Part shown: in pieces, positions 1 through 64,000 of the stretch
How positions within the stretch are numbered: position 1 is the first letter of the stretch
Layout: every line of letters begins with the position of its first letter
From: a bacterium
Lineage (GTDB): Bacteria > Patescibacteriota > UBA1384 > XYA2-FULL-43-10 > JAKAMI01
Reading direction: 5' to 3'
NCBI GenBank assembly: GCA_021812945.1
Contig: JAKAMI010000002.1
Location: 1,047-65,046 of the forward strand
Length of the DNA stretch: 64,000 nucleotides
Translations under genes and position numbers: made by a program
The notes under the pieces: model-generated
What the model saw: only the letters and a program-made list of their open reading frames with translations
What the model was told of the DNA's origin: nothing
Database searches by the model: none

Positions 1-1277
1 TTTCGATCGGAAAAGGGCACGAACTTGTGCTCGCCCACGGCCATAACCTCCTCTGCGCCCTTGCCGGTGATTACCACCACGTCTCCTTTCTCAGCCTCGG
101 CGATGGCTTTGCGAATGGCTTGCTTTCTGTCTAAAACTTTCCAGTAGTTACGATTCAGCCTCCACTGATTCTTTCTGCCGCCTTTGAGGACTCCGGCGGC
201 CACAACCTCGATAATCGACATCGGGTCTTCGTCGTAGGGATCCTCGTCCGTCACAATTATTAGGTCGGCGTAGTTTCCGGCCAGAGCTCCCATGATCGGC
301 CGTTTGGTCGTATCGCGTCGGCCGGTGGCGCCGAGGACGGCGATCAGCCGGCCGCCACGGTTTTGCATACCTTGTTTGACGGTCTCATAAACATTTTTTA
401 GCGAGTCGGCGTTGTGGGCGTAGTCGACGATGACGGTAAAATCCTGTTTGGGGCTGACTACAATCTGTTCCATCCGTCCGCGGATGCCCGAGACATTTTC
501 CAGGCCTTTTTTGATTATTTCAGGATCAATCCCCAAAGCCACACCGGTGCAGAAAGCCGCCAGCTGGTTTGAGATATTGAAAATGCCCGGCAGGTGCGAG
601 TTGATAGCTACTTGGCCGTTTTCCGCGGCGGCGGTGAAGGTGGAACTGTCCGGGCTCAGGAGAATCTTGCGGGCAACGGCGCCGTGATCAACCGACTTGT
701 TGATCGAGAACAAAAACTTTTCCTTGGCCTTGAGGTTGTAAAAAAGATTCCAGTGCTGATCGTCGCGGTTAATGACAAACTTAGCCTCGGGGTTTTGTTT
801 GAAAACCTTGAGCTTGGCATTGAGGTAATTTTCCATCGTCTTGTGATAGTCCAGGTGGTCGTGCGAGAGATTGGTATAGACTAAAACGTCGAAATCAATG
901 CCGTGAGTGCGGTATTGATCGATAGCCGAAGAGGTGACTTCCAGCACAACATGAGTGATACCCCGATTCTTGATTTCTCTAAAAAATTTTTGCAAAACAT
1001 GCGCCGGAGGAGTGGTGACCCAGAGATTTTTTTCAGTGTGATAGATGGTTTTGTCGCCGATTTTAGTGTTGATGGTCGTCTCCATGGCGTTGGGGATTTT
1101 GGCTGCGTCCAGGATAGAAGATATCAAGTTGCAGACAGATGTTTTGCCTTTGGTACCGGTGACGCCGACGACGGTCAGTTTCTTGGAGGGATTGCCATAG
1201 CGAATCCGCGCCAGCTGCGACTGGAGCTTGTGAAGTTTGTTTTTGGTTGATTGGGGCAAAAGTTTCTTTAGGTTCAT
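1..1277 (-). CDS. Mur ligase family protein (MurE/MurF-like), 3' part cut by window edge
   Basis: Minus-strand translation from the ATG at about 1277 reads MNLKKLL...LTVVGVTGTKGKTSVCN (Mur ligase P-loop)...DHLDYHKTMENYLNAK and continues past position 1. The ORF track lists only antisense + ORFs here. Confidence 0.7.
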   Translation of the reverse strand, partial: MNLKKLLPQSTKNKLHKLQSQLARIRYGNPSKKLTVVGVTGTKGKTSVCNLISSILDAAKIPNAMETTINTKIGDKTIYHTEKNLWVTTPPAHVLQKFFREIKNRGITHVVLEVTSSAIDQYRTHGIDFDVLVYTNLSHDHLDYHKTMENYLNAKLKVFKQNPEAKFVINRDDQHWNLFYNLKAKEKFLFSINKSVDHGAVARKILLSPDSSTFTAAAENGQVAINSHLPGIFNISNQLAAFCTGVALGIDPEIIKKGLENVSGIRGRMEQIVVSPKQDFTVIVDYAHNADSLKNVYETVKQGMQNRGGRLIAVLGATGRRDTTKRPIMGALAGNYADLIIVTDEDPYDEDPMSIIEVVAAGVLKGGRKNQWRLNRNYWKVLDRKQAIRKAIAEAEKGDVVVITGKGAEEVMAVGEHKFVPFSDR

Positions 1278-1316
1278 AAGTCTAATGGGTCCAATGGGTC
1301 AAATAAGTCCGACAAT

Positions 1317-2354
1317 TTAACGTCTAATTTTTTCCGCCATCTTGAAAAGCTGGTATTTTGTTTTGTTGAAAACCAGGTCGTAGCTACCCAGAAGATCGAC
1401 TTGACGGCCGCCGAACTGTTTTTTGAAGCGGGTTACTCCAGCCCATGGATGCTTGGGATTATTGTCCGGCGCGATGCCGAAGAAGTCGTATTCGACGCAT
1501 CCTTTGGTCTTGGCGTCTTTGATGATCTCCCAGTGCAGTTTGTAAGGCGCCATCAGCTCGCGGTGTTTACTGCTCGATCCGCCAAAGAGATAGGTCGCTC
1601 TTTTATCGTAGTAGGTGACAATGGCGGCGGCAAGGATAGTTGACTCGTTGACTCGTTGACTCGTGGATTCGTTACTCGATTCGTAATTTTGTACTTTTGT
1701 TGTTCCATTTGTACTTTCGTGAGGGGCGCGCGCTTCGCGCGCCAGGAACACTTGAACATAGTCCTTTTCTTTCAAAATGTCAACCAGTTTTTGGAAATAT
1801 TGTTCGTTGCGGTAGGTAATCTTTTGTCTCTTTGCCATGATTTGGTAGAGCTGAAAGAATTCGCGGACGGAATCGGTTTTTTCAATGATTATCCCGCTAC
1901 GCTCGGCAACCCTAATATTATATCTGCCTTTCGGTTTCATTTGTTCCAGAATCTCTGCCTCTGTCCGGTCGATATCGAGTATGAGCGTATGTTCGGGTTG
2001 CATCTCCTCAAAAGCCTTAATGTAGTCCGAAAGTCCCAAAGTCCCAAAGTCCTGAGTCGCCGGTATGTCAAACTCGGCGCGGCAGAAGATGGCTTTGTTT
2101 TCTGATGCGATATTTTTGATTTGTTTTAGATAACTTTGAGATTTGAGGTCTGAGACTTGAGATGCGCCCAACATGGGCGAATATAGCATCGACCATCCAA
2201 GTGGTAATTTCTTCTGCAGCAATAAAATACCGCTTACTCGGTAAGATTTTGAGTAGCCTGTTTTCAGTTTGAACTTTTCCCATTCCGGTGTCTGAAATAT
2301 TGATGACATTGGTTTCATCTTATCAAAAAAAGCCCCCGAAAGCGAGGAAGTCAA
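1317..2354 (-). CDS. FemAB-family peptidoglycan interpeptide-bridge transferase, with an in-frame repeat insertion
   Basis: 345 aa. The C-terminal half (YDFFGIAPDNNPKHPWAGVTRFKKQFGG) is typical of FemAB/FemX. An internal stretch ESTNGTTKVQNYESSNESTSQRVNEST is encoded by tandem ttgactc heptamers plus a tacaaa repeat. Confidence 0.7.
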   Translation of the reverse strand: MTSSLSGAFFDKMKPMSSIFQTPEWEKFKLKTGYSKSYRVSGILLLQKKLPLGWSMLYSPMLGASQVSDLKSQSYLKQIKNIASENKAIFCRAEFDIPATQDFGTLGLSDYIKAFEEMQPEHTLILDIDRTEAEILEQMKPKGRYNIRVAERSGIIIEKTDSVREFFQLYQIMAKRQKITYRNEQYFQKLVDILKEKDYVQVFLAREARAPHESTNGTTKVQNYESSNESTSQRVNESTILAAAIVTYYDKRATYLFGGSSSKHRELMAPYKLHWEIIKDAKTKGCVEYDFFGIAPDNNPKHPWAGVTRFKKQFGGRQVDLLGSYDLVFNKTKYQLFKMAEKIRR

Positions 2355-2438
2355 AAAACTTAGAACCCCGCGGGGAGCGGGGTTCGCAGTTGGGATCGGG
2401 GAGCAACGGAAGCGAGGAGATCTTGGCTGAGGAAATGG

Positions 2439-2939
2439 CTAGGTCTCTGCCGAGAAGTGGCAAGTAGGCGAATTGAGGGGAAGTACAACAAACCGGCCGA
2501 GATCGACGTGCTCGATTCCGTTGGTTCCCCCTGTAATCTTGAGCTTGGTTTTCCCCCCTAAATGGAGGGTGCCGGCACAGTGACCTTCGTGGACGATTTG
2601 ACCGCTGTCCGGGTCGATCATCATGACCATGCGCCGGCAAGATCCGCGGCAACGGAATTCCGGATTGTTGCAGGGTAATGCGTCCTTCATCGAAATCCCG
2701 ATAGTCATGCCGATCACCTCCGGGGGTAGCGTTAGTTTAATATTATCCCTAAACAAAAACTTTGCAAGGCCCCGAACAGATGGCGGAACTCGTTCGAAAT
2801 GACGGTTGTTGTGGGGTTGCGGCAGATGAACTGGAAAAACAGGATCAATAAGGGTTAGGAGAGCCGATCCAAACGAACTACTCTCGATCCGGGTGGACCG
2901 AGAGTACGGCAGTTCGTGATACCCGAGGCGGGGTATCAA
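2439..2939 (-). CDS. Hypothetical Cys/His-rich protein in a high-GC block; doubtful
   Basis: ORF in a 57-60% GC segment with no recognisable family. A non-coding element cannot be excluded. Confidence 0.2.
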   Translation of the reverse strand: MIPRLGYHELPYSRSTRIESSSFGSALLTLIDPVFPVHLPQPHNNRHFERVPPSVRGLAKFLFRDNIKLTLPPEVIGMTIGISMKDALPCNNPEFRCRGSCRRMVMMIDPDSGQIVHEGHCAGTLHLGGKTKLKITGGTNGIEHVDLGRFVVLPLNSPTCHFSAET

Positions 2940-2951
2940 GCGGGTTTGAGC

Positions 2952-3287
2952 TTAGGGCATCGAGGGAATGGGATGGATGCCTAGGAGGTAGGCGGTATGG
3001 GACTCGACGACGGCCTGAAATGTCGATGGCAGATCTAACGCGCCTGAATGGTCCTTAAGGCAGCAGTGCCAGTTGGCTTCGACCCCTTGGTACTCCGCAC
3101 ATAAGTTGAACAGCCAATCGAAGTACCAAGGTTGCGGCAGGTTAATCAGGTAGAGACGGTACGGCCCCTCAGGGGTTTCGATGACGTGAGGTTGCGGTAG
3201 GTCTGTTACCCCGCAGTTTTGGGGTAGTTGGTTGAGTAGACTCGTGTTGTCTATGACGGGAGCTATCAGGACAGATGCCGGATGCAT
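2952..3287 (-). CDS. Hypothetical protein; doubtful
   Basis: 111 aa ORF in the same high-GC block, no motifs. Confidence 0.2.
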   Translation of the reverse strand: MHPASVLIAPVIDNTSLLNQLPQNCGVTDLPQPHVIETPEGPYRLYLINLPQPWYFDWLFNLCAEYQGVEANWHCCLKDHSGALDLPSTFQAVVESHTAYLLGIHPIPSMP

Positions 3288-3389
3288 GAACGTCCCTCCA
3301 TGTGCGAGCTTGGTCTGTCTAATTCTAAAATAGATAATATTATATGCACTGTCTAGACCTCGAAGCTATAATCTGTTATTTTGGAGGAT

Positions 3390-4856
3390 ATGAAAGAGAT
3401 TAAAATATTGGCCATAGAAACAAGTTGCGATGAAACCTGCGCAGCCGTTATCATGGCTGCCTCCTCGCGAAAGTACAAAAACTACAAAAGTACAAACATT
3501 GGAGAATGCCCGGTCGTTTTGTCGAATGTGGTGAGTTCGCAGATCGACCTGCACGCAAAAACCGGCGGCATCGTGCCGGAGGTGGCGAGTCGAGCGCATA
3601 TAGAGGTGATCGTCCCTGTTATTCGCGAAGCGCTCATAATAGCAAACCCTAAACTCGAAATTCTAAACTCTAAAAAAATTCAAAAATCTAAAAATAAGAT
3701 CAGCGCTGTGTTAGAGAACAATTTAGTAATTCAGCAATACAGCAATGAAATTTCGGAAATGCTTTCCGAAATTACCCACATCGCCGTGACTTCCGGGCCG
3801 GGGTTGGTCGGGGCGCTGTTGGTAGGGTTTAACACGGCCAAAACATTGGCGTATTCGCTGAATATTCCCATCGTGCCAATTAACCATATTGAGGGACACA
3901 TTTACTCGGCGATGGCCTCTGTGCCTGTCATTGCTAGGGCCGGTGTTTCGGCCCGTGGCAATCTAGCAAAGGAGATTGCCAGGTCGCCCCTCCTCGCAAT
4001 GACAAAGGGAGGGGTCAACTTCCCCATCTTGGCTTTGACAGTCTCGGGTGGTCATACTTCGCTTACCATAATGAAAGACCATGGAGTCTATGAAAACATC
4101 GGCCACACCATAGATGATGCAGCGGGCGAGGCATTTGATAAAGTGGCCAAGTTATTGGGACTAGGCTACCCGGGAGGACCGGCTGTTTCTAAACTCGCTG
4201 AAGAGTTTAGAAACAGAATAATCAATAATCAAGAGACAATAACCAAACAAATTCCAAATTCTAAATCTCAAAATCTCAAACCGGACTTCCGGACTTCCGG
4301 ACTTTCGGACTCGGGACTTGTATTTCCCCGTCCGATGCTCAATTCGGGAAACTTTAACTTTTCTTTCTCAGGACTCAAAACCGCGGTTCTAAATATAGTC
4401 CATAGTCTAAAAGTCCAAGAGTCCAAAGGTGAAAATTCGAAGACTTTAGGACTTCCGAACTTTCGGACTCAGGACTGGCGACCGGAGGTCGCCTTCGCTT
4501 TTGAAGAGGCGGTGGTGGATGTGCTGGCGACCAAGACGATGAGAGCGGTACTTAAATACAAACCGAAAACCGTGGTTCTAGCCGGCGGGGTGGCGGCGAA
4601 TAATCGATTGAGATCAGAACTACAGGGAAGGATTGAGACATATAATCACGGTCATCCTGAACTTGTTTCAGGATCCCATGGTAGACTGGAGGATTCTTCG
4701 GCTGCGCCTCAGAATAATGTGTCGTTGTTGATGCCTCCTCCGGAAATGTGTGGGGACAATGCGGCCATGATCGGACTGGCGGCGTACTACCACATTTTCC
4801 GCGGAGAAACTCCAAAATGGCACGAAATAAGTCTTGATGCCAATGCAAAACTGTAA
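3390..4856 (+). CDS. tsaD: tRNA N6-adenosine threonylcarbamoyltransferase TsaD (Kae1/Gcp family), about 150 aa longer than usual because of repeat insertions
   Basis: MKEIKILAIETSCDETCAAV N-terminus and GPGLVGALLVG motifs. An SD (ttggaggat) precedes the ATG at 3390; the ORF track starts at an upstream TTG. Inserts: [72 protein letters not shown]. Confidence 0.85.
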   Translation: MKEIKILAIETSCDETCAAVIMAASSRKYKNYKSTNIGECPVVLSNVVSSQIDLHAKTGGIVPEVASRAHIEVIVPVIREALIIANPKLEILNSKKIQKSKNKISAVLENNLVIQQYSNEISEMLSEITHIAVTSGPGLVGALLVGFNTAKTLAYSLNIPIVPINHIEGHIYSAMASVPVIARAGVSARGNLAKEIARSPLLAMTKGGVNFPILALTVSGGHTSLTIMKDHGVYENIGHTIDDAAGEAFDKVAKLLGLGYPGGPAVSKLAEEFRNRIINNQETITKQIPNSKSQNLKPDFRTSGLSDSGLVFPRPMLNSGNFNFSFSGLKTAVLNIVHSLKVQESKGENSKTLGLPNFRTQDWRPEVAFAFEEAVVDVLATKTMRAVLKYKPKTVVLAGGVAANNRLRSELQGRIETYNHGHPELVSGSHGRLEDSSAAPQNNVSLLMPPPEMCGDNAAMIGLAAYYHIFRGETPKWHEISLDANAKL

Positions 4857-4887
4857 TTGATTACCATTTTATGATAATTTAGGGCTA

Positions 4888-7377
4888 ATGAAGAAAATTA
4901 TTTCAAAATCGTGGGAACCGGAAAAGTACGAGAAAAAGCTCTACTCTACTTGGGAATCGAAAGGTTATTTCAAACCGGAAATCAATCCGGAGGGTGAGCC
5001 ATACTCGATCATCATGCCGCCGCCAAACGCCAACGGCTCCCTGCACCTGGGGCATGCGGTTTTCGTGACTCTCGAGGACATTATGACCCGCTATGCCCGG
5101 ATGCAAGGCAAGGCTGCTTTGTGGCTGCCGGGCGCCGACCACGGCGGATTTGAAACTCAGATTGTATTCGAAAAAAAGCTGGAGAAAGAGGGCAAGAGCC
5201 GGTTCGGTATGGATCGTAACGAGCTTTACCGGATGATGTGGGATTTTAGCTTGGAAAATAAATCCGGGATGGAAGATCAGCTGAGAAAATTAGGCGCCAG
5301 CTGTGATTGGGATAGGGAAAAATTCACGCTGGATGAGGATATTGTCAAAATAGTCAACGAGACCTTTGTCAAATTATACAATGACGGACTGGTATATCAG
5401 GATCTACGGCCTGTCAACTGGTGCACCAAACACCAGACCTCGCTTTCCGATCTGGAAGTGAAATACGAGGAACAAACAGATCCACTCTACTTCGTCAAAT
5501 ATCAAATATCAAATATCAAATATCAAAAATATAAATCTAAAATCAAAAATTCAGAATACTTAACGATCGCGACTACAAGGCCGGAAACAATATTCGGTGA
5601 TACCGCAATCGCCGTCAGCCCAAACGATAAACGGTTTGCGGAATTGATCGGGTTAAGCGTGAAGATACCGTTGACCGAGATCGAGATTCCGGTCATTGCC
5701 GACAAAATGGTTGATCCGAAGTTTGGGACCGGCGCGGTTAAGATTACTCCGGCTCATGATCCGAACGACTTTGAAGCCGGCAAGCGCCACAATCTTGAGA
5801 TCAAAGAAGTCATAGATCAATACGGCCGGTTGAACGAAAAAGCCGAACCGTTCGCCGGATTAAAAATCTTCGAAGCCAGACGACAGGTGGTCGAGGCGAT
5901 GAAAGAAAAGGGCATTTTGGAAAAAGTCGACGAAAACTATATTCACACCGTCGGCAAGTGCTACAAATGCGGCGCGGTTATCGAACCGCGAGTCTCAAAA
6001 CAGTGGTATATCGCGGTCAACAAAAAGGGTAAAAAAAGCGGGAAAATATTAGCAAAAGACGCTCTGGAGGCGGTCAAAACCGGCAAGATCAAATTTGTCT
6101 CCGAAAAGTTTGAAAAGATTTTTTATCACTGGCTGACCAATATTCGCGACTGGAACATCTCGAGGCAGATCGTTTGGGGCATCAGACTTCCGGTTTGGTA
6201 CCGGAAGTCTAATATCAAAGATCAAATATCAAATGTCAAAAATGCAGATCAAAAATCTCAAAATGAAAATACAAAAAATGCGATAAGCACCCGCGAGGTG
6301 GGCTTTGACTCCTCGGGGGTGGGAGACGGTGAAGTAAGTGAAGTATATGTGGGGATAAATCCACCCGACGGCTGGATTCAGGAAACTGATGTGTTCGATG
6401 CCTGGTTTTCGTCCGGACAATGGCCCTTCGCCGCTTTGAAAGCGCAAAGCGGCTTGAGTTCAAAAGTCCAAAAGTCCAAAAGTCCAGAGTCGTCGGATGA
6501 TTATCAGAAATTTTACCCGACGGCGGTGATGGAAACCGGTTGGGACATCCTCTTTTTCTGGGTGGCGCGGATGATCATGCTGGGACTTTACGAGACCAGT
6601 CAAGTGCCTTTCAAAACCGTTTACCTGCACGGACTGGTGCGCGACAAAGACCGGCAAAAGATGAGTAAATCCAAAGGAAACGTCATTGACCCTCTCGGGG
6701 TGGCTGAGCAGTACGGCACCGATGCAGTGAGGCTGGCTCTGGTTTTCGGTACCTCGGCCGGTAACGACATTGTCATCTCCGAGGAGAAAATCCGCGGCAT
6801 GCGCAACTTCACCAACAAGATCTGGAACGCCTCTCGCTTTGTTCTGATTAACATTTCGGGTGGCGACATCGCGGCCGGAGAGGTCGGGGATATCAGAATA
6901 CAGAATACAGAGTACAGCTCGGAATATTTGACCGAAGCCGATCAACAAGTTCTTAAAGTTCATAAAGTTATAAAGTCGAAAGTTATCAAGTATCTTGAGA
7001 ATTATCAGTTTTCCCAGGCGGCTGAGCTTCTTTATGACTTTTTCTGGCACGACTTTTGCGACAGCTATATCGAAGCCAGCAAGCAGCAACTTGCTCCCCC
7101 TCGCGAAAGTACAAAAAAGGACACAAAAGTACAAAATTACAAATCAGAGATTGCCACGTCGCAGACTACTCGCCATGACGGTAACAATGAAACAATGAGA
7201 CAATGGGACAATGAAGTTTCTGAAAACACCAAAAAGGTCTTAATTAAAATTTTATCGGAAACCCTAGCCATGCTTCATCCCTTCATCCCCTTTGTCACCG
7301 AAGCCGTCTGGCAGGAGCTACGCGAAGTCTACTCCGAGCTTAAAAAGTCTATTATGATCTCTACTTGGCCGAAATAA
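4888..7377 (+). CDS. valS: Valine--tRNA ligase (class I aaRS) with several in-frame repeat insertions
   Basis: PPPNANGSLHLGHA (HIGH), KMSKSKGN (KMSKS), WCTKHQTSLSDLEV. Insertions such as KYQISNIKYQKYKSKIKNSEY, ISTREVGFDSSGVGDGE, SSKVQKSKSPESS and PPRESTKKDTKVQNYKSEI...NNETMRQWDNEVSENT match repeats found elsewhere in the window. Confidence 0.8.
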   Translation: MKKIISKSWEPEKYEKKLYSTWESKGYFKPEINPEGEPYSIIMPPPNANGSLHLGHAVFVTLEDIMTRYARMQGKAALWLPGADHGGFETQIVFEKKLEKEGKSRFGMDRNELYRMMWDFSLENKSGMEDQLRKLGASCDWDREKFTLDEDIVKIVNETFVKLYNDGLVYQDLRPVNWCTKHQTSLSDLEVKYEEQTDPLYFVKYQISNIKYQKYKSKIKNSEYLTIATTRPETIFGDTAIAVSPNDKRFAELIGLSVKIPLTEIEIPVIADKMVDPKFGTGAVKITPAHDPNDFEAGKRHNLEIKEVIDQYGRLNEKAEPFAGLKIFEARRQVVEAMKEKGILEKVDENYIHTVGKCYKCGAVIEPRVSKQWYIAVNKKGKKSGKILAKDALEAVKTGKIKFVSEKFEKIFYHWLTNIRDWNISRQIVWGIRLPVWYRKSNIKDQISNVKNADQKSQNENTKNAISTREVGFDSSGVGDGEVSEVYVGINPPDGWIQETDVFDAWFSSGQWPFAALKAQSGLSSKVQKSKSPESSDDYQKFYPTAVMETGWDILFFWVARMIMLGLYETSQVPFKTVYLHGLVRDKDRQKMSKSKGNVIDPLGVAEQYGTDAVRLALVFGTSAGNDIVISEEKIRGMRNFTNKIWNASRFVLINISGGDIAAGEVGDIRIQNTEYSSEYLTEADQQVLKVHKVIKSKVIKYLENYQFSQAAELLYDFFWHDFCDSYIEASKQQLAPPRESTKKDTKVQNYKSEIATSQTTRHDGNNETMRQWDNEVSENTKKVLIKILSETLAMLHPFIPFVTEAVWQELREVYSELKKSIMISTWPK

Positions 7378-7481
7378 CTGTTCTGTTGTAGATCGCGCTT
7401 TAACGTGCTATACAACAAGCTAAAACTTGATCTCAAAATATAAAGTTCTAAGGAAATCATTAAATTAAATGAGGGGGTGCG

Positions 7482-7833
7482 ATGGTAGAAAAGAAAAACG
7501 AAAACAAAATTGTAATTTATGTCTCACCCGACAAAAATGTTCGGCTGGATATTGAGGTTGAGAAGGATACAGTCTGGCTTTCTAATGAACAAATTACAAG
7601 ATTTTTAATGTCCAAAGGCCGGCAATTACTAAACGCCTGAACAATATTTATAAAATTGGTGAGCTGAGCCAAAATAGTACATGTTCCATTTTGGAACATG
7701 TACCCAAAAACAGAAATGACCGCGAGTATCAGACAAAATTTACAATCTAGATGCGGTTATCTCCGTTGGCTACCGGGTCAACTCGAAGAAGGCGACGCAG
7801 TTTCGGGTTTGGGCAGGAATCATACAAGAGTAG
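7482..7833 (+). pseudogene. Remnant of a RhuM-family (virulence RhuM / Fic-DOC associated) gene with an in-frame stop and a frameshift
   Basis: MVEKKNENKIVIYVSPDKNVRLDIEVEKDTVWLSNEQI then TGA at about 7638. The downstream frame gives ...YQTKF and, after a 1-nt deletion in a T-run, YNLDAVISVGYRVNSKKATQFRVWAG, the conserved RhuM core. Only about 115 of the usual roughly 330 codons remain. Confidence 0.55.
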
Positions 7834-7842
7834 GAGGCTGAG

Positions 7843-8283
7843 ATGAAAATAACAAGTCCGAGTTTTGGCGAGCAGGGGGAGATTCCGAGAGAGTTTAGCT
7901 GTGATGGGGAGGGAGTCAGTCCGGAGTTAAACATTATTGAGGCTCCGATTGGGGCCAAGAGTCTGGCCTTGATCGTCGACGATCCGGATGCCCCGAGCGG
8001 CGATTTCGTCCACTGGGTGGTTTGGAATATTAGTTCAACCACCGCTATGATCGGGCGAAATGAAGTCCCTGAGGGAGGTGTGGTTGGGGTGAACAGCTCT
8101 GGATCAAACAAATACATTGCACCCTGCCCGCCGAGCGGTACGCATCACTACCATTTTAAGCTGTACGCACTCGATATAGTGCTTGATTTAGAATCGAACG
8201 CCGGCAAGCAGGAATTGGTCGAAGCTATGGCCGACCATACGATTGAATCAGCGGAGTTGGTAGGTTTGTATTCAAGGCAATAA
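7843..8283 (+). CDS. YbhB/YbcL (PEBP/RKIP) family protein
   Basis: DDPDAPSGDFVHWVVWNI...CPPSGTHHYHFKLYALD is diagnostic of bacterial PEBP. AGGAGG SD before the ATG. Confidence 0.8.
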   Translation: MKITSPSFGEQGEIPREFSCDGEGVSPELNIIEAPIGAKSLALIVDDPDAPSGDFVHWVVWNISSTTAMIGRNEVPEGGVVGVNSSGSNKYIAPCPPSGTHHYHFKLYALDIVLDLESNAGKQELVEAMADHTIESAELVGLYSRQ

Positions 8284-8293
8284 CAATAAAATG

Positions 8294-8480
8294 AAGACAG
8301 TCTTTTTGAAGATGTAAAGACTGTCTTTAAGACTCTCGAGATTAAAGTAAAGACAGTCTTCCAAAGCAGCGAAGACTGTCTTTTAGCGGGCAAAGCGATG
8401 ACAGTCTTCCATGGCAGCGAAGACTGTCTTTAGCAAACAGAGCAAAGACAGTCTTCCAAGGTAGCGAAGACTGTCTTTTA
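8294..8480. terminator. Tandem array of four near-identical terminator-like hairpins (aaagacagtcttc-loop-gaagactgtcttt) between convergent genes
   Basis: Perfect 12-13 bp stems, 9-11 nt loops, each followed by T-runs, at about 8294-8329, 8349-8385, 8397-8431, 8445-8480. Single copies of the same hairpin end two other genes (10073-10110 and 59017-59057). Confidence 0.6.
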
Positions 8481-8497
8481 AAAAACTGTTTAAAAAA

Positions 8498-9079
8498 TTA
8501 GTTCTGGATGAATTTGCCTTCGGTCAGGGAGTTGACCAGAAAGCCGCTGCCGGCCTTGACCACATCCAGAGTGTTATCGGAGTAGCCGATCTCGGCGCCC
8601 TGAAGGTTTTGATAGGATCGGACGATAACAGTGTATTTCTGACCGGCGGTGACGGCTTTGGTCGAAGTGATCTCGGTGCGCCCGCGGCTGGGACTAGAGA
8701 CGCCGGCAAAGCTGGACTGATCGGTGGAGTTGAAATATGCCGTGGTCATAAATGGCTTGGCGTCATCCAAACTTCGTTGCTTCCAGGCGGTCAGGAAACT
8801 GTTGACGACTTTATTGACCGCGGCAATATTATCCGCTTCCGAAACCACCGGAGCGGCGGGAACAGTTGTGGTGGCCGGTGTCATGGTTTTGGCCGGAGTT
8901 GCGGCGGTATCGTCGGTTTTGGTCGTTACGTTGTTAGTATCAGTCGCTACCGTTTCAGTCTTCGCCGTATTGCCCGATTTGACAAATTTGCCCCGGACGA
9001 TAAAACCGATCAAGGTGAGAGCGATTATCGCTAATATGATGATCAACCAGGTATATTTCCCTTGCCTATTCTCATGCAT
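8498..9079 (-). CDS. Hypothetical membrane-anchored, Thr-rich secreted protein
   Basis: N-terminal TM helix (TWLIIILAIIALTLIGFIV), Thr/Ala-rich linker, no known domain. Confidence 0.45.
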   Translation of the reverse strand: MHENRQGKYTWLIIILAIIALTLIGFIVRGKFVKSGNTAKTETVATDTNNVTTKTDDTAATPAKTMTPATTTVPAAPVVSEADNIAAVNKVVNSFLTAWKQRSLDDAKPFMTTAYFNSTDQSSFAGVSSPSRGRTEITSTKAVTAGQKYTVIVRSYQNLQGAEIGYSDNTLDVVKAGSGFLVNSLTEGKFIQN

Positions 9080-9111
9080 ATTTCCTCCATCTTAGTTTTG
9101 ATATTTACTTT

Positions 9112-9188
9112 TGGTACCCTCGAGAGGATTCGAACCTCCGACCTTCGGTACCGGAAACCGACGCTCTATCCGACTGAGCTACGAGGGC
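9112..9188 (-). tRNA. tRNA-Arg (anticodon CCG)
   Basis: The reverse complement reads GCCCTCGTAGCTCAGTCGGATAGAGCGTCGGTTTCCGGTACCGAAGGTCGGAGGTTCGAATCCTCTCGAGGGTACCA, a cloverleaf with CCG anticodon, TPsiC motif GGTTCGAATCC and 3' CCA. Confidence 0.85.
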
Positions 9189-9229
9189 ATATCTAAAGGA
9201 TAGCACATTTCACCGATTATGGTAATTTG

Positions 9230-9420
9230 AGATCAATTCGTGTACTATTAAAGTTATCAAATAACACCCTAAAGAGCCTGCCCTGAACGAGGTCGAAGGG
9301 GTGGGCTCAAGGGCTAATTTGAGCTCAAGCTTTAGCTTGCTTAAAAACACCCTAAAGGGTAGGCTCAAGTGTTTTGAGCACAAGCCTTAGCTTGGAATAT
9401 CAGCCTAAAGGCTGGTCTCA
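9230..9420 (+). repeat. Three tandem copies of a stem-loop repeat (cagcctaaaggctg... / caagctttagcttg)
   Basis: Units caccctaaagRgYctgccc...ggctcaag...gctcaagcyttagcttg repeated three times. The same family occurs at 50010-50105. Confidence 0.6.
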
Positions 9421-9432
9421 AGAGAAAAAATC

Positions 9433-10059
9433 ATGATCGTAGAAACGTTGGCGAACATTGTGACTTGGGCGATTTCACACACCGGATACTGGGGTGTGTT
9501 TGGTTTAATGTTTTTCGAATCCGCCTGCGTGCCCATTCCTTCCGAAGTGATCATGCCCTTCTCCGGTTTTTTGGTCGTCTCCGGACAATTTTCCCTGATC
9601 GACGTCACTATCATTGGCGCCTTGGGAAACCTGGGCGGTTCGCTCCTAGCTTACTATGTGGGTTACAGGGGAGGACGTCCTCTGGTTGAGAAATACGGCA
9701 AATATATTTTGATTAGCCATCGCGACTTGGACCGGGCGGACCACTTTTTCCAGAAACACGGCGAAGTGACCACCTTCTTCTCCAGAATGCTGCCGATAAT
9801 CCGGACATTTATTTCTCTACCGGCGGGAATCGCCAGAATGGACATCAGGAAATTCATCATTTACACCTTTGCCGGAGCTCTGCCCTTTTCTTTCGCTCTG
9901 GCTTGGGCGGGAGTCAAGCTGGGGGAGCACTGGGGCGAGGTTAGAGACATTTTACACAAGTTCAATATTGTCATTGCAGTCGGTATTTTACTTTTTATTG
10001 CCTGGTGGATTTTAAGACACATTAAGAATTCAAAGTCCAAATCTCAAATCTCGAAATAA
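9433..10059 (+). CDS. DedA/SNARE-associated family membrane protein
   Basis: Multi-TM protein with a VPIPSEVIMPFSGFLV DedA motif. Confidence 0.75.
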   Translation: MIVETLANIVTWAISHTGYWGVFGLMFFESACVPIPSEVIMPFSGFLVVSGQFSLIDVTIIGALGNLGGSLLAYYVGYRGGRPLVEKYGKYILISHRDLDRADHFFQKHGEVTTFFSRMLPIIRTFISLPAGIARMDIRKFIIYTFAGALPFSFALAWAGVKLGEHWGEVRDILHKFNIVIAVGILLFIAWWILRHIKNSKSKSQISK

Positions 10060-10072
10060 TTCGGATGACAAA

Positions 10073-10110
10073 CAAAGACAGTCTTCGCTGCCTTGGAAGA
10101 CTGTCTTTTG
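10073..10110 (+). terminator. Intrinsic terminator hairpin (aagacagtcttc family)
   Basis: aaagacagtcttc gctgccttg gaagactgtcttttg directly after the DedA stop. Confidence 0.6.
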
Positions 10111-10130
10111 AATCAGTACGTGGGTGAAGG

Positions 10131-11171
10131 CTAGGGCTGCGGAGAAGCAGGGGGCTGATTGGTATTACCGGAAGGTTGGGCAGGAGTAGGGTTAGCTCTA
10201 TCATCGGTGGCGGGAGTATCAAAGGTGTAGTTGGGATGAGAGGTTGGCCGGTCGGTAGTCGGTTGTCCGTTGTCGGTTGCCGGTAAAGCAGATCGGGAGT
10301 TATCGGTATTGGGTGACGGGATCGGGGCGGGGTTTGAGTCTACCGGAGCGGCGAGCGTGTCTGGCGTCTGGAGAGTAGTTTGATCCGGGATCGGCGTGGT
10401 TTTGACAGGAGTAGCATTGAGACCGGCAGTATTCTGTCCGGACATGTCCGGAGCTTGGGTAACGGGAGCGACAAATTGGTCGAAGGTCATAGGTTGTTTG
10501 TCGGAAGATTGGTTATCGGTAATCGGTAGACTGTTATCGGGAGCGGAGCCTGGCACCGGTGGGGTTACCGGCTCGACTGGTTTGGGTTCCGTTTCGACAG
10601 TCGATTCTGCTGCGGGAGTCGGGATTGGCTCGGATGCTATGGGTGATTTGTCTGGAGCAGGCTCAGCGGTAGCCGGAGGCTCATCGCCATCGAATATCGA
10701 CTTGGGCTGGCCGGTAGCGGCCGGTACGGAGGCGGTATCGTCGTCGAAATCGGAGAAAAGATCATCGGCCGGAGTGGTGGTCGGTTCATCGATAGGTTTG
10801 TTGTCGGTTGTCGGTTGTCGGTTGTCAGTAGGGGTATCAGTTGGAGTCAAATCATCGATTTTTGGTGCCGGTGTTTCCGGTTTCGTTTCGTCGGGCTCCG
10901 TGTGTTTAATCGGTTCGGGTTTGACCGGGACGAGATCATCCTTAACATCGTCCTTTTTCTCGTCCGGCTTGGGTTCGGGCATGGCGGCCGGTAAAACGGC
11001 ATCGCCGGTCAATTTTTCCAAATGATTGACACCGACAACCACGGCAGCCGGCGTGCCGTTCCTGGTCAGAACATACATTTGGTCGGTATTATCGACCTCG
11101 TCGATAATCTTATTGAAGCTATCTCGCGCCTCGGTTACCGGTATGATCTTGTCTACATCTACCTGAAGCAT
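10131..11171 (-). CDS. Phd/YefM-like antitoxin domain fused to an approximately 270 aa Pro/Thr/Asp-rich disordered tail
   Basis: The ATG at 11171 has a GGAGG SD. N-terminus MLQVDVDKIIPVTEARDSFNKIIDEV...QMYVLTRNGTPAAVVVGVNHLEKL matches the YefM/Phd fold. The remainder is low complexity with ggttgtc heptamer repeats (DNRQPTTDNKP). No adjacent toxin gene. Confidence 0.55.
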   Translation of the reverse strand: MLQVDVDKIIPVTEARDSFNKIIDEVDNTDQMYVLTRNGTPAAVVVGVNHLEKLTGDAVLPAAMPEPKPDEKKDDVKDDLVPVKPEPIKHTEPDETKPETPAPKIDDLTPTDTPTDNRQPTTDNKPIDEPTTTPADDLFSDFDDDTASVPAATGQPKSIFDGDEPPATAEPAPDKSPIASEPIPTPAAESTVETEPKPVEPVTPPVPGSAPDNSLPITDNQSSDKQPMTFDQFVAPVTQAPDMSGQNTAGLNATPVKTTPIPDQTTLQTPDTLAAPVDSNPAPIPSPNTDNSRSALPATDNGQPTTDRPTSHPNYTFDTPATDDRANPTPAQPSGNTNQPPASPQP

Positions 11172-11436
11172 AAGCCCCTCCAAAAAATTACGCAGTAATT
11201 TTTTGTCCCGCGTATCCGCCAAGGGCGGAGAAGTGGGACAAGTCAAAATATTATTAATCTAAAAGAAGAAAGAAGTAGGTAATTATCTGCTTGCTCAGCT
11301 CTCCTGAATTTCTAGGCGCTTTTTGAGATCGTTGTCTCAAGCGCTTGCGACCGTCGAAATTCAGTAAAGCCTCGCCGGCTTCGTGAAGTGTCACCCGATA
11401 ATTCAATTCTAATACAAATAAAAAGTTTAAGCAAAA

Positions 11437-12456
11437 TTAACGCTTTTCCAAAACCTCGCCCAGGGCTTCCTGCCAGGGGCGCATGGTGAGGCCGTATTTA
11501 TTCAACTTGGCTTTGGTGAGGTAGGAGTAGGCCGGGCGTTTGGCGGGGGTGGGGTACTCGGCGGTGGCGATAGGTTTGAGACCTATTTTAACCTTCGACT
11601 GTTTAAAAATTTCCTTGGCAAAATCATACCAAGAAGCTTCGCCCTCGCCGGTGGCGTGGTAGATACCGTAGGGAAGAGGGGCATTGCTTGATTGTTTCAT
11701 CCTGCTCCGCTCTTCTGGAGCTATGAGGGACACGGTTGCTTCATTGTTGTCATCCTGAACTTGTTTCAGGATCTCTGCGTTTGAATTTTGGGACCCTGAA
11801 ACAAGTTCAGGATAACGGTTTCGGAAGATAATTTCAGCAATCACCCCAACCAGGTCGCCGGTGTAGGTGGGGGAGCCGATTTGGTCGCTGACGACCGAGA
11901 TTGAATCGCGTTCTTTGGCCAGTCTCAGCATCGTCTCAACGAAATTCGAGCCAGGATGACCCTGTGGCAACTCGCCGTAAAGCCAGGCGGTGCGTATAAT
12001 ATAATACTTGTCGCAGACTGCCTGAATCGCTTTTTCGCCTTCCAACTTGGTTTGGCCGTAGAAGTTGACCGGATCGGTCGGATCGTCCTCATTTATTGGG
12101 ACGTTACCGGTACCCGGGAAGACGTAATCGGTCGAAATATACAACAACGTCGTATCTTTTTCGGCGGCGATTTCAGCCAGGTTTTTGGTTCCGACGGCAT
12201 TCACTTTATAGCAAAGTTCCCGACCCTCACCCTCGGCCTTGTCGACCTGGGTATAAGCGGCGGCGTGAATAATGAAGTCGGGCTTTTCTCTTGACAAAAC
12301 CCGCTCAATCATCGTTTTGTCGGTAATATCCATCTCCTCGGAGTCAGTGAGTATTAGTTGGTAGTCAGTCGTCGGTTGTCGGTTGTCAGGGACCTGAAGT
12401 CGTTCGATCAATTTGTTCCCGAGCTGGCCCTTGGCGCCGGTGATTAGAATTTTCAT
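11437..12456 (-). CDS. rfbD: dTDP-4-dehydrorhamnose reductase (RmlD) carrying two in-frame repeat insertions
   Basis: MKILITGAKGQLG Rossmann start at the ATG 12456, with an SD supplied by the upstream palindromic element. Inserts are VPDNRQPTTDYQL (ggttgtc repeats) and a roughly 100 nt double gtcatcctgaacttgtttcaggat palindrome encoding [23 protein letters not shown]. Confidence 0.8.
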   Translation of the reverse strand: MKILITGAKGQLGNKLIERLQVPDNRQPTTDYQLILTDSEEMDITDKTMIERVLSREKPDFIIHAAAYTQVDKAEGEGRELCYKVNAVGTKNLAEIAAEKDTTLLYISTDYVFPGTGNVPINEDDPTDPVNFYGQTKLEGEKAIQAVCDKYYIIRTAWLYGELPQGHPGSNFVETMLRLAKERDSISVVSDQIGSPTYTGDLVGVIAEIIFRNRYPELVSGSQNSNAEILKQVQDDNNEATVSLIAPEERSRMKQSSNAPLPYGIYHATGEGEASWYDFAKEIFKQSKVKIGLKPIATAEYPTPAKRPAYSYLTKAKLNKYGLTMRPWQEALGEVLEKR

Positions 12457-12461
12457 AAATG

Positions 12462-12553
12462 CTCCTTCGCAAATATACAAATCAAGCGAAAGTACAAATG
12501 GGCGTAGCGTTCTATTTGTACTTTTGTAAAATTTGTAGATTTGCGAAGGGGAG
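12462..12553. repeat. Family-A palindromic element (CCTTCGCGAATCTACAAAT..AAAGTACAAAT-loop-ATTTGTACTTTT..ATTTGTAGATTCGCGAAGG), copy 1, in the rfbD leader
   Basis: About 90 nt imperfect palindrome. Its gcgaaggag end forms the rfbD SD. Confidence 0.7.
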
Positions 12554-12560
12554 AAGCTTT

Positions 12561-13274
12561 TCAATCCTGAAAGAGAACTTCAATGTAAGCTTTCGCTTCG
12601 AGCTGTTCTTCGAAGCTGTTTTCCAGTTCCAAGCTGGTGTACTGCGGCAGATATTTGATGTAGTTTTTAACGTAATCAAACTCATTCAGGCTAGTAAAGC
12701 CGTGACGGTTGTAATGAGTTTCATGGCCGGCGTCGAACTCTGATGTTTTTAAAACTTTAGTAATGGCAGAGATATGGGCACAACCGATAGGATATTTTTT
12801 CAGCAATTCGGTGAAATTATCATAGGCGGTTAGGTTCTGCAGAACGCCATAATCGTGATAATGAGAAAGATCGAAACAAATACCGGCCGATTCTCGAACC
12901 ATCTGTTCGTAATTATCAGGCATAGAGCCACCGGTATTCTCAATATAGATTCGGTTTTGATATTCGGGCAAATTCTTTATTGCTTCAGCCGAACGTTTGG
13001 TCGGGTGGAGATTGAAAAGCCGGCAGTCCCATTTTTGGCTTAAATAATCGAGCTCGTCTTTGCCCATATCCTGCTCGCGCAAATGGGTGTGACGGATTTT
13101 TTTGAGCTTACTTTTTTCCAAAAGATCATAAAGCTCTCGGCGCTCGGGTTTCTCAAGAGCGGTGGCGAACAACGAAATCTGCTCGATATTAAATTTGTTT
13201 ATTTCCTTAACCTTGGCGCGCCAGTCGGAGCCCCAAGTGGTAGTCAGGCCAAGAAGTAGAGTGTGTTTAGGCAT
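12561..13274 (-). CDS. Hypothetical protein inside the rml cluster (possible TIM-barrel sugar isomerase/epimerase-like)
   Basis: 237 aa ORF between rfbB and rfbD; no firm motif match. Confidence 0.35.
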   Translation of the reverse strand: MPKHTLLLGLTTTWGSDWRAKVKEINKFNIEQISLFATALEKPERRELYDLLEKSKLKKIRHTHLREQDMGKDELDYLSQKWDCRLFNLHPTKRSAEAIKNLPEYQNRIYIENTGGSMPDNYEQMVRESAGICFDLSHYHDYGVLQNLTAYDNFTELLKKYPIGCAHISAITKVLKTSEFDAGHETHYNRHGFTSLNEFDYVKNYIKYLPQYTSLELENSFEEQLEAKAYIEVLFQD

Positions 13275-13419
13275 TTGGTTTGAATTGATAATTTTATTTT
13301 GTCATCCTGAGGTTCATTTTGTCATCCTGAGGAACGAAGGATCTATCTGCCTTATTGAAAAAGATTCTTCTCCGCAAAATAGCGGATCAGAATGACATAA
13401 AAGGGGGAAATGTTGAGAA

Positions 13420-14439
13420 TTAATCGCGGGTCTTGTTCTGTTCGGCCCTAGTGGTATCCAAGTATTCCTTGGAGATGATCCGGCTCCACCACTCCTGATT
13501 GTTCCGGTACCAGTCGATGGTCTGTTTGATACCCTCTTCGAAGTCGACCGAAGGCTTGTAACCGAGTTCGCGGCGGATTTTGGAATCGTCGATAGCGTAG
13601 CGCATATCGTGGCCTTTGCGGTCTTTGACAAAAGTTTTGAGACTCTCGGGCTTGCCGGTGGCTTTGAGAATTGTCTCAGCGACCTCCAAACCGTTCATCT
13701 CGGCGTGGCCGCCTAGACAGTAGGTCTCCCCGTCCTTGCCTTTATGAATTATCAAATCAATGCCGGCGCAGTGGTCGGTGACAAAGATATAGTCGCGGAC
13801 CGCTTTGCCCGTGCCGTAAATCGGCAGGGGTTTGTCGTTCATGGCGTTGGTGATGAAAAGGGGAATGACTTTTTCGGGAAATTGGTAGGGACCGTAGTTG
13901 TTGGTGCAATTCGATATCGTAATCGGCAAGCCGTAAGTATCGTGATAGGCGCGGACCAGATGGTCGGAGCCGGCCTTGGAAGCGGAGTAGGGCGAGTGAG
14001 GATTGTACGGGGTTTCTTCGGTAAACTTAACCTCAGGATTGTCAAGACTCAGACTGCCAAATACTTCGTCTGTCGAAACATGGTGAAATCTTTTGACCTT
14101 ATTTTCTTTGGCCGCATCAAGCAGAATCTGGGTGCCGATCACATTTGTCTGGACGAAAACCGCCGGGCCGGTGATCGAGCGGTCGACGTGGCTTTCGGCA
14201 GCGAAATGAACGACAATGTCAACTCCGTCCATGGCCCTCTCTACGTCGTCTCTGTTACAAATATCACCGTGAATAAAAGTGTATCGAGGATCGTTTTCGA
14301 CTGATTTTAGAGTTTCTAGATTCCCTGCGTATGTCAACTTATCCAGATTGACAAAAGAATACTTGGGATATTTCTCTATCATGTAGAGAATAAAATTACT
14401 TCCTATAAAACCCGAGCCACCGGTTATTAGCAGTTTCAT
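13420..14439 (-). CDS. rfbB: dTDP-glucose 4,6-dehydratase (RmlB)
   Basis: MKLLITGGSGFIGSNF...YTFIHGDICNRD...YSASKAGSDHLVRAY (SDR extended family, YxxxK). Confidence 0.9.
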   Translation of the reverse strand: MKLLITGGSGFIGSNFILYMIEKYPKYSFVNLDKLTYAGNLETLKSVENDPRYTFIHGDICNRDDVERAMDGVDIVVHFAAESHVDRSITGPAVFVQTNVIGTQILLDAAKENKVKRFHHVSTDEVFGSLSLDNPEVKFTEETPYNPHSPYSASKAGSDHLVRAYHDTYGLPITISNCTNNYGPYQFPEKVIPLFITNAMNDKPLPIYGTGKAVRDYIFVTDHCAGIDLIIHKGKDGETYCLGGHAEMNGLEVAETILKATGKPESLKTFVKDRKGHDMRYAIDDSKIRRELGYKPSVDFEEGIKQTIDWYRNNQEWWSRIISKEYLDTTRAEQNKTRD

Positions 14440-14912
14440 ATGGACTCCCAGTCGAAATTAATTGTTTTGTCGTATGGATCGGTGCGGTCTTCGTCGGGGT
14501 GATCACGGTCGTATTCTTTCGTCACATGGTAGAAAAGAAGGCAAGGCTCGTCGGAGACGACTTTGTAGCCATGCTCCACGCCCATCGGAATCAGAACCAG
14601 CTTATAATTATCCACTCCGGAGGCGATGACTTCGGTTTGGCCGAAGGTCGGGGAATCTTTTCTGGCATCGTAAAGCACGATCTTGGCCAAACCGGTAGCG
14701 ATAAACCAAAGATCATCTTGAGATTTATGCGAGTGGAAAGCCTTAATCGTCCCTTTGTAGGCAACAGACAAATTGCTCTGGGCGAATTTACTCATCAGCC
14801 CGTCGCTTTCGCGAAGTATCTCAAGGAAAATCCCCGGTTTGATTCCAGGCTGGTCCAAGTCCGGCTTGTCCTTGAAAACTCTTAGTTCTTTGATTTTCAC
14901 ACCCTGTATCAT
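14436..14912 (-). CDS. rfbC: dTDP-4-dehydrorhamnose 3,5-epimerase (RmlC, cupin)
   Basis: 158 aa cupin with FHSHKSQDDLWFIATG and LIPMGVEHGYKVVSDEP. It overlaps the rfbB start by 4 nt. Confidence 0.8.
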   Translation of the reverse strand: MIQGVKIKELRVFKDKPDLDQPGIKPGIFLEILRESDGLMSKFAQSNLSVAYKGTIKAFHSHKSQDDLWFIATGLAKIVLYDARKDSPTFGQTEVIASGVDNYKLVLIPMGVEHGYKVVSDEPCLLFYHVTKEYDRDHPDEDRTDPYDKTINFDWESI

Positions 14913-14940
14913 GTTACTCCTACGGGATTACTAAGTGTCT

Positions 14941-15051
14941 CTCCTTCGCAAATCTACAAATCCGGCAAAAATACAAATAATGCGCAACGTTCAATTTGTA
15001 TTTTCGTAAAATTTGCCGTGCCTGCCGGCAGGCAGGTAGATTCGCGAGGGG
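14941..15051. repeat. Family-A palindromic element, copy 2 (variant with an internal gccgtgcctgccggcaggcaggtag palindrome)
   Basis: Between the rfbC start and the rfbA stop. Confidence 0.7.
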
Positions 15052-15061
15052 GTTGAGACGA

Positions 15062-15823
15062 CTAGAAGACCTCGCCTTTTGATTTTCTAGCCCTGATCTC
15101 GTTCTGGATATCGTTTAGCGAATCGAAAGTGCCGGCGTCGGCCCAGGTGCCGTCGAAAGTGTTGACTTTTAGCTTGTTTTCTTTGAGATAGATATTATTC
15201 AGATCGGTGATCTCGATCTCGCCGCGAGACGAGGGCTTGAGGCTTTTGGCATGTTTCACTACCTTATTATCATACGTGTAGAGGCCGACCACGGCGTAGT
15301 TGCTCTTGGGTTTCTTTGGTTTTTCCTCTATGGAGACGGCTTTCATGTTCTTGTCAAACTCAACCACGCCGAAACGCTCCGGATCCGGTACTTCCTTGGC
15401 AAAGACCATGGCGCCGGACTTGAAGTTTTGAATTTCTTTGGAAAAATCATGACCGAGGAAAATATTATCTCCCAAGATCATGGTCACGTCATCGTCGCCG
15501 ATAAAGTCCTCGCCGATGATAAAAGCGTCGGACAAGCCCCGAGGCGACAGCTGAATCTTGAAGGTGAAATCTACCCCGCAGAAGTCGCCGCATTGGCCAT
15601 TTTCCTTTTCTTTCTGTTGTTCCATCGAGAGCAGATTAACGAAACTGCCAGAGAAGGTCGGGGCGACAATGACCAAGATGTCCTTGATCCCGGCTTTAAC
15701 CAAAGTTTTGATGGGATAGTAGACCATCGGCTTGTCATAGACCAAAAGCAACTGTTTGGACGTGATATAAGTCACCGGTCGCAGGCGCGTGGCGCTGCCG
15801 CCGGCCAAAACAATACCCTTCAT
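15062..15823 (-). CDS. rfbA: Glucose-1-phosphate thymidylyltransferase-like sugar nucleotidyltransferase (short RmlA form)
   Basis: MKGIVLAGGSATRLRPVTYITSKQLLLVYDKPMVYYPI...LGDNIF. Confidence 0.75.
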   Translation of the reverse strand: MKGIVLAGGSATRLRPVTYITSKQLLLVYDKPMVYYPIKTLVKAGIKDILVIVAPTFSGSFVNLLSMEQQKEKENGQCGDFCGVDFTFKIQLSPRGLSDAFIIGEDFIGDDDVTMILGDNIFLGHDFSKEIQNFKSGAMVFAKEVPDPERFGVVEFDKNMKAVSIEEKPKKPKSNYAVVGLYTYDNKVVKHAKSLKPSSRGEIEITDLNNIYLKENKLKVNTFDGTWADAGTFDSLNDIQNEIRARKSKGEVF

Positions 15824-15911
15824 AGAACCTCCAAGGTTTTAAAATTTCAAAATCCAAATTTCAAATATCAAATAAAAGTCTAAAGTTCAAACGCCGAACA
15901 ATAAGTTACTT

Positions 15912-16021
15912 TTCCTTCGCGAATCTACAAATCTAGCAAAAGTACAAATAGCGAATAGCGTCCAATTTGTATTTTCGTAAAATTTGCCGTGCCTGCCGGC
16001 AGGCAGGTAGATTCGCGAGGG
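15912..16021. repeat. Family-A palindromic element, copy 3, in the divergent rfbA / flippase intergenic region
   Basis: Same consensus as copies 1 and 2. Confidence 0.7.
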
Positions 16022-16096
16022 ATCGAAACTTCTTGTTTCGATACTACCACCCTCTCTTTAATATTTCAACTCGAACTGTTATATTCAGAAGTAACT

Positions 16097-17398
16097 ATGT
16101 CAACAACCAAAAGACTTCTGTCCAACAGTCTGATTGTTTTTATTGGCACCTTTTTAGGCAGCGTCTTTTCCTATCTTTTCAATATGTTGATGGGGCGGAT
16201 GCTGGGGCCGGTTCCTTACGGCGAGATGACGGCTCTGGCATCTTTGATGATGATTATCGGGGTAACGGGAGGGGCTTTTTTTACTATCTCGATGCGCTAC
16301 TCAGGCGAGATGGTGGCCTTGAACCAATATTCGGCTCTTCTGAAACTATTTCGGTTCATGAGCCGCAACGTCTTTCTATTCAGCTTAGGTCTTCTAGCCC
16401 TGGGACTGGTTTTGGTCAAACCGATTAGCCAGTTTTTCTCCATCTCTACTATCTGGTCGGTGGTTATCAGTCTAACCAGCGTGATCTTTGGTTTGATGAT
16501 AAACATTAATCGCGGTTTTTTACAAGGGGCTCAAAAGTTTCTAGCTATCTCGGTTTTTGGCAGTTTGGAATCGTTCCTGCGGTTAACACTCGGTCTTTTG
16601 TTGGTATTCTTGGGATTTTCGCTCAACGGCGCTCTCTCGGCGATGGTGTTGGCCACAGCCTTGGTCTACGCGTTAACTTTTCTGCCTCTGGGCAAGGTAC
16701 TGAAACAAAAAGAGAAAAATGTTTCTACGGATTCTTTTAAGTTTGACAAAAAGGAGATCTTGGGTTACTCTTGGCCGACTCTGATCGCCGCCGCTTTTTT
16801 GGTTCTCAGTATCAACTTGGACATATTATTGGTTAAGCATTTTTTCGCCCCGGAAGTTGCCGGAGTCTATGCGGCTATCTCGGCTATCGGAAAGATAATC
16901 TTGTATGTCTCGGCTCCGATCATCGGGGTGATGTTCCCGATGGTCTCCGAGCAAAAAGCCAAAGGCCAAAAACATTTTCGAGTCTTTCTGTTTTCCGTGG
17001 CCTTGACCGTCCTCTCGTCTTTGGTGATCTTGGCCGTCTATGTTATTGCTCCCGGAAAAGTGATATCTATATTGTATGGGCCGAAATACGTCGGATTCTA
17101 TTACCTTTTACCCGAGGTTGGGCTCTCGGTTTTGTTTTACGCTTTATATAATTTGATCAGCAATTACTATCTGGCGATCAAAAACTTTATCTTCTTATGG
17201 TTTTTTACCTTGACAATTATCGCCCAAATAGTCTTCATCTCTATTTTTCACGGCTCGTTGACCGAAGTCATCAGAATCCTGATTGTGAGCAACGCCGGCT
17301 TATCTCTCCTGATGCTCGGGTATTACGTCTTCATCAAATGGCCTCAGATCAAGGTCTATTTATCGGGCGAACTTGAAAGTTATAATGAATCAAAATAA
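16097..17398 (+). CDS. Polysaccharide biosynthesis/export flippase (Wzx-like, MOP superfamily)
   Basis: ATG at 16097 (MSTTKRLLSNSLIVFIGTF...), 12-14 predicted TM segments. The ORF track's upstream extension runs through repeat copy 3. Confidence 0.7.
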   Translation: MSTTKRLLSNSLIVFIGTFLGSVFSYLFNMLMGRMLGPVPYGEMTALASLMMIIGVTGGAFFTISMRYSGEMVALNQYSALLKLFRFMSRNVFLFSLGLLALGLVLVKPISQFFSISTIWSVVISLTSVIFGLMININRGFLQGAQKFLAISVFGSLESFLRLTLGLLLVFLGFSLNGALSAMVLATALVYALTFLPLGKVLKQKEKNVSTDSFKFDKKEILGYSWPTLIAAAFLVLSINLDILLVKHFFAPEVAGVYAAISAIGKIILYVSAPIIGVMFPMVSEQKAKGQKHFRVFLFSVALTVLSSLVILAVYVIAPGKVISILYGPKYVGFYYLLPEVGLSVLFYALYNLISNYYLAIKNFIFLWFFTLTIIAQIVFISIFHGSLTEVIRILIVSNAGLSLLMLGYYVFIKWPQIKVYLSGELESYNESK

Positions 17399-18125
17399 AT
17401 TATCCATCATTATCCCCGCCTACAACGAGGAGAAAAATATTTACCGGACGATCGATAAGATTGTCAATTGTCATGACGATTTAGATTATGATTACGAAGT
17501 GATTGTGGTAGTCGACGGGGCGGAAGATAAGACCGAGCAGGAGGCCAAAAGGCATCGTTCGGCCAAAGTCAGAGTGTTCGCCTACTCAAAGAATCACGGC
17601 AAAGGCTACGCGCTAAAATACGGCACCCAGAAAGCTTCCGGCGATATTGTGACTTTCACCGATGCCGGAGGGGATTTCGATCCGACCCAGTTTGATAAAT
17701 TTATCAAAGTCTTAGAAGCGTTTGATGCTGATATGGTCATCGGTTCCAAACGCCACCCGGCCTCCAGAGTCAACTATCCGCTGAAACGCCGGATCTTTTC
17801 CTGGGGCTACCACAAGATCGTCGACACTCTTTTCGGACTCAAGGTTACCGACACTCAGACCGGCCTGAAGGTCATTAAAACGTCCGTGGCCAAAAAAGTG
17901 ATGCCGCTCCTTCTGGTCAAGCGCTACGCCTTTGATCTGGAGATGCTTATGGTCGCCAAACAGCTTGGCTTCGGCCGGCTGTTTGAGGCGCCGGTCGAGA
18001 TGAATTTCAACGCCGCCATCAGCGGGGTGAGTTGGACCGCGATAGTGAGAATGTTTATCGACACTATGGCTGTCTTTTACCGAGCCAAGGTGTTGAATTA
18101 TTATAGAAAACAAGCTAAAAGTTAA
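17385..18125 (+). CDS. Family 2 glycosyltransferase (polyprenyl-phosphate sugar synthase-like)
   Basis: LSIIIPAYNEEKNI...VVVDGAEDKT...TFTDAGGDFD (GT-A DxD). Confidence 0.8.
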   Translation: MNQNKLSIIIPAYNEEKNIYRTIDKIVNCHDDLDYDYEVIVVVDGAEDKTEQEAKRHRSAKVRVFAYSKNHGKGYALKYGTQKASGDIVTFTDAGGDFDPTQFDKFIKVLEAFDADMVIGSKRHPASRVNYPLKRRIFSWGYHKIVDTLFGLKVTDTQTGLKVIKTSVAKKVMPLLLVKRYAFDLEMLMVAKQLGFGRLFEAPVEMNFNAAISGVSWTAIVRMFIDTMAVFYRAKVLNYYRKQAKS

Positions 18126-18223
18126 ACAGCTTGTCAGAATACAGCTACCGACAAATTTTATCAAATTAATTTTTTGAGGTGTTCAGCTGTCGAACTGTCG
18201 AGCTGACCAACTAATGGAGCTCT

Positions 18224-19111
18224 ATGTCCAAAATTACCAAAGCAATAATTCCGGCGGCCGGATTGGGAACGCGCTTTTTGCCCGCTACCATCGCCCAGCC
18301 CAAAGAGATGTTACCCATCGTTGATAAACCGGTGATTCAGTTTGTAGTGGAAGAAGCGGTCAAAGCCGGCATCAAGGACATCCTGATTATCACCGGCCGG
18401 AGCAAGCGGGCTATCGAGGACCACTTTGATCCGTCCTACGAGCTCGAGGATATGCTCCAGAAGAGGGGCAAAATCGAGATTTTAAAGATTATCAAACAGA
18501 TTTCCGGACTGGCCAACATCCATTTTGTGCGCCAGAAACGCCAGCTTGGTTTGGCCGATGCTATTTATCAAGGAAGAACTTTTGCCGGTTCTGATTCGTT
18601 TGCGGTGCTTTTGGGAGACACGATTATATATTCGCCAGATAAGAACCACAACCTAAGCCAAATGATTAAGAAACATCAGCAAACCGGCCGGTCGGTGGTA
18701 GCGGTCGAGAAGGTGGCCGATGAAGATATCGTCCGTTACGGCATTGTGGATGGAAAAAAGATCGAGGACCGAGTTTACGAGGTCAAGGACCTGGTGGAGA
18801 AACCGGAGATCAAAAACGCTCCTTCAAATCTGGCTATCGCTTCGCGGTATGTCTTTGACCCGGGGATTTTCGAGCTGATTGGAAAAACCAAATCCGGCAA
18901 AGGCGGGGAGATCCAGATCACCGATTCGATGCGTTATCTGGCCAAAGAAGGAAAGCTTCTGGCCTACGAGATTGACGGTATTCGCTATGATATCGGCAAC
19001 AAAGTTGATTTTGTCAAGACCAACATCGACTTTGCTCTAAGACGACCCGACGCCAGAGGTGAGATTCTGGAATACATGAAAAAGATAGTTAAGGATGATA
19101 AAGGTAAATAG
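18224..19111 (+). CDS. galU: UTP--glucose-1-phosphate uridylyltransferase
   Basis: KAIIPAAGLGTRFLPATIAQPKEMLPIVDKPVIQFVVEEA. Confidence 0.9.
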   Translation: MSKITKAIIPAAGLGTRFLPATIAQPKEMLPIVDKPVIQFVVEEAVKAGIKDILIITGRSKRAIEDHFDPSYELEDMLQKRGKIEILKIIKQISGLANIHFVRQKRQLGLADAIYQGRTFAGSDSFAVLLGDTIIYSPDKNHNLSQMIKKHQQTGRSVVAVEKVADEDIVRYGIVDGKKIEDRVYEVKDLVEKPEIKNAPSNLAIASRYVFDPGIFELIGKTKSGKGGEIQITDSMRYLAKEGKLLAYEIDGIRYDIGNKVDFVKTNIDFALRRPDARGEILEYMKKIVKDDKGK

Positions 19112-19172
19112 TTTATAGTTGATGGTTAATCGATAACAGTAAATACAAGATTTGTAATTTAAAAGTGAATCA

Positions 19173-20141
19173 ATGAGTAAAAGTCAATCAACGATCAACG
19201 ATCAACGATCAACATACTTAACAACCGGTGCGGCGGGGTTTTTGGGCTCGAACTTGAGTCTAAGATTGCTTGAAGGTGGACATGAGGTGGTTGGTGTCGA
19301 CAATTTGCAAACCGGCCGGCGGCAAAACCTGGAGGAGCTCAAGAAATTCCCCAAATTCAAATTCGTCGATCACGATATTATCGAACCGCTTAAAGTCGAG
19401 GGTTCTTTTGAGTATATCCTGAATCTGGCCTGTCCGGCTTCCCCTCCCCGCTACTACCAAGATCCGGTCAAAACCCTGGAAACCAACTCCGCCGGCACCA
19501 AAAATATGCTTGAGCTGGCGCTAAAACATAGGGCGCGTTTTTTTCAGACTTCAACCTCTGAAGTTTACGGCAACCCCAAAGAGCATCCTCAGAGAGAAAG
19601 CTATTTCGGTAATGTCGAACCCTACTGCAAACGCTCCTGCTACGACGAAGGCAAACGCTATGCCGAGGCTTTAATCTGGCAATATCGGCATTTATTCAAA
19701 CTGGACACCGGAATCATCCGGATTTTCAACACCTACGGTCCGAGAATGGATCCGGAGGACGGCCGCGTGGTCACCAATTTCATCAGGCAGGCATTAAACG
19801 CTGAAAATATCACCGTTCAAGGTAGCGGCGAGCAAACGCGATCTTTTTGTTACGTTGACGATCAAATCGACGGGATGATGAAAATGATCCATTCCGAAGA
19901 AGAGGGTCCGATCAACATCGGCAACCCCGGGGAGTTTAGCATTTTAGAGCTAGCTAATCTAATTATCAAGCTGACCGGAAGCAAATCAAAAATTATCCAC
20001 ACCGAAGCCGCCTTGAGCGACCCGGAGCGCCGCCGACCGGACATTTCTCTAGCCAAAGAACGCTTGGGTTGGGAACCGAAGGTAGGGCTGGAAGAAGGGC
20101 TGAAGAAGACGATAGAGTGGATGAAAATGATTAAAAACTAA
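19173..20141 (+). CDS. UDP-glucuronate decarboxylase (UDP-xylose synthase, SDR family)
   Basis: TGAAGFLGSNL...ILNLACPASPPRYYQDPVKTLETN...YDEGKRYAE; N-terminal caacgat heptamer repeat (QSTINDQRST). Confidence 0.8.
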   Translation: MSKSQSTINDQRSTYLTTGAAGFLGSNLSLRLLEGGHEVVGVDNLQTGRRQNLEELKKFPKFKFVDHDIIEPLKVEGSFEYILNLACPASPPRYYQDPVKTLETNSAGTKNMLELALKHRARFFQTSTSEVYGNPKEHPQRESYFGNVEPYCKRSCYDEGKRYAEALIWQYRHLFKLDTGIIRIFNTYGPRMDPEDGRVVTNFIRQALNAENITVQGSGEQTRSFCYVDDQIDGMMKMIHSEEEGPINIGNPGEFSILELANLIIKLTGSKSKIIHTEAALSDPERRRPDISLAKERLGWEPKVGLEEGLKKTIEWMKMIKN

Positions 20142-20148
20142 ACGTTTT

Positions 20149-20236
20149 CCCCTCGCAAATCTACAAATTTTACAAAAATACAAATTGCACGTCGCGCGTT
20201 ATTTGTACTTTTGCTAGATTTGTAGATTCGCGAAGG
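20149..20236. repeat. Family-A palindromic element, copy 4, immediately upstream of ugd (provides its aaggag SD)
   Basis: cccctcgcaaatctacaaattttacaaaaatacaaat...atttgtacttttgctagatttgtagattcgcgaaggag. Confidence 0.7.
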
Positions 20237-20252
20237 AGAGAGGAGTTTTGTC

Positions 20253-21542
20253 ATGAAGATTGTCATTATCGGTACCGGCTATGTCGGACTGGTTCAAGGG
20301 GTGATGCTGGCGGAGCTGGGCAACGAGGTTGTCTGCATCGATATCGACCAGGCCAAGATCGACAAATTGAATCAGGGTATCTCGCCTATTTATGAACCCG
20401 GAATAGAGGAACTAGTCCAAAAAAACCTCAAGTCCGGTAGAATCAAGTTCAGCACCGATCTTGAAGCCGATATTGCCGGAGTCGAGATTATCTTCATCGC
20501 TGTCGGCACGCCGCCGGCCGAGGACGGTCGAGCGGACTTAAAGTATGTCCTGGCGGCGGCCAAAAACATCGGTGAGAATCTGAAGGGTTACGCCGTGGTG
20601 GCCAATAAAAGCACCGTGCCCATCGGCACCGGCCAGCTGGTCTATAAAACCATTAAAAAGTACTACAAAGGCAAATTTGACGTAGTCTCCAACCCCGAGT
20701 TTTTGCGGGAAGGGGCAGCGGTGGACGATTTTTCAAAACCGGACCGCATCGTCATCGGCAGTGATAACAACGAAGCTGCGGCCAAAAAAGTGGCAAAGCT
20801 TTATGAAGTGCTTGGCGCTCCTATTTTAATAACCAATCTGGAAACCGCCGAGATGATCAAGTACGCTTCTAATTCATTTCTGGCCACGGAAATTTCCTTT
20901 ATCAACTCTGTCGCCAACATCTGCCAGGCGGTCGGAGCAGATGTCGCCGACGTTTCCCGAGGCATGAAACTGGATTCCCGCATCGGCCAACGGGCCTTTC
21001 TCTCCGCCGGTTTGGGCTATGGCGGTTCCTGCTTCCCCAAAGACGTTCAGGCCATGGTGCAAATAGCTCGGGACAACAAAGTCGATTTCAAGATATTGGA
21101 AGAAGTCGAGGCGGTCAACAAGTTGCAGAGACAAAAATTCATTATGGGAATTAAGGGGAGATTAGGAGAGCTTAGGGGGAAGCGAATCGCGGTCTGGGGT
21201 GTGGCCTTCAAGCCCAAAACCGACGATATTCGCGAGGCACCGGCCATTCAGACCATCGAAAGCCTGATAGATCTGGGCGCCGAGGTCCTAGCCTACGATC
21301 CGGTAGCCGCGGAGAACGCCGGCAAGCTGATTCCGGAAGCCATCTTTGTCAGCCGCTCCATCGACGCCTGCAAAAAAGCCGATGCTCTGGTCATTGTCAC
21401 CGAGTGGGACGAATTCAAACAGATCGATCTAAAAAACGTCAGATCGGTCATGAAACAGCCGACTGTCTTCGACGGCCGCAACATTTACAATCCGAAAGAG
21501 ATGAAGAAATTGGGGTTTAAATATTACAGCATAGGACGGTAA
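20253..21542 (+). CDS. ugd: UDP-glucose 6-dehydrogenase
   Basis: MKIVIIGTGYVGLVQGVMLAELGNEVVCIDID...GSCFPKDVQAM. Confidence 0.9.
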   Translation: MKIVIIGTGYVGLVQGVMLAELGNEVVCIDIDQAKIDKLNQGISPIYEPGIEELVQKNLKSGRIKFSTDLEADIAGVEIIFIAVGTPPAEDGRADLKYVLAAAKNIGENLKGYAVVANKSTVPIGTGQLVYKTIKKYYKGKFDVVSNPEFLREGAAVDDFSKPDRIVIGSDNNEAAAKKVAKLYEVLGAPILITNLETAEMIKYASNSFLATEISFINSVANICQAVGADVADVSRGMKLDSRIGQRAFLSAGLGYGGSCFPKDVQAMVQIARDNKVDFKILEEVEAVNKLQRQKFIMGIKGRLGELRGKRIAVWGVAFKPKTDDIREAPAIQTIESLIDLGAEVLAYDPVAAENAGKLIPEAIFVSRSIDACKKADALVIVTEWDEFKQIDLKNVRSVMKQPTVFDGRNIYNPKEMKKLGFKYYSIGR

Positions 21543-21548
21543 GGTTGT

Positions 21549-21639
21549 CCCCTTCGCGAATCTACAAATTTTACGAAAATACGAATTGGACACTACTCGC
21601 TATTTGTACTTTTGCTAGATTTGTAGATTTGCGGAGGGG
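21549..21639. repeat. Family-A palindromic element, copy 5, upstream of the GT2 gene
   Basis: ccccttcgcgaatctacaaattttacgaaaatacgaat...atttgtacttttgctagatttgtagatttgcggagggg. Confidence 0.7.
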
Positions 21640-21667
21640 AGATACTTAGCCAGTTCATAGGAAGAAA

Positions 21668-22672
21668 ATGGAAAATCATCCGAAGGTTTCGATAATTATC
21701 CCAGCTAGGGCAATCAACGACTACATCTTAGAGTCGGTGCCGAAGATTTTGGAACTAGACTGGGATGACTACGAGATTTTAATAATTACCGATAAAAAAG
21801 ACACTCAGCACACTTGGCCCAAGACTCATTTACTTGTTTCGGGGCCAGTCGGTCCGGCCGAGAAGCGCGATCTTGGGGCGAAGAAGGCTAGCGGCGAGAT
21901 TTTAGCCTTTTTGGATGACGACGCTTACCCCGAGTCCAACTGGCTCAAGGAGTCGATCCACTGTTTTCTGGAGGATGAAAAGGTCGCAGCCGTCGGCGGC
22001 CCGGCCATAACCCCCGGTGACGACGGGATTTTACAAAAAGTCTCCGGCGCGGTTTTCGAGTCGTACCTCGGCGGCGGCCCTGCCCGCAACCGCTATATGT
22101 GCCTCGGCGACCATTGCCTGTGCGAAGACTGGCCGACCGTAAATTTACTAGTCCGCAAGGACGTTTTCGAGAAGATTGGCGGCTTCGATACCGCTTACTG
22201 GCCCGGTGAAGATACGAAATTATGTTTGGATATTTTAAACGCCGGCTATCTGATGAAATACGACCCCAAAGCTATCGTTTACCACCACCGCCGGAGCGAC
22301 CTCTACAAACATCTGAAACAAACCGGCAACTACGCTTTGCACCGCGGCCACTTTGCCAAGAAATATCCCAAGACTTCGCTCAAGCTGTTTTACTTTGTCC
22401 CCACTCTTTTTGACCTTTACCTTGCTGTCCTGCTGTCCAGCTGTTTAGCTGTCTGGCTCGGAGAAATACAGTTTGACAGCTGGACAGAATACAGTTTATT
22501 AATTCCAATCGCAATATATTCGGTCGGGCTAGTCATCGATGCTCTCATCATTAGTTGGCGGTGGAAGAACCCGCTAGTCGGCCTGCTGGCTACGCCGATG
22601 ATCCTTTTAACCCACCTCTGGTACGGTATTCGCTTCGTCCAAGGACTGGCGGTTACAAAATTAGCACGCTAA
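21668..22672 (+). CDS. Family 2 glycosyltransferase with C-terminal TM segments
   Basis: VSIIIPARAINDYI...LAFLDDDAYPESNWL. The last approximately 125 nt are duplicated in diverged form at 27463-27585. Confidence 0.8.
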   Translation: MENHPKVSIIIPARAINDYILESVPKILELDWDDYEILIITDKKDTQHTWPKTHLLVSGPVGPAEKRDLGAKKASGEILAFLDDDAYPESNWLKESIHCFLEDEKVAAVGGPAITPGDDGILQKVSGAVFESYLGGGPARNRYMCLGDHCLCEDWPTVNLLVRKDVFEKIGGFDTAYWPGEDTKLCLDILNAGYLMKYDPKAIVYHHRRSDLYKHLKQTGNYALHRGHFAKKYPKTSLKLFYFVPTLFDLYLAVLLSSCLAVWLGEIQFDSWTEYSLLIPIAIYSVGLVIDALIISWRWKNPLVGLLATPMILLTHLWYGIRFVQGLAVTKLAR

Positions 22673-22737
22673 AATCCTGAATCAATGACTCGAATCCGAT
22701 CTTACCCCTTTCGCTGATTTTTGATAAACTCATAAAT

Positions 22738-24276
22738 ATGAACAGCCCCGACCTAGCCCTAGATAACCACGACCGAGACCGTGAGAACCATCCGGATCTT
22801 GGTCGAATTATCGATCCTAAACACCTTACCCTTCTTGACGAGGTAGTTGATAACGGCCAACACAGATTGAGTGAACTATTGAAGCGACACGGGAAAATAG
22901 CCGAACCGCTTATGGAGCGTTTCGGGCAATTGCTCGAAAATGCCAGTCGACTCTCAGAATATCTGGACGACGTTTTGGGTCAAGCCGGTTACCAAAACGA
23001 TGCCGGAAGAATCCTGCAGAATATACTCCAACCGGCCGTAGCCTGGGCTGAGAACCAACGGTTTGAATATCCAGATGATAACCCCGACTATGATCCGCCA
23101 TTCCCCCTGCCTTCGGATCTGCACTTGTTCTACATCCACCCGATCGAATCTTTCTTGGGTCAAGCCGAACGTTCAATCGACGGTTTTGTCAAATATCAAT
23201 ACTATTTCGAGCGGTTCTGGCGAGAAACGGAGCCGTCGACGACGAAAAGCGACTTGATCACTCCGGAAAAAGTGGCCGCTGGCCAAGAGAAGATAATGCA
23301 GAGTTTAAATCTAAACGAGTACGAAAAAAGAACCGCCGATGCTTCTGTGACCCTGCATTATTTGCTACAAGGACTGCTGGAAACCTCCGATGCCGATATC
23401 TTGCGCCTCTTGCGTCACCAATCTCCTGCCCGAGAAAAACTGGTTTTGGACTTGGGTTGCGGTACCGGCCGGCTTGATATTGCTCTCGCCCTAACCGGTC
23501 GTTTTAAGATCAATGGGATAGACTTGTCCTCCGAAGTTCTGGAACAGGCCGGCCAGCGAGTCGCCAATATAGCCGGCCCTGCGGGGCAAGATCAAGTACT
23601 GGGCGATCTGGACACGGCTGTCGGTTCTCTCTGGGCAAGCCGGCAAAAAAGAATCGGCCGCCTCGACATAGACCGCCAGCGCTTAGAATTATCGGACAGG
23701 CTGAGCTTAAAAAAGGCTAGTTTTTTTGAACTGAACAGAGAGAAATACCAAGAGCTGTTTGGCAATCGACTTGCCGACGCTGTTACCATCACTTGGCACA
23801 CCTTCGGTTTTGCCGGTGACCGCTCGGGACAGCTTCAAGTCTTAGCAAATGCCATTGACAACCTGGAACAGGGCGGGAGGATTCTAATAGAAATGCCCGA
23901 CCGTGAATTGGGTGAGTACGGGCGGGTAGCAGAGAGCTATCATCGGCAATCGGGCGGCAAGACGCCGCTGGGAGTTGTGGTCGACCGACCGGCCGGCAAA
24001 GGCAGTGTTTCCAACCCCGACTCCGAAGGCGCTCCGCGCTACTTCCCGAGCAAGGCTGAGATGTTCTCGGTTCTAAAAGAAGCCGGTTTCGAAAAAGTCG
24101 GTTGTCAAAGCTACTATATTCGGATCCGCGACAACGGCAAAGAACGATTGATTAAAGAAATTCTGTACACAGCGCAAAAACCGCTGGCCGCCGGCGACTC
24201 GGAAAAAGAGGCAATACTAACCTATCGTCTAAGAAATCCCAACAGCTTTGATGCCCTGCCAAGCGAGCTCGAATAA
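22738..24276 (+). CDS. Hypothetical protein with a class I SAM-dependent methyltransferase domain (residues about 230-400) and a novel 220 aa N-terminal region
   Basis: LVLDLGCGTGRLDIALALTG (motif I) and ILIEMPD (post II). Confidence 0.55.
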   Translation: MNSPDLALDNHDRDRENHPDLGRIIDPKHLTLLDEVVDNGQHRLSELLKRHGKIAEPLMERFGQLLENASRLSEYLDDVLGQAGYQNDAGRILQNILQPAVAWAENQRFEYPDDNPDYDPPFPLPSDLHLFYIHPIESFLGQAERSIDGFVKYQYYFERFWRETEPSTTKSDLITPEKVAAGQEKIMQSLNLNEYEKRTADASVTLHYLLQGLLETSDADILRLLRHQSPAREKLVLDLGCGTGRLDIALALTGRFKINGIDLSSEVLEQAGQRVANIAGPAGQDQVLGDLDTAVGSLWASRQKRIGRLDIDRQRLELSDRLSLKKASFFELNREKYQELFGNRLADAVTITWHTFGFAGDRSGQLQVLANAIDNLEQGGRILIEMPDRELGEYGRVAESYHRQSGGKTPLGVVVDRPAGKGSVSNPDSEGAPRYFPSKAEMFSVLKEAGFEKVGCQSYYIRIRDNGKERLIKEILYTAQKPLAAGDSEKEAILTYRLRNPNSFDALPSELE

Positions 24277-25029
24277 ACCGGACATAGTCTTGGCTATCAG
24301 CTCGTTCTCGATAATCACGCCTATCAGGGCGTTATTTTTGTTATAGTTGGCAAAAGAAACCTTGTTGCCGTATATTTGCACTTCCAAAAGTGCCGGAAAA
24401 AGTTTTTGTTCGACGACCCTGGTCTCTCTTAGCTCCTCTTTGGTTCTTCCAATATATGAAGCGGTTTCCGGATCGGTTTTATCAGCGGAGACTATAACCC
24501 GGGCGGTAATTTTATTTTTAATCCTTAAAGGTGCGTAGCTTTTCCTCAGCCAACTGCTAACTGTTTCTTCGGCTTGTGTCAACCCAAGAAAAGACTTGAT
24601 CGGTTGCCCGGACCTCAAAGTATCCAAATAGAGATTTTTAATACCCTCTATCCCTTCAAAAACTCTTACTACCGGTTTCTCGGTGGTGTTTCTGTAAAGC
24701 TCGGAAAGTCCGGGAATGACCGAGTCGATCATCTTCTGGGCCTGGGAAAGCTCTCGTTCCCTGTTGTTCAAATAAACTTTTAGCTGGTACGGGTCGTTTG
24801 GCCGGAATTCGAGTTTCTTTTTTACGTCGGACTTTTGGACTAAGGACTTCTGGGCTAAGGACTGTAAAACATTGTAGAGATTGGTTCGCGAAAGCTTGGG
24901 GATCAGTTTCTGCATAGATAAAATGCTGACCTGTCCGTTCTTGATCAGAACTTCGTAAACCAAAGCCTCACTGTCGTTGAGACCGGTTCTGGCGAGTATT
25001 TCTTTATAATTGATGTCTTTTCTGTCCAT
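24229..25029 (-). CDS. TrmB-like winged-HTH transcriptional regulator
   Basis: ATG at 25029. N-terminal wHTH (LNDSEALVYEVLIKNGQVSILSMQKLIPKLSRTNLYNVLQSL). Converges on and overlaps the previous gene by 48 nt. Confidence 0.5.
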   Translation of the reverse strand: MDRKDINYKEILARTGLNDSEALVYEVLIKNGQVSILSMQKLIPKLSRTNLYNVLQSLAQKSLVQKSDVKKKLEFRPNDPYQLKVYLNNRERELSQAQKMIDSVIPGLSELYRNTTEKPVVRVFEGIEGIKNLYLDTLRSGQPIKSFLGLTQAEETVSSWLRKSYAPLRIKNKITARVIVSADKTDPETASYIGRTKEELRETRVVEQKLFPALLEVQIYGNKVSFANYNKNNALIGVIIENELIAKTMSGLFELAWQGIKAVGIS

Positions 25030-25189
25030 ATCTCTATTATAGATCAAGTAATATAATATGTCAATTATTAAATGACAAATAAATAGAAACGATGATTAAA
25101 GTAAAGATAATTGGTAAAATAGGATACTGATAAATACTTATAAATTAAGAGATCAATTTTAAAATAAACTTAAGTACGTCATAACACCA

Positions 25190-25218
25190 TTGACAAATGC
25201 AAAATAATATGTTATACT
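25190..25218 (+). promoter_or_regulatory. Consensus sigma70-type promoter (TTGACA-17-TATACT)
   Basis: ttgacaaatgcaaaataatatgttatact in an AT-rich spacer. No ORF follows. Confidence 0.6.
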
Positions 25219-25224
25219 GCTTCC

Positions 25225-25636
25225 GTTACGATGGAAATCGGCCAAGGGCTTCAGGAAGCCGGGCAATAATCCAAAGTAGCACCTTAACAACCGAATATAC
25301 GCAGGTAGTAGCTGGTTTCACCGCCTCAAGCCCCACCAGGTCGGAGGCAAAACCGAAGCTAAAGCGCCGGAATTAAGTCGGCTTCCGCCCCCAGCGGGTG
25401 GACGCGTATTCGTAATTATCCGGTCTTTGGCAACCCGATCCTAGAGTCAGGAGCTTTAGAATCAATTGAGTGTAGTTTTATCCTTGCTTCAGGAGTGTAG
25501 TGATAAACCTATATATAACCATTAATCGAATGAGCCCAGGCATCACCCTCGAGGTGGGCCTTGACTCCTCGAGGGTGGGACAGGTTGTTCTCTACCGCAC
25601 TCAAAACGGCGTTTAAAAACGCCGCCTTTCCAGCGC
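25225..25636 (+). ncRNA. Candidate non-coding RNA of about 400 nt, unknown class
   Basis: Perfect promoter upstream, GC-rich potentially structured sequence, no ORF over 60 aa on this strand, ends at hairpin cggcgtttaaaaacgccgcctttcc. It contains a family-D palindrome (caccctcgaggtgggccttgactcctcgagggtggg). No tmRNA, RNase P or SRP signatures were found. Confidence 0.3.
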
Positions 25637-26044
25637 TACTAATACATCATTAGAGGATCGGTTCGTGGTCTTCGGGCCATTGAACCCAAGATTCTCTATA
25701 GTCTCAATTCGCGACTCCCTTCGCTGCCCGTCATTCTGAGCAATCCCAACTGTCATTCTGAACGAAGTAAAGAATCTAGCGAAGCGAACAGCATTCTTTC
25801 CCATCTGGTCCTAAGCTGTCGGTGTCGGTGTACTGCCTACGCCAAGACTCAGGGGTGGAGAAGAAGAATTATTTTTTGTACAACCTTTGTCTCTTGTTTT
25901 TCACCCCGAGGGTGGGTTTTGACTCCCTCGGGGTGGGGCAAAAGACAAGGTTGTACAAAATACCCGCCGGCCTTCGCGCCAGGCGGGAAAATACCCTACC
26001 CCGGGTAAGTTCTCCATCTTGTCGGGAGCCGAAGGAGGCAGAAA

Positions 26045-26503
26045 ATGGAAGAAAAGATCAAAAAGGTCGTTTTTGTTCTGCTCGCCGCGATCAACGCGGC
26101 GATGGCGGCCTCGTTTGAGGCCGCCCGTCAAGCGCGCATTGAGGCGCGTCTTGACCGGCAGCGGCAGACTATCAAGAAGATGGCGATGGCCTCGCTCACG
26201 CCCACCGAGTGGGCGTTGGCCGGCCGCATCTCGGGTTACTTGGAGTGCCCTGAAGTAGCATTTCAGGGTTGGTGGCAGTCGCTGGCCCATAACTGGGCCT
26301 GCCGGACTGCCCTTGATTCCGAGGGGAACTTCCGCGACCCCTCGGAATCACAAGAAGTCGCGGATGCTCTTGCCTGGTTGGGGTTTCCTAGCCAGGCGGC
26401 GTATGCCACGTCGATGGAGGTCCTCTGGGCCATCCATCGCGCGATGGCGTATGTAAAAGCCGGGCACGAAGGCTGGATCGTGCCGTCGGGTGGTTGTGAA
26501 TAG
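26045..26503 (+). CDS. Hypothetical protein in a GC-rich (about 65%) cassette
   Basis: Strong SD gaaggaggcagaaaATG. 152 aa, no known domain. Confidence 0.45.
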   Translation: MEEKIKKVVFVLLAAINAAMAASFEAARQARIEARLDRQRQTIKKMAMASLTPTEWALAGRISGYLECPEVAFQGWWQSLAHNWACRTALDSEGNFRDPSESQEVADALAWLGFPSQAAYATSMEVLWAIHRAMAYVKAGHEGWIVPSGGCE

Positions 26504-26696
26504 CTAACCGGCCAAGGGACCATTCCGCGCCCTAAAGATTCCGATGAAAATCGGAACGTGTCCGCCTTTAGCGGATGCGGCGGCGTTATTCCGGTGCCTC
26601 GTTCGCCATGGCGGACAAGCAGCCCGAGTTCGACCGGAAGACGATAACTGAGATGGTGGCTGCTAACTAGATTTGTGGCAGAAAGGAGGTGAAACG

Positions 26697-26927
26697 ATGA
26701 GTTCTTGGATCAGAATCTGTTCTGAATGTGGGGGGGAAGTTGTCGGGCAGGCGGGTTGCTACGCCTGCTCGACGGAGGCTACCGCCCGCAGGGGCGGCCA
26801 GCCAGAGCAGGGGCACCACCTCTGTTCTGTTTGGTCGGAGGCTCAAGCCTCCAGTGAAAAGTGGTATCCACTTTTCACGGAGCGTTCTGACAGGGCATGC
26901 GACTGTCCTGCCAGAAACCTCCGATAG
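26697..26927 (+). CDS. Small Cys-rich (zinc-ribbon-like) hypothetical protein
   Basis: SD aaggaggtgaaacgATG. CSECGG...CYACS pair. Confidence 0.4.
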   Translation: MSSWIRICSECGGEVVGQAGCYACSTEATARRGGQPEQGHHLCSVWSEAQASSEKWYPLFTERSDRACDCPARNLR

Positions 26928-27263
26928 CCTCCGGAGTCTGCAGGCTCCGAGGTTGTTAATCCTGCAGCGTAAGTCCGGTGTGCTCCTGTAGCCCGAGATT
27001 CGACCGGAATACGAAAGCTTAGGTGGCGGCTACGATTTGCAATCATACCCGGCCCCGACGTCAGTGTCGGGGCCAAAAGAACAGTTGAGCCGAAATCCAC
27101 ACCAGGAAAGTAGGCTCACCTTCACCCGCTAAGCGGGTCTGATGAGTCTTTGAAAATTAAGACGAAAAGGTGAGTTATCGCCAACCTGCCTTTAGGTTGC
27201 ACTCCTGTCCCGACGCCCCGATTTGCGTCGGGGGTCGGGAGCCACCTGAGGGCAGATTAGCCT

Positions 27264-27306
27264 AAAAAATCCTCGCGTTATAACCGTACCGCGGGGATTT
27301 TTTAGT
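27264..27306 (+). terminator. Intrinsic terminator
   Basis: aaaaaatcctcgcg-ttataaccgtac-cgcggggattttttag. Confidence 0.6.
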
Positions 27307-27319
27307 TTGGAGACCAGAC

Positions 27320-27462
27320 CTAATTTTAGTCTGTAGCGAAATATAGCTTGTTCTGTCATTCTGAACACAGTGAAGAATCTCTACCTGTAGAATAGATCCT
27401 TCGCAAGCTCAGGATGACAGAAATTAGCTTAGGATGACAAAATCAAACTTAAGGATGACAGA
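27320..27462. mobile_element. Truncated copy of a GTCAT-hairpin MITE (full copy with terminal inverted repeats at 60907-61050)
   Basis: Roughly 85% identical to 60917-61040. The left TIR agtctgtagc is present, the right TIR is missing, and the copy ends exactly at the junction with the duplicated gene tail. Confidence 0.6.
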
Positions 27463-27585
27463 TATTAGTTGGCGGTGGAAGAACCCGCTAGTCGGCCTGC
27501 TGGCTACGCCGATGATTTTCCTCACCCACCTCTGGTACGGTATTCGCTTTGTCCAAGGCTTAATTGTTTCTAAATTGGCCAGATA
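27463..27585 (+). other. Diverged duplicate of the GT2 gene 3' end (candidate attR; displaced original gene tail)
   Basis: 52 nt identical core (ttagttggcggtggaagaacccgctagtcggcctgctggctacgccgatgat), then synonymous or conservative divergence. It encodes ISWRWKNPLVGLLATPMIFLTHLWYGIRFVQGLIVSKLAR* versus ...ILLTHLWYGIRFVQGLAVTKLAR* at 22548-22672, and is followed by its own terminator. Confidence 0.65.
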
Positions 27586-27602
27586 AAAGCTCTCTTAAAA
27601 CA

Positions 27603-27650
27603 CAGAACCGCCGCCTAGACTGACGACGATTGCGGTTCTGGTTTTTTGTG
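27603..27650 (+). terminator. Intrinsic terminator (bidirectional position)
   Basis: cagaaccgc-cgcctagactgacgacgatt-gcggttctg gttttttgtg. Confidence 0.65.
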
Positions 27651-27663
27651 CGACAGCGTGCGC

Positions 27664-28305
27664 CTACTGAGCGGTGGTCATCCAGTTGGATCGAGAACCA
27701 CACTGTGTCTCAAAATCGCCGACTCGCTCGAGGAGGAACTGAGAACGTGTTCTCGCTGCCGCCAGTTGCTTCTGGCGCACCTCTGTACACCGCTGAAACT
27801 CCCCAAGAATCTCGCGGACCATCTCCAGGGGTCGGAGACAGACACAGTTGAGGAGCTCCGTTGAGGTGACTACCCGGCTGGTGATCTCCACCGCTTTGCT
27901 GACTGTGAGATCACGATCCGAGTCGGGGGCCTCAGAGTAGGTCACCGTAGTAACAACCCATCCTTCTGAGCAGACACCCCAGATCTGACACCTATTGCTT
28001 AGTCTGTTCTCCTCCAACCATAGGAAACGCTGATCGTAGAAGAACATGCCTCTGGTGTTCTTCTTGAGAACCCCGGTGACTTTCGGCTTGTCCTGGAATA
28101 AATAGTGGGGAGATACACCGTCCCCCAGACATTCGACGTCAAGGATTGCCGAGAGTGGCAGGTCCCAGATCTCGTGCCTGAGGTAGTCGAGGAGTTGGTC
28201 GAATGTCTCTTCCCACCTACTTTCGCTGGTAATCTGGCGGATGACAGCGGCTCGTAGGTCACGTTCCCGGTCTGAGGTGAGTCTGATAGTGTTCTCGGTT
28301 GACAT
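27664..28305 (-). CDS. Hypothetical protein (no recognisable domain) adjacent to the IS
   Basis: ATG at 28305 with an aaggaggt SD. Confidence 0.45.
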   Translation of the reverse strand: MSTENTIRLTSDRERDLRAAVIRQITSESRWEETFDQLLDYLRHEIWDLPLSAILDVECLGDGVSPHYLFQDKPKVTGVLKKNTRGMFFYDQRFLWLEENRLSNRCQIWGVCSEGWVVTTVTYSEAPDSDRDLTVSKAVEITSRVVTSTELLNCVCLRPLEMVREILGEFQRCTEVRQKQLAAARTRSQFLLERVGDFETQCGSRSNWMTTAQ

Positions 28306-28389
28306 TGTCAACCTCCTTTGGGAGTTGCTCAGCAATTGCTAAGCTAGCCCGAGACTAGCATAAGTACGAATACTAAACAATACCCAAGC

Positions 28390-29716
28390 GGCTCTATGTC
28401 AAGTGGTGTGGTAGTAGGAGACTGATCGGGATAAATGCCAGCAATGCTTTTCTGATGTAGTTATCTACGTTTCTGAATCCGTACGAAAGACGTTTGATTG
28501 TTTTTAGTTTGGTATTAACTCCTTCGGTGTAGCCGTTAGTGGTGAAACGATCGAAGTAAGCCAGAATCTCATTTTGCCAGCGCATCAACATTTTCAGAAG
28601 TTGCCTGGTCGGTTGATGATTGGAGCCTTTCATCTTGTTAGTCAGGATATTAAAGCTTAGTTCCGCGAGTGTTTTGTTGGGTATCTTGTAGATCCGGCGC
28701 AACTCTTCTTTACAACTCCAGAGCTCGCCTAATTCCGGATATGCTTTGTTAATCTCGTTTAAGGCGACTCGTTCGTTTGGTTTTAGATGTTCTTTCGGTT
28801 TGTCAAAGATGACTTTGGGTAGTTTAACTTTGTCAGTCCCCTGGATTAAAGTTCTTAAGTTAGAAAGTTGACGATTGGCTTCGGCAATTACATGGAAAGC
28901 ATCAACTACGATTGTAGCCCTAGGTAGCTCCCTCTTGATTGTTTGGTAGTAACGCCTGTCCATATCTATACAGACTTCAGTAATGGCTTCCTTGCGCGCG
29001 GCTGGTATGTCTTGAAGAAATTTCTCAACCGTAATCCGACTATCATCCGGTAAGATAGAGATCAGCTGGCGATTTGTGATATCGGTGAAGGTAGGCAACA
29101 TTTTCTGGCCGGAAAAACTATGACAATCTAGACCCATTGAAATTACAATCCCTTCCGGCCAGACACCAACCAGAGGGTTGATTTTGTCGTTTAAGATTTG
29201 TTGAATGGTGGTAAAGCTAGTCTCGGCTAAATCCTGCTGAGTTTTGAAACTGGTTGAGCCCAAGCCCTTGATTATCTGATCTGCGTAGACCAGAGAATAG
29301 TTCTTATTAAGTGGAATTGATTTGTGGCGGTCGGTGGTGATGTGACGACGCCTATCTTTTTTCTGGCACCACCAGCAGAAGAATGCCCTAGTTTTAACTC
29401 TAAGCATAATTAAATTGCCTTGCCAAAACATGTGCTTAACCCGTCTGGGTTTTAAGTGGCGGTTAAGAGTCGTGACGTAGCGTCCGCAGTCTCTACAATG
29501 GACACCTTTAGTTTTTGGTCTTACGGTGATCAACATAACTTTGCCGTTTATCTCCGTATTTTCAACATGGAACTCTTGCAGTTTGAACATCTTTTTGAAA
29601 CAATTCTCCATAGGTAGACTCCTTGTAGTTAAGTGATATTTCCTACAATCAGTCTACCTACTTTTGTTTTACGCATAAAGCGTAGCTAACCGTACCACAC
29701 TGTTTAGTATAGAGCC
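28390..29716 (-). mobile_element. ISL3-family insertion sequence
   Basis: Imperfect terminal inverted repeats of about 25 bp: ggctctatgtcaagtggtgtggtag at about 28390 and ggctctatactaaacagtgtggtac (reverse complement) at about 29690-29716. No clear direct repeats. Confidence 0.55.
28394..29611 (-). CDS. ISL3-family transposase
   Basis: N-terminal zinc finger (CRDCGRYV...CWWCQKK) and C-terminal DDE_Tnp_ISL3 signature FDRFTTNGYTEGVNTKLKTIKRLSYGFRNVDNYIRKALL. Confidence 0.85.
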   Translation of the reverse strand: MENCFKKMFKLQEFHVENTEINGKVMLITVRPKTKGVHCRDCGRYVTTLNRHLKPRRVKHMFWQGNLIMLRVKTRAFFCWWCQKKDRRRHITTDRHKSIPLNKNYSLVYADQIIKGLGSTSFKTQQDLAETSFTTIQQILNDKINPLVGVWPEGIVISMGLDCHSFSGQKMLPTFTDITNRQLISILPDDSRITVEKFLQDIPAARKEAITEVCIDMDRRYYQTIKRELPRATIVVDAFHVIAEANRQLSNLRTLIQGTDKVKLPKVIFDKPKEHLKPNERVALNEINKAYPELGELWSCKEELRRIYKIPNKTLAELSFNILTNKMKGSNHQPTRQLLKMLMRWQNEILAYFDRFTTNGYTEGVNTKLKTIKRLSYGFRNVDNYIRKALLAFIPISLLLPHHLT

Positions 29717-29856
29717 GGGCGGTTTACACCCCAATCCAAAAAACCCTTGACTAATTTCTGTCATGCTGAATTTATTTCAGCATCTTAAGACAAGTGCGTA
29801 ACATTTTGGGATTCTGAAACAAGTTCAGAATGACGAAAAGAAAAGTTTCCGGAATA

Positions 29857-30072
29857 CTACCTAGACCTCACAACCTCATTATACGCATTTATTAGCTCAT
29901 TTGCATCAGACTCATCAAGGGTTAGAATATAGTCCTGTTTTGTTAGGTTATCCTTCTCGGCTCCAGTAAAAATAAGACCGGTTTTGTTAGCAATTTGTTC
30001 TAACTGCTTCAAGGTCAGACGATTGAGTTTTTTTGCGAATGCCTCGTATTCTTTTTTAGTGAACGGTTTCAT
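29857..30072 (-). CDS. Small hypothetical protein
   Basis: 71 aa; its start overlaps the stop of the GNAT fragment. Confidence 0.35.
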   Translation of the reverse strand: MKPFTKKEYEAFAKKLNRLTLKQLEQIANKTGLIFTGAEKDNLTKQDYILTLDESDANELINAYNEVVRSR

Positions 30073-30541
30073 AGCCCACCCTTTTTCAATTGCATTTGGA
30101 GTTCATCTCCGTTTCCTCCGGTGACTAAGAACCCCATTTTTTCATAGAGTTTTATCGCCCCAGTGTTTGATTTGAAAACTTCCAAATTGATCTCTGTTAT
30201 ACCCCATTTGTAGGCTTTGTGAATTACATATTCCATAGCCTGTTTTCCGATTCCCAATCCCCAATAGTCTTTGTCGCCGATCATGATAAAGGCATTCGAA
30301 ACATGGGCTTTTAGGTCAATTTCAGTCAGACCGACCATTCCGACCGTTTTCCGATCGATGTTAATGGCCCAAAAAATTTATTCTCATTAGCTTTGTATCT
30401 TTTGAACCAATCTTGCTGTTCTGTTCTCAACTGTACGATCGACTCATCTCCAAAAACACCCAGAGCTACTCGGGGGTCAGTCAACCACTTGACTCGGGTT
30501 GGTACATCTTTAGCGGTGAATGGTCTAAATGAAATTTTCAT
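30069..30541 (-). pseudogene. GNAT-family N-acetyltransferase split by a frameshift in a homopolymer tract
   Basis: The N-terminal part (30541..30326, MKISFRPFTAKD...) and C-terminal part (30338..30069, with the GLGIGKQAMEYVI motif A) are in different frames around a tttttt/aaaaaa run near 30369. This could instead be a sequencing error. Confidence 0.5.
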
Positions 30542-30573
30542 CTGCAAAATATATTTCAACGGGTAAAAAGGGG

Positions 30574-31953
30574 TTACTCCTCGTGCCAGTTGACTATTTG
30601 GTAGCTTTTGCTCTTGGGAAAATAAGGCGGCGGAGTATAGAGGAGCCGGTTGTCGTAGTTGTAACCGGCATGGGCGAAACCCCAATAAACAATACCGCTG
30701 CTGGTCCATTGGAACTCTAATCCCCCTTGTTGGGTAATGGCGCCGTAAATATTCAAAGTACCCTTAAGGGGACCGGAAGACTGAAAATAGGCCCGGCCGT
30801 TTTTGGCCAGCATAGCGGCGTCGATGGTCAGGTCGTTGGGGCAGGTCGAAACGATGGGGATATCTTGGTTGGCAACCAACCCCAGCTTGGCAACGGAGTC
30901 GTTTTGAGCATAGGTGATATTGCCGTTAATAAAGATATTTTTACTTGAGACAAGAGTCATCTCCCGATTTTTGACTGTACCGTCGACCCAGACATTGTCG
31001 TCAAAAAACATGAGATTCCCGGCATATGCCTGGCTCGGAAGATAACTTTTTTCAATGTTTATTTGCCCGTAAGCCGCCGTATTACTCTTGTAACTACTGA
31101 CTTTAGTAATGCTGTATTGACTATCCGCCAGGGTTATGTGATAGCCCTGTTTGTTGCTATCGCCGTAGTATTGGTTTTGGGCTATCGCTTTGGACTTCAG
31201 ATCGTTAAAATCAATGTCGGCTAGATTGAACGGAGCAGCGCTATAGACTATCGGGGTCGTATCGAATTTACCCGGACCACCGGCACAGGGGCAAATACCG
31301 CCGGGGCAGTAAGAGTCACTGACCCATTTGGTGGTAAAAGTTGAGTCAATCGAGCAGGTTAGATTGGTTTTACCTTTGATCTCGCCGTAATTACGAATAC
31401 CTTTGTTCGAGGAGTTGACCCAGACGGGGCCGTTGATCACCTCCTGGGTATCGACATAAATCTCGTCGGTTAAAGAATTGATGAAAGCGTTGGCAAACGA
31501 GGGGATGGTCAGATCGGTCGTGATGGTTTTCCGAGTGGTGCTGCCGTTGACCGTTCCGGTAGATTTCAGTTTCACGATGTTGGTATCGTTGGTTGGATAG
31601 ATGAGGAGACTGTAATTACCTATGAGTTTGCCTGAGTTGTCGGTGTAATCATGAGAGTAAGGGCCGTAAGAACCATCCGGATTTAACTGCCGGCAGGCAT
31701 CGGCGGAATTGGCGCTGCAGTTGTCCCAAAAATCGTTCGGATTGTGCTCCAGATGCCAAAGATAATAGTTGATGCCGGCTTCGGCAATGTTGACTGCCGA
31801 AACCTGGCGGCTGTAGAGGCTGGAACGTTTGAGACTGGCGGAGACCATCGCCAGAAGCGCTACCGCCATGATTAAAAGTATGGTGGTAGCCATCAGAATC
31901 CAAGGGAGAAAAGTAGCAGATTTGAAAGGAGTTTTGAGTCTGATTGGTCTCAT
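30574..31953 (-). CDS. Large membrane-anchored secreted protein of the pilus operon (putative minor-pilin or tip-associated component)
   Basis: N-terminal TM helix, Asn/Thr/Ser-rich beta-rich body. Last gene of the T4P operon. Confidence 0.4.
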   Translation of the reverse strand: MRPIRLKTPFKSATFLPWILMATTILLIMAVALLAMVSASLKRSSLYSRQVSAVNIAEAGINYYLWHLEHNPNDFWDNCSANSADACRQLNPDGSYGPYSHDYTDNSGKLIGNYSLLIYPTNDTNIVKLKSTGTVNGSTTRKTITTDLTIPSFANAFINSLTDEIYVDTQEVINGPVWVNSSNKGIRNYGEIKGKTNLTCSIDSTFTTKWVSDSYCPGGICPCAGGPGKFDTTPIVYSAAPFNLADIDFNDLKSKAIAQNQYYGDSNKQGYHITLADSQYSITKVSSYKSNTAAYGQINIEKSYLPSQAYAGNLMFFDDNVWVDGTVKNREMTLVSSKNIFINGNITYAQNDSVAKLGLVANQDIPIVSTCPNDLTIDAAMLAKNGRAYFQSSGPLKGTLNIYGAITQQGGLEFQWTSSGIVYWGFAHAGYNYDNRLLYTPPPYFPKSKSYQIVNWHEE

Positions 31954-31972
31954 AAGCCAGATTAGTCTAATG

Positions 31973-32572
31973 TTAGAGGTTGTCTTTCAGATTTCGGATG
32001 TCGACCCGGGTTTTGGATTCCACCTCGCGGCTGGCGTATCGTCCGATCGCTTGGTTGCGAAGATCAATCTGGACCAGCCGGACTTTGGTCACATCGCAAG
32101 GAGTAGCCAGAGCGGCCCCGGTCGAGTCGAAGTAACTGAAGACGGGAGTGCTGTCGGAATTGGTTACATAGGTCGAGACGACCTGATCAACCGATTGGTC
32201 TGCCGGATAAGTAATCCCGCCAAGCTGATCGACGGCCGGCTGGATGGTGGATTTGCTAATTTGCTGCTGATTCTGATCCAGTCCGTAGCTGATTTTTTGC
32301 GCCGGGGAATCAATCGCTCCTTTGTAATAGTAAAAGGTCAATTGGTTCTTGTCGCAAAGTTCTACCGAAGTCGCCGCCTTAATCTCCGGCGTCAGTCTCG
32401 AAAAAGCATTGATTTGTTGGTCGGTCATTTCCAGCTTGAGCTGATTTATCTGATAGTTTTTGAGATTGGAGGTAAAAAATTGGCTGATTATCACCACTAA
32501 AATAGAAATTGCGGCGGCAGCTATCGAAATCTCGATCAGAGTGAAAGCGGATTTTGTTCTGGCTTTTATCAT
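31973..32572 (-). CDS. Type IV pilin-like protein (class III signal peptide)
   Basis: MIKARTKSAFTLIEISIAAAAISILVV prepilin N-terminus. Confidence 0.65.
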   Translation of the reverse strand: MIKARTKSAFTLIEISIAAAAISILVVIISQFFTSNLKNYQINQLKLEMTDQQINAFSRLTPEIKAATSVELCDKNQLTFYYYKGAIDSPAQKISYGLDQNQQQISKSTIQPAVDQLGGITYPADQSVDQVVSTYVTNSDSTPVFSYFDSTGAALATPCDVTKVRLVQIDLRNQAIGRYASREVESKTRVDIRNLKDNL

Positions 32573-32575
32573 AGT

Positions 32576-33910
32576 CTAGTTGCTGGTTATTTCAATCGCA
32601 TTATTCTTGAGGCTGATTTGGTTCAGATTATTGGTCAATTTCAGATCCCAAGAGCCGTTTGCCGCATTGGTCAAATCAAAAGAAATCGAGGCTGAGGAAG
32701 GAGTGGCATTTACGATGGTTCCCACGATGTCGGCTACACCGGTGTGCGCCAGTCTGGCCTCGGTTAAAGCATCAAGATGCGTGCCGGTAACCACCAGCTC
32801 GACACCGGCAGCCTTGTCCGGGTGTGCAGGCTTGATGTCGGTAACAGTGATGAAAGTGGCGGTATCACCGGTTAGAACGGTTGCGTGGACGGTCTGGCAC
32901 AGATTGGCCTTATAGTCATCGCTCCAACTGGTGATCGAGGGGGGACAGACTCCCGGGCAACCGCCGCCGCTTCCTCCGCCTCCAGAGGTGTAAAAAGCCT
33001 TATAAATCTGAAGCGCGGGAGTCAAGGTTTGATCCGTGGTTTGGAGGGTGGTTTCCACTTGAAGGTAGCGTTGTTGTACGACCACAAAAAGAGAAATCGA
33101 TGAGGCGTAAGGTATTGAGGCTGACCAAGCAGACCAATTTGACGAGTCGGGCGATGTTCTGAAACGAAAGCCAACTTGAGTCTTATCCGGAATGGTGGCA
33201 ACCGGCACGAAAGTATCCCAACTCTTAAAGGAGGGTGTACCGTCAATTTGGCTTGCGGCCGAGACGTGTGTTGCGGTCAATGGTTGCCCGTAAGCTTCAA
33301 GCTCGTATAAATTGGCCACCCATTGGGGCGCCGGCATGCCGCCGCCTTCCAGCTTGATCCTGAGATAGGAGGCGCTGACCGGAGGCGAAATGTCGTATGT
33401 CTGCCAACCTTCGTTTTTATAGCCCATAGTTGTGACTTGAAGAGAAAAGTTGACCCCATCGGTTGAAGTGTAGATGTAGGCCCCGCCGAGCAAGACCTCT
33501 CTGACTACGCGGAACTGATTGATGTTATAGGCTCCGTTCAGTTTGAGCGTCCAAAGCGCGGTCCCTCCACAGCCGACACCCGAACAAATGGTTCCGCCCC
33601 AAGCCGTGTCGATGTTGCCGTCGAAGACATTGGTCTTGTTTTCGTCATGCATGGTCACTGTAAGATTGGTGTTGTCAATATCATAAATCGTTTTCAGGTC
33701 AATTTTGGCGTTGCTCGGATTGATCCTAACGTCGCCGCCGATCGGCGGGTTTGGGTTGTTCAGGTCGGTGTTTACGTTTATTCCGGCTTGCCAATCACTT
33801 TTTGAATCCAGTGTGACCGAGCCTGTGCCGGCCGAAACCGGCAGGACCCGAGTGATCGCTCCCAGAAGAAGCAGGATCAGGACAATTTTGATAGAAGTAA
33901 CTTTTTTCAT
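32576..33910 (-). CDS. Secreted protein with F5/8 type C (discoidin) carbohydrate-binding domain, encoded among pilin genes
   Basis: Signal peptide MKKVTSIKIVLILLLLGAITRVLPVSA; NVFDGNIDTAWGG...QFRVV motif of discoidin domains. Confidence 0.55.
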   Translation of the reverse strand: MKKVTSIKIVLILLLLGAITRVLPVSAGTGSVTLDSKSDWQAGINVNTDLNNPNPPIGGDVRINPSNAKIDLKTIYDIDNTNLTVTMHDENKTNVFDGNIDTAWGGTICSGVGCGGTALWTLKLNGAYNINQFRVVREVLLGGAYIYTSTDGVNFSLQVTTMGYKNEGWQTYDISPPVSASYLRIKLEGGGMPAPQWVANLYELEAYGQPLTATHVSAASQIDGTPSFKSWDTFVPVATIPDKTQVGFRFRTSPDSSNWSAWSASIPYASSISLFVVVQQRYLQVETTLQTTDQTLTPALQIYKAFYTSGGGGSGGGCPGVCPPSITSWSDDYKANLCQTVHATVLTGDTATFITVTDIKPAHPDKAAGVELVVTGTHLDALTEARLAHTGVADIVGTIVNATPSSASISFDLTNAANGSWDLKLTNNLNQISLKNNAIEITSN

Positions 33911-33918
33911 TCTTTAAA

Positions 33919-34941
33919 CTAATTATTGGTATAGTTATACCTGTCGTGTTCGATGAGCGGAATGAGTATTTTTCCGTTGGCGTCCGTAGTTTTCCATTGA
34001 TCGTACTTGGATTTCGGGTCGGTGCAAAGCAACCGGGCGCTCTGCACTCTGATGGAGGTATTGGGCAGGGGATTTCCGTTGGCATCTTTGACCAAAATCT
34101 CCAAGTCGGTCAGACAGCGAATCTGCATTTGGATTGTAGTCACGGTTTGAACCCGGATAATCGGGTTGAGAGTAGCTCCCGAGGTATCGATAGCGACCGA
34201 ACAAAAGTTTTTGCTCAAAGTCGTGTCGGTGCTGTAATCTTGTTTGGTGACGCTGACTATATAGCTGTTGTCCTCGGCCGGGGGAAGCATCGGTACCATA
34301 ACTTGACCGTAGTCGTCGGTGTAGACGGTAATCCCTTCGGTCGGAAAACCGGAGGCGACAAGGGTCGGGTTGGTGATGGTAACTTTGGCTCCCTGGATGG
34401 GGACGTTGCCAATCTCGGGATTATCGACCACGTTGACAACCAGGATCCCGGTGTTAGAGGCAGTCTCGGCGGCTTTGGAGGCGATGTTGGTGGTGAGGTC
34501 GGAGAGCAGCTTGTTCTCAAGGCGGTTATAAACCGAGACTGTGACTTTTTTGTAGTCGATGGGCGACGTATCGGTATATGGTTGAGGATCGGTGGCCAGG
34601 TGGTCGTAGGGATCATCGAAATATCGGGCATCAATTTTGATGGTGAAGCGGAAACCGGCGTAATCCAGATCCTCGGAATCGAGCAGGTTTTTCTGGGGTA
34701 GAATCGGGCCGTGTTGAGTAGCAATGTCGTCGTAAGGCAAACTCCGAATCATCTCGATTCGATCGTTGGCCAGATTGGCGGCGACCACCCGCATCTGGGC
34801 ATAAGACGCCGAGCGCAAATTTGTCAGCATCAGACTCAAAATCGTCACTGCCACAACACTCAAAACGGCAAAGTCGATGATAACTTCGATCAGGGAAAAA
34901 CTCAGTCCTTTGTTTTGTTTAATGTGTTTAATCTTCGTCAT
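33919..34941 (-). CDS. Large pseudopilin/minor pilin-like protein
   Basis: KGLSFSLIEVIIDFAVLSVVAVTIL prepilin-type N-terminus followed by about 300 aa. Confidence 0.55.
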   Translation of the reverse strand: MTKIKHIKQNKGLSFSLIEVIIDFAVLSVVAVTILSLMLTNLRSASYAQMRVVAANLANDRIEMIRSLPYDDIATQHGPILPQKNLLDSEDLDYAGFRFTIKIDARYFDDPYDHLATDPQPYTDTSPIDYKKVTVSVYNRLENKLLSDLTTNIASKAAETASNTGILVVNVVDNPEIGNVPIQGAKVTITNPTLVASGFPTEGITVYTDDYGQVMVPMLPPAEDNSYIVSVTKQDYSTDTTLSKNFCSVAIDTSGATLNPIIRVQTVTTIQMQIRCLTDLEILVKDANGNPLPNTSIRVQSARLLCTDPKSKYDQWKTTDANGKILIPLIEHDRYNYTNN

Positions 34942-34947
34942 AATGTA

Positions 34948-35032
34948 CCGCGACCGCCACTGATCTATTCCACAGATTGTCCACAGATCTGCGCAGATCA
35001 GTGGAATTGATCTGTGGAGGTCACCGTTCGAC
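34948..35032. repeat. Interleaved palindromes (ccactgatc / tccacagatc) between pilC and the pseudopilin gene
   Basis: The same family recurs at 36255-36350. Confidence 0.55.
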
Positions 35033-35040
35033 TATTTATT

Positions 35041-36243
35041 TTACTGTGCTCCCACCAGACCGTAAATCGGTTGCAAAACGGCAATCAGCAAAAGGCCGAT
35101 GCCGGCGCCCAGGACAATCATCATCACCGGTTCTATCAGGCTGGAGAGGTTTTTGGTGATATTGGTCACGTCTCTTTCATAAAAATCGGCCAGGGTGGTG
35201 TAGACTTCATCCATTTTGCCGCTCTTCTCGCCGACCATGGTCAGCTGGTGAATCATCGAAGGGAACAGTTTGCTCTCTTTCAGCACCGCCGATAGCGCCT
35301 TGCCATTTTCAACCTCTTTGGAGATTTTCTCGATCTCCCGATGGTAAAGGACATTGGGAATAACGTCCTTGACCACTTTGAAAATCTTCAAAATCGGAAT
35401 TCCCGAAGCGGAAAGGCTGGCAAAGGTCCGGGCGAAGTTGGCCATATAGGATTTGGTGTAAAGGTTGCCGAAGATGGGCAGTTTCAGGAGTAATTTATCA
35501 AAAAAGAGCTTTCCGGAAGGAGTCCGGTGGAAAGCAACTAAGCCGGCGATCAAAGCAGCTAATCCGGCCAGGAGATAGTACCAATAGGCAGTCATCAGAT
35601 CTCCCAAACCCATAATGACCTTCGTAATCGCCGGCATCTCCACTCCGGAGTCGGCGAAAATGGATTTGAGTTTGGGCAGGATGAAGATTAGAACAAAGAC
35701 GGCTACCCCGATGAGCGCCACAGTGATAACGGCCGGATAAATCAAAGCACCGCGGACCTTGGCGACCAAGTCGTAAGTTTTATCCATTTGTTTGGCTTGA
35801 CGTTCCAGGACTTCGTCAAGCTTACCCGATTCTTCGCCGGAAGCCACGATGCTCAGGTAGACCGAATCGAAAATCTCCGGAAATTTGGCTAAAGCGGAGG
35901 ATAAGGTGCCGCCGCTTTCGACCTCGGGTATGATCTTTTCAAGCGCTTGGCCGAGGGCCTTGCTGTTGGTTTCCTCCTGCAGAGATTTGAGAATGGTAAC
36001 AATACCCAGACCCGAGCGGATCATGACGGCCATTTGCTGGGTAAAAACGATTTTTTCTTTGAGCGGGACTTTACTCTTAAAGATCGTCAAGTTTAAACTC
36101 AAACCCTTGCTCATCGGTTCAACTTTGGTGACGAACAAACCTTTTTTCAAAACCAAAGTGACGGCATGATCCTGCGCTGCCGCTTCAACCGTTCCCGATT
36201 CCTCTTTACCTTGGCGATCCTTGGCGCGATACTTGAATAGCAT
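35041..36243 (-). CDS. pilC: Type IV pilus assembly platform protein PilC (GspF family)
   Basis: ATG at 36243 (MLFKYRAKDRQGKEESG...), two T2SSF repeats, 3 TM segments. The ORF-track extension upstream covers the palindromic repeat. Confidence 0.85.
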   Translation of the reverse strand: MLFKYRAKDRQGKEESGTVEAAAQDHAVTLVLKKGLFVTKVEPMSKGLSLNLTIFKSKVPLKEKIVFTQQMAVMIRSGLGIVTILKSLQEETNSKALGQALEKIIPEVESGGTLSSALAKFPEIFDSVYLSIVASGEESGKLDEVLERQAKQMDKTYDLVAKVRGALIYPAVITVALIGVAVFVLIFILPKLKSIFADSGVEMPAITKVIMGLGDLMTAYWYYLLAGLAALIAGLVAFHRTPSGKLFFDKLLLKLPIFGNLYTKSYMANFARTFASLSASGIPILKIFKVVKDVIPNVLYHREIEKISKEVENGKALSAVLKESKLFPSMIHQLTMVGEKSGKMDEVYTTLADFYERDVTNITKNLSSLIEPVMMIVLGAGIGLLLIAVLQPIYGLVGAQ

Positions 36244-36254
36244 CAATCTCCTTC

Positions 36255-36350
36255 GTCGATAAATATTGAACGGCGACCCCCCACAGATCAATTCCACAGA
36301 TGAGGACAGGATAATCAGTGGATTATCAGTGGAGTTGATCTGTGGGGGGT
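36255..36350. repeat. Palindromic repeat (ccccacagatcaattccacag...ctgtggagttgatctgtgggg) between pilB and pilC
   Basis: Nested inverted repeats sharing the ccacagatc core with 34948-35032. Confidence 0.55.
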
Positions 36351-36364
36351 CGCTGGCTCAACTC

Positions 36365-38935
36365 CTAGTCTTTTGTTACCCTCCAAACCTCTTCCAGACT
36401 GGTAAGACCGTCGAGGGCCTTGTCGATGCCTTCCTGTTTCATAGTCAACATCCCGTCCGCTATGGCGGCCTCGGTGATCTTGGACGAGGTGGCCCGAGCC
36501 AGAAGCAGTTCCTGGATTTTCTGATTGACATCCAAGACTTCGTATATGCCAATACGTCCTTTGTAGCCTGTGCCGTGACAGTTGTCACAACCCTCTCCAC
36601 GGTAAAAAACCAGCTTCTTGCCCTCCCATTTTTTGCGGGCATCCTCCGGCATTTTGGCGATCTCTTTCTTGACTTCCTCGATCTCTTTGTCAGTAACTTT
36701 GAACTCCTTTTTGCAGTCTTTGCAGATTTTGCGAGCCAATCTTTGGGCGATAACAGTATTGAGCGATGAAGTAATCAGAAACGGTTCCACTCCCATATCG
36801 ATCAGACGAGGACCGGCGCCGGCAGAATCATTTGTGTGTAATGTCGACAGTACGACATGACCGGTCAAGGCGGCGTTTACCGCCATTTCAGCGGTGTCCC
36901 GGTCGCGAATCTCTCCGATCATCACCACATCGGGATCCTGGCGGAGGATGCTGCGCAGGCCATTGGCAAAAGTATAGTTGATATCAGGATTGACTTGACT
37001 CTGATTGATGCCCGGCATCTGATACTCGATCGGGTCCTCCAGCGTCACGATATTGACCGCGACGTCGAGCAGGCGGTCGATGATGGCGTAAAGCGTGGTT
37101 GTTTTGCCGCTTCCGGTAGGACCGGTGACCAGAGTCATGCCGTGGCTTTTGTGAATACTGTTTTCCACCACGTCAAAACCGCGTCCCCGCAGGCCAAGGT
37201 CTTTGAGGGAGAGAATACCGGTCGATTTGTCCAGGATTCTCATCACAATCTTTTCGCCGAAAGCGGTCGGCATGGTTGAGACTCGAAAGTCGACTTTGCG
37301 GTTGTCGATCATCATCTGAATACGCCCATCCTGAGGTAGGCGCGATTCGTCGATCTTGATTCCCGAAAGAATTTTGATCCTCGAGGTGACCGAAGCCTGG
37401 ACCTCTTTAGGGATGGTCACTTTTTTCTGCAGAACACCATCCTCGCGGAAGCGAACATCCAAACCGTTTTCCGTCGGTTCGATGTGAATGTCCGAAGCCA
37501 GTTCGCGCACGCCTCTTTTGATTAGAGAAGTGACAATCCGCGAGACGGGAGCGTCCTCGGTAATTTTCTCGATCTTTTTCTCGGTAATCTCTCTTTGCTC
37601 TTTGCCGTCTTTGGCCTCGTCTTCGCTTTGGCTGATTGCCTCCGAAACTTCCGCCTCGACACCGGAGTATTGATCCAGAATCCGGTTAAGATCGGTTTGC
37701 ACCGTCAGTTTGGGAATGACTTCCCGCCCCGTTTGTTTTTTGATAAGCTCGACGGTTTCCAGGTCCTCCGGATCAATCATAGCCACCGTGAGCACGCCGT
37801 CGTTATCGGCGACCGGAACTACCTGATATTGGCGGGCGATTTTTTCGGGCAGTAAAGATAAGATTTTTTTATCGACGGTGGTCTTGGAGAGGTCGATGAA
37901 CTGCACTCCGGCGGCTCCGGCGTAGGGATCGCCGGCCGAGCTTTTTGGAGAAATCTCCGGATTGTCTCTTAGCGCTTGTATTTCCGATGGAGTTATCTCA
38001 TCCGGCGAGACGTTGGAAAGGTTGGTTTTCTCAGGTTGAGCCGCAGGCTGGCCCTCGACGGCGGACGAGAGGATATCGTCTTTGGTTTTTTTAACGAAAT
38101 CTTCAAAACTTATCCGAGGGCGATTTTGGGATTTGGTAATCTCGCCGATCTCATTCTCGGTCAGACTGGCCGGTTTTTCTAAATCGGCATCCGGTTTCTT
38201 GGCTTCGTTAAGCTCGGCTACCGCTACGTTGTCCGGTTGAGCGTCGGATTCGGGCGTGTCTTTGATCGGGAGCGATTGTTCCGCCAACTCTTTAAAGCTG
38301 ATGGGGGCCTGAACTTTCTCGTTGTTAACTTTCTCGTTGTTCTCGGCGAGACGATCCGCGGATTTATGATCTTCCGCTTTCAACTTCAAATCACCGGCAT
38401 CAAAAGAGGCAACCTCTCCTTCTGGTTTCGAAGGCTCAGAGTGATGAATCTTGACCTGTTCCACGGCTTTTGCCGGCTCAAGGTTACGAACAAAAATCTC
38501 ATGGTCTTTTTTGTCCGGCTCGCGGCGGTTGTTCGAGGTTGTCTTCGCTTCCGGCTCGGGAGCGTTTTTGTTGACATGTTTTTTGACCTGCGGGCTGGGG
38601 TGCCACTTGATGACATTGGTTGGAAGCATCACAATCTTATGGCCGCGGCCCCTGGGGTCCCGGATGGTTTTAGAGGGATATTTGTGAGTCAAAAAAGATC
38701 CGAAATTGGAAAAAATCAGTTTCCCCCCGTCTCTCAAAGTCTGCCCAAGACCGTCAATGAAAGCTTTGACGATCTTTTTGGCTTTTTTTTGCGAAATCCT
38801 TTCAGCTCTGGCTAAAGCTTTGATCAGGTCTTCAGTATTCAATTTGCCCCTCCCGACCGCAAGGCGGTCGCCCCCTCGCGAAATTACGAATAAAACACAA
38901 AAATACAAAAGCGCGAATAATTCAATCAACCCCAA
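36365..38935 (-). CDS. pilB: Type IV pilus assembly ATPase PilB (GspE family) fused to an N-terminal HU/IHF-like DNA-binding domain
   Basis: The C-terminal 570 aa carry the GSPII_E N-domain, Walker A VTGPTGSGKTTTLYA and the tetracysteine CDNCHGTGYKGRIGIY. Residues about 33-125 (NTEDLIKALARAERISQKKAKKIVKAFIDGLGQTLRDGGKLIFSNFGSFLTHKYPSKTIRDPRGRGHKIVMLPTNVIKWHPSPQVKK) align across their whole length with HU (HBsu). The likely true start is an internal TTG near 38842 preceded by GGGAGGGG. The frame is continuous with no stop between the HU and PilB parts. Confidence 0.7.
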   Translation of the reverse strand: MGLIELFALLYFCVLFVISRGGDRLAVGRGKLNTEDLIKALARAERISQKKAKKIVKAFIDGLGQTLRDGGKLIFSNFGSFLTHKYPSKTIRDPRGRGHKIVMLPTNVIKWHPSPQVKKHVNKNAPEPEAKTTSNNRREPDKKDHEIFVRNLEPAKAVEQVKIHHSEPSKPEGEVASFDAGDLKLKAEDHKSADRLAENNEKVNNEKVQAPISFKELAEQSLPIKDTPESDAQPDNVAVAELNEAKKPDADLEKPASLTENEIGEITKSQNRPRISFEDFVKKTKDDILSSAVEGQPAAQPEKTNLSNVSPDEITPSEIQALRDNPEISPKSSAGDPYAGAAGVQFIDLSKTTVDKKILSLLPEKIARQYQVVPVADNDGVLTVAMIDPEDLETVELIKKQTGREVIPKLTVQTDLNRILDQYSGVEAEVSEAISQSEDEAKDGKEQREITEKKIEKITEDAPVSRIVTSLIKRGVRELASDIHIEPTENGLDVRFREDGVLQKKVTIPKEVQASVTSRIKILSGIKIDESRLPQDGRIQMMIDNRKVDFRVSTMPTAFGEKIVMRILDKSTGILSLKDLGLRGRGFDVVENSIHKSHGMTLVTGPTGSGKTTTLYAIIDRLLDVAVNIVTLEDPIEYQMPGINQSQVNPDINYTFANGLRSILRQDPDVVMIGEIRDRDTAEMAVNAALTGHVVLSTLHTNDSAGAGPRLIDMGVEPFLITSSLNTVIAQRLARKICKDCKKEFKVTDKEIEEVKKEIAKMPEDARKKWEGKKLVFYRGEGCDNCHGTGYKGRIGIYEVLDVNQKIQELLLARATSSKITEAAIADGMLTMKQEGIDKALDGLTSLEEVWRVTKD

Positions 38936-39338
38936 TTATACCCCAATCGATAGGAAAATAAACGGATTATGATCTTATTGTATAATTAAGTAGTTAGGGA
39001 CTGCATATTTTCCTAGCCTCGATAGTCTAAGTTATTTATGACCCACTTTTCTTGTATAATTTTAGGGCTGGTCGACGATCCAATGTAAAAAAATGCTTTT
39101 TCGTCCGTTTGTTTTTCTCTCGGCCACCCACTCCGTACCCTGCCTTCCGCACGAGCGACTCTCTAACGTCGTCCCTCGGCTCCAGGCGCCGGCCTTCGTA
39201 AAACAAACGATCTCAACGCATTTTTGTCATTATTATTTAGACGAGCTAACCAGGTTCTTAAAACCAACTTTACAAACTTTATTACTTTTTACTTTATAAC
39301 TTCATGAACTTTTAACTTTATAAATTTCAACTGATTCT

Positions 39339-40892
39339 ATGAAGCAGGCTCTATATCAAAAATACCGGCCGAAAGATTTTTCGGCAGCCATCGGCCAAGA
39401 GAAAATCGTCCAGACGCTCAAAAACGCCTTAAAAAGCGGCCGCACCGGTCACGCTTATCTTTTTGCCGGCCAGCGAGGAACCGGCAAAACAACTTATGCC
39501 CGAATTTTGGCTCAATCGCTCAACTGTCAAAAACCCAAAGACGGGAATGGGCCGTGTTTCGATTGTCAGTTTTGCCAAGCCGCCGGAAAGGGTCAAGCCA
39601 TCGACATTATCGAGATAGACGCCGCCTCCAACCGCGGTATTGACGAGATTCGCGATTTGCGCGAGAAGATCAGATTTGCCCCGACTCTGGGGAAATATAA
39701 GGTTTACATCATCGACGAAGTCCATATGCTGACCAAAGAAGCCTTCAATGCGCTTCTAAAAACCCTTGAGGAGCCGCCGCCGCACGTTGTCTTCATCATG
39801 GCAACGACCGAAGCGCACAAGCTGCCGGCCACTATTCTTTCCCGAGTCCAGCGGTTCGACTTTGGCCGGATTCCGATCGCCGACATTACCAAGAATTTAC
39901 GCCTGATTGCCGATAAAGAGAAAATTGAAATCGACGACGAGGCTTTGTTGATCATCGCCGGCAAAGCCGACGGCAGTCACCGAGACGCTATTTCGCTCTT
40001 GGAACAGATTAAATCGTACGCTACCAAAATCTCTGCCAAGGAGGTGGGGGAGGTTTTGGGTTTGGTTGGAAATGATCTGATTTATCGGCTCCTAGGTTCA
40101 ATGGTTGAGGCTGATTTGAAGCAAGCGCTGGTTCAAATCGAGAGCTACTACGAGGGCGGTTTTGATTTGAGCCAGCTGGCCTTGTCGCTGGTGGAGACAA
40201 TCCGAAAAGCGATGCTCTTAAAATCGGGGGTCATTGAAAAATCGGACTTGACTAAGGAAGAGGCTGAGGGCATAGCCAAGTTGGAAAAATTATCTGCCGA
40301 CCGACTGATAGTCGGTATTGAACAATTATCTTCCGCAGGCAGGGAAACCAAGATTAGCTCGATTCAGAGTCTGCCGCTGGAGCTGGCAGTGTCGAGAATC
40401 GTCAAGGCATGGGATATGAACGATTCCCCTACGAAATTACAAATAGATCAACGAAAGCACAAAAGTACTAATGATACAAATTCCCATCAACCCACCTCGC
40501 GGGAGTCAAAGCCCACCCCCGAGGTGAATTCGGACATCAACAATAAAACAATGAAGCAATCGGACAATGAAACTGACGCAACTTTAGATGATAGGACTTG
40601 GAAAGAGATTCTGGATCGGATAAAGTTGCAGAACCATACCTTGCAAGCGCTGCTTCGGGATATTAAACCCCTCGGGATTGTAGAAGGAAGACTCAAGCTT
40701 TGCGCTAAGTTCAAATTTCACAAGGACAAGGTTTCCGAGATTGGAAATCGCCAGTTAGTTGAAAAGATAATTACCGAGGTGACGGGACAAAAACTGCCAA
40801 TCTTCTGCGAGCTGGCCGATGAAACCGCCGGCAAGCGAAAAGGGCTGAAAGAAGATGAGCTGTTGCAAGTAGCGGAGGAAGTGTTTTCATAA
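39339..40892 (+). CDS. dnaX: DNA polymerase III subunit gamma/tau with a composite repeat insertion
   Basis: YRPKDFSAAIGQEKIV...LFAGQRGTGKTT...CQFCQAAGKG...IDEVHML. Insert DQRKHKSTNDTNSHQPTSRESKPTPEVNSDINNKTMKQSDNETD is three concatenated repeat modules. Confidence 0.85.
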   Translation: MKQALYQKYRPKDFSAAIGQEKIVQTLKNALKSGRTGHAYLFAGQRGTGKTTYARILAQSLNCQKPKDGNGPCFDCQFCQAAGKGQAIDIIEIDAASNRGIDEIRDLREKIRFAPTLGKYKVYIIDEVHMLTKEAFNALLKTLEEPPPHVVFIMATTEAHKLPATILSRVQRFDFGRIPIADITKNLRLIADKEKIEIDDEALLIIAGKADGSHRDAISLLEQIKSYATKISAKEVGEVLGLVGNDLIYRLLGSMVEADLKQALVQIESYYEGGFDLSQLALSLVETIRKAMLLKSGVIEKSDLTKEEAEGIAKLEKLSADRLIVGIEQLSSAGRETKISSIQSLPLELAVSRIVKAWDMNDSPTKLQIDQRKHKSTNDTNSHQPTSRESKPTPEVNSDINNKTMKQSDNETDATLDDRTWKEILDRIKLQNHTLQALLRDIKPLGIVEGRLKLCAKFKFHKDKVSEIGNRQLVEKIITEVTGQKLPIFCELADETAGKRKGLKEDELLQVAEEVFS

Positions 40893-40992
40893 TATCTCAG
40901 ATCTCAAAGTTCAAATCTCAAAATGACAATGAAAAATTTTGAATTTTAAACTAAACTTTGAAATTTGAACTTTGAGATCTAAATTAACTTTT

Positions 40993-42399
40993 ATGCCTAG
41001 ATCACGTAAAAAATCTACCCCGACGACTGCCTCCGGCCTCAAGGTTCCGCCGCAAAACGTGGAAGCGGAGGCCGCGGTTTTGGGAGCCCTGCTCCTGGAC
41101 AAGGATACCATCATCAAAGTGGCGGATCTTTTGATATCGGATGATTTTTACCGCACCGATCATGCCTTGATCTACGAGTCGATGCTGGGGCTATTCGAGA
41201 AGCGAGTACCGATAGATCTAGTCACATTAACCGAGAAGCTGGAGTCGCAGAAACAGTTGGATCAGGTCGGCGGCTCATCCTATCTGGCGAGTTTGGTCAA
41301 CGGAGTTTCGACTGTTGCTAACGTGGTGCATTACGCCAACATTGTCCGAGAAAAGTCCATTCTGCGCCGATTAATATCAGCGGCTGGTTCCATAACCGAG
41401 CTGGGATTTTCGGAAATCGAAGAGGTTTCCAAGGTTATGGACCAGTCCGAGCAATTATTATTTGCCGTTTCCCAGAAATATCTCAAGGACAAATTTATTC
41501 CGATCAAAGACGTTTTGGCCGAGGCCTTTGACCGGATCGACAAGATCCACCGCGACAAAGGCTCGCTCCGTGGCGTACCGACCGGCTTTAAAGATCTGGA
41601 TCTGAAGCTAGCCGGACTGCAAAAATCCGACTTGATCATCATCGCCGCCCGTCCAAGTATGGGCAAAACCTCGCTAGTTATGAACATTGCCGAGAACATT
41701 GCGGTGGAGGATAAAATTCCGGTCGGCATTTTTTCGCTGGAAATGAGTAAGGAACAGCTGGTCGAAAGACTATTATCTTCCCAATCCGGGATTGATTCTT
41801 GGAAACTGAGGACCGGAAATCTCTCAGATGAAGATTTTCCCAAGATTGGCTACGCCATGGGAATACTCTCAGAAGCTCCATTATTCATTGATGACTCACC
41901 GGTGGCTACAGTTATGGAGATTCGGGCCAAAGCCAGAAGATTGCAGATGGAGCAAGGTTTGGGCCTGATCATCATCGACTATCTGCAACTGATGGAGGGC
42001 ACACGCCATGGTAGCGATTCTAATCGGGTGCAGGAGATTTCCGAGATCTCTCGTTCGCTGAAAACTCTGGCCCGCGAACTTGAAGTGCCGGTAGTGGCCT
42101 TGTCCCAGCTCTCCCGCGCCGTCGAATCCCGCCAGCCGAAAATCCCGATGCTCTCGGACTTACGTGAATCAGGCTCCATTGAACAGGATGCCGACGTGGT
42201 GATGTTTATTTATCGCGAAGACTATTATGATAAAGACACCGATCGCAAGGGGATCACCGACATTTTAATTCGCAAGCACCGCAACGGTCCGACCGGCGAG
42301 GTCGAACTGTTCTTCCACCCGGAGCAGATGCGCTTCAGGGATCTGGACAAGAAACGAGTCGACATTCCGCCCGAGATCCTAAAGGAACAAACGGACTAA
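40993..42399 (+). CDS. dnaB: Replicative DNA helicase DnaB
   Basis: ATG at 40993. ARPSMGKTSLVMNIAEN (Walker A), IIIDYLQLM, SQLSRAVESR, RESGSIEQDADVVMFIYRE. Confidence 0.9.
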   Translation: MPRSRKKSTPTTASGLKVPPQNVEAEAAVLGALLLDKDTIIKVADLLISDDFYRTDHALIYESMLGLFEKRVPIDLVTLTEKLESQKQLDQVGGSSYLASLVNGVSTVANVVHYANIVREKSILRRLISAAGSITELGFSEIEEVSKVMDQSEQLLFAVSQKYLKDKFIPIKDVLAEAFDRIDKIHRDKGSLRGVPTGFKDLDLKLAGLQKSDLIIIAARPSMGKTSLVMNIAENIAVEDKIPVGIFSLEMSKEQLVERLLSSQSGIDSWKLRTGNLSDEDFPKIGYAMGILSEAPLFIDDSPVATVMEIRAKARRLQMEQGLGLIIIDYLQLMEGTRHGSDSNRVQEISEISRSLKTLARELEVPVVALSQLSRAVESRQPKIPMLSDLRESGSIEQDADVVMFIYREDYYDKDTDRKGITDILIRKHRNGPTGEVELFFHPEQMRFRDLDKKRVDIPPEILKEQTD

Positions 42400-42737
42400 A
42401 CTAAGTTCATAAACTAAGTTCATAAAGTTAAAAGTTATAAAGTTGAAAGTTAGAATGAAGAGGTGAAATCTTTTGTCATTCTTAAGCTAATGTTTGTCAT
42501 CCTGAGCCTCAAAGCGAAGAGTCCGCGCGGAGATTCTTCACTAATCGTTCAGAATGACAAAGATATGACGCGTAACAAAAGAGAGAGGCATTAACCTTCG
42601 GAATTACCTTAGGTGTGGCCTCTCATCGTGATTGTAAAGTATTGGCAGTGATGAATAATAAGACCAGTAATAGTAAATAAATTCATAAAGTTAATATATA
42701 TCAACTTGTTTAGCCTCGGGTTGGCAACAGCTGGTTC

Positions 42738-42766
42738 TTGACACGGTTTGCTAGAAAAGATACAAT
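42738..42766 (+). promoter_or_regulatory. Consensus promoter TTGACA-17-TACAAT inside a 1.1 kb non-coding region
   Basis: ttgacacggtttgctagaaaagatacaat. Confidence 0.5.
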
Positions 42767-42772
42767 GATACA

Positions 42773-42980
42773 ATCCCAAAGAAAAAAGGGAGGTAACCAC
42801 ACGGATCTTGACACAGATGAAACACAGATAGCACATTAACAATGAGGTCCCGAAATAAATTCGGGATGACAATATCGAAAAAGTGTCTGGAGGGACAGCT
42901 TTCGCTAAGTCGAAAGTTCGTAAAGTTACAAAGTTTGTAAAGTTACCATGATGAATCCCTCCGGCAGAGGGATTTTTTGG
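42773..42980 (+). ncRNA. Candidate small RNA of about 200 nt (promoter to intrinsic terminator)
   Basis: Bounded by the promoter above and the terminator aatccctccggcagagggattttttgg (42955-42980). No plausible ORF inside. Confidence 0.3.
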
Positions 42981-43522
42981 TAGGAGAGATGGGGATATCG
43001 GTTTGCCCACCCGATAAACACTAAGCATTTTATAAATCGTTAAAAGAAGTGGTTTGTAAATAGTTTAGTCCCCAGCTCTCCCATCGAAATAAGTTAAAAG
43101 TTGAAAGTTATAAAGTAACGAGTAAACTAATAACAGAAACAAAAAAACAGAAATTCAGAAAATCGAAACAAACAGAAAATCAGAAAAGAGCACATTGACA
43201 AAAGGATGGGAAAAAATAGGGAAGTTGCAAAAAGCAACCTTAGTGTAAAATACAATTTTATATTAGGGATGCCACAAAGCTAGAGATCCTTCGCCGATTC
43301 TTTCAGAATCGCTCAGGATTTCGCTAAAAGCGAAACTTTGCGACACCCCTAATGGGCGTAAGCTTTACGACCGGGTCATAATTTAAAATTATATTATCCC
43401 GACAAGTCGATTACCAGTTTGCGCCCAAACCAAGAAACATCCAGCAATGAGGGTGTTTTTTGGTTTAGAAAATCAAATTGGTCTAATTAGACTAATTGGT
43501 CAAATTGGTCTAATATTCAGGT

Positions 43523-44089
43523 ATGGGTGGTCACCAGGATCTGATAGTCTATCAGCAAGCGGTGCTGATTTTTGATCTCAACGTGCAGTTTTGCCGTCGG
43601 TTTTTGGACCCCATCAAAGATCGTCGAACTATCGAGCAAATGGAGCAAGCGTCTCGCAGTAGCAAGCAGAATATCGTTGAAGGCTCTCTTGGAAAAAGCC
43701 TGAAAATGAACATAAAGTTGACGGGAGTTTCACGGGCGTCGTACGGAGAATTGCTAGAAGACTACAAGGATTTTTTGCGGATACGGAATCTGAAGCTATG
43801 GCCCAAAGAAGATGAAAGAGTTCGGGAAATTCGAAGCATGCGTGTCCAAACCAATAAGGCAAATGAGTCTAATGCGGCCGATTGGTCCAATTGGACAAAT
43901 GATGCGGAAAGATTCGCCAATTTAATGGTAACTTTGATCTCTAAAGAGAACTATCTTTTGGATTGTCTTTTACGGTCTTTGGAAAACAAGTTTGTAACCG
44001 AGGGCGGTTGTGGTGAAAATTTGTTTAAGAAAAGGCTAGAGGAAAGGAATAGGACCAATAGGACAAATTGGTCCAATCGGGTCAATTAG
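43523..44089 (+). CDS. Four-helix-bundle protein (23S rRNA intervening-sequence protein family, TIGR02436/PF05635-like) with C-terminal repeat-derived extension
   Basis: LIVYQQAVLIFDLNVQFCRRF...NIVEGSLGKSLKMNIKLTGVSRASYGELLEDY matches the family. The tail contains ccaattggtc-repeat-encoded NWSNWTND/TNRTNWSNR. Confidence 0.6.
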   Translation: MGGHQDLIVYQQAVLIFDLNVQFCRRFLDPIKDRRTIEQMEQASRSSKQNIVEGSLGKSLKMNIKLTGVSRASYGELLEDYKDFLRIRNLKLWPKEDERVREIRSMRVQTNKANESNAADWSNWTNDAERFANLMVTLISKENYLLDCLLRSLENKFVTEGGCGENLFKKRLEERNRTNRTNWSNRVN

Positions 44090-44111
44090 TCTAATAGGTC
44101 AAATAAGACTA

Positions 44112-46187
44112 ATGGGTATTTTGGAGCAACTTAATCCTGAACAACGTGAAGCTGTGACCACCACCAGTGGTCCAGTTTTAGTGCTCGCGGGTGCAGGCAG
44201 CGGCAAAACTAGAGCGTTGACCTACCGGATTGCTTATCTGATTCAAGAAAAACGGGTTTCACCGTATTCGATACTAGCCGTGACCTTCACTAATAAGGCA
44301 GCGCACGAAATGAGTAACCGGGTTGCCCGCCTGCTCGCGTTTTCGTTGAATAAGACCAATTGGCCAAATGAGTCTAATTTGACCAATAAACTTCCTTGGC
44401 TGGGGACGTTTCACTCCATTTGCGTCAAAATTCTAAGACGCGAAGCCAACCACCTGGGTTACGAGCGCAGCTTCACTATCTACGACGATCAAGACCAGCA
44501 AGCGGTCATCAAAAAGATCTTACGAGATCTGCAGCTCGACCCTAAGAAAACTTCACCATCATCGATATCTTACTTTATCTCCGGGGCCAAAGCTGAACTT
44601 ATGACAGCGGCCGAATATACCAAGTATGCAACTTATGGCTTTCAGAAAATTGTCAGTGAGGTCTATTTCGCTTATGAAAAAGCTCTGAAGCGAGCCGAGG
44701 CAATGGACTTTGACGACCTAATTCTAAACTGCGTGCGCCTATTTCGTGAGTTCCCGGAGCTGTTAGAAAAATATCAGCGTCAGTTTCAATATATTTTAAT
44801 CGACGAGTACCAGGACACCAACCACGCCCAATACGTTTGGGCTAAATTGCTGGCTTCAGACCATCACAATATTTGTGTGGTGGGCGATGATTTTCAGTCG
44901 ATCTATTCTTGGCGCGGGGCGAATTTTCGCAACATTTTAGACTTCGGCAAAGATTATCCGGAAGCTAAAATTATCAAAATGGAGCAGAACTATCGCTCGA
45001 CCAAATCAATTCTGGGTGCGGCGCAGGGGGTGATAGAAAAGAATAAGGATCGAACCGACAAGAAACTTTGGACCGAGAACAAAGAGGGGGTGCCGGTAAC
45101 GGTTTTCGAGGCGGGGAGCGACCGTGACGAAGCGGACTTTGTCACTCGCGAAATTCGCGCTCTGAGAATGAACAGCCTAAATTACTCAGATTTTGCCATT
45201 TTATACCGTACTAATGCTCAGTCGCGGCAGTTTGAGGAGACTTTTATCCGCTACGGCATCCCGTACCAAATTATCGGCGGAGTCAGCTTCTACCAACGGC
45301 GCGAAGTGAAGGATGTCATCGCTTACCTGCGCTACATTCACAATCCGCGAGACCTGGTCTCGTTGGAGCGGATTATAAATGTACCGGCTCGGGGGATTGG
45401 GCCAAAAACAGCGGAGCTGCTTTTGGAAGTCAAAAGTCAAAAGTCAAAAGTCAAAAGTATGGAAGAGCTACCAGATAAGGTCAGAAAGTTTGAGGAGATG
45501 ATTACCAGTTTGCGTGAATACTATCAGAAACATTCCATAGTCGAGCTAATAGATACCTTGGCTCGAATGACGGGGTATAAGGATTATCTGCTGGACGGGA
45601 CGCCGGAGGGAGAGGCGAGGTGGGAAAACATTGAGGAGCTGATGAACATTGCGGCGGCACAAGCCGCCCCCTACGAAAATACAAAAGAAGGCACGAAAGT
45701 ACGAAAGTACAAATCTGGAGACGAACCGGTACCTCAGAATACCATTCCAGCCTCTCGCTCCGTCATTCCTGCGAAAGCAGGAATCCAGACTGGATCCCAG
45801 ATCGAGTCTGGGATGACGAGTAGCCGCGAGACGGATAATCAACTCGAGGAGTTTCTTGAGCGGGTTAGTTTGTATCAAGACTCGGAAAAATTGGACAAAG
45901 ACCGCGATGCGGTGGTTTTAATGACTTTGCACGCAGCCAAGGGCTTGGAATACGATACGGTTTTCATCGCCGGTCTGGAGGAAGGTATTTTCCCGCACTC
46001 CAGAAGCTTGACCGAAAAAGATCAGTTGGAGGAGGAGAGACGGCTTTGTTACGTCGGCATGACCCGGGCACAGAAAAGGCTATACCTGCTATATGCCCGC
46101 CAGCGGCTTTTTCATGGCAACATAATGGCGTCTCTCCCCTCAAGATTTTTGGGGGAAATACCAGCAGAGTTCACAGACATTCTGTGA
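44112..46187 (+). CDS. uvrD: ATP-dependent DNA helicase UvrD/PcrA with repeat insertions
   Basis: LNPEQREAV, AGAGSGKTRALTYR, TFTNKAAHEM, ILIDEYQDTN, VGDDFQSIYSWRGA. Inserts NKTNWPNESNLTNKLP, EVKSQKSKVKSMEE, YENTKEGTKVRKYKSGDEPVPQNTIPASRSVIPAKAGIQTGSQIESGMTSS. Confidence 0.85.
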   Translation: MGILEQLNPEQREAVTTTSGPVLVLAGAGSGKTRALTYRIAYLIQEKRVSPYSILAVTFTNKAAHEMSNRVARLLAFSLNKTNWPNESNLTNKLPWLGTFHSICVKILRREANHLGYERSFTIYDDQDQQAVIKKILRDLQLDPKKTSPSSISYFISGAKAELMTAAEYTKYATYGFQKIVSEVYFAYEKALKRAEAMDFDDLILNCVRLFREFPELLEKYQRQFQYILIDEYQDTNHAQYVWAKLLASDHHNICVVGDDFQSIYSWRGANFRNILDFGKDYPEAKIIKMEQNYRSTKSILGAAQGVIEKNKDRTDKKLWTENKEGVPVTVFEAGSDRDEADFVTREIRALRMNSLNYSDFAILYRTNAQSRQFEETFIRYGIPYQIIGGVSFYQRREVKDVIAYLRYIHNPRDLVSLERIINVPARGIGPKTAELLLEVKSQKSKVKSMEELPDKVRKFEEMITSLREYYQKHSIVELIDTLARMTGYKDYLLDGTPEGEARWENIEELMNIAAAQAAPYENTKEGTKVRKYKSGDEPVPQNTIPASRSVIPAKAGIQTGSQIESGMTSSRETDNQLEEFLERVSLYQDSEKLDKDRDAVVLMTLHAAKGLEYDTVFIAGLEEGIFPHSRSLTEKDQLEEERRLCYVGMTRAQKRLYLLYARQRLFHGNIMASLPSRFLGEIPAEFTDIL

Positions 46188-46289
46188 ACATCTGCCCCCT
46201 CGCAAAAGTACAAATGGCGGCACGAAAGTACAAAAGTACAAATAATTCCATAGGACTGACTCTGGACTTTTGAATCAAGGACTCTTATA

Positions 46290-47315
46290 ATGGGTCTACT
46301 TGGAGGATTCATCAAAAGGATCTTTGTCTCTGTGGTCGTCTTGCTGGCGGTAGGGCTGGTCTTTAGAGTCATCTACTCGGCCATGGCCAGCGACCACCTC
46401 AATGTAAATTCGGTCAAAACTTATCCTTTCATTATCAAAGTAACTGATCCGGACGGTCAGGTTTCTTCTTTTTCGGGATCAAGTTCTGTTTCAAAACCCG
46501 AGGAGATCGCCGCAGATTTGGGCACGGTCGTTTATCCTGAAGACAAGGTAAAAATTTTCCCGAATGTGGCGATGATGATGGGGGCGACTATTGAGGTCAA
46601 GCGGGCTCCGAAAGTCTATGTCACGGACTGGGGCAAAGAGACTCTTTACCGTTCGTTTGCGCCGACGGTCGGCGATTTTTTAAATGAAAAAGCTATAGAT
46701 ATAGGCCAGGACGACAAGTCCAACTTTTCGATGAGTACTGTGATTGTCGACAGCACCAGCATTAAAATCACCCGCGTGGCGGTGACGATAGTTGCGGAAA
46801 ACAAGCCGATCGTTTTCAAAACGGTGACAAAAAACGACCCAAACCTCGATGAAGGCCTAACCCGGATCGAAAAAGCCGGAGTCAACGGCAATACCAAGCT
46901 GACTTATCAAGTTACCAGAGAAAACGGGGTGCAAGTGTCTAAAATCCTCATCAAGACCGAGAAAACGGCTGATCCCCAGGATCAGATCCAATACAAAGGT
47001 ACCAGGCCGGTAATTACGGTTCCATGCAATTATAAATCAATAGTAATTACGGCCGCTATAAATAGTGGCTACAGCGCAAATAAAATTTGTAACCTTATGA
47101 TGAATGAAAGCCAGGGTAACTACTTATCTGTCGGAGAGTATGACGGAGTTCAGTATTACGGACTATTTCAATACACGATAGGTGATGGAAATGGGGGGTC
47201 TTGGGCTGATATGAGCCAAAAAGCCGGTTATGGTGGTTCAAGATGGAGTGACCCAACGGCACAGATCATGACAACCGCATGGGCTTTGACTCACGGCTAC
47301 GCATCAAAGTGGTGA
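46290..47315 (+). CDS. RpfB-like protein: DUF348-like N-region, G5 domain and C-terminal lysozyme-like (Rpf/transglycosylase) domain
   Basis: N-terminal TM. The G5-like segment is KPIVFKTVTKNDPNLDEGLTRIEKAGVNGNTKLTYQVTRENG. The C-terminus (NESQGNYLSVGEYDGVQYYGLFQY...) resembles Rpf transglycosylase. Confidence 0.55.
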   Translation: MGLLGGFIKRIFVSVVVLLAVGLVFRVIYSAMASDHLNVNSVKTYPFIIKVTDPDGQVSSFSGSSSVSKPEEIAADLGTVVYPEDKVKIFPNVAMMMGATIEVKRAPKVYVTDWGKETLYRSFAPTVGDFLNEKAIDIGQDDKSNFSMSTVIVDSTSIKITRVAVTIVAENKPIVFKTVTKNDPNLDEGLTRIEKAGVNGNTKLTYQVTRENGVQVSKILIKTEKTADPQDQIQYKGTRPVITVPCNYKSIVITAAINSGYSANKICNLMMNESQGNYLSVGEYDGVQYYGLFQYTIGDGNGGSWADMSQKAGYGGSRWSDPTAQIMTTAWALTHGYASKW

Positions 47316-47392
47316 CGATGTTGTCATTCCCGCTTTAGGCGTGCGAATCCACTAATAAATTAGGAATCGGGTAGATTCCCGCCTTCGCGGGA

Positions 47393-48499
47393 ATGACGGA
47401 AAAAGAGGTAGGGATAATCAAAATAAAAGTTACTGAAATCAAACAATTTCTGAGCGAAAATCAGACTTGGGCCAAGAAGAGTTTTGGCCAGCATTTTTTG
47501 GTTGACGAGAATGTTTTAAGCAAAATTGTGGCCACGGCCGAATTATCAAAATCAGATCGAGTCTTGGAGATCGGTCCGGGCTTGGGGGTCTTAACCGATC
47601 AACTAATTGAACGTGCAGGTGAAGTTGTAGCTATCGAAGCAGACCGGTTCTTAGCCAGTTGTCTGGCTAAGAAATATCAAACCCTACAACACGTCATTCC
47701 AGTGAAAGCTGGAATCCAGGGATTAGAAAAAACTGGATCCCAGATCAAATCTGGGATGACAGAGAAAGATGACTTTGGACTTTCAACTTTCAACTTTCAA
47801 CTAATTGAAGGTGACGCTTTGAAAGTCATCGACAGCCTGGAATTTAAAAGGGGATTTCGATCGAAACCTTATAAAGTGATCGCCAATATTCCATATTCGA
47901 TAACATCAAAATTATTAAGGCTGCTACTGGAAGAATATCAACCAACCTCAATCACTTTTTTGGTGCAAAAAGAGGTGGCGGAGAGGGTTTGCGCCAAGCC
48001 CGGTCGGATGAGCCTTTTATCATTATCCGTCCAATACTTCGGCACCCCGAAGATCATCGCCACCGTTCCGGCCGGAGCTTTCTGGCCACAACCAAAAGTT
48101 GAGTCAGCAATTTTGCACATCAAGTTGACCACGATACACACACCTGCCTGCCGGCAGGCAGGGAAATCAATTCACAGAGAGGACACAGAAAATTTAACCC
48201 TGCCCACCTCCGAGGAGTCAGAGCCCACCTCGGAGGTGTTTACGGGCAAAAATAATGAAACAATGAAACAATCTAGCAATGAGCTATTCAAACTGGCCAG
48301 AATCGGTTTAGGTTCCAAGCGGAAAATGCTGGCGCACAATTTATCGACCGGCTTAAGTCTTCCGCGGGAAGAAATTGTTGATATAATAAAATCGGTGGGA
48401 CTTAAGGAAACAGTCAGAGCGCAGGAGCTAAGCGTTAAGGAGTGGGAAGAATTATCACGCTCCCTCGCGAATCTACAAATTTGGCAAAAATACAAATAA
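47393..48499 (+). CDS. rsmA: 16S rRNA (adenine1518/1519-N6)-dimethyltransferase RsmA/KsgA with two composite repeat insertions
   Basis: SFGQHFLVDENVL...VLEIGPGLGVLT...IANIPYSITS. Inserts VIPVKAGIQGLEKTGSQIKSGMTEKDDFGLSTFNFQL and HTPACRQAGKSIHREDTENLTLPTSEESEPTSEVFTGKNNETMKQSSNE. Confidence 0.85.
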   Translation: MTEKEVGIIKIKVTEIKQFLSENQTWAKKSFGQHFLVDENVLSKIVATAELSKSDRVLEIGPGLGVLTDQLIERAGEVVAIEADRFLASCLAKKYQTLQHVIPVKAGIQGLEKTGSQIKSGMTEKDDFGLSTFNFQLIEGDALKVIDSLEFKRGFRSKPYKVIANIPYSITSKLLRLLLEEYQPTSITFLVQKEVAERVCAKPGRMSLLSLSVQYFGTPKIIATVPAGAFWPQPKVESAILHIKLTTIHTPACRQAGKSIHREDTENLTLPTSEESEPTSEVFTGKNNETMKQSSNELFKLARIGLGSKRKMLAHNLSTGLSLPREEIVDIIKSVGLKETVRAQELSVKEWEELSRSLANLQIWQKYK

Positions 48500-48548
48500 C
48501 ACTTCGCGTTCAATTTGTATTTTCGTAAGATTTGTAGATTCGCTAAGG
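48461..48548. repeat. Family-A palindromic element, copy 6, spanning the rsmA 3' end and the NRAMP leader
   Basis: tccctcgcgaatctacaaatttggcaaaaatacaaat...atttgtattttcgtaagatttgtagattcgctaagg. Confidence 0.7.
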
Positions 48549-48574
48549 ATATAGAGGTCGCTAAGGAGGGGATT

Positions 48575-50011
48575 GTGCAGGCAGAGAAGAATAAAATCGA
48601 CCAGAATGAGGTTGAAAAGCGTGAACCTTTTGTCGAGCGGGTGGCCGAGGCTCCGGCCAAAGTATTGGAGAAAACTGTTAAGAGCACCGAGGCGGTAATT
48701 GAGGGTACCGGAAAAGTCATCAAGAAAGTTTCCGAGCAAAAACCGATCCAAAAAGCCAAAGATTTTTGGCATATTTTGGGTCCCGGCCTGACCACCGGCG
48801 CGGCCGATGACGACCCTTCCGGCATTGCCACTTACTCGCAGACCGGCGCCAAGTATGGTTTTGGGCTTTTGTGGCTAGCGGCCTTTACTTTTCCTCTGAT
48901 GGCCGTGGTTCAGGAGATGTGCGCCCGAATCGGCCTAACCACCGGACGAGGACTGGCGGCTAACATCCGCATCCATTTTCCCCGCTGGGTGCTGATCGTC
49001 TGCACGGTTTTGCTATTTGTCGCCAATACTTTCAATCTGGGCGCCGACTTAGGCTCAATGGCCGAAGCCACCAGACTGCTGGTGCCGCAAATTGATTTTA
49101 CTTGGCTGGTTATTGGTTTCACCGTTCTCTGTCTATTTTTGCAAATATTTACCACTTACAAAAAATATGCCAAATACCTCAAATGGCTGGCGTTAGTGCT
49201 ATTTTCCTATGTTTTGGCGGCAGTTCTAATCCCGAACTTGAACTGGCATGAAATATTGCTTGCTGCAATTAAGCCCTCAATTGATTTTTCCAAGGATCAG
49301 ATGATCTTAATTTGTGGTATTTTGGGTACAACAATCTCGCCGTATTTATTTTTCTGGCAAACTTCGCAAGAGGTTGAGGAGGGGGAAGCGGTTGGAGAAA
49401 ACACCATCAAGGCTCGTCAGGACGCCGTCACCGATCATGACATTGCCGATATGCGGACCGATATTTGGAGCGGGATGTTTTTGTCCAATGCGGCCTTTTT
49501 TTTCATTGTCTTAGCCTGTGGCGCAACTTTGAATCGGGTCGGCATTACCAATATTAACACCGCAGCTCAGGCCGCCGAAGCGCTGCGACCCTTGGCGGGG
49601 GATCAATCATATCTGCTTTTCACTATCGGTATCTTGGGAGTTGGACTTTTGGGTGTGCCGATACTCGCTGGTTCAGCCGCCTATGCCATTTCCGAAGCTT
49701 TCGGTTGGACACAGGGGTTAAACAAAAAATTAAACCGGGCTTATGCTTTTTATGGGGTGATAATAATTTCAACTTTAATCGGTTTATCTCTCAATTTTAT
49801 AGGTCTTGATCCGATAAAGGCACTTATTTACGCAGCCGTTGCCAACGGGCTGGTGGCGCCGGTGATTCTGGTTTTGATTGTGCTGATATCTGGTAGCAAG
49901 AAAGTCATGGGCGAGCGGGTTAATGGTTCCTGGACAAAAACTGTCGGTTGGATCGCCACTATTTTTATGGTCGTCGCCGGCTTGGCCACCATTTATTCGT
50001 TCTTCCCATAA
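48575..50011 (+). CDS. NRAMP-family divalent metal cation transporter (MntH-like)
   Basis: GPGLTTGAADDDPSGIATYSQTGAKYGFGLLW and about 11 TM segments. Likely GTG start at 48575 after the SD aaggagggg; the ORF-track start lies inside repeat copy 6. Confidence 0.75.
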   Translation: MQAEKNKIDQNEVEKREPFVERVAEAPAKVLEKTVKSTEAVIEGTGKVIKKVSEQKPIQKAKDFWHILGPGLTTGAADDDPSGIATYSQTGAKYGFGLLWLAAFTFPLMAVVQEMCARIGLTTGRGLAANIRIHFPRWVLIVCTVLLFVANTFNLGADLGSMAEATRLLVPQIDFTWLVIGFTVLCLFLQIFTTYKKYAKYLKWLALVLFSYVLAAVLIPNLNWHEILLAAIKPSIDFSKDQMILICGILGTTISPYLFFWQTSQEVEEGEAVGENTIKARQDAVTDHDIADMRTDIWSGMFLSNAAFFFIVLACGATLNRVGITNINTAAQAAEALRPLAGDQSYLLFTIGILGVGLLGVPILAGSAAYAISEAFGWTQGLNKKLNRAYAFYGVIIISTLIGLSLNFIGLDPIKALIYAAVANGLVAPVILVLIVLISGSKKVMGERVNGSWTKTVGWIATIFMVVAGLATIYSFFP

Positions 50012-50105
50012 ACCATAAACAGCCTAAAGGCTGGGCTCAAGGTTTTCGTGGGAGTCTAAGCTTTAGCTTGTTTTCAGCCTAAAGGCTGGGCTACAAAATA
50101 AAGAG
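50010..50105 (+). repeat. Second locus of the cagcctaaaggctgggctcaag stem-loop repeat family (2 units)
   Basis: Same units as 9230-9420. Confidence 0.55.
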
Positions 50106-50777
50106 CCCACGCTTCAGCGTGTTAGACAGATAGTTCTCTTTCAACCCGTAATCCGAGGCGTACGGCCTCGGACTTCGGTTCGTATGGCCAGGGCGGTGAC
50201 CCTAGACGAGTTCGGTGAGGGGTTTCCCCAGGGTGAATTCCATGAGCTCCCTCAGTCTGACGAAGTGCAGCCTGGTCGCACCGTCCTCGATGCATCGGTG
50301 ACAGGCATTCCCGGCTCCCGGAAGTCCGTGGCAAAAGAGCCGATGGGTCAAGGCACAGAAGATTTCAGTGAACGGCTCGGATGCCGAAAAGCTGCTTGTT
50401 AGTGCCGGTGCGACTGGCACATTGTCTCGAGCGAGGGCTTCGGGGTGTGTGACCCACTGCCCGCTTGCTGCGATCAGTTCCGGGGCAACAATCTTCACGA
50501 AGGGTAGAATGTCTTGCAACCACGATGAGTGGCGAGACACTGATGACGCATTGGGATGTTGCTGGTGTGTGGCTGTATTGGGCAAAGGTGATCCCTCCCG
50601 GATCGGCGATATGGGGTACTTAAGAATAATGATAAAGAGTTTAGTTGACCAATACAACCCCTATTTTTGGATGATTGCTCAAAAGCCAATTTCTGCTATA
50701 GTAAAAATAATGAAAATTGATCAATCTATAGGGTAGATTCCCGCTTTCGCGGGAATGACAACAAACGCGTAAATCGT

Positions 50778-51488
50778 ATGAAAATCGATCAACCTGTCTC
50801 GATCATTATCAAGGCGTACAACGAAGAAGCCAATCTTGGCCGGGTCTTGAAAGTTTTGGCAAAAATCGATTGGATCGATGAAGTCATCGTGGTAAACGAC
50901 GGTTCTGAAGACGGGACAGCCGAAGTTGCCAAGAGTTTTGAAAATGATAAAATCCGCCTGGTTTCAAATCCGAAAAACCTCGGCATGGGCGGAGCTATGG
51001 CGACCGGTGTCAAAAATGCCAGACACAATCTCGTTTTATTTCTCGATGCCGATCTGGTGGGACTAACCGAACGGCATCTTTTGGCGATCTTGGCGCCCAT
51101 AATATTTACGAAGGAGGCCGATCTGGTTCTGGGAGTTTTTACTCTGAAGGATTTGTCTCACGATACCGGGACCAAGATCGCCAATCGCTTTTCTCCGCTT
51201 ATCTCCGGTCAGCGGGCGGTTTGGAAGTCGTGTTTGCCGGACCTGCAGAAAATCAGCGACAGCCGTTACGGCGCCGACCTTCTGATTGCCAAGCACATCC
51301 CCAAACAACGACGCGAGGTTGTGAAGCTGGAGGGTCTGTCTCAGGTAACCAAAGAAAAAAAGGCCAACGGCGACTTAATGAAAGCCATCCAAGCCAGAAT
51401 CAAAATGTACAAAGAAGTGATTGCAGTGATGGGGGAAAATAAGTCAAAAGTCAAAAGTAAAAATTTCAATTCAAAATTTAATAATTAA
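50778..51488 (+). CDS. Family 2 glycosyltransferase
   Basis: VSIIIKAYNEEANL...VVNDGSEDGT...LFLDADL. Confidence 0.8.
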   Translation: MKIDQPVSIIIKAYNEEANLGRVLKVLAKIDWIDEVIVVNDGSEDGTAEVAKSFENDKIRLVSNPKNLGMGGAMATGVKNARHNLVLFLDADLVGLTERHLLAILAPIIFTKEADLVLGVFTLKDLSHDTGTKIANRFSPLISGQRAVWKSCLPDLQKISDSRYGADLLIAKHIPKQRREVVKLEGLSQVTKEKKANGDLMKAIQARIKMYKEVIAVMGENKSKVKSKNFNSKFNN

Positions 51489-51527
51489 TACTTGCAATTT
51501 TGACTTTTGACTTTTGAATTATCAATT

Positions 51528-53420
51528 ATGCCCAAAGTCAACGATTACAAAAACGACATCAAGAAAGAGCTCGGCCGGCTGAAACGGATTTTACGTTCAT
51601 TTCAGATAACCGGTATTTTTCTGGCGGCTTTCGTGATTTTAATAGTTCTGGGATTTACGGCTTACAGCCTAATATTTCATAACAAAGTCTATTACGGCCT
51701 CAGAACCGGTAGCTTGACATTTGCTGGCCAAGATCAGGCTCAAGTGACCGGCCGGGTCAAAAGTGCCGCCGCCGATTTTTTGGGACAAGATATCGACTTA
51801 AACTACAACGATAAAACCTACCGGTTAAAAGCGGCCGAGATCTCTTTGGCCTACAATCCGGAATCGACTGCCCAGAATATATTTAGCTATGCCCGAGGCA
51901 ACAGCCTAAACGATTATTGGTTGCGTCTGAGAGCGATAATAGTCCATCAGACACAGCCTGCGGTTTATAGCTACGATCAGGAAGCGTTTAAGGCAAAAAT
52001 GGACAACATAGCCAAAGATCTGGACCAACCCGAAAAGGATTATACCTTGGGCATCTCCGGGGGCCAAGTAACTCTGTTAACGGCTCGGGCGCCCGGCCGC
52101 CGGCTCGATCGGGATAAACTCAAATCCGATGTTTTCAGCTGTTTTGATCAGATCAAAAACATAAATATCGCTCTGGTGGTTAGAGACAAACTGCCTCAGG
52201 TGTCGCTTGAGAGTGCGCAACAAGCGAAGAGGGCTGCGGAATCAATTTTGGCTGACGGCAGTCTGACCTTAACCTACCGGAACCAGCAATTTACACTCGA
52301 TGTCAACACCCTCGGCAGTTGGATTATTACCAAGCCCGACGGAAGCAATTTGCTGGTAGACTTCGATCGAGACAAAATAAACAGCTACCTTTTAACCATT
52401 TCACCCCTAATCAACACTCAACCGCACGACGCCAATTTAGCCGTAGTTAACGGCGTAGTGACCGTAACTCAGGCCAGCAGTGACGGCATCAGCGTCGATT
52501 ACGACGCGACCATCGGCAAGATCTTGGCCCTGCTAAGGTCTCGAATCGACGGCGTCGGGCAACCAAACGCTCAGACTTTGGCCATCAGCTACACCATCGG
52601 CAAACCGTCCATAACCCAAGAAACATTATCAAGTCTGGGACTAAAAGATCTCATTAGCTCCGGCACCACCAGTTTTACTGGATCACCGAAAAATCGTGTT
52701 TCCAATATTACCGTTGGCGCCAGGCTGATCAGCGGGGCACTAATCAAACCCGGGGATACATTTTCCGCTTTGAGCAGACTCGGGAAGATAGACGCCTCGA
52801 ACGGTTTTCTACCGGAGCTGGTTATCAAAAACAATAAAACCGTGCCTGAGTTCGGCGGCGGCTTGTGCCAAGTCTCGACTACGCTATTTCGAGCGGCTCT
52901 AAATGCCGGCCTTGACATTGTGGCGCGGCAAAATCACAGTTATCGCGTTTCCTACTACGAACCGCCGGTCGGCATGGATGCCACCATTTATGATCCGGCG
53001 CCGGACTTTAAATTTAAAAACGATACTTCGGGCTATATTTTGATTCAGGGGAAAGTCGTCGGCAACAACATTACCTTTGAATTCTATGGTACCAAGGACG
53101 ACCGTACGATCTCCATGACCGCTCCGGTTATTTCCAATATCACCCCGCCCGACCCGCCGATTATGGAAAACACCGATACGCTGCCGGCTGGAGAGACCAA
53201 GCAGACCGAGAAAGCCCACGACGGCGCGACGGCCTCGTTTGTCTATACAGTGGTGTTAAATGGCCAACAGTTACACAAAAATACTTTTGTCAGCCACTAC
53301 GTGCCCTGGCAAGCTCACATTCTTGTCGGCACCGGCGCTGTACCGGTCGATCCGAACGCCCAACCGGCCCCGCCCTCGCCCGACACCGGACAACCGGCAC
53401 CGGCACCGACGACGCCATAA
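51528..53420 (+). CDS. VanW-family protein with N-terminal TM anchor and Pro-rich C-terminus
   Basis: ATG at 51528. VanW core PEFGGGLCQVSTTLFRAALNAGLDIVARQNHSYRVSYY. Confidence 0.7.
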   Translation: MPKVNDYKNDIKKELGRLKRILRSFQITGIFLAAFVILIVLGFTAYSLIFHNKVYYGLRTGSLTFAGQDQAQVTGRVKSAAADFLGQDIDLNYNDKTYRLKAAEISLAYNPESTAQNIFSYARGNSLNDYWLRLRAIIVHQTQPAVYSYDQEAFKAKMDNIAKDLDQPEKDYTLGISGGQVTLLTARAPGRRLDRDKLKSDVFSCFDQIKNINIALVVRDKLPQVSLESAQQAKRAAESILADGSLTLTYRNQQFTLDVNTLGSWIITKPDGSNLLVDFDRDKINSYLLTISPLINTQPHDANLAVVNGVVTVTQASSDGISVDYDATIGKILALLRSRIDGVGQPNAQTLAISYTIGKPSITQETLSSLGLKDLISSGTTSFTGSPKNRVSNITVGARLISGALIKPGDTFSALSRLGKIDASNGFLPELVIKNNKTVPEFGGGLCQVSTTLFRAALNAGLDIVARQNHSYRVSYYEPPVGMDATIYDPAPDFKFKNDTSGYILIQGKVVGNNITFEFYGTKDDRTISMTAPVISNITPPDPPIMENTDTLPAGETKQTEKAHDGATASFVYTVVLNGQQLHKNTFVSHYVPWQAHILVGTGAVPVDPNAQPAPPSPDTGQPAPAPTTP

Positions 53421-53480
53421 TTTGACGGCAGGTCGCGACATTTGACAAGGTTTGGACGGGTTGTGATATAATTTGGGTCC

Positions 53481-53837
53481 ATGAAAAAGACTGAATTTGA
53501 ACAAATTCTTGAGGTGATATCGGATTTCCGCCAAATGGTCGCGGAAAAGTTTGAGGAACAAGATGCTAGATTTGAGAAAATTGATGCTAGATTCGAGAAA
53601 ATTGATGCTAGATTCGAGAAAATCGATTCTAGATTTGAAGACATTAACGACAGGTTCGACCAACAAGATGCCAAGATCAACAAGCTTTCTAAAGATATGA
53701 ATTGGGTCAAAGACATTCTGGATAGTCATACAGGCATGTTAAGGAGACTTGACGATGAACGACTGGCCGGTGTTTACCGAACGGATAGAATCGAAAAGCA
53801 AGTCGCTGATATGAAAAAACAGCTAAAACTGGCCTAG
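53481..53837 (+). CDS. Coiled-coil protein with four tandem 21-nt (7-aa DARFEKI) repeats
   Basis: gatgctagattcgagaaaatt x4 at about 53563-53650. Confidence 0.45.
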   Translation: MKKTEFEQILEVISDFRQMVAEKFEEQDARFEKIDARFEKIDARFEKIDSRFEDINDRFDQQDAKINKLSKDMNWVKDILDSHTGMLRRLDDERLAGVYRTDRIEKQVADMKKQLKLA

Positions 53838-53909
53838 TTGTTGCTGTGTTTGGTGATTTCCGCTTAGACAGCGGTTTTTTGTTTGGGTGATATTTGCTAT
53901 CATTTAGCC

Positions 53910-56282
53910 ATGACCGCTCTCAAACTTGATTCACCCATCCAATACCTAAAAGGTGTGGGGCCGAAGCTGGCTGAGAAATTAAAAAGGCTGGAAATAGAAA
54001 CTCCGGCCGATCTTTTGTACCATCTGCCGCGGACCTACATTGACTACTCGCAAACGGTCCCGATCAAATCCACCCGCATCGGCGATCTTGTCGTTATTAA
54101 AGGAAAAATATCGGATCTCAGCATCAAACGCACGCCGCGGAAATGGATGGCCATCGTCGAGTTTTTGGTATCGGATCATTCAGGCTCGATCAAAGTTGTC
54201 TACTTCAACCAGCCCTACCTCAAAGACACCTTTAAAAACGGCGAGGAACTCTATTTTTACGGTAAAATTAACTATGACTATTCCGGCTCGATTAAGTCTC
54301 TCAACAGTCCGGACTTCAGCCGCGAGCCGAAGATCGTACCCATTTACCCGGAAACAAAAAACGTCAACAGTAAATACCTAAACAAGTTAGTAGTCGGTTG
54401 TCTGTCGTCAGTTGACAGCGCCAGAGAATATTTGCCCGAGGAAATAAAAACTCAAGCTAAGCTGGTGAATATCGAGCAAGCCCTGAGGTTTCTCCACCAA
54501 CCGGCCAAAATGGCCGAGGTTGGGTCGGGGCGCCGGCGCCTAGCCTTTGACGAACTCTATTTAACGGCTCTGCAAACGCAAATTTTTCGACAACAACGTC
54601 GGGAGCAAAAGGCGGTACGGGTCAAGATTGATAACAAAGAGCTGGTAAGTTTTGTCGACCAGTTGCCGTTTAAACTAACCGCTGCCCAAAAAAGGGCGGC
54701 TTGGCAAATCTTGCTTGACCTAAGGGGTCAAACTAAGTCCGGAGTCCAAGAGTCCAAGAGTCCAAGAGGGAAGACTTCCGGACTTCCGGACTTTAGGACT
54801 TTGGACTGGATTCCTCCGATGAATCGGCTGCTCAATGGTGATGTCGGTAGCGGCAAGACGGTGGTGGCGGCTATGGCAGCCTATGCGGTCATAAAGGCCG
54901 GTTACCGAGTCATCGTCATGGCGCCAACCGAAGTATTGGCTTTTCAACATTACAACACCTTTCAAGAAATTTTGGCTAAATACGACATCAGTGTTGGCCT
55001 GGCGACAAGTTCTAGAAAGGAAACATCACTTTCTGTCATTCCTGTGAAAGCAGGAATCCAGACGAAGAAAACTACTGGATCCCGGATCAAGTCCGGGATG
55101 ACGGACAAAAACAATAAAACAATGAAGCAATTGAACCATGTTTTTGAGACATGTGACCTCCTGGTTGGTACCCATGCGGTACTAGAAGATACTTTTAATC
55201 ATGAAAAGGTGGCGCTGGTGGTGGTTGATGAACAACACCGGTTCGGAGTCGAGCAGAGGGCAAAGATACAAAGAATGACAAGCTCCAGGAACGTCATTCC
55301 AGCCCCTCATCCTGTCATTCCAGCGAAAGCTGGAATCCAGAAATCATCAAAAGCCACTGGATCCCGGATCAAGTCCGGGATGACAAATGAGGACAAAGGA
55401 ATCCAAGCTCACTTCCTTTCGATGACCGCCACACCAATACCAAGAACGCTGCAGCTGACGCTTTACGGCGACTTGGATGTTTCGGTCATCGATGAGATGC
55501 CGAAAGGGCGTAAAGAAATCGAGACTAAGGTTTTTGCCGATCGTGATCGTGAAAAAGCTTATGACCTCATTAGGGATCAGGTAAAGTTGGGGAGACAAGT
55601 GTTCATTGTCTGCCCCTTGATCGAGGAAAATCAGGAGCAAGGTGGGCAAAGACAGTCTTTGCAAAAGGAGCAAAGACTGGCTTTACCCGAATTAGATCGG
55701 AAAACAGTGGTAGCGGAACAGAAAAGACTCAAAGAACAGGTATTTCCGGACTTAAAGATTGGGCTAATGCACGGGAAACTCAAGCCCAAGGAGAAAGAAG
55801 TAGTGATGAATGAATTTACCAGTCGCAAACTAGATATATTAGTCAGTACCTCGGTGGTCGAGGTAGGTGTCGATGTGCCGAATGCCAGTGTGATGATGGT
55901 CGAAAATGCCGAAAGATTCGGCCTAGCTCAGTTACACCAGTTCCGCGGCCGGGTCGGTAGGGCGGAGCATCAATCTTACTGTTTATTAATGTCATCCAGC
56001 CCTCGTCCGGAAAACATCAAACGCTTGAAAGCTATGGAAACGCATGCTTCCGGGTTTAAGTTGGCGGAGATTGATTTGGAGCTTCGTGGACCGGGAGTTA
56101 TTTACGGCAAAGAGCAATCGGGCTTCGGTGACTTGAGGCTAGACTGGGTTTCTGATATATTTCTACTAGAGGAAGCGCGTGAAGCGGCCAAGAAAACACT
56201 GACCTTGAATCCGAGTCTGTCGTCCTGGCCGGGACTGCGAGAAAAACTTGGCGAGAAGTTCGGAGAAGCACATTTAGAATAA
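53910..56282 (+). CDS. recG: ATP-dependent DNA helicase RecG with three composite repeat insertions
   Basis: LKGVGPKLAEKL (HhH), wedge domain, GDVGSGKTVVA, DEQHRFGV, helicase motifs. Inserts KSGVQESKSPRGKTSGLPDFRTLDW, SVIPVKAGIQTKKTTGSRIKSGMTDKNNKTMKQLNH and VIPAPHPVIPAKAGIQKSSKATGSRIKSGMTNEDKG. Confidence 0.85.
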   Translation: MTALKLDSPIQYLKGVGPKLAEKLKRLEIETPADLLYHLPRTYIDYSQTVPIKSTRIGDLVVIKGKISDLSIKRTPRKWMAIVEFLVSDHSGSIKVVYFNQPYLKDTFKNGEELYFYGKINYDYSGSIKSLNSPDFSREPKIVPIYPETKNVNSKYLNKLVVGCLSSVDSAREYLPEEIKTQAKLVNIEQALRFLHQPAKMAEVGSGRRRLAFDELYLTALQTQIFRQQRREQKAVRVKIDNKELVSFVDQLPFKLTAAQKRAAWQILLDLRGQTKSGVQESKSPRGKTSGLPDFRTLDWIPPMNRLLNGDVGSGKTVVAAMAAYAVIKAGYRVIVMAPTEVLAFQHYNTFQEILAKYDISVGLATSSRKETSLSVIPVKAGIQTKKTTGSRIKSGMTDKNNKTMKQLNHVFETCDLLVGTHAVLEDTFNHEKVALVVVDEQHRFGVEQRAKIQRMTSSRNVIPAPHPVIPAKAGIQKSSKATGSRIKSGMTNEDKGIQAHFLSMTATPIPRTLQLTLYGDLDVSVIDEMPKGRKEIETKVFADRDREKAYDLIRDQVKLGRQVFIVCPLIEENQEQGGQRQSLQKEQRLALPELDRKTVVAEQKRLKEQVFPDLKIGLMHGKLKPKEKEVVMNEFTSRKLDILVSTSVVEVGVDVPNASVMMVENAERFGLAQLHQFRGRVGRAEHQSYCLLMSSSPRPENIKRLKAMETHASGFKLAEIDLELRGPGVIYGKEQSGFGDLRLDWVSDIFLLEEAREAAKKTLTLNPSLSSWPGLREKLGEKFGEAHLE

Positions 56283-56441
56283 TTCATTTGAGTAGGCCAA
56301 CACAGACATCATTTACAGATTAAGCACAGATAGAGAAAACATTTTAACAAGTCATCCTGAACTTGTTTCAGGATCCCGGATTTCTTTGATGGGATTCCGG
56401 ATCAAGTCTGGAATGATGGACGGATCTGGGGAGATTTCGGA

Positions 56442-56924
56442 ATGTGGGACCGGATCGAAAGACATCGGTTGATTGTCGGCTTGTCGTTGGTGGTTCTGAT
56501 CTTGATCAGCGGCGGGGTCTTGGCGTGGAAACTGTCTGTGGCCGGGAAATCCGATACGAGTTCACTAAGCAACAATCCGGCCGAAGCGGACAAGAGGATC
56601 GACGATCTGCAAAGACAGATTCGAGAATTGAAAGACCAAAAAGCCGCGGTCTCCGATCCGGCCGCACCAGCGGCGGCAACCCCATCAACCAGCGATTCAA
56701 GCGGGAAAGTGGCTGGCGCTTCGACAGCATCGGGCATGGTCAACATTAACACGGCTTCGTTATCCGAATTGGACTCTTTACCCGGGATTGGTCCGGTCTA
56801 TGCCCAGAGAATTATCGATTACCGCACAGCCAACGGACCATTTACTTCAATTGATCAGCTAGATAAAGTAAAAGGCATTGGTCCGGCAACCATCGAAAAG
56901 TTACGCAGCAAAGCGACACTATAG
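56442..56924 (+). CDS. comEA: Competence protein ComEA (tandem helix-hairpin-helix DNA-binding)
   Basis: N-terminal TM; C-terminal [55 protein letters not shown]. Confidence 0.8.
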
Positions 56925-57063
56925 TTGAAAGTAGAAAGTTTATAAAGTTTGTAAAGTGTTAATTTGTTGAAACCATACCAAGTCTGTCATTCTGAGCGAC
57001 TAGCGAAGAATCTTTGAAAGATCCTTCCTCCGTCAGGATGACATTTACAAGAGAAATAAATAA

Positions 57064-57150
57064 GCCGAGATGGCGAAATTGGTAGACGCACTGGCCTTAG
57101 GAGCCAGCGGGGTAAAACCTGTGGGAGTTCGAGTCTCCCTCTCGGCACCA
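57064..57150 (+). tRNA. tRNA-Leu (anticodon TAG) with long variable arm and encoded CCA
   Basis: GCCGAGATGGCGAAATTGGTAGACGCACTGGCCTTAGGAGCCAGCGGGGTAAAACCTGTGGGAGTTCGAGTCTCCCTCTCGGCACCA. Confidence 0.85.
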
Positions 57151-57257
57151 GAAAATTATAGGGGATGTGAGGGAGCCTAGGGGGGCATAGGGGAACTTAG
57201 GGGGTTTAGCTCCCATAAAAACCCTTAACATCCCTTAAAATAAATTAGGGAGGGAAA

Positions 57258-57761
57258 ATGTATGTAAAACGAAATCCTCTGGGCTACAAAAATCTTCGTA
57301 CTTGGCAACAGGCCAATGAAATATTTGATCTAACGGAAAGATACGTCCAAACTCTGCCGAAGTTTCACCCCAAAACCGGTCAGAAAATGGCCGATACCGC
57401 TGACCATATGCTCCGCTCGGCACGGTCGCAGGTACGAAACATTGAAGAGGGATATTCTCGCTCCGAGACTAAGCAATACATTGACTTCTTGGGATTCTCC
57501 AAAGGCTCGGGTGAGGAGCTTTTGGGAGACTTCGAGAAATGTCGCAAAGATGGGCTGGGTGATATCGAATTGGCCGATCGAGCCATTTTTTTGTCCAAGG
57601 GGGAAGGGAAAATGCTCCACAACCAGATGGAGGCTTTGCAACAGAAACGATTGAAGGACGGGGCGATGTCTGTAAATGAAAGATACAAATTGGCCAAGGA
57701 AGAAGATGTAAGGAGGGATGAGGAGTTTGAAAAGAAAGTCAGAGAGATCCTTGGGAAGTGA
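57258..57761 (+). CDS. Four-helix-bundle protein (23S rRNA IVS protein family), second paralog
   Basis: LRTWQQANEIFDLTERYVQ...RNIEEGYSRSETKQYIDFLGFSKGSGEEL; SD agggagggaaaATG; 108 nt downstream of tRNA-Leu. Confidence 0.6.
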   Translation: MYVKRNPLGYKNLRTWQQANEIFDLTERYVQTLPKFHPKTGQKMADTADHMLRSARSQVRNIEEGYSRSETKQYIDFLGFSKGSGEELLGDFEKCRKDGLGDIELADRAIFLSKGEGKMLHNQMEALQQKRLKDGAMSVNERYKLAKEEDVRRDEEFEKKVREILGK

Positions 57762-57907
57762 GTGCAAGGGGTATTATGGGATCTAAAGTGGGTCAGGGGT
57801 AATGACTATGAACCGCCTTAATTCCCCCCAATCCCTTGTGTAATTGCCATAAAAATTATTTTCGAGTAAAATTAAGACACAAATATTAAAATCAAAAGGG
57901 AGCTTCT

Positions 57908-58567
57908 ATGAAAACTTTTTGGACGGTCATCATTAGCGTCATCCTTACTGCCGGCGTTGCCGGTGGCGGGGTTTATTACTTTTTAAATAAACAGGCCACG
58001 ACTGATAAAAACTCCCTCAACTCCCAGATCTCAGACCTGCAAACCCAAATCTCAAACCTGAAGAAAACCACCACATCAACCACAACTACCGCCACCGCAT
58101 CAACCACCACCGATCCCACCACAAATTGGAAAACTTATACAAACACTACATATGGGTTTAGATTCAAATATCCTAAGGAGTGGACAGTTGAAGAGGGGGC
58201 CTCGGCAAGTTTGTCCCAAAGAATTGTTTCCGTAAAATCTGATCAGCCAAACAGCTCAAAAATTTGGCCAGGTCCAGGTAGTGTCCACTATTTTGACCAA
58301 GTCATTGTTAACAAAGAAAAAGAGACTACAATAAAGAGTTGGATCAATACCAGGCTTGCTGCCGGTCAAACCGACAGCAGTAAAATCGTTGATCTTAACG
58401 GAGAAAATTTCACAGAAATTGTAATTCAGGCGGATCCGAGTTATTTGGCAGAGTTAATACTCAATAATAGTAATCTATTCTCGATAGTCTTTGACTGGGC
58501 CTCTGCTAAATCAGATATCTCTGAAACCCAGAGTCAAATCCTCTCCACTTTTCAATTCACAAAATAA
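57908..58567 (+). CDS. Hypothetical membrane-anchored secreted protein (Thr-rich linker)
   Basis: TM helix, then TTTSTTTTATASTTTDPTT linker. Confidence 0.4.
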   Translation: MKTFWTVIISVILTAGVAGGGVYYFLNKQATTDKNSLNSQISDLQTQISNLKKTTTSTTTTATASTTTDPTTNWKTYTNTTYGFRFKYPKEWTVEEGASASLSQRIVSVKSDQPNSSKIWPGPGSVHYFDQVIVNKEKETTIKSWINTRLAAGQTDSSKIVDLNGENFTEIVIQADPSYLAELILNNSNLFSIVFDWASAKSDISETQSQILSTFQFTK

Positions 58568-58599
58568 TAACAGGGCCAGATTAATCACAAAGGAGTAAT

Positions 58600-58854
58600 A
58601 TGGCCGAGGATGAGAAAATTGGTGAGGTTATTCACTACTTCGACAAAATCGGAGTGGCAATAATCAAACTCGACAAACCTCTTAAAAAAGGCGAGTCGGT
58701 AGAGATTCGCAACAAGAAGGGCGAAGCCCAAAACTTAAGTGTCGATTCAATGCAAATTGACCACCAGGACATCGACGAGGCCAAGGCCGGCGACGAGGTC
58801 GGGGTGAAGATCTTGGGGCCGGTCCGCGAAGGCAACGAGGTGTTTAGGGGGTAA
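58600..58854 (+). CDS. Small hypothetical protein (possible EF-Tu domain-2-like beta-barrel)
   Basis: AAGGAG SD; weak resemblance only. Confidence 0.3.
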   Translation: MAEDEKIGEVIHYFDKIGVAIIKLDKPLKKGESVEIRNKKGEAQNLSVDSMQIDHQDIDEAKAGDEVGVKILGPVREGNEVFRG

Positions 58855-59016
58855 AAGTTATGGCAGAGAAGCCAGAGGAAGAGGAACTGGAAGAAATCGA
58901 GGAAAAACTTCTCGAGGAAGCCGAGAAAAAGGAAAAACGTCCGATGCCGGTTTCGGGCAGAAGTGTTTTTGGGATCAAAAAAATCAAAGATAAACAGACA
59001 CAGAAATAACACAGTA

Positions 59017-59057
59017 GCGATGACAGTCTTTTTAAGGCTGCAAAGACTGTCATCGTC
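59017..59057 (+). terminator. Terminator hairpin of the gacagtcttt family
   Basis: gcgatgacagtcttt-ttaaggctgc-aaagactgtcatcg; a second hairpin plus T-run at about 59085-59130. Confidence 0.5.
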
Positions 59058-59144
59058 CATGATAAAAGGTTCACAGGTTGTGACAAAAAAAATCCCGCAA
59101 CTCTCAAAAATCGGCGGGGCTTTTTTTGTGTTATAATCGGTCTG

Positions 59145-60908
59145 ATGAAAACAAGAACGAGTGCTATTCCAATCATCACCCTCGCGCTTCTTGCCTATCT
59201 GGTGTTTGATTCCGGAGGCAGAACGGTTTTGGGGGTTGTGCTGATTATGTTAATGGCGCTACCGCTCTCAATACAGTTCTATTTAATCCAAAGATCTCAA
59301 AAAGGCGGGCATAAAAATCGTATCTTGTTGTATCTTCCTTTCGGGCTGGTTGCCGTCTCATTCATCAGCGCCGCTTTCTCACAGTTCCGCTACGAAAGTC
59401 TGGTCCAAAGTTTTTACCTGCTGGCCTTGGTGCTTATTTACCAGATTATCAGCCGATTGGTTCTGACCAAAAAACACTTGGACATTATCGTTATCGCATT
59501 ATTTGCTCTAGGACTGGTAGAAAGCCTGATCGCCATATTCAATTATCTGGTCAGCTCCCTGCCCTCGGAGTTTATCCGGATGTCGGGGACATTTTACTGG
59601 CCGAATCCGCTGGCGGCGTTTCTGCTAGTTTCGATTATCGCCGGTTTGTATCTTTTGTGGATCGGCGAAAGATTCAGGTACCTGCTGGTTCTCGGGGTCT
59701 CGATCATCTTGTCGACCTTAATCTTAACCTACTCCAAGGGGGCTTATTTAAGCCTGGCGCCTTTGATCCTGATCCTAATTTGGCAACTCTGGCATAAATT
59801 AAAAAAAGGTTGGCAGGTTAAAGTTGCTCTCTTCATCGTTGTCACCTCACTTCTGACTTTCGGCCTTAGCCATTTGAGGCAAAATGGTTTCCAGCTCAGA
59901 TCTGGCTCGCTTCAAACCGCCTCCGACGGTTCGGCCAACTCCTTGACTCGGGTCAAATATTGGCGGGGGGCACTCGATATTTTCCATGATCACAAACTTG
60001 TAGGTTCGGGGCCGGCCACTTTTGGCGATGTCTACCCGCGCTATCAAAAGACTCCGGTCGATTATGCTAAAAATACCCATAACTTTTATCTGGAAACACT
60101 GGCCGAGACGGGAGTATTCGGCTTTTTAATCTTAATAATATTTAGTCTGCTATTGATAATAATACCAATCAGAACGTTATCGAGATCAAACGGCGCCAAT
60201 TTGGCAATTTATTTAGCCCTTTTGGGACTTTTGATCCACTCGACTGTCGATGTCGACTTATCCTATCCGGCGCTGTTTTTATTATTCTTCATGCTGGCCG
60301 GTCTGGCCGCAGGCAGTGTGACCGGTCGGAAAGAAGATGTGAAATCAGATTGGACGGTATTTTTTTGGCCGATTGCCGGTTTGGTTCTGGCCGTTTTTGC
60401 CGTATTCAACTATTATTCTGCTAGAAATTATAGCCAGGGTAAGGAACTGTTGCTGGCCGGGGATTACAGCGGGGCTTATGCCAAGTTTTCGGCCAGTATC
60501 AATTTTCTAAATGAAAATCCGCGCTCGGACTATTACTTGGCACAAATTGATTATGCGCGGGATAATAATGCCAAAGCCGAGACCGAGATTGATCGGGCGC
60601 TTTCGCTTTATCCCGTTTCTGCCCCGTTTTTTTTCACTCGCGGCCGGATCGTCGAAGCGGCCGGCAATGATGTTTTGGCTATCGATTCATATCTGAAAGC
60701 GATCGAAAACGACCCAAAGAATAACCCAAACTACTATATTTCATTAACAGAATTGTATCTAAAAACCGGCCGAAAGCAGGCGGTTCGGGATCTTTTGACC
60801 CCGATGCTCAAAAGTTACAACGATCAAACCTTCGCTACCCTGAATCTAAACACCGACCTGCCCGCGCAGATCAAGAAGTTGAGAGAACTGTTGAAATTAG
60901 CAAATTGA
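59145..60908 (+). CDS. O-antigen ligase (Wzy/WaaL-like) domain membrane protein fused to C-terminal TPR repeats
   Basis: About 12 TM segments with YWPNPLAAFLL...YSKGAYLSLAPL (O-antigen ligase motif region), then TPR-like repeats (YYLAQIDYARDNNAKAETEIDRALSLYP...). Confidence 0.6.
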   Translation: MKTRTSAIPIITLALLAYLVFDSGGRTVLGVVLIMLMALPLSIQFYLIQRSQKGGHKNRILLYLPFGLVAVSFISAAFSQFRYESLVQSFYLLALVLIYQIISRLVLTKKHLDIIVIALFALGLVESLIAIFNYLVSSLPSEFIRMSGTFYWPNPLAAFLLVSIIAGLYLLWIGERFRYLLVLGVSIILSTLILTYSKGAYLSLAPLILILIWQLWHKLKKGWQVKVALFIVVTSLLTFGLSHLRQNGFQLRSGSLQTASDGSANSLTRVKYWRGALDIFHDHKLVGSGPATFGDVYPRYQKTPVDYAKNTHNFYLETLAETGVFGFLILIIFSLLLIIIPIRTLSRSNGANLAIYLALLGLLIHSTVDVDLSYPALFLLFFMLAGLAAGSVTGRKEDVKSDWTVFFWPIAGLVLAVFAVFNYYSARNYSQGKELLLAGDYSGAYAKFSASINFLNENPRSDYYLAQIDYARDNNAKAETEIDRALSLYPVSAPFFFTRGRIVEAAGNDVLAIDSYLKAIENDPKNNPNYYISLTELYLKTGRKQAVRDLLTPMLKSYNDQTFATLNLNTDLPAQIKKLRELLKLAN

Positions 60909-61050
60909 GTCCGTAGTCTGTAGCCTGTTCCGTCATCCTGAGCTTGCGAAGGATCTCTACCTGTGGAATAGATCCTTCGCAAGCTCAGGATGACAAAATC
61001 AAGCTTAAGGATGACAAAATATCATAAGAAAGGCTACAGACTAACCATAG
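60907..61050. mobile_element. MITE-like element with terminal inverted repeats agtctgtagcc / ggctacagact enclosing GTCAT-type hairpins
   Basis: The internal tgtcatcctgagcttgcgaaggatctctacctgtggaatagatccttcgcaagctcaggatgaca is a perfect long hairpin. A homologous truncated copy is at 27320-27462. Confidence 0.6.
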
Positions 61051-61206
61051 GATTTCTCACTCGCTGACTCGTTCGAAATGACGCAATCTTATTTAGCTCG
61101 TCATCCCGAACCCCGTATCGTGGTACGGGGCAGGCCTGTTCCGAGATTCCGCTTTTTATGATGGGATGCTGAAATAAATTCAGCATGACAATTATTATTT
61201 CATCGA

Positions 61207-62010
61207 TTACTCTATCACCACTCTGCCGTCGGCATCGAAAGTGAGTGAGAGGCCAAAGGGATTCTCTGGCACGGACCTTAAAATGTCGGCATTAACCAAA
61301 TCATTCAACTGCTTCGGCCACTGGCCGTTTTTTTGTTTGTAGACGGTTGATGATTGATCAAACAAGTCGAGAAGCTGGTAGAAGTAGAGGTAATTTTTGG
61401 CGCGGCCGCGGGTCAATTCATCGGAGGAACTATCGTAAATAGCCTGCCAGATGGCTCGAGCGGTTTGCCGAGCGTTGGGCTTGGCGCTGTAGGCGGCGGA
61501 GACGGTTTGAAGTTCGGACGGGGCCCCGGGAGTGCGGGCGGCCAAATCGAAATATTTGGCGGCCTCGGGTTTGTCATGCTTATAAATATGATAAGAAGCG
61601 GCCAGATAATAAGCAATCTGCCAGTCCGGAATCCGGCGGTCGATGCCTTTTCGGGCTATCGCATATCCTTGATCGATCTTTTCAGAGGGTAAGATCAGGG
61701 CGGCAAAAGCGTAGGGGTAGCTGAACTTCGGGTCGAGCTCAGTGGCGAGGTCCAGATAATCGGCCAGTTTTTGGTAATTGTGATCAGCCCTGTCTCCGCC
61801 GTAGTATTGAATCGCTTGAAGCCAGAAATAGTCCGACAAAGCTGCCTGAAGTCCCAGATTGAGTTTCTTAAGCGTATCGCTTGAGGCCACCAGTGGCTGG
61901 TAGGCGGCCGAAGCTTTGAAAGCTTTGCTTTGCTTATCAAAACCAAGCTGGGTCAGAACGACAGCCGTGAGTAATAAAAGTATTATGATTATTAAATAAT
62001 GCTTTTTCAT
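61207..62010 (-). CDS. Hypothetical secreted TPR-like protein
   Basis: Signal peptide or TM region, helical repeat-like composition. Confidence 0.35.
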   Translation of the reverse strand: MKKHYLIIIILLLLTAVVLTQLGFDKQSKAFKASAAYQPLVASSDTLKKLNLGLQAALSDYFWLQAIQYYGGDRADHNYQKLADYLDLATELDPKFSYPYAFAALILPSEKIDQGYAIARKGIDRRIPDWQIAYYLAASYHIYKHDKPEAAKYFDLAARTPGAPSELQTVSAAYSAKPNARQTARAIWQAIYDSSSDELTRGRAKNYLYFYQLLDLFDQSSTVYKQKNGQWPKQLNDLVNADILRSVPENPFGLSLTFDADGRVVIE

Positions 62011-62163
62011 TTATCTATTTGAGTTTAAAAACTCTAAATTCTAAATACTAAAACTAAACTCTAAATAAATTCAAAACTCAAAATTCAGAGCTACAAGAGG
62101 TTTAGTTTTTTGAAATTTTATTAGAATCTAGGATTTGGAGTTTAAAATTTCCACCTTCGGTGG

Positions 62164-62925
62164 TCAAATGTCTTGGGCCGTTAAGGCAATGGCCGCCAGC
62201 ATCAGGAAAAGAGCGATAAAGATCAGAGCATAGAGTCCGGCAAAAACTATCAGATAAGGCGGGATAGCTAGAGCGTGGGAAGCCTCCAGACGAATGTTAA
62301 ACTTCTCCAGGTTCGGCAAGACATAGTAAAGAGCTTTGTAAAATGAAGCCAAGGCCGGCGAGGCTTTCTTGGCCGCATCGGGCAAAATTCCGACGGCGTG
62401 GCCGATGATAAAAACGATGATCGAGTAGATGGCGGAAGCAACGGGCGAGGCGAAGGTTGAAAATAGTATTGTCAGCGCCACAAAGACCCAGGTTTCCAGT
62501 AGCTGAAAGCCAACTGCCAAAAGCGCCACGCCGGGGAAGGCGTGGGAAACGACCCAGATAAGCGGGATGTAGACCAGGGCCATTATCAGGTTGGCCACCA
62601 GCATGGTTTCGGCCAGACCTAGGAACTTGCCGACCAGAAACTGGGTACGGGTTACCGCTTTGGACAAGATTATATAGGCGGTTCTCTGCTCCAGCTCTTT
62701 GTAAATCAGATTCGTGCCGAGAAAGATGGCGATAACGATCGAAAATAAATAAATACCGGCCAAGCCGAAGTCGGTGATTATTTTGCTGTCCTGCCCCAGC
62801 GAGATCGAGCCGAAGAGGGTGGTGCCGAGGATGAACAACACGGACAATATTAGAATTGCATAAAAAATCCGGTCCCGGACGGTCTCCTTGAAGGTGTTTT
62901 TGGCTATAGTGGTAATTACAGACAT
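62164..62925 (-). CDS. ABC-2 family transporter permease
   Basis: 6 TM segments with N-terminal MSVITTIAKNTFKETVRDRIFYAIL typical of ABC-2 permeases. The ATPase gene lies upstream. Confidence 0.65.
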   Translation of the reverse strand: MSVITTIAKNTFKETVRDRIFYAILILSVLFILGTTLFGSISLGQDSKIITDFGLAGIYLFSIVIAIFLGTNLIYKELEQRTAYIILSKAVTRTQFLVGKFLGLAETMLVANLIMALVYIPLIWVVSHAFPGVALLAVGFQLLETWVFVALTILFSTFASPVASAIYSIIVFIIGHAVGILPDAAKKASPALASFYKALYYVLPNLEKFNIRLEASHALAIPPYLIVFAGLYALIFIALFLMLAAIALTAQDI

Positions 62926-62993
62926 AAATTAAAAATCAAAAATTAAATATCAAAAATACAAGAATGAGTGCCCCAAGGAATCTGCTACTCTTA

Positions 62994-63398
62994 CTAATCG
63001 TCCAACATTGCGTGGATTCTCTCTCGAGCATATTCAATTTGACGTCGAGTTTCGACTCTTTCTGGGTTATCTGGATCTTCAGACGCGTTTTCTAAATCCT
63101 GGTCAAGAAAATCATTTGCAACTTCTTCTAGGTAATCTGGATCAGTGAAACCAGCATCGACGTAAAACATCGTAATTTCTAAATCAGCCCGTATTTTAGC
63201 CTCCGGACCGTTTGCGGAGTTTTTAACTTGATCTTGCCACTGGTCATAGAGCTGATTCGCCTTTTGCACTTCTGGATCATCCAGATCCAAATCATCTGGA
63301 TTTGTTGTGCCTGCTTCGATAAAAGGTCGGTAAGCAGCAATAACCGTGTTCTTAGTTACCTGATTTTTTGCCTCAGGCGGTGTAAATTGCTCGGTCAT
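62994..63398 (-). CDS. Acidic hypothetical protein
   Basis: 134 aa, pI strongly acidic. Start/stop overlap (ATGA) with the ATPase gene. Confidence 0.4.
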   Translation of the reverse strand: MTEQFTPPEAKNQVTKNTVIAAYRPFIEAGTTNPDDLDLDDPEVQKANQLYDQWQDQVKNSANGPEAKIRADLEITMFYVDAGFTDPDYLEEVANDFLDQDLENASEDPDNPERVETRRQIEYARERIHAMLDD

Positions 63399-64000
63399 CG
63401 TTTACTCCTTTCTTGGTTAGTAATTGATTTAACAAAAGCTTTTTCTAAAGACTGGCCTTTTTTAATAAAGTCGGAGATTTTGCCGGATTTGATGATTTTA
63501 CCCTTGTTAATAATCGCCACTCGGTCGCAGAGCTCTTCGATGTCGGCCAGGATGTGGCTTGAGATCAGTATGGTTTTGCCCTGTTTTTTGAGATCGAGTA
63601 GGATGTTTTTGACCTCCGAGCGGCCGATTGGGTCGAGGCCGTCAAGCGGTTCGTCGAGTAGTAGAATCTCCGGATCGCCAACCAAAGCCTGGGCGATACC
63701 CAGCCGCTGGCGCATACCTTTGGAATAGTTGCGGACATACTTTTTTGTTTCATCGCCGAGGCCAACGAGTCCGAGTAGCTCATCAGCCTGCTCTTTAGCA
63801 TTATTTTTATTGATCTTTTGCAACTCGGCCACGAAGACCAGAAACTCCCGTCCGGTCAGGTACTCGTAAAAATACGGATCCTCCGGCATATAGCCGAGAT
63901 GCCGGTGGCTTTGGATATTTTTTGATTCTAAATTGTTTATAACAATTTCGCCTTCGGTCGCCCAAACTAAGCCGACAATGGCCTTTAGAGTGGTGGTTTT
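63395..64000 (-). CDS. ABC transporter ATP-binding protein (5' end beyond window)
   Basis: LSGGMRQRL-like signature (YSKGMRQRLGIAQAL), Walker B ILLLDEP, H-loop ISSHIL. The frame stays open to the window end. Confidence 0.8.
   Translation of the reverse strand, partial: KTTTLKAIVGLVWATEGEIVINNLESKNIQSHRHLGYMPEDPYFYEYLTGREFLVFVAELQKINKNNAKEQADELLGLVGLGDETKKYVRNYSKGMRQRLGIAQALVGDPEILLLDEPLDGLDPIGRSEVKNILLDLKKQGKTILISSHILADIEELCDRVAIINKGKIIKSGKISDFIKKGQSLEKAFVKSITNQERSKR

What the first reader, a model, noticed from the sequence alone, without database searches (positions are those of the whole stretch)
25190..25640. Orphan consensus promoter driving an ORF-less, structured transcript of about 400 nt inside the inserted segment
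TTGACA-17-TATACT is as strong a sigma70-type promoter as any in the window, yet no coding sequence follows. The downstream roughly 400 nt are GC-rich with multiple potential helices, include a family-D palindrome and end at a hairpin. I could not match it to tmRNA, RNase P, SRP, 6S or group I/II intron signatures. Its location in a putative mobile segment suggests an element-encoded regulatory or guide-like RNA.
Basis: seen in the sequence. Interest (0 to 1): 0.65.

Follow-up and report, generated by a model that had tools for sequence, protein, structure and literature searches.

The report
Conserved boxA-bearing leader RNA in CPR bacteria
The promoter is real and drives a non-coding, structured RNA that is conserved next to the same regulator gene in many ultra-small (CPR) bacteria, matches no catalogued RNA family, and looks like the front end of a ribosomal-RNA operon with no ribosomal RNA behind it.

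Summary
The promoter is confirmed: TTGACA-17-TATACT with a TG extension, one of only three sites in 64 kb scoring at least 11/12. No conserved ORF follows and no Rfam family matches. The RNA is not an orphan. More than 25 Patescibacteria loci carry the same promoter, always divergent from a TrmBL2-like regulator gene and linked to a large SAM methyltransferase.

The conserved RNA spans about 25225-25514. It has three parts: a four-helix 5' domain with compensatory changes, a boxA-like GCACCUUAACAAC, and a covarying 3' hairpin. CAGGA loops on stems of differing sequence recur, at seven times the background density. The GC-rich middle (25293-25440) is lineage-specific. The "family-D palindrome" is a dispersed repeat, and the terminal hairpin is neither terminator-like nor conserved.

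Homologs lack a conserved terminator, and 1-2 kb without called genes follows the promoter. The best reading is therefore an rrn-leader-like antitermination module heading a long, largely untranslated transcript, under control of the divergent regulator. TGTCA-N8-9-TGACA palindromes overlap both -35 boxes. This mechanism is inferred, not shown. A CsrB-like protein-binding RNA is the main rival. The guide-RNA idea has no support.

The parts
24229..25029 (-). TrmBL2-like winged-helix regulator (266 aa), divergent from the RNA. Its mRNA is probably leaderless, since the -10 box ends 7 nt before the ATG (inference).
   Evidence: Pfam TrmB. 59 homologs. AlphaFold model pLDDT 89.7. Best PDB match is TrmBL2, E 1e-15, full length. 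Exact protein found on 10 contigs.
25036..25064 (-). Regulator promoter TTGACA-17-TATAAT (12/12).
25059..25077 (.). Operator-like palindrome TGTCA-N9-TGACA overlapping the -35 box of the regulator promoter.
   Evidence: A TGTCA-N8-10-TGACA palindrome lies 137-144 nt upstream of the RNA -35 box in 12 of 29 family members, and within 260 nt in 15.
25177..25195 (.). Second operator-like palindrome CGTCA-N9-TGACA overlapping the -35 box of the RNA promoter.
   Evidence: (T/C/A)GTCA-N8-9-TGACA is seen at this place in the close homologs (read by eye, because the regex under-counts).
25190..25218 (+). RNA promoter: -35 TTGACA, 17-nt spacer with TG extension, -10 TATACT. Transcription start inferred near 25225.
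   Evidence: The same promoter geometry is conserved in 26 distinct loci.
25225..25280 (+). 5' domain. P1 is 25225-25229 with 25276-25280. P2 is 25232-25235 with 25270-25273. P3 is 25241-25243 with 25262-25264. P4 is the hairpin 25247-25260, with CAGGA at 25252.
   Evidence: The same architecture appears in independent MFE folds of the homologs. RNAalifold gives 17 pairs, 7 with compensatory changes. P1 own-versus-cross complementarity is 0.50 against 0.11. CM hits score 62-89 bits.
25279..25291 (+). boxA-like element GCACCUUAACAAC, directly 3' of P1.
   Evidence: Most conserved transcribed block in the family. The pattern occurs 3 times in the window against 0.34 expected. A genuine CPR rrn leader has GGAACUUUGAAAAUC at the equivalent place. 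The gamma-proteobacterial consensus is GYTCTTTAANA (PMC5725501).
25293..25440 (+). GC-rich, strongly folding core specific to this lineage. It is not conserved in any homolog.
   Evidence: nhmmer finds only itself. Fold.
25441..25459 (+). Hairpin CUAGAGU-CAGGA-GCUUUAG (7 bp, CAGGA pentaloop).
   Evidence: Equivalent CAGGA hairpins on different stems occur in L095, L014, L013, L178, L016 and L019.
25470..25514 (+). Conserved 3' hairpin: a 12-14 bp AU-rich stem enclosing the invariant UUUAUCC...CAGGAGU...GAUAA.
   Evidence: HMM hits of E 1e-11 to 1e-14 in all close homologs. Also present in L177 and L178. 90% of cells paired, 3 pairs with changes on both sides, covariation score above 500 of 500 shuffles.
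25544..25579 (.). Not part of the conserved RNA.
   Evidence: Family D20 and inverted pair I16, with copies at 6288, 25544, 25902 and 48203.
25608..25623 (+). It has no U-tract.
   Evidence: Not listed by the terminator scan. No conserved counterpart.
22738..24276 (+). Class I SAM methyltransferase (512 aa), convergent with the regulator and always linked to the module.
   Evidence: Pfam. tblastn synteny. Versions of 900-1100 aa in relatives. In Paceibacteria-type loci it lies downstream of the leader on the same strand.
26045..26927 (+). Two orphan small ORFs with strong Shine-Dalgarno sites: 152 aa (26045-26503) and 76 aa with CxxC...CxxC (26697-26927). They sit in a 59% GC stretch downstream on the same strand.
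   Evidence: (no homolog among 5.8 billion clusters).
27116..27173 (+). Type III hammerhead ribozyme, 1.9 kb downstream on the same strand.
   Evidence: RF00008, 41.5 bits (gathering score 48.5), E 2.8e-7, complete core. Near-identical ribozymes on the RNA-sense strand in L020 (two), L030 and L031.
27464..27588 (+). Right copy of the 125-nt direct repeat. The left copy is 22550-22674, the 3' end of the glycosyltransferase gene. Together they bound the island.

Best explanation
The finding is the 5' part of a conserved transcription unit of CPR/Patescibacteria.

A near-consensus sigma-70 promoter fires divergently from the gene of a TrmBL2-like DNA-binding protein. That protein probably binds TGTCA-N8-9-TGACA palindromes that overlap the -35 boxes of both promoters, controlling both itself and the RNA.

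The first ~290 nt of the transcript (25225-25514) are non-coding and modular. They comprise a four-helix 5' domain capped by a CAGGA loop, then a boxA-like element, then a variable core, a second CAGGA hairpin and a conserved 3' hairpin. The order promoter, hairpin, boxA at about +55 is that of a ribosomal RNA operon leader.

I infer that the nascent boxA recruits NusB/S10 and the other Nus factors. The polymerase would then be protected from Rho while it crosses the following 1-2 kb, which is untranslated or only sparsely translated. In this window that stretch holds two orphan ORFs and a hammerhead ribozyme. The CAGGA-loop hairpins would bind an unidentified RNA-binding protein.

Shown: the promoter, the non-coding nature, conservation and synteny, the helices, the motif enrichments, and the absence of a conserved terminator. 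Inferred: Nus binding, antitermination, control by the regulator, and the extent of the transcript.
For: Promoter; conserved in 26 loci.

Non-coding: start codon not conserved; no codon periodicity over about 1.2 kb that is 75-87% identical between L094 and L177, whereas the following gene shows third-position bias.

Synteny with regulator and methyltransferase.

Structure.

boxA-like block. For consensus and precedent of boxA outside rRNA, see suhB (PMC5725501) and CRISPR arrays (PMC7665894).

No conserved terminator after the 3' hairpin.

No genes called for 1.1-2.2 kb downstream in three homologous loci.

Operator palindromes. Regulator fold.

The third strong promoter in the window (42738) is also followed by a boxA-like motif.
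Against: No experiment and no transcript data support the model.

The boxA match is by resemblance. It scores 8 of 10 specified positions against GYTCTTTAANA, and only one genuine CPR rrn leader (L083) was available for comparison. The organism's own rrn leader was not seen.

NusB, S10, SuhB and Rho were not located in this genome. tblastn on the DNA in hand found none, which is uninformative.

The other boxA-like leader at 42738 is followed after about 200 nt by a good intrinsic terminator. A short RNA does not need antitermination, so the motif may do something else.

The CAGGA hairpins and the 3' hairpin are not explained by antitermination.

Structural support rests on 6-10 sequences.

In this window the hairpin at 25608 could still end some transcripts.
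Confidence: 0.45

Rival explanations
1. It is a stand-alone regulatory RNA that works by binding protein. Its CAGGA loops on hairpins would sequester or recruit a CsrA/RsmA-type (or other) RNA-binding protein, as CsrB and RsmZ do. The 3' hairpin would be the stabilising end of a processed RNA.
For: CAGGA occurs at 6.7 per kb in the family against 0.95 per kb in background. 7 of 23 copies are exact pentaloops on stems of at least 4 bp, against 2.6% in background (p about 1e-6), and the stem sequences differ (folds). CsrB carries repeated CAGGA(U/A/C)G in hairpin loops (PMC7652899). csrA is reported among highly expressed genes of ultra-small groundwater prokaryotes (PMC9938205).
Against: There are only 2-3 sites per RNA, against about 18 in CsrB. 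The motif is CAGGAG, one base shorter than the CsrB repeat. No csrA was found in the DNA in hand, which is uninformative. There is no conserved terminator. In the 3' hairpin the GG may pair with the invariant CC. YCAGGAG is not enriched in the window as a whole.
Confidence: 0.2
2. It is a cis-regulatory 5' UTR, riboswitch-like or protein-responsive, that controls the genes downstream. In distant CPR lineages this would be the methyltransferase operon.
For: In Paceibacteria-type loci a 420-590 aa methyltransferase lies 1.2-2.3 kb downstream on the same strand. The 3' hairpin contains an SD-like AGGAG.
Against: In the window and its ten closest relatives the methyltransferase is on the other side of the regulator. 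Nothing downstream is conserved at protein level. No start codon follows the 3' hairpin at a fixed distance. No conserved ligand-pocket-like core exists, because the middle is the variable part.
Confidence: 0.1
3. It is a relic or functional mimic of the 5' end of a ribosomal RNA operon: promoter, leader, and the place where 16S would begin. It would be either decaying or kept as a decoy for rRNA transcription or processing factors.
For: It has the same layout as the genuine leader in L083: promoter, hairpin, boxA at about +62 and 16S at about +237. Here boxA is at +55 and the 3' hairpin at +246. The window's 3' block resembles the universal 16S 5' end, AGTTTTATCCTTGCTTCAGGA against AGTTTGATCCTGGCTCAGGA (p<0.0005; L015 p about 0.01).
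Against: The 16S resemblance is not significant in L014, L095, L013 or L019. The block folds as a long hairpin, unlike 16S helix 1. No rRNA lies in the window or in 13 homologous loci. Conservation with covariation argues against mere decay.
Confidence: 0.1
4. It is a guide-like or element-maintenance RNA of a mobile element.
For: The module lies in a 4.8-kb segment bounded by a duplicated gene 3' end. A hammerhead ribozyme lies downstream. Flanking genes differ between genomes.
Against: There is no integrase, transposase, RT, Cas/TnpB/IscB or IS110-type partner inside the segment. The ISL3 transposase lies outside the repeats. There is no repeat-spacer or target-matching segment. No hits were found in phage or IMG/VR collections beyond chance. 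No empty site was found in the population.
Confidence: 0.05

Closest known systems
Ribosomal RNA operon leader (boxB hairpin, boxA, boxC; Nus-factor antitermination complex)
   Same: It has a very strong promoter, then a hairpin immediately followed by a boxA-like U/A-rich element about 55 nt into the transcript. An untranslated RNA follows. The layout matches the genuine CPR rrn leader in L083.
   Different: No rRNA follows. No boxC was recognised. The hairpin is an elaborate four-helix domain with a conserved CAGGA loop. The unit is always paired with a TrmBL2-like regulator gene.
boxA elements outside rRNA: CRISPR array leaders (PMC7665894) and the suhB 5' UTR (PMC5725501)
   Same: A boxA sits ahead of a long non-coding or poorly translated transcript that would otherwise be a Rho substrate.
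   Different: No CRISPR array and no Nus-factor gene lies downstream. The motif here is embedded in a conserved ~290-nt structured RNA. Function was not tested.
CsrB/CsrC/RsmY/RsmZ protein-sequestering sRNAs
   Same: GGA-containing CAGGA motifs are displayed in hairpin loops on stems of varying sequence.
   Different: There are only 2-3 sites. The motif is CAGGAG rather than CAGGA(N)G. There is no conserved terminator, no Rfam match, and the CsrA partner is not demonstrated.
Processive antitermination RNAs (HK022 put, Bacillus EAR) and lambda nut sites
   Same: A structured element in the nascent RNA near the promoter is proposed to make the polymerase termination-resistant over kilobases. (What these elements do is from my own knowledge.)
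   Different: There is no sequence or structural similarity. The Rfam scans at E<=10 over 24900-26200 and E<=5 over 26400-27800 gave only noise-level snoRNA/miRNA-type hits and the separate hammerhead. The nut order is boxA then boxB; here the hairpin comes first.

Membership tests
Any Rfam 15 family (tmRNA, RNase P, SRP, 6S, riboswitches, large ornate RNAs and others) | Covariance-model score at or above the gathering threshold | tested here: not met
   There is no hit on 25190-25640 at gathering score. At E<=10 only sub-threshold snoRNA hits overlap it, on the minus strand. ARAGORN finds no tmRNA. 13 homologous loci also give nothing.
rrn operon leader | Strong promoter followed by a hairpin and then boxA within about 50-80 nt | tested here: met
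   Promoter 11/12 plus TG. P1-P4 domain at 25225-25280. boxA-like block at 25279-25291.
rrn operon leader | boxA sequence equal to that of the lineage's own rRNA operons | tested here: inconclusive
   Only one genuine CPR rrn leader was available (L083: GGAACUUUGAAAAUC). Family members read GAACCUUGAAAAU, GAACAUUGACAA and GCACCUUAACAAC.
rrn operon leader | 16S (or 23S/5S) rRNA gene downstream | tested here: not met
   No rRNA is found in the 64-kb window or in the homologous loci scanned.
Nus-factor boxA target (general) | Binding of NusB/S10 and boxA-dependent resistance to Rho | not testable with these tools
   This needs EMSA, ChIP or in-vitro transcription. Presence of nusB and rho in the genome was not established (one search is uninformative).
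CsrB/Rsm-type sRNA | Multiple GGA motifs in hairpin loops | tested here: met
   There are 2-3 CAGGA motifs per RNA, enriched 7-fold. 7 of 23 are exact pentaloops on stems of at least 4 bp, against 2.6% in background.
CsrB/Rsm-type sRNA | High site number (4-20) and a discrete terminated sRNA | tested here: not met
   At most 3 sites are present. No conserved intrinsic terminator follows.
CsrB/Rsm-type sRNA | Cognate CsrA/RsmA protein encoded by the organism | not tested
   Only 64 kb of this genome was available. tblastn on all DNA held found none. The literature mentions csrA expression in ultra-small prokaryotes.
Riboswitch or cis-regulatory leader | Conserved downstream gene class and a conserved ligand- or protein-binding core | tested here: not met
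   Downstream genes are not conserved among close relatives. The central part of the RNA is the least conserved.
Guide RNAs of mobile elements (omega RNA, bridge RNA, tracrRNA, retron msr-msd) | Adjacent cognate protein (TnpB/IscB, IS110 recombinase, Cas, RT) | tested here: not met
   Pfam, NCBIfam, PADLOC and PHROGs scans of the neighbours give only TrmB, a SAM methyltransferase and orphans.

The most novel reading that the evidence does not exclude
The promoter heads a new class of long (1-2 kb) non-coding RNA of CPR bacteria. It would be co-inherited with a TrmBL2-like chromatin or regulator protein and a giant SAM methyltransferase. Its conserved head imitates a ribosomal-RNA operon: rrn-type promoter, hairpin plus boxA, and a 16S-start-like hairpin. 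It would act as a decoy or scaffold that ties Nus factors, a CAGGA-loop-binding protein, or ribosome-biogenesis factors to the expression of variable, horizontally acquired cargo that includes hammerhead ribozymes.
Probability: 0.15. Interest if true: 0.8.

Novelty: new variant of a known kind. Interest (0 to 1): 0.55.

Why it matters
CPR/Patescibacteria make up a large share of bacterial diversity, yet almost nothing is known about how they regulate genes, and hardly any of their non-coding RNAs have been described.

This locus offers a testable regulatory module conserved across several CPR classes. It has a defined promoter pair, candidate operators, a candidate regulator, and an RNA with defined helices and motifs.

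If the boxA reading holds, Nus-factor antitermination extends beyond rRNA, suhB and CRISPR arrays to a further class of long untranslated transcripts, in organisms with minimal genomes. If the CAGGA hairpins bind a CsrA-like protein, this would, as far as I know, be the first such RNA partner proposed for CPR bacteria.

The practical value is a seed alignment for an RNA family that Rfam lacks.

Tried and rejected
- **Rfam and ARAGORN.** Scans at gathering and permissive thresholds on the window and 13 homologous loci found nothing for the target.
- **Phage collection.** blastn gave no match.
- **IMG/VR pattern scan for promoter plus GTTACGATG.** Three hits, all the same AT-rich phage without hairpin or boxA. 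Judged chance.
- **The 152-aa ORF as a handle for synteny.** It has no homolog at all.
- **Methyltransferase word-index search.** It returned only itself.
- **Leaderless mini-ORF starting at AUG 25231.** Rejected, because neither the start codon nor the peptide is conserved.
- **Small ORF behind the AGGAG of the 3' hairpin.** Rejected, because no start codon sits at a fixed distance.
- **A second promoter inside the boxA-like block (TTGACA in some homologs).** No -10 box at the right spacing, checked by eye.
- **16S 5'-end mimicry of the 3' block.** Significant only for the window and L015, so kept as a weak lead.
- **MAFFT alignment of 23 5' domains.** Too poorly registered for pair counting. 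Replaced by an own-versus-cross complementarity test and a 6-sequence alignment.
- **Covariance model of the 5' domain.** It recovered only its six training sequences and no further copy in the window.
- **Arrays in the downstream region (CRISPR- or TIGR-like).** Only genome-wide REP-like repeats were found.
- **Search for an empty insertion site.** None found.
- **tblastn for CsrA, NusB, NusG and Rho in the DNA held.** Nothing found, which is uninformative.
- **PADLOC and PHROGs.** Only generic methyltransferase-domain matches.
- **L065 as a homolog of the central core.** Borderline (E 0.12) and partly circular, so not used.
Full report
**1. The observation**

The sequence at 25190-25218 reads TTGACA, 17 nt, TATACT, with TG two bases before the -10 box. 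The consensus scan scores it 11/12. A scan of the whole window finds only three sites at 11/12 or better. These are this one, the divergent promoter at 25064..25036 (12/12), and one at 42738.

No credible ORF follows. The only ORFs over 30 aa on the + strand are a 59-aa frame that begins inside the promoter and a 38-aa frame at 25500.

The + strand of 25225-25640 folds 5.2 standard deviations better than dinucleotide shuffles. The - strand gives only 2.6. GC is 0.55 over 25225-25440, against 0.20 in the spacer upstream and 0.48 for the window.

Rfam 15 gives no hit at gathering score. At E<=10 it gives nothing beyond sub-threshold snoRNA-type noise on the opposite strand. ARAGORN finds no tmRNA. 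So the promoter, the lack of coding and the foldedness are real.

**2. The RNA is not an orphan**

The organism is a member of the CPR/Patescibacteria near Candidatus Berkelbacteria. The gene divergent from the promoter (24229-25029) encodes a 266-aa TrmB-family protein.

I fetched loci around its homologs from species-representative genomes and metagenomes. I then searched them with nhmmer, starting from the window sequence alone. The RNA region is found just upstream of, and divergent from, the regulator gene in every close relative (regulator identity about 50%). These are L013, L014, L015/L096, L016/L106, L094/L176, L095, L019/L103 and L122, and later L177 and L178.

A profile of the first 115 nt then finds the same promoter and 5' element in 26 distinct loci. 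They are annotated as Berkelbacteria, Paceibacterota, Moraniibacteriota and other Patescibacteria, and the element is again always divergent from the regulator.

The -35 box, 17-nt spacer, TG extension and -10 box are conserved throughout. The AUG at 25231 is CUG, AUA, CUA or UUG in relatives, and the short peptides differ, so it is not a start codon.

**3. Anatomy of the conserved RNA**

Three blocks are conserved.

*(a) The 5' domain, 25225-25280.* Independent minimum-energy folds of the homologs give the same stack of helices with different sequences.
- P1: GUUAC/GUAGC here, GUUACG/CGUAAC, GUUAAG/CUUAAC, GUCAAG/CUUGAU, GUUAUG/CAUAAC or CUGUC/GACAG elsewhere.
- P2: UGGA/UCCA or UGAG/CUCA.
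- P3: a short helix.
- P4: an apical hairpin whose loop is CAGGA or AGGA.

RNAalifold on six sequences returns 17 pairs, 7 of which carry compensatory changes. In a cruder test over 24 sequences, the 6-mer after the start site finds a perfect complement in its own RNA in 50% of cases. It does so in 11% of cases in other members' RNAs.

*(b) The boxA-like block, GCACCUUAACAAC (25279-25291), directly after P1.* This is the best-conserved transcribed block. Variants are GAACAUUGACAA, GAACCUUGAAAAU, GCACAUUACAAAAAU and GUUCUUUCAAUCAA.

*(c) The 3' hairpin, 25470-25514.* A 12-14 bp AU-rich stem encloses the invariant UUUAUCC, CAGGAGU and GAUAA. It is present in all ten close homologs. 90% of cells are paired, three pairs change on both sides, and the covariation score exceeds all 500 shuffles.

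Between (b) and (c) the sequence is not conserved. The window's GC-rich, strongly folding core at 25293-25440 has no counterpart anywhere in the DNA I held.

**4. A recurrent hairpin motif**

CAGGA occurs 2-3 times in every member. Its density is 6.7 per kb, against 0.95 per kb in about 1.2 Mb of CPR DNA.

Seven of 23 copies are exact pentaloops closed by stems of at least 4 bp, against 2.6% in the background (binomial p about 1e-6). The stems all differ: CUAGAGU/GCUUUAG in the window (25441-25459), and UACCU/GGGUA, CUUCU/GGAAG, CACCC/GGGUG, GUUUUGAU/GUCAAAAC, GCGGU/GCCGC and AGUGC/GCACU in relatives.

Most other copies sit in slightly different loops of P4 or in the 3' hairpin. This is the signature of a protein-recognised hairpin. 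The nearest known parallel is the repeated CAGGA(U/A/C)G in hairpin loops of CsrB (PMC7652899).

**5.

The palindrome at 25544-25579 is one copy of a dispersed repeat also found at 6288, 25902 and 48203. The hairpin at 25608-25623 is followed by GCCTTTCC and is not reported by the terminator scan. Neither is present in homologs.

No homolog has a terminator-like site within several hundred nt after the 3' hairpin.

Gene callers leave 1.1-2.2 kb without genes downstream of the promoter in three related contigs.

Between L094 and L177, about 1.2 kb downstream of the leader is 75-87% identical with no third-position bias. The 245-aa gene that follows shows clear bias. The transcript therefore probably runs on as a long, largely untranslated RNA.

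In the window the downstream 2 kb is 59% GC. It holds two orphan ORFs with strong Shine-Dalgarno sites (26045-26503 and 26697-26927). It also holds a type III hammerhead at 27116-27173.

**6. Resemblance to an rRNA operon leader**

One fetched locus (L083) happens to contain a genuine patescibacterial 16S gene. Its leader reads TTGACG-17-TATTAT, then a hairpin, GGAACUUUGAAAAUC at about +62, and 16S at about +237. The family has the same order and spacing. In the window boxA is at +55 and the 3' hairpin at +246.

The gamma-proteobacterial boxA consensus is GYTCTTTAANA (PMC5725501). The window motif matches 8 of its 10 specified positions, and distant members match better.

The pattern GMACMTTRAMAA occurs three times in the window against 0.34 expected. 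One of the other two sites lies about 65 nt downstream of the third strong promoter, at 42738.

boxA elements outside rRNA are known ahead of CRISPR arrays and in suhB, where they counter or modulate Rho (PMC7665894, PMC5725501). However, no rRNA follows here.

The 3' block of the window resembles the universal 16S 5' end (p<0.0005). This holds only weakly for L015 and not for four other homologs, so I treat it as a lead only.

**7. The neighbourhood**

The regulator model (pLDDT 89.7) matches TrmBL2 over its full length (E 1e-15). It has a winged helix, a long helix and a PLD-like C-terminal domain.

A palindrome TGTCA-N8-10-TGACA overlaps the -35 box of the regulator promoter. It lies 137-144 nt upstream of the RNA -35 box in 12 of 29 members, and within 260 nt in 15. 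A second, less perfect copy overlaps the -35 box of the RNA promoter (25177-25195). These are probable operators.

A class I SAM methyltransferase always accompanies the pair. It is convergent with the regulator in the Berkelbacteria-type loci (512 aa here, 900-1100 aa elsewhere). In Paceibacteria-type loci it lies downstream of the leader on the same strand. Its substrate is unknown, since only generic domain matches were found.

Other flanking genes are not shared between genomes.

In the window the whole module lies between two copies of the last 40 codons plus stop of the glycosyltransferase gene (22550-22674 and 27464-27588). So the 'inserted segment' is real. No empty site was found among contigs of this population.

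**8. Interpretation**

Best supported (about 0.45): an rrn-leader-like module at the head of a long, sparsely translated transcript. It would be controlled by the divergent TrmBL2-like protein. The boxA-like element would recruit Nus factors, and the CAGGA hairpins would bind a further, unidentified protein.

The steps from motif to Nus binding and antitermination are inference. They are weakened by three things. Only one genuine CPR rrn leader was available for comparison. nusB and rho were not located. The 42738 unit appears to end at a good terminator after about 200 nt.

Rivals, with my confidence in each:
- a CsrB-like protein-binding RNA (0.2);
- a cis-regulatory UTR (0.1);
- an rrn relic or mimic (0.1);
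- a guide-like element RNA (0.05).

**9. Verdict**

This is a real, conserved, uncatalogued RNA of CPR bacteria. Its function is unproven.

Noticed in passing
window 27116-27173 (+): Type III hammerhead ribozyme with a complete core. It scores 41.5 bits, below Rfam's gathering score of 48.5, with E 2.8e-7. It lies 1.9 kb downstream of the promoter on the same strand. The predicted cleavage site, after C27124, is read from the sequence.
   Followed up: partly
L020 about 3270-3400 and 215-340 (-); L030 about 2045-2165 (-); L031 near 419 (-): Hammerheads with the same or similar stem II (GUCUUUGAAAAUUAAGAC) lie on the RNA-sense side of other TrmB-like loci. L020 has two in the same orientation about 3 kb apart, which could release the intervening RNA.
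   Followed up: partly
window 42738-42979 (+): This is the third-best promoter in the window (TTGACA-17-TACAAT). About 65 nt later comes a boxA-like AGCACAUUAACAAU, and at about 42953-42979 a good intrinsic terminator (AUCCCUC...GAGGGAU plus U6). It is a candidate ~200-nt sRNA in a 1.1-kb gene-free gap between dnaB and a '23S rRNA IVS protein'-like gene. No homolog was found in the loci held.
   Followed up: partly
window 43190-43201 (+): A third boxA-like match (GCACATTGACAA) lies in the same intergenic gap. It may instead be a -35-like TTGACA with flanks.
   Followed up: no
window 22550-22674 and 27464-27588: A 125-nt direct repeat (86% identity). Both copies encode the last 40 codons and the stop of the glycosyltransferase gene, and they bracket a 4.8-kb island (methyltransferase, regulator, RNA, orphan ORFs, hammerhead) that has no recombinase inside. 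Several Logan contigs start inside the left copy and end at 27417.
   Followed up: partly
window 26620-26668 and 26990-27036 (+): Two copies of a ~45-nt motif (CCCGAG(A)UUCGACCGGAA.ACGA...GGUGGC.GCU), 82% identical over 33 nt. The closing helix changes from GCAGCC/GGCUGC to GUAGCC/GGCUAC, a compensatory change. One copy precedes the 76-aa ORF and the other precedes the hammerhead.
   Followed up: partly
window 26682-26699: The 76-aa CxxC...CxxC ORF has an unusually long Shine-Dalgarno match, AGAAAGGAGGTGAAAC. This is 14 of 16 positions of the reverse complement of the 16S 3'-end query used, and complementary to the 16S 3' end.
   Followed up: no
window 25059-25077 and 25177-25195; equivalents in L013-L019, L094, L095, L177, L178: TGTCA-N8-10-TGACA palindromes overlap the -35 boxes of both divergent promoters at a near-constant distance (137-144 nt in 12 of 29 loci). 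They are probable operators of the TrmBL2-like protein.
   Followed up: partly
L094/L176 and L177, about 0.65-1.9 kb downstream of the promoter: About 1.2 kb is conserved at 75-87% identity with no codon periodicity, although the leader middle regions of the two loci have diverged beyond blastn detection. This is a candidate long non-coding RNA body.
   Followed up: partly
L045, L032, L129 (Paceibacterota), first ~550 nt after the promoter: A longer version of the RNA has extensive conserved blocks (AAAUGGCACUGGAAA, GAGCCAUCG.CGG.AUAGAAAGUGGUCCUUG, CAGGAGCAGGCUUUCUAAAAGUCUAG, CUCACUGGCAUUUUUGUGGA). It has no Rfam match.
   Followed up: no
window 25470-25495 against the 16S 5' end: AGTTTTATCCTTGCTTCAGGA resembles the universal 16S start AGTTTGATCCTGGCTCAGGA (p<0.0005 for the window, about 0.01 for L015, not significant for four other homologs).
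   Followed up: yes
window-wide, e.g. 12462, 14942, 15913, 20149, 21550, 48461; 27406-27466; 25732-25777 and 27353-27380: The genome is rich in dispersed intergenic repeats. These include a 93-nt palindromic family, GTCATTCTGA...GAAGAATC units, and triple AGGATGACA units next to the island's right end.
   Followed up: no
L093 259-975 (-): In one relative, the first gene downstream of the leader matches the putative CRISPR-associated family Cas_VVA1548 (Pfam E 7e-10).
   Followed up: no

What the first reader, a model, noticed from the sequence alone, without database searches (positions are those of the whole stretch)
30574..36350. Type IV pilus operon with a discoidin-domain protein among the pilins and palindromic repeats between its genes
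Gene order pilB-pilC-(340 aa pseudopilin)-(444 aa F5/8 type C lectin-like)-(199 aa pilin)-(459 aa secreted protein). The discoidin-domain protein is a plausible pilus-associated carbohydrate-binding adhesin, which would suit attachment to a host cell by an epibiont. Two related palindromes (34948-35032, 36255-36350; core ccacagatc) occupy the pilB-pilC and pilC-pilin junctions and could be operator sites or RNA structures regulating operon stoichiometry.
Basis: partly seen in the sequence, partly recalled or inferred. Interest (0 to 1): 0.55.

Follow-up and report, generated by a model that had tools for sequence, protein, structure and literature searches.

The report
Pilus operon, lectin protein, dispersed palindromes
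This is a real type IV pilus gene cluster from a small Patescibacteria-like bacterium that carries a secreted sugar-binding (discoidin-fold) protein, probably the pilus adhesin, but the two palindromes around pilC belong to a genome-wide population of short palindromic repeats and are not dedicated pilus switches.

Summary
On the minus strand lie HU-PilB (36365-38935), PilC (35041-36243), a 340-aa pilin-like protein, a 444-aa F5/8-type-C protein, a 199-aa prepilin and a 459-aa protein. Two related palindromes (hairpins of -59 and -41 kcal/mol) fill the pilB-pilC and pilC-pilin gaps.

The discoidin fold is confirmed (Pfam above threshold; AF2 pLDDT 81; Foldseek hits to F-lectin, factor VIII C domains, CBM32, discoidin I). 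The protein has a Sec-type signal peptide. Its C-terminal 127 aa are the C-terminal domain of a modular minor pilin that is a single gene in relatives. In another relative the same slot holds a Kelch propeller. A PilY1/PilX-like tip adhesin is therefore plausible, and it parallels published lectin-like PilX1/PilX2 of Saccharibacteria.

The regulatory reading of the palindromes is not supported. I catalogued 42 palindrome/repeat loci in the window (11 self-BLAST families). They occupy 21 of 41 intergenic gaps of 60 nt or more. Fifteen lie inside called genes; insert positions were checked against solved homologues for recG, tsaD and rmlD. Among 10 related lineages the pilB-pilC slot holds a long palindrome in 4, from at least three sequence families. 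A solo arm of the same superfamily lies at 42.8 kb. Best reading: REP/RPE/MITE-like dispersed repeats with by-product effects on the transcript.

The parts
36365..38935 (-). HU/IHF-like domain fused to the PilB/GspE-type pilus extension ATPase (856-aa ORF; public gene calls give 854 aa)
   Evidence: Pfam Bac_DNA_binding aa 33-122 (53 bits), MshEN aa 343-427, T2SSE aa 459-852 (431 bits) in one ORF. NCBIfam PilB/GspE models hit but below their equivalog cut-offs. The same fusion is called in L011, L013, L027, L028, L029, L031 and L032.
36259..36362 (.). J1 palindromic repeat element in the pilB-pilC gap (core arms 36273-36301 and 36325-36353)
   Evidence: 29-nt arms, 93% complementary (I2). Sense-strand hairpin -59.1 kcal/mol, z = -7.6. 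Built of CCACWGAT units. Identical in 3 further same-species contigs.
35041..36243 (-). PilC/GspF-type platform protein (400 aa from ATG 36243)
   Evidence: Pfam T2SSF x2, 201 bits. Public gene calls give 400 aa. Graded homologues at 80-53% identity lie in syntenic loci.
34946..35039 (.). J2 palindromic repeat element in the pilC-340aa gap; the same element as J1 in opposite orientation
   Evidence: Core 34952-35022, 22 of 26 bp. Hairpin -41.0 kcal/mol, z = -5.1. 43-nt inverted match to J1 including the flank ATAAATAnTnGAACGG (I1). The 3' arm ends 5-10 nt before the ATG of the 340-aa gene. This slot is empty in 8 relatives.
33919..34941 (-). 340-aa pilin-like protein (prepilin-like leader MTKIKHIKQNKG/LSFSLIE; Ig/CarboxypepD_reg-like body)
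   Evidence: Motif scan. Weak PilV/GspI N-terminal hits below cut-off. 60% identical to aa 20-339 of the 472-aa pilin P0149.
32576..33910 (-). 444-aa secreted discoidin-fold protein: signal peptide, F5/8 type C domain (about aa 70-200), second beta domain (about 205-310), Gly linker, C-terminal Ig-like domain (318-444)
   Evidence: Pfam F5_F8_type_C 35.2 bits, above GA 28.2. AF2 pLDDT 81.2. Foldseek PDB hits: 3cqo E = 3.9e-7, factor VIII, CBM32 4a42_A TMt 0.73, discoidin I. C-terminal domain 45-47% identical to the C-termini of pilins P0149 and L010-462aa.
31973..32572 (-). 199-aa prepilin-type protein (leader ...KSA/FTLIE)
   Evidence: NCBIfam TIGR02532 18.8 bits, above cut-off 16.3. Motif scan. 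Orthologues of 198-201 aa in relatives.
30574..31953 (-). 459-aa conserved last gene of the cassette; N-terminal membrane anchor with a PilX_N-like motif (AEAGINYYLW)
   Evidence: No Pfam or NCBIfam hit. 37% identical over its full length to the 467-aa protein at the same position in L011.
42795..42835 (+). Solo arm of the CACAGAT superfamily (GGTAACCACACGGATCTTGACACAGATGAAACACAGAT) in the dnaB-downstream spacer
   Evidence: Regex scan, sequence and alignment A6. By my count from A6 it is about 85% identical to the left arm of the L010 pilB-pilC palindrome.

Best explanation
The locus is a genuine type IV pilus (T4aP-like) cluster of a Patescibacteria-like organism. It comprises HU-PilB, PilC and a four-gene minor-pilin/tip cassette.

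The 444-aa protein is exported by the Sec pathway. It carries a discoidin (F5/8 type C, CBM32, F-lectin-like) domain. It arose when a signal-peptide-plus-discoidin module was inserted into a modular minor-pilin gene just before that gene's C-terminal domain. The discoidin protein therefore now carries a pilin-derived domain. It most likely joins the pilus tip complex as the glycan-binding adhesin, in a PilY1/PilX-like role (inferred, not shown).

The two palindromes are two copies, in opposite orientation, of a roughly 95-100-bp REPIN/MITE/RPE-like dispersed repeat. Its arms consist of a conserved end (TTGAAYGGYGACC) followed by three CACWGAT units. It is one of at least 11 short-repeat families that have colonised intercistronic gaps and, in frame, housekeeping ORFs of this genome.

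The palindromes are co-transcribed with the operon and would form very stable hairpins. Likely by-product effects (inferred) are protection of the upstream pilB and pilC message from 3' exonucleases or creation of processing sites, and, for J2, occlusion of the ribosome-binding region of the 340-aa gene. They are not dedicated, pilus-specific regulators.
For: Operon and proteins.

Discoidin fold.

Gene fission: the 340-aa protein matches aa 20-339 of pilin P0149 (60% identity), and aa 318-444 of the discoidin protein match aa 346-472 of P0149 (45%) and the C-terminus of the L010 462-aa pilin (47%).

Variable slot in relatives: a 433-aa discoidin homologue in L011, a Kelch propeller in L013, and an unsplit 462-472-aa pilin in L010 and L028.

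Published parallel: lectin-like PilX1 (beta-jelly roll) and PilX2 (beta-propeller) without PilD leaders in Nanosynbacter lyticus TM7x (PMC11623550).

Palindromes as dispersed repeats:
- 16 gapless palindromes of at least 17 bp, against 0-2 in 10 shuffles.
- 11 self-BLAST repeat families at 31 loci.
- 42 catalogued loci covering 3.5 kb. They occupy 21 of 41 gaps of 60 nt or more, and 15 lie inside called genes.
- Palindromes coincide with insertions relative to solved homologues: RecG aa 281-310 and 587-604, RmlD aa 215-262, TsaD aa 170-203.
- Family turnover at orthologous junctions. The pilB-pilC slot holds CACAGAT units in the window and in L010, AT-rich TCTAAA units in L011, another sequence in L013, and no long palindrome in L015, L027, L028, L029, L031 and L032. 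The TACAAAT family sits at dnaB-dnaX in L011 but at polysaccharide-gene junctions here. A GTCATTCC-family palindrome occupies the pilC-downstream slot in L032.
- Arms of the CACAGAT family occur at non-pilus sites: window 42795-42835, after rpmA (L019) and before gyrA (L009).
Against: No transposase or RAYT that could move the elements was found in the window, and no target-site duplication is evident.

No presence/absence polymorphism could be examined, because all same-species contigs are identical.

Within the window the exact CCACAGATC subfamily is confined to the two sides of pilC. One foreign arm lies upstream of a gene with a weak PilX_N-like N-terminus (L024). Some link to pilus genes is therefore not excluded.

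Four of ten lineages keep a long hairpin in the pilB-pilC gap, which could reflect selection for structure.

Repeat sequences are more conserved between genomes than a neutral spacer should be: by my count from the sequences, the TACAAAT arm is about 85% identical between genomes whose PilC is 67% identical. This implies sequence-specific recognition by something unknown.

Adhesin function, glycan binding and pilus association of the 444-aa protein are inferred only.
Confidence: 0.62

Rival explanations
1. The palindromes are selected intercistronic RNA hairpins that tune operon stoichiometry. They would act as differential mRNA decay barriers, RNase III sites or translational (de)coupling devices between pilB, pilC and the minor-pilin cassette.
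For: The sense-strand hairpins are very stable (-59 and -41 kcal/mol). They fill the whole gap between a stop codon and the next ribosome-binding site. A long hairpin occupies the pilB-pilC gap in 4 lineages with at least three unrelated sequences, which could mean structure is conserved while sequence drifts. J2 covers the ribosome-binding region of the 340-aa gene.
Against: Six of ten related lineages have no long palindrome at pilB-pilC, and in most of them the genes abut or overlap. The J2 slot is empty in 8 of the 9 relatives for which it could be read. The antisense strand of J1 folds better than the sense strand (-64.0 against -59.1 kcal/mol). Unit centres give regular A.A or T.T mismatches rather than compensatory pairs. 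Identical architectures sit inside ORFs, where no such role applies.
Confidence: 0.17
2. The CACWGAT units are binding sites (iteron or operator arrays at 11-13-nt spacing) for a DNA-binding protein. Candidates are a regulator with direct-repeat recognition, DnaA (box TTATCCACA) or the HU/IHF-like domain of PilB. The palindromes would then be double arrays.
For: Three-unit arrays occur alone, without an inverted partner, in intergenic DNA: window 42795-42835, L019 and L024. A 3+2 array lies upstream of gyrA in a Berkelbacteria MAG. The unit sequence is conserved across genomes while its centre base is free. Some units resemble DnaA boxes (for example TAATCCACT, 7 of 9 by my count). HU-type proteins favour distorted or cruciform DNA (established knowledge).
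Against: No unit lies in the 403-nt pilB-dnaX promoter region. Conservation extends beyond the units to the element ends (TTGAAYGGYGACC or GTAACC), as expected for a repeat element. About ten other families with the same build but other unit sequences would each need their own protein. Cumulative GC skew shows no origin-like turn near 35-36 kb. HU-PilB is present in lineages without the palindromes.
Confidence: 0.12
3. The palindromes are intrinsic terminators or attenuators that reduce read-through from pilB into pilC and from pilC into the minor pilins.
For: They are strong hairpins placed directly after stop codons.
Against: Neither stem is followed by a U-tract, and the terminator scan reports none at either site. 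Stems of 26-29 bp with loops of 19-23 nt are unlike canonical terminators.
Confidence: 0.05
4. The two inverted copies flanking pilC are recombination sites: an attC-like cassette boundary or an invertible pilC segment.
For: J1 and J2 are inverted relative to each other. The extended flank ATAAATAnTnGAACGG lies on the pilC side of both (I1).
Against: All six contigs of the species show one orientation. No integrase or invertase gene lies in the window. The ends (TTGA...TCAA) do not match the attC R''/R' core pattern on one strand (my inspection). PilC is a conserved core gene at this position in all relatives.
Confidence: 0.03

Closest known systems
Lectin-like non-canonical 'minor pilins' PilX1 and PilX2 of Nanosynbacter lyticus TM7x (Saccharibacteria), and PilY1 of Pseudomonas and Myxococcus
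   Same: A large protein encoded among minor pilins. It has no PilD-type leader and carries a beta-jelly-roll lectin-like domain (PilX1) or a beta-propeller (PilX2, PilY1). It is proposed as the pilus tip adhesin for host glycans (PMC11623550). Here the slot holds a discoidin jelly roll, and in relative L013 it holds a Kelch propeller.
   Different: The domain here is F5/8 type C (CBM32-like), not L-type-lectin-like. The protein carries a C-terminal domain that is part of a modular pilin in relatives, so it arose by gene fission or insertion. No experimental data exist.
Modular type IV pilins with grafted lectin or adhesion modules (Streptococcus sanguinis PilB and PilC)
   Same: An adhesion or lectin module is combined with a pilin scaffold (PMC8179133, listed). 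The relatives' 462-472-aa pilins are modular.
   Different: Here the lectin module is on a separate Sec-exported polypeptide, not fused to the pilin N-terminal helix.
REP/REPIN elements (REP doublets forming hairpins) of Gammaproteobacteria
   Same: Short extragenic palindromes of roughly 80-100 nt. They occur in several families per genome, as singlets and as inverted doublets. They sit between genes of operons, and their sequence is conserved across related genomes. REPs are known to stabilise upstream mRNA (established knowledge; review PMC10969869, listed, not read).
   Different: No RAYT transposase was found. No GTAG/CTAC-plus-small-hairpin organisation is present. The arms are made of 3 tandem 7-nt units, not a REP stem-loop. 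Other families here insert in frame into ORFs.
Rickettsia palindromic elements (RPEs)
   Same: Palindromic repeats of roughly 100-150 nt in many families, found in intergenic DNA and inserted in frame into protein-coding genes of a reduced genome (established knowledge; Delihas review PMC2229807, listed, not read). The in-frame behaviour is shown here for RecG, TsaD and RmlD.
   Different: A different phylum and unrelated sequences. The CCACAGATC family itself was seen only between genes.
Correia/NEMIS elements of Neisseria (MITEs)
   Same: Elements of roughly 100-150 bp with terminal inverted repeats, co-transcribed inside operons. Their hairpins are RNase III targets and alter mRNA stability (established knowledge).
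   Different: No TA target duplication and no IHF site were demonstrated here. No parent insertion sequence is known. The ISL3 copy in the window has unrelated inverted repeats.

Membership tests
Type IV pilus (T4aP-like) gene cluster | PilB/GspE-family extension ATPase | tested here: met
   Pfam T2SSE 431 bits plus MshEN. NCBIfam PilB/GspE models hit strongly but below their equivalog cut-offs.
Type IV pilus (T4aP-like) gene cluster | PilC/GspF platform protein | tested here: met
   Pfam T2SSF, two repeats, 201 bits.
Type IV pilus (T4aP-like) gene cluster | Proteins with a prepilin-type leader and hydrophobic N-terminal helix (G/A|F-T-L-I-E) | tested here: met
   The 199-aa protein scores TIGR02532 18.8 bits, above the 16.3 cut-off. 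The 340-aa protein has KG/LSFSLIE. No major pilin was found in the window.
Type IV pilus (T4aP-like) gene cluster | PilD prepilin peptidase and PilM/N/O alignment proteins | tested here: not met
   None is called in the 64-kb window. PilM/N/O follow the cassette in relatives L010, L011, L013 and L028. Here GNAT fragments and an ISL3 element follow instead. These genes may lie elsewhere in the genome.
Discoidin / F5/8 type C / CBM32 domain | Sequence match to the family profile above the curated threshold | tested here: met
   PF00754 35.2 bits against GA 28.2, aa 91-189.
Discoidin / F5/8 type C / CBM32 domain | Eight-stranded jelly-roll fold superposable on solved members | tested here: met
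   AF2 pLDDT above 90 over most of aa 70-200. Foldseek: 3cqo E = 3.9e-7; 4a42_A TMt 0.73, rmsd 3.1 over 127 columns; discoidin I 2w94; factor VIII C domains.
Discoidin / F5/8 type C / CBM32 domain | Carbohydrate or ligand binding by the apical loops | not testable with these tools
   Needs glycan arrays or co-structures.
REP/REPIN | Short palindromic extragenic repeats in multiple copies, as singlets and inverted doublets | tested here: met
   Doublets at J1 and J2. Singlets at window 42795-42835, L019 and L024.
REP/REPIN | Cognate RAYT (Y1 transposase) and a GTAG-flanked REP stem-loop | tested here: not met
   No Y1_Tnp gene appears among the window's gene calls. The arms are tandem units without an internal stem-loop. 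The rest of the genome was not available.
RPE-like in-frame palindromic elements | Copies inserted in frame in protein-coding genes without disrupting them | tested here: inconclusive
   Met for other families in the window (RecG, TsaD, RmlD). Not observed for the CCACAGATC family, whose 3 window copies are all intergenic.
MITE | Terminal inverted repeats plus target-site duplication and a related autonomous insertion sequence | tested here: inconclusive
   Terminal inverted repeats are present. No clear duplication at the ends. The only insertion sequence in the window (ISL3, 28389-29717) has unrelated GGCTCT inverted repeats.
Intrinsic terminator | GC-rich stem followed by a U-tract | tested here: not met
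   No site is reported at J1 or J2. No T-run follows the stems.
Operon-specific operator | Motif at the operon's promoter and restricted to the regulon | tested here: not met
   No motif lies in 38936-39338. Family arms occur at dnaB-downstream, rpmA and gyrA contexts.
TIGR array (TIGR-Tas) | Alternating 8-12-nt edge and loop repeats separated by 9-nt spacers, 5-15 units, next to a Nop-domain Tas gene | tested here: not met
   Units abut without variable 9-nt spacers, and no Tas gene is present. Definition taken from PMC12045711.

The most novel reading that the evidence does not exclude
The CACWGAT-unit modules, and by extension the other tandem-unit palindromes, are not passive selfish DNA. 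They are sequence-specifically recognised 'punctuation' elements of this Patescibacteria lineage. A host protein would bind them as DNA cruciforms or RNA hairpins to set PilB:PilC:minor-pilin output. One candidate is the HU/IHF-like domain that is fused to PilB throughout the clade. This would link a pilus ATPase directly to nucleic-acid structure in its own operon.
Probability: 0.07. Interest if true: 0.75.

Novelty: new member of a known kind. Interest (0 to 1): 0.42.

Why it matters
The pilus part adds a concrete case to the emerging picture that episymbiotic Patescibacteria equip type IV pili with interchangeable lectin-type tip proteins. Here that is a discoidin domain, with a Kelch propeller in a relative. 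It also shows a clear evolutionary route: a secreted lectin module dropped into a modular pilin gene and split it.

The palindromes matter mainly as a caution, because they look like operon-specific regulators when only one locus is read. In this genome about 5% of the window is made of palindromic or short dispersed repeats. They sit at half of the larger intergenic gaps and also in frame inside essential genes. That behaviour is best known from Rickettsia palindromic elements, and my library searches found no description of it in Patescibacteria. Such repeats can break assemblies, inflate protein lengths and mislead annotation.

Tried and rejected
- **Single-sequence AF2 of the 444-aa protein** failed (pLDDT 34). 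The word-indexed homologue search found only the protein itself. The profile version found 3 proteins. The exhaustive representative search gave 272 relatives, and the alignment built from them (A3) gave a usable model.
- **Genome, metagenome and viral scans** with CCACWGATCWAYTCCACWGAT returned few hits, mostly chance matches (L007, L008, L017, L018/L022/L030, L020, L021, L023). The source genome is not in the scanned genome set, so a whole-genome census was not possible.
- **Rfam:** nothing at J1 or J2 or anywhere else except two tRNAs. Nothing in L009, L019 or L024.
- **TIGR-Tas array:** rejected.
- **oriC or DnaA-box cluster:** rejected. There is no GC-skew turn, no dnaA in the window, and only a few units approach TTATCCACA.
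- **Sigma-70-like promoter inside the elements:** not supported. The scan found fewer promoter-like sites than in shuffles, and none in the elements. One 9-of-12 match ends at the pilC stop just upstream of J2.
- **attC or invertible segment:** rejected (see rival explanations).
- **ISL3-derived MITE:** rejected.
- **Strain polymorphism test:** uninformative, because all same-species contigs are 99.97-100% identical.
- **Taxonomic naming:** cluster look-up and accession search gave no names. The Patescibacteria assignment rests on the names attached to PilC homologues at about 40% identity and on gene content.

Full report
**1. Observation**

The minus strand carries six genes in a row:
- an 856-aa ORF at 36365-38935;
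- PilC at 35041-36243;
- a 340-aa ORF at 33919-34941;
- a 444-aa ORF at 32576-33910;
- a 199-aa ORF at 31973-32572;
- a 459-aa ORF at 30574-31953.

Pfam assigns T2SSE plus MshEN to the first ORF and T2SSF to the second. It assigns F5_F8_type_C to the 444-aa protein at 35.2 bits, above the 28.2-bit cut-off. NCBIfam places the 199-aa protein above the cut-off of the prepilin N-terminal domain model. A six-frame motif scan finds prepilin-like leaders only in the 199-aa and 340-aa proteins.

Both junction palindromes exist.
- J1 has 29-nt arms that are 93% complementary, at 36273-36301 and 36325-36353.
- J2 has its core at 34952-35022.
- CCACAGATC occurs four times in 64 kb, always inside these elements, against 0.40 expected.
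- As RNA the sense strands fold at -59.1 and -41.0 kcal/mol, with z-scores of -7.6 and -5.1.
- J2 read on the minus strand aligns along its whole length with J1 read on the plus strand. They are therefore one roughly 95-100-nt element in opposite orientations (I1, D8, D9).

**2. The pilus cluster and its relatives**

Exact-protein look-ups place the locus on MAG contigs GCA_027460745.1 and GCA_021842745.1 and on ENA and Logan assemblies. All of these have identical junctions.

PilC homologues at 80-53% identity lead to nine further lineages. Where the flanking DNA is held, they share the synteny dnaB-dnaX, then divergently (HU-)pilB-pilC, a minor-pilin cassette and pilM/N/O. In the window the cassette is followed by GNAT fragments and an intact ISL3 element at 28389-29717, which has its own inverted repeats. 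No pilM/N/O, pilD or major pilin lies in the 64 kb.

**3. The discoidin protein**

The N-terminus (MKK...LPVSA/G) reads as a Sec signal peptide, not a prepilin leader. This is my inspection of the sequence.

An exhaustive profile search finds 272 relatives. Many are proteins of about 330-350 aa that match aa 25-308, and others are giant multi-domain proteins. With an alignment of 26 of these, AlphaFold2 gives mean pLDDT 81.2. Foldseek against the PDB returns the following:
- F-lectin 3cqo, E = 3.9e-7;
- factor V and factor VIII C domains;
- CBM32 modules, for example 4a42_A with target TM-score 0.73 and rmsd 3.1;
- discoidin I and II;
- neuropilin b1b2;
- the N-terminal domain of galactose oxidase.

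Context adds more. The 340-aa protein is 60% identical to aa 20-339 of a 472-aa pilin (P0149, on the L028 contig). Residues 318-444 of the discoidin protein are 45-47% identical to the C-terminal domain of that pilin and of the L010 462-aa pilin. In this lineage, and in L011 (333 aa plus 433 aa), a signal-peptide-plus-discoidin module was therefore inserted into a modular minor-pilin gene ahead of its last domain. In L013 the same slot holds a 459-aa Kelch propeller.

This variable, non-pilin, lectin-type slot parallels PilY1. It also parallels the published lectin-like PilX1 and PilX2 of Saccharibacteria (PMC11623550). Pilus association and glycan binding are inferred, not shown.

**4. The palindromes are not special to this operon**

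An inverted-repeat search over the whole window and reading of the sequences reveal many long palindromes whose arms are also built of short tandem units.
- A 'TACAAAT' family has six copies. Five lie at junctions of the rhamnose and polysaccharide genes and one lies between ksgA and an Nramp gene.
- A 'GTCATCCTGA' family is present in several copies.
- An 'AAAGACAGTCTTC' family is present in several copies.
- A palindrome fills the dnaX-dnaB gap.
- Others occur at further junctions.

The counts are as follows.
- There are 16 gapless palindromes of at least 17 bp, against 0-2 in ten shuffles, and 9 of at least 20 bp, against none.
- Self-BLAST gives 11 repeat families at 31 loci.
- A combined catalogue has 42 loci covering 3.5 kb. 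They occupy 21 of 41 intergenic gaps of 60 nt or more, and 15 loci lie inside called genes.

The intragenic copies coincide with insertions relative to solved homologues.
- RecG has extra segments at aa 281-310 (the palindrome at 54736-54809) and aa 587-604 (the palindrome at 55644-55688). It has two further inserts that carry another repeat family.
- RmlD has a 48-aa insert that begins at the palindrome 11749-11816.
- TsaD is 482 aa against about 337 aa in solved homologues. It has about five inserts, one of which is the palindrome at 3911-4020.

This is the behaviour described for Rickettsia palindromic elements.

**5. Comparative test at the pil junctions**

The pilB-pilC gap gives this pattern:
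- a long hairpin with the same CACAGAT units in L010 (PilC 80% identical; -60.9 kcal/mol);
- an AT-rich palindrome of another family in L011;
- yet another sequence in L013;
- no long palindrome in L015, L027, L028, L029, L031 and L032, where in most cases the genes abut or overlap.

The pilC-downstream gap carries a palindrome only here and in L032. In L032 it belongs to the GTCATTCC family, at -63 kcal/mol.

Families also swap slots. The TACAAAT family sits at dnaB-dnaX in L011. Patchy presence with family turnover fits repeated colonisation of permissive gaps. It does not fit a conserved regulator.

**6. The CACAGAT family outside pilus junctions**

A solo arm at window 42795-42835, in the dnaB-downstream spacer, is about 85% identical (my count from alignment A6) to the L010 J1 arm. 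Collection scans found arms with the same end and units in three other places:
- after rpmA (L019);
- upstream of a gene with a weak PilX_N-like N-terminus (L024);
- as a 3+2 unit array upstream of gyrA in a Berkelbacteria MAG (L009).

No unit lies in the pilB promoter region. No terminator-like or convincing promoter-like site coincides with J1 or J2.

**7. Mechanism**

Shown:
- sequence, symmetry and folding energy of the elements;
- copy distribution;
- in-frame inserts;
- comparative patchiness.

Inferred: the elements are REP/REPIN/RPE/MITE-like dispersed repeats. J1 and J2 are transcribed within the operon. Their hairpins probably act as by-product decay barriers or processing sites. J2 probably also occludes the ribosome-binding region of the 340-aa gene, because its 3' arm ends 5-10 nt before the ATG and no separate Shine-Dalgarno sequence is visible.

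Unknown: the mobilising enzyme. It is also unexplained why the arms are tandem units with a free central base, which produces regular mismatches.

**8. Rivals and novelty**

Rivals considered were dedicated stoichiometry hairpins, protein-binding iteron arrays, terminators and recombination sites. They are weighed in the rival entries. TIGR arrays, an oriC cluster and an ISL3-derived MITE were rejected.

Lectin-type pilus tip proteins in Patescibacteria are already published. REP/RPE-like repeats are a known kind. Library searches found no description of such repeats in Patescibacteria, nor of the HU-PilB fusion. That is weak negative evidence.

**Verdict.** The adhesin reading is plausible and strengthened. 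The pilus-specific palindrome reading is not supported.

Noticed in passing
window 36365-38935 (-); also L011 7096-9843, L013 7476-9857, L027 1486-3975, L028 7557-9995, L029 229-2793, L031 260-2710, L032 1132-3567: An HU/IHF-like DNA-binding domain (PF00216, aa 33-122) is fused through a long low-complexity linker to the N-terminus of PilB in a single ORF. The fusion is conserved in 8 of the 9 lineages with a complete PilB N-terminus (L010 is cut by its contig end) and is absent in L015. No paper describing it was found.
   Followed up: partly
window 53883-56282 (recG), 3408-4856 (tsaD), 11437-12456 (rmlD), 44112-46187 (uvrD), 47393-48499 (ksgA-like): Palindromic or dispersed repeats are inserted in frame in housekeeping genes. 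RecG has about 4 inserts, TsaD about 5 (482 aa against about 337) and RmlD one of 48 aa. One family (GTCATTCCxGCGAAAGCxGGAATCCAG...GGGATGAC) encodes VIPAKAGIQ...GSxIKSGMT in UvrD, KsgA and twice in RecG. The UvrD and KsgA copies were not checked against solved homologues.
   Followed up: partly
window 12461-12575, 14917-15050, 15913-16021, 20141-20241, 21541-21649, 48459-48549; L011 5032-5129: The 'TACAAAT' palindrome family has six copies of about 87 nt. Its ends read CTCCTTCGCG.../...CGCGAAGGAG, so whichever way it is inserted its 3' end provides a Shine-Dalgarno-like GAAGGAG 6-19 nt before the next start codon (rmlD, UDP-glucose dehydrogenase). The same family sits at dnaB-dnaX in a genome whose PilC is only 67% identical.
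   Followed up: partly
window 42975-43089; L011 3200-3316; L013 443-603; L015 4292-4391: A conserved structured element lies downstream of dnaB. It has a closing stem of about 20 bp (TTTTGATGGGAGAGCTGGGG...CCCCATCTCTCCxACCAAAA) and an inner hairpin with 3 compensatory pairs across four lineages. There is no Rfam match, so it may be an undescribed small RNA.
   Followed up: partly
window about 25800-27350: A stretch with 55% GC (against about 47% elsewhere) has exceptionally strong local folding; 110-nt windows reach -58 to -68 kcal/mol. It contains one 152-aa ORF with no family hit and no Rfam match. It may be foreign or structured-RNA-rich DNA next to the ISL3 element.
   Followed up: no
window 28389-29717 and 29857-30338: An intact ISL3-family insertion sequence (405-aa transposase, 25-nt inverted repeats starting GGCTCT) lies next to a GNAT acetyltransferase split into 89-aa and 71-aa ORFs. 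This is where relatives carry further pilin genes and pilM/N/O, which suggests the distal part of the pilus cluster was rearranged here.
   Followed up: partly
window 43523-44089 and 57258-57761 (and the gene at the end of L001): There are several genes of the PF05635 family (23S rRNA intervening-sequence protein, four-helix-bundle proteins). From memory, not tested: this family also includes the Avd accessory proteins of diversity-generating retroelements. No reverse transcriptase was seen in the window.
   Followed up: no
L010 2775-2800, L011 9975-10000: In relatives the pilC ribosome-binding site sits in a small CCTCC...GGAGG (anti-SD/SD) hairpin just after the junction palindrome. The window lacks the anti-SD half.
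   Followed up: no
L011 16579-20121: A 1180-aa protein in the relative's pilus cluster also has a weak F5/8 type C match (aa 91-185, E = 0.0026, below the cut-off) plus CarboxypepD_reg domains. If real, this is a second discoidin-type protein associated with the same pilus system.
   Followed up: no

What the first reader, a model, noticed from the sequence alone, without database searches (positions are those of the whole stretch)
40420..40590. Composite insertion in dnaX built from three different repeat modules in series
DQRKHKSTNDTNS (tacaaa module), HQPTSRESKPTPEVNS (family-D palindrome cacctcgcgggagtcaaagcccacccccgaggtg) and INNKTMKQSDNETD (aacaatgaaacaatg module) are concatenated in frame. 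The same three-module design, with different flanks, occurs in rsmA (48130-48290) and partly in valS (7100-7230) and recG (55034-55135). The repeated co-occurrence and fixed order suggest the modules transpose or recombine as a unit, or that one larger element is nested.
Basis: seen in the sequence. Interest (0 to 1): 0.7.

Follow-up and report, generated by a model that had tools for sequence, protein, structure and literature searches.

The report
Mosaic repeat insert forming DnaX linker
The flexible linker of the DNA-polymerase clamp-loader protein DnaX in this uncultured (probably Patescibacteria) bacterium is built from three small selfish DNA repeat modules read in frame, one case of a genome-wide invasion of housekeeping genes that resembles the Rickettsia palindromic elements but is more modular and much denser.

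Summary
The dnaX observation is real. Window 40424-40571 consists of three modules. There is a 58-nt A-rich "TACAAA" arm, a 34-nt palindrome (family D, 5 copies with compensatory stem changes), and a 41-nt "AACAATG" octamer arm.

They are read in the only open frame of six. They encode DnaX residues 361-417, the disordered linker (pLDDT<50) between domain III and the C-terminal domain.

The sites in RsmA, ValRS and RecG are true insertions relative to solved homologues. The "same three-module design" is overstated:
- rsmA shares an 81-nt block (D plus 3' arm) but lacks the TACAAA arm.
- valS shares both arms, but its middle piece is not a hairpin.
- recG shares only the 3' arm, behind a dimer of CGTC-tagged REPs.

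No single parent element is recoverable. This is a combinatorial mosaic in which single modules and two-module blocks are copied, nested and replaced.

Relatives support turnover. One dnaX orthologue keeps the 3' arm (19/19 nt) and a partial 5' arm with a different interior. A PcrA 87% identical lacks this insert and carries another elsewhere.

About 40 repeat islands lie inside ORFs in 64 kb. Verdict: new variant of a known kind (intragenic REP/RPE-like selfish DNA). The mobilising enzyme is unknown.

The parts
39339..40892 (+). dnaX (DNA polymerase III gamma/tau), 517 aa, host gene
   Evidence: ORF. (homologues). (Pfam: DNA_pol3_delta2 19-176, lid 183-223, domain III 231-363, DnaX_C 412-493).
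40424..40481 (+). Module 1: A-rich 5' 'TACAAA' arm (CCCCTACGAAATTACAAAT...GATACAAAT). It encodes SPTKLQIDQRKHKSTNDTN.
   Evidence: Family D12. It is 84% identical over 49 nt to the pcrA copy. It corresponds to the left half of the intergenic TACAAA palindromes (family D1). It is read in a different frame from the valS and pcrA copies, so the repeat is a DNA unit and not a protein motif (read from the sequence).
40493..40526 (+). Module 2: palindrome family D (CACCTCGCGGG-AGTCAAAGCCCA-CCCCCGAGGTG), with a stem of about 11 bp and a conserved 12-nt loop
   Evidence: RNA fold -18.4 kcal/mol, z=-4.7. Of 11 stem pairs, 5 show compensatory changes across the 5 copies and 96% of cells are paired.
40531..40571 (+). 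Module 3: 3' 'AACAATG' octamer arm (CGGACATCAACAATAAAACAATGAAGCAATCGGACAATGAA). It encodes (S)DINNKTMKQSDNE.
   Evidence: It is 87% identical over 39 nt to the recG copy, including shared irregularities. It is always read as N-N-E/K-T-M-K/R-Q, the only open frame on that strand.
48203..48282 (+). Sister block in rsmA: palindrome D plus spacer plus AACAATG arm. It is preceded at 48143-48162 by the palindrome CCTGCCTGCCGGCAGGCAGG.
   Evidence: 81-nt local alignment with dnaX. (RsmA residues 246-295 are an insertion relative to PDB 6ifs).
7096..7217 (+). Sister composite in valS: 5' TACAAA arm (7096-7144), a non-palindromic middle (7145-7181), and an AACAATG arm (7183-7217)
   Evidence: ValRS residues 736-779 are an insertion relative to PDB 1gax.
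55034..55140 (+). Sister composite in recG: a CGTC/TGTC-tagged REP dimer (55034-55103) followed by an AACAATG arm (55102-55140)
   Evidence: RecG residues 379-423 are an insertion relative to PDB 1gm5.
11670..11811 (-). Sister composite in rmlD: REP-type hairpin, heptamers, TGTC-tagged REP, then an AACAATG arm split by a nested fourth module
   Evidence: RmlD residues 252-298 are an insertion relative to PDB 1vl0.
45666..45818 (+). Sister composite in pcrA/uvrD: 5' TACAAA arm (45666-45714) plus a CGTC REP dimer (45761-45818), with no AACAATG arm
   Evidence: It is absent from the 87%-identical orthologue in L205.
20149..20241 (.). Example of the six intergenic full TACAAA palindromes (arm, loop, reverse-complement arm). 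The others are at 12462, 14942, 15913, 21550 and 48461.
   Evidence: family D1.. Fold -35.9 kcal/mol, z=-7.6.
6288..6321 (-). Palindrome D copy in reverse orientation inside valS. Further copies lie at 25544-25577 and 25902-25935, both intergenic.

Best explanation
The dnaX segment is a mosaic of three unrelated, non-autonomous DNA repeat modules. They are an A-rich tandem-repeat arm, a REP-like palindrome, and a second A-rich octamer arm. Together they occupy, and effectively constitute, the naturally variable interdomain linker of DnaX.

The modules belong to a larger repertoire in this genome. That repertoire comprises several palindrome families, including bona fide CGTC-tagged REPs, and many tandem arrays of 7-9-nt units.

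Shown: single modules and contiguous two-module blocks are copied between loci. They insert into one another and are replaced over short evolutionary distances.

Inferred: selection keeps only copies that land in permissive loops or linkers, preserve the frame, lack stop codons, and put the A-rich strand on the sense strand. Such copies are translated into hydrophilic, disordered peptide that the host protein tolerates.

Unknown: the copying mechanism. The candidates are a trans-acting transposase acting on the hairpins, or recombination or template switching between repeats.

The insert is best seen as tolerated selfish DNA that doubles as linker material, not as a dedicated functional device of dnaX.
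For: Modules are real dispersed repeats:
- Searches give the counts against chance.
- Shared irregular details between distant copies: dnaX and recG 3' arms match at 34 of 39 nt; dnaX and rsmA share an 81-nt block; valS and pcrA 5' arms are about 86% identical (all).
- Palindrome D keeps its pairing through compensatory changes.

Sites are insertions or linkers:
- Pfam domains flank the composite exactly.
- Every DnaX homologue has an unalignable linker of different length at this position.
- The AlphaFold2 model has pLDDT<50 and no secondary structure for residues 362-413, with well-predicted domains on both sides.
- RsmA, RecG, ValRS, TsaD and RmlD inserts coincide with gaps against solved structures.

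Translation constraint:
- Only 1 of 6 frames of the composite is open.
- In 30 of 39 intragenic tandem arrays of 7-9-nt period, A exceeds T on the sense strand.
- The 5' arm is read in different frames in different genes (read).

Turnover and nesting:
- The L084 dnaX retains the identical 19-nt ATGAAGCAATCGGACAATG of the 3' arm, although the surrounding coding DNA is only about 80% identical. Its 5' TACAAA arm gives only a 13/14-nt local match. Between the arms it has different and additional modules.
- The L205 dnaX linker holds other modules, and the L207 linker holds none.
- PcrA of L205 (87% identical) lacks the window's insert. At another site it has its own 5' arm plus REP insert.

Precedent: CGTC-tagged REPs, including Rickettsia RPE-4 and RPE-6, are known inside replication, repair and tRNA-synthetase genes (PMC3733652). 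Eighteen hairpins fitting that definition occur in the window, ten of them in genes.
Against: - No mobilising enzyme was identified. The only transposase in the window is an ISL3-family gene whose terminal repeats are unrelated to the modules.
- No target-site duplications or clean empty sites were found, so transposition as such is not demonstrated.
- Expression and translation of the insert are inferred from sequence only.
- The identical 19-nt arm segment in two diverged dnaX genes could also reflect selection on that sequence, which would hint at a function.
- Only 64 kb of the genome and a few relatives were examined.
Confidence: 0.65

Rival explanations
1. One composite mobile element (TACAAA arm, palindrome, AACAATG arm) transposes as a unit. 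The copies in rsmA, valS and recG are decayed or truncated versions of it.
For: - dnaX and valS share both arms in the same order.
- dnaX and rsmA share D plus the 3' arm as one block in the same register.
- The 3' arm, and more weakly the 5' arm, sit at the same places in the dnaX of relative L084.
- A 5' arm followed by a REP recurs in L205 pcrA.
Against: - The central module differs between dnaX and valS.
- The 5' arm is absent from rsmA, recG and rmlD.
- REP hairpins are followed by the AACAATG arm in only a minority of cases.
- There is no intact intergenic copy in the window.
- The arms are not inverted repeats, and the composite does not fold as a unit (z=-0.67).
- Palindrome D is absent from the relatives' loci and from 700 kb of metagenome loci that carry the AACAATG arm.
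Confidence: 0.12
2. The segment is not inserted DNA. It is an ordinary low-complexity DnaX linker that grew in place by replication slippage, and its similarity to other loci is convergent and driven by composition.
For: - DnaX linkers are variable and low in complexity in all homologues.
- AACAATGA octamer arrays occur in many unrelated metagenome contigs.
- The genome is about 5-10 times richer in tandem arrays of 7-9-nt period than unrelated bacteria.
Against: - Distant loci share irregular, non-periodic details over 39-81 nt at 80-87% identity.
- The palindrome has a conserved 12-nt loop and compensatory stem changes.
- The same modules interrupt structured domains of RsmA, RecG, ValRS, TsaD and RmlD, where homologues have no linker.
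Confidence: 0.08
3. The hairpin in the dnaX linker is a recoding signal that yields a short gamma-like DnaX, as the frameshift hairpin does in E. coli dnaX.
For: - A stable GC-rich hairpin (-18.4 kcal/mol) lies just after domain III. In E. coli dnaX the gamma frameshift site lies just after domain III (own knowledge).
- Both alternative sense frames contain stop codons within the insert.
Against: - Reading the sequence shows no X XXY YYZ slippery heptamer 5-9 nt upstream of the hairpin. The nearest A-run (CACAAAAGT) is about 32 nt away.
- The same palindrome occurs in rsmA, in reverse orientation in valS, and in intergenic DNA.
- The dnaX linkers of relatives lack it.
Confidence: 0.04
4. The segment is an assembly or binning artefact, or an intervening sequence removed from the RNA or protein (an intron- or intein-like element).
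For: Repeat-rich regions are prone to misassembly. The window also carries 23S-rRNA-IVP-like genes and a hammerhead-like motif.
Against: - Three assemblies (NCBI, Logan, ENA) are identical across the region.
- All host ORFs are intact.
- There are no intron or ribozyme matches in the insert.
- Exactly one open frame of six argues that the insert is translated.
- It is far too short for an intein and has no intein motifs.
Confidence: 0.03

Closest known systems
Rickettsia palindromic elements (RPEs; Ogata et al. 2000/2002, as summarised in PMC10969869 and PMC3733652)
   Same: - Both are small non-coding repeats inserted in frame in unrelated housekeeping genes.
- Both are translated as extra peptide at sites compatible with the fold.
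- Several families coexist in a small genome of a host-dependent bacterium.
   Different: - RPE-1-type elements are single palindromic units of about 100-150 bp. Here the insert is a mosaic of three unrelated 34-58-nt modules, and only one of them is palindromic.
- The density is much higher here: at least 23 verified insert sites in 7 proteins within 64 kb, against 44 copies, about half of them in ORFs, reported for Rickettsia conorii.
- The host is probably Patescibacteria, not Alphaproteobacteria.
CGTC-tagged REPs (Di Nocera et al. 2013, PMC3733652). This group includes Neisseria dRS3 and Rickettsia RPE-4 and RPE-6.
   Same: - The hairpins in the sister composites (recG, pcrA, rsmA, rmlD) fit the definition exactly: a CGTC or TGTC tag, an 8-9-bp stem starting with AT, a 4-5-nt loop, a CCA tail, and inverted dimers.
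- The paper reports such REPs inside replication, repair and tRNA-synthetase genes, and sometimes embedded in other conserved palindromic sequences.
   Different: - The palindrome in dnaX itself (family D) has no tag, a stem of about 11 bp and a 12-nt loop, so it is not a member.
- The regular association with A-rich tandem arms of 7-8-nt units is not described there.
- That survey covers 8 phyla. I did not check whether Patescibacteria is among them.
BIMEs (bacterial interspersed mosaic elements of E. coli) and the Neisseria mosaic intergenic repeat regions
   Same: Both are combinatorial mosaics. REP-type palindromes are combined with a limited set of other short motifs in recurring but not fixed orders.
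   Different: BIMEs are extragenic (own knowledge; mentioned in PMC3733652 Background). Here the mosaics sit inside ORFs and are translated.
Small dispersed repeats (SDRs) and heptameric tandem repeats of Nostoc (Elhai et al. 2008, Genome Res 18:1484). This is recalled from memory; the paper could not be opened.
   Same: Both involve very small (20-30 nt) hairpin repeats that nest in other repeats, in genomes rich in heptamer tandem arrays.
   Different: As I recall, those elements are essentially intergenic and cyanobacterial. The comparison was not tested here.

Membership tests
CGTC-tagged REP superfamily (PMC3733652) | Unpaired terminal CGTC (or TGTC/CCTC) tag next to the stem | tested here: not met
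   For the dnaX palindrome D, the flanks are ...caacc|CACCTCG... and ...GAGGTG|aattc, with no tag on either strand. The feature is met by 18 other hairpins in the window, including those in recG, pcrA, rsmA and rmlD.
CGTC-tagged REP superfamily (PMC3733652) | Stem of 8-9 bp starting with AT, loop of 4-5 nt, and a 3-nt tail of about CCA | tested here: not met
   Palindrome D has a stem of about 11 bp starting CACC and a 12-nt loop. The sister hairpins meet the feature, for example CGTC-ATTCCTGC-GAAA-GCAGGAAT-CCA at 45761 (against the definition).
Rickettsia palindromic elements (RPE) | In-frame insertion in functional protein genes at positions compatible with the fold | tested here: met
   One open frame of six. 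The insert lies between Pfam domains. pLDDT is below 50 for residues 362-413, with confident flanking domains. The sister inserts fall in gaps relative to solved structures.
Rickettsia palindromic elements (RPE) | The whole inserted unit is one palindromic repeat family of conserved length and sequence | tested here: not met
   The composite folds no better than shuffles (z=-0.67). The three modules have independent distributions.
Rickettsia palindromic elements (RPE) | Sequence homology to the RPE-1 to RPE-10 consensus sequences | not tested
The only link is indirect, through the CGTC class to which RPE-4 and RPE-6 are assigned.
MITE (miniature inverted-repeat transposable element) | Terminal inverted repeats and flanking target-site duplication | tested here: not met
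   The 5' and 3' arms are not complementary. Inspection of the flanks of the dnaX, valS and rsmA composites showed no convincing duplication. The ISL3 terminal repeats in the window are unrelated.
REPIN/RAYT system | REP doublets in inverted orientation together with a RAYT (IS200/IS605-like Y1 transposase) gene in the genome | tested here: inconclusive
   Inverted REP doublets are present at 45761-45818, 47692-47761, 55034-55103 and 55313-55385. No Y1 transposase was found among the window ORFs scanned with Pfam. The rest of the genome could not be searched. CGTC REPs are reported to lack a dedicated transposase.
BIME-type mosaic | Recurring combinations of REP palindromes with a small set of other motifs, in extragenic locations | tested here: not met
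   The mosaic combinatorics are present. The elements are intragenic and translated, so the extragenic criterion fails.
dnaX programmed frameshift cassette | A slippery heptamer 5-9 nt upstream of a stimulatory hairpin (own knowledge of the E. coli dnaX cassette) | tested here: not met
   No X XXY YYZ motif lies within 10 nt upstream of 40493. The nearest A-run is about 32 nt upstream (sequence).

The most novel reading that the evidence does not exclude
These mosaics may represent an undescribed class of modular mini-elements in Patescibacteria-like bacteria. In this reading, REP-type palindromes and tandem arms of 7-8-nt units are generated and mobilised together. For example, the arms might accumulate as serial target duplications, or serve as the preferred landing pads for the hairpins. 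The elements would then systematically create or replace loops and linkers in essential proteins. A substantial fraction of proteome length in these reduced genomes would be repeat-derived and would turn over rapidly. TsaD here is about 30% insert.
Probability: 0.2. Interest if true: 0.75.

Novelty: new variant of a known kind. Interest (0 to 1): 0.55.

Why it matters
In-frame selfish repeats are the textbook oddity of Rickettsia. Finding the same phenomenon in an unrelated ultra-small uncultured lineage suggests that repeat invasion of proteins is a general outcome of reduced, host-dependent genomes. Here it is denser, more modular, and partly built from the same CGTC-REP class.

Practical consequences:
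- These inserts inflate protein lengths.
- They break homology-based domain calls.
- They seed spurious "conserved peptides" in metagenomic protein catalogues.
- They provide fast-evolving presence/absence markers for strain tracking.

The data set could also help to address an open question raised by Di Nocera et al.: how CGTC REPs, which lack a known transposase, are copied.

Tried and rejected
- The Elhai 2008 paper on small dispersed repeats could not be opened. That comparison rests on memory.
- Literature searches for Patescibacteria or CPR combined with REP, MITE or in-frame repeats found no description. Absence from the held library is not proof of novelty.
- My perfect-stem hairpin scan upstream of AACAATG arrays in 115 metagenome loci found almost none. 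The hairpin-then-arm adjacency is therefore a feature of this lineage and not universal.
- ISL3 transposase as mobiliser: its terminal repeats (28390-28413 and 29693-29716) are unrelated to any module, and no 8-bp duplication was seen.
- Frameshift signal: rejected for lack of a slippery site.
- Single structured RNA spanning the composite: rejected (z=-0.67).
- The valS middle segment as a palindrome: rejected (z=0.2). It resembles the loops of the intergenic TACAAA palindromes and ends in a CGTC-like tag.
- Inspection of the flanks of the composites for target-site duplications showed nothing convincing. The ATGAAC/ATGAAAC resemblance at the dnaX borders is explained by the octamer unit itself.
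Full report
**Host and gene**

The window matches contig JAKBYT010000028.1 of MAG GCA_021842745.1. It is 99.98-100% identical to independent Logan and ENA assemblies across the region of interest. The closest named DnaX homologues are from Patescibacteria and Berkelbacteria, so the organism is probably a CPR bacterium. That assignment is an inference.

ORF 39339-40892(+) is DnaX. Pfam places DNA_pol3_delta2 at residues 19-176, the ATPase lid at 183-223, domain III at 231-363 and DnaX_C at 412-493.

**The observation in dnaX**

The flagged stretch is made of three modules in one reading frame.
- Module 1 (40424-40481) is an A-rich arm with TACAAA-type units. It belongs to a 49-nt family with copies in valS, in pcrA and in one intergenic site.
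- Module 2 (40493-40526) is a 34-nt palindrome, family D.
- Module 3 (40531-40571) is an arm of AACAATGA-type octamers.

Each module is repeated far beyond chance.
- The octamer motif gives 15 matches against 2.6 expected.
- The palindrome gives 4 matches against 0 expected.
- The TACAAA core occurs at 39 per 100 kb here, against 0.4 per 100 kb in 1.2 Mb of unrelated bacterial loci.

Palindrome D forms a stable hairpin (-18.4 kcal/mol, z=-4.7). Its five copies conserve the 12-nt loop, and 5 of the 11 stem pairs change on both sides while keeping their pairing.

**What the segment is in the protein**

The composite encodes residues 361-417. That is exactly the gap between domain III and the C-terminal domain.
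- In an alignment of 15 homologues, every sequence has an unalignable linker of different length at this position.
- In an AlphaFold2 model, residues 362-413 have pLDDT below 50 and no secondary structure, while both flanking domains are confident.
- Only one of the six reading frames of the segment is free of stop codons, and it is the frame in use.

The segment is therefore translated linker material.

Comparison with solved structures shows that all of them are true insertions.
- RsmA residues 246-295.
- RecG residues 379-423.
- ValRS residues 736-779. The best match is Thermus ValRS 1gax, so the gene name valS is correct.

The architecture differs between sites.
- rsmA shares an 81-nt block with dnaX (palindrome D, spacer, 3' arm) at about 80% identity in the same register. 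Its upstream part is a different palindrome plus CACAGA repeats.
- valS shares both arms, but its middle piece does not fold (z=0.2).
- recG shares only the 3' arm (34 of 39 nt, including the same irregularities). That arm follows a dimer of hairpins of another family.
- pcrA has the 5' arm followed by such a dimer and has no 3' arm.
- rmlD has hairpins followed by a 3' arm that is itself split by a fourth module.

All five AACAATG arms lie 0-13 nt downstream of another repeat module. In four of the five cases that module is a stable palindrome. All five arms are read as N-N-E/K-T-M-K/R-Q, the only open frame of that strand. The 5' arm is read in two different frames in different genes, so the repeated unit is DNA and not a peptide motif.

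**Identity of the other hairpins**

Eighteen hairpins in the window have four features in common: a CGTC or TGTC tag, an 8-9-bp stem beginning with AT, a 4-5-nt loop, and a CCA-like tail. Several form inverted dimers.

This is the definition of CGTC-tagged REPs given by Di Nocera et al. (PMC3733652). That class includes Neisseria dRS3 and Rickettsia RPE-4 and RPE-6. The same paper reports such REPs inside replication, repair and tRNA-synthetase genes, sometimes embedded in other conserved sequences, and notes that they have no known dedicated transposase.

Palindrome D of dnaX does not fit this definition.

**Is there a parent element?**

The intergenic relatives of the 5' arm are six long perfect palindromes (arm, loop, reverse-complement arm; z=-7.6). 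They sit between genes and do not have the dnaX arrangement.

No intergenic copy of the three-part composite exists in the window. The two arms are not complementary, and the composite as a whole folds no better than shuffles (z=-0.67). I saw no terminal inverted repeats or target duplications.

Two-module blocks are clearly copied as units, however.
- D plus the 3' arm is shared by dnaX and rsmA.
- A 3' arm with its nested module is shared by rmlD here and by dnaX of relative L084, over 68 nt at about 82% identity.

**Turnover among relatives**

- The dnaX of L084 is about 80% identical in nucleotides over the conserved part.
  - It contains the identical 19-nt ATGAAGCAATCGGACAATG of the 3' arm at the same position.
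  - Its 5' TACAAA arm begins at the same position, but the direct local match is only 13 of 14 nt.
  - It lacks palindrome D, and it has at least three other hairpin or heptamer modules, two of them nested inside the arms.
- The L205 linker has other modules (heptamers plus a different hairpin). The L207 linker has none.
- PcrA of L205 is 87% identical in amino acids.
  - It lacks the window's 5' arm plus REP-dimer insert, and at that site it carries a different CGTC REP.
  - At another site it has its own 5' arm plus REP plus heptamer insert, where the window has unrelated nonamer repeats.

Palindrome D was not found in the relatives' loci. It was also absent from 700 kb of metagenome loci that carry the AACAATG motif, so it appears to be lineage-specific.

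**Scale of the phenomenon**

Tandem arrays with 7-9-nt periods occur at 9.7 per 10 kb. Unrelated bacteria show 0.5-2.8 per 10 kb, and the relatives are also enriched.

About 40 repeat islands lie inside ORFs in the 64 kb. In 30 of 39 intragenic arrays, A exceeds T on the sense strand.

Insert sites verified against structures or orthologues number at least 23 in seven proteins:
- ValRS, 5 sites.
- RecG, 4 sites.
- RsmA, 2 sites.
- TsaD, 6 sites, adding about 150 extra residues.
- RmlD, 2-3 sites.
- PcrA, 3 sites.
- DnaX, 1 site.

AACAATGA arrays are widespread in environmental contigs. In 24 of 115 distinct loci they lie in long ORFs in the same frame. Elsewhere they often form the two arms of long palindromes around a GC hairpin.

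**Interpretation**

The best-supported reading is a combinatorial mosaic of small selfish repeats that colonise permissive loops and linkers and are filtered by selection for frame, absence of stops and a hydrophilic coding strand. Modules and sub-blocks are copied, nested and replaced.

The copying mechanism is not shown. The only transposase in the window (ISL3 family, 28394-29611) has unrelated ends.

Rejected or unlikely alternatives are a single three-part transposon, a linker grown in place by slippage, a dnaX recoding signal (there is no slippery site), and an artefact or intervening sequence.

**Comparison with known systems and novelty**

In behaviour this is closest to the Rickettsia palindromic elements and to the intragenic CGTC REPs. 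In organisation it is closest to BIME-like mosaics. It differs in three respects: the three-module, mostly non-palindromic build; the regular use of A-rich tandem arms; and the density and the host lineage.

I found no description of this in Patescibacteria in the searchable literature. I rate it a new variant of a known kind, of moderate interest.

Noticed in passing
window 27116-27173 (+): A near-threshold type III hammerhead ribozyme match (RF00008, 41.5 bits against a gathering score of 48.5, E about 6e-8). The full model is matched, with an intact CUGAUGAG...CGAAA core and three helices. It lies in the ORF-poor, GC-rich stretch at about 25.0-27.65 kb.
   Followed up: partly
window 25000-27650: About 2.6 kb contain no convincing gene, and the GC content is 55% against about 47% elsewhere. 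The stretch holds two palindrome-D copies, CGTC REPs, the hammerhead-like motif, and one copy of a 125-nt direct repeat (22550-22674 and 27464-27588, 86% identical).
   Followed up: no
window 28390-29716: A complete-looking ISL3-family insertion sequence. The transposase gene is at 28394-29611(-), and 25-nt terminal inverted repeats begin with GGCTCTAT. It is flanked on one side by a REP-type hairpin pair at 29759-29835. No 8-bp target duplication was seen.
   Followed up: partly
window 3381-4856 (+): TsaD is 491 aa, against about 335-345 aa for solved homologues. It has six separate inserts that coincide with tandem-repeat or hairpin islands, so roughly 30% of the protein is repeat-derived.
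   Followed up: partly
window 8294-8478 and 10074-10108, 55644-55688, 59018-59055: Another palindrome family (AAAGACAGTCTTC ... GAAGACTGTCTTT). Four copies stand in tandem with a 47-nt period downstream of a PEBP-family gene. Single copies lie elsewhere, including one inside recG.
   Followed up: no
window 12462-12554, 14942-15034, 15913-16005, 20149-20241, 21550-21642, 48461-48553: Long AT-rich perfect palindromes with TACAAA/ATTTGTA arms sit in nearly every spacer of the sugar-nucleotide and glycosyltransferase gene cluster and after rsmA. They are candidate terminators or RNA-stability elements (z=-7.6).
   Followed up: no
window 43459-44113, 44350-44378, 31943-31971, 1284-1307: A family of nonamer repeats (AATTGGTCN/AATAGGTCA) surrounds and enters a 23S-rRNA-IVP-like gene (43523-44089). 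It also enters the 5' part of pcrA, at the very site where relative L205 carries a 5'-arm plus REP insert.
   Followed up: partly
window 36365-38935 (-) and L205/L207: The type IV pilus ATPase PilB carries an N-terminal HU-like (Bac_DNA_binding) domain in the relatives. Its length varies from 793 to 915 aa between relatives, which suggests repeat-driven length variation there too.
   Followed up: no
window 53562-53659: A 21-nt tandem repeat (GATGCTAGATTTGAGAAAATT, 3.7 copies, 92% matches) lies in the spacer between the VanW-domain gene and recG. It is unrelated to the arrays of 7-9-nt units.
   Followed up: no
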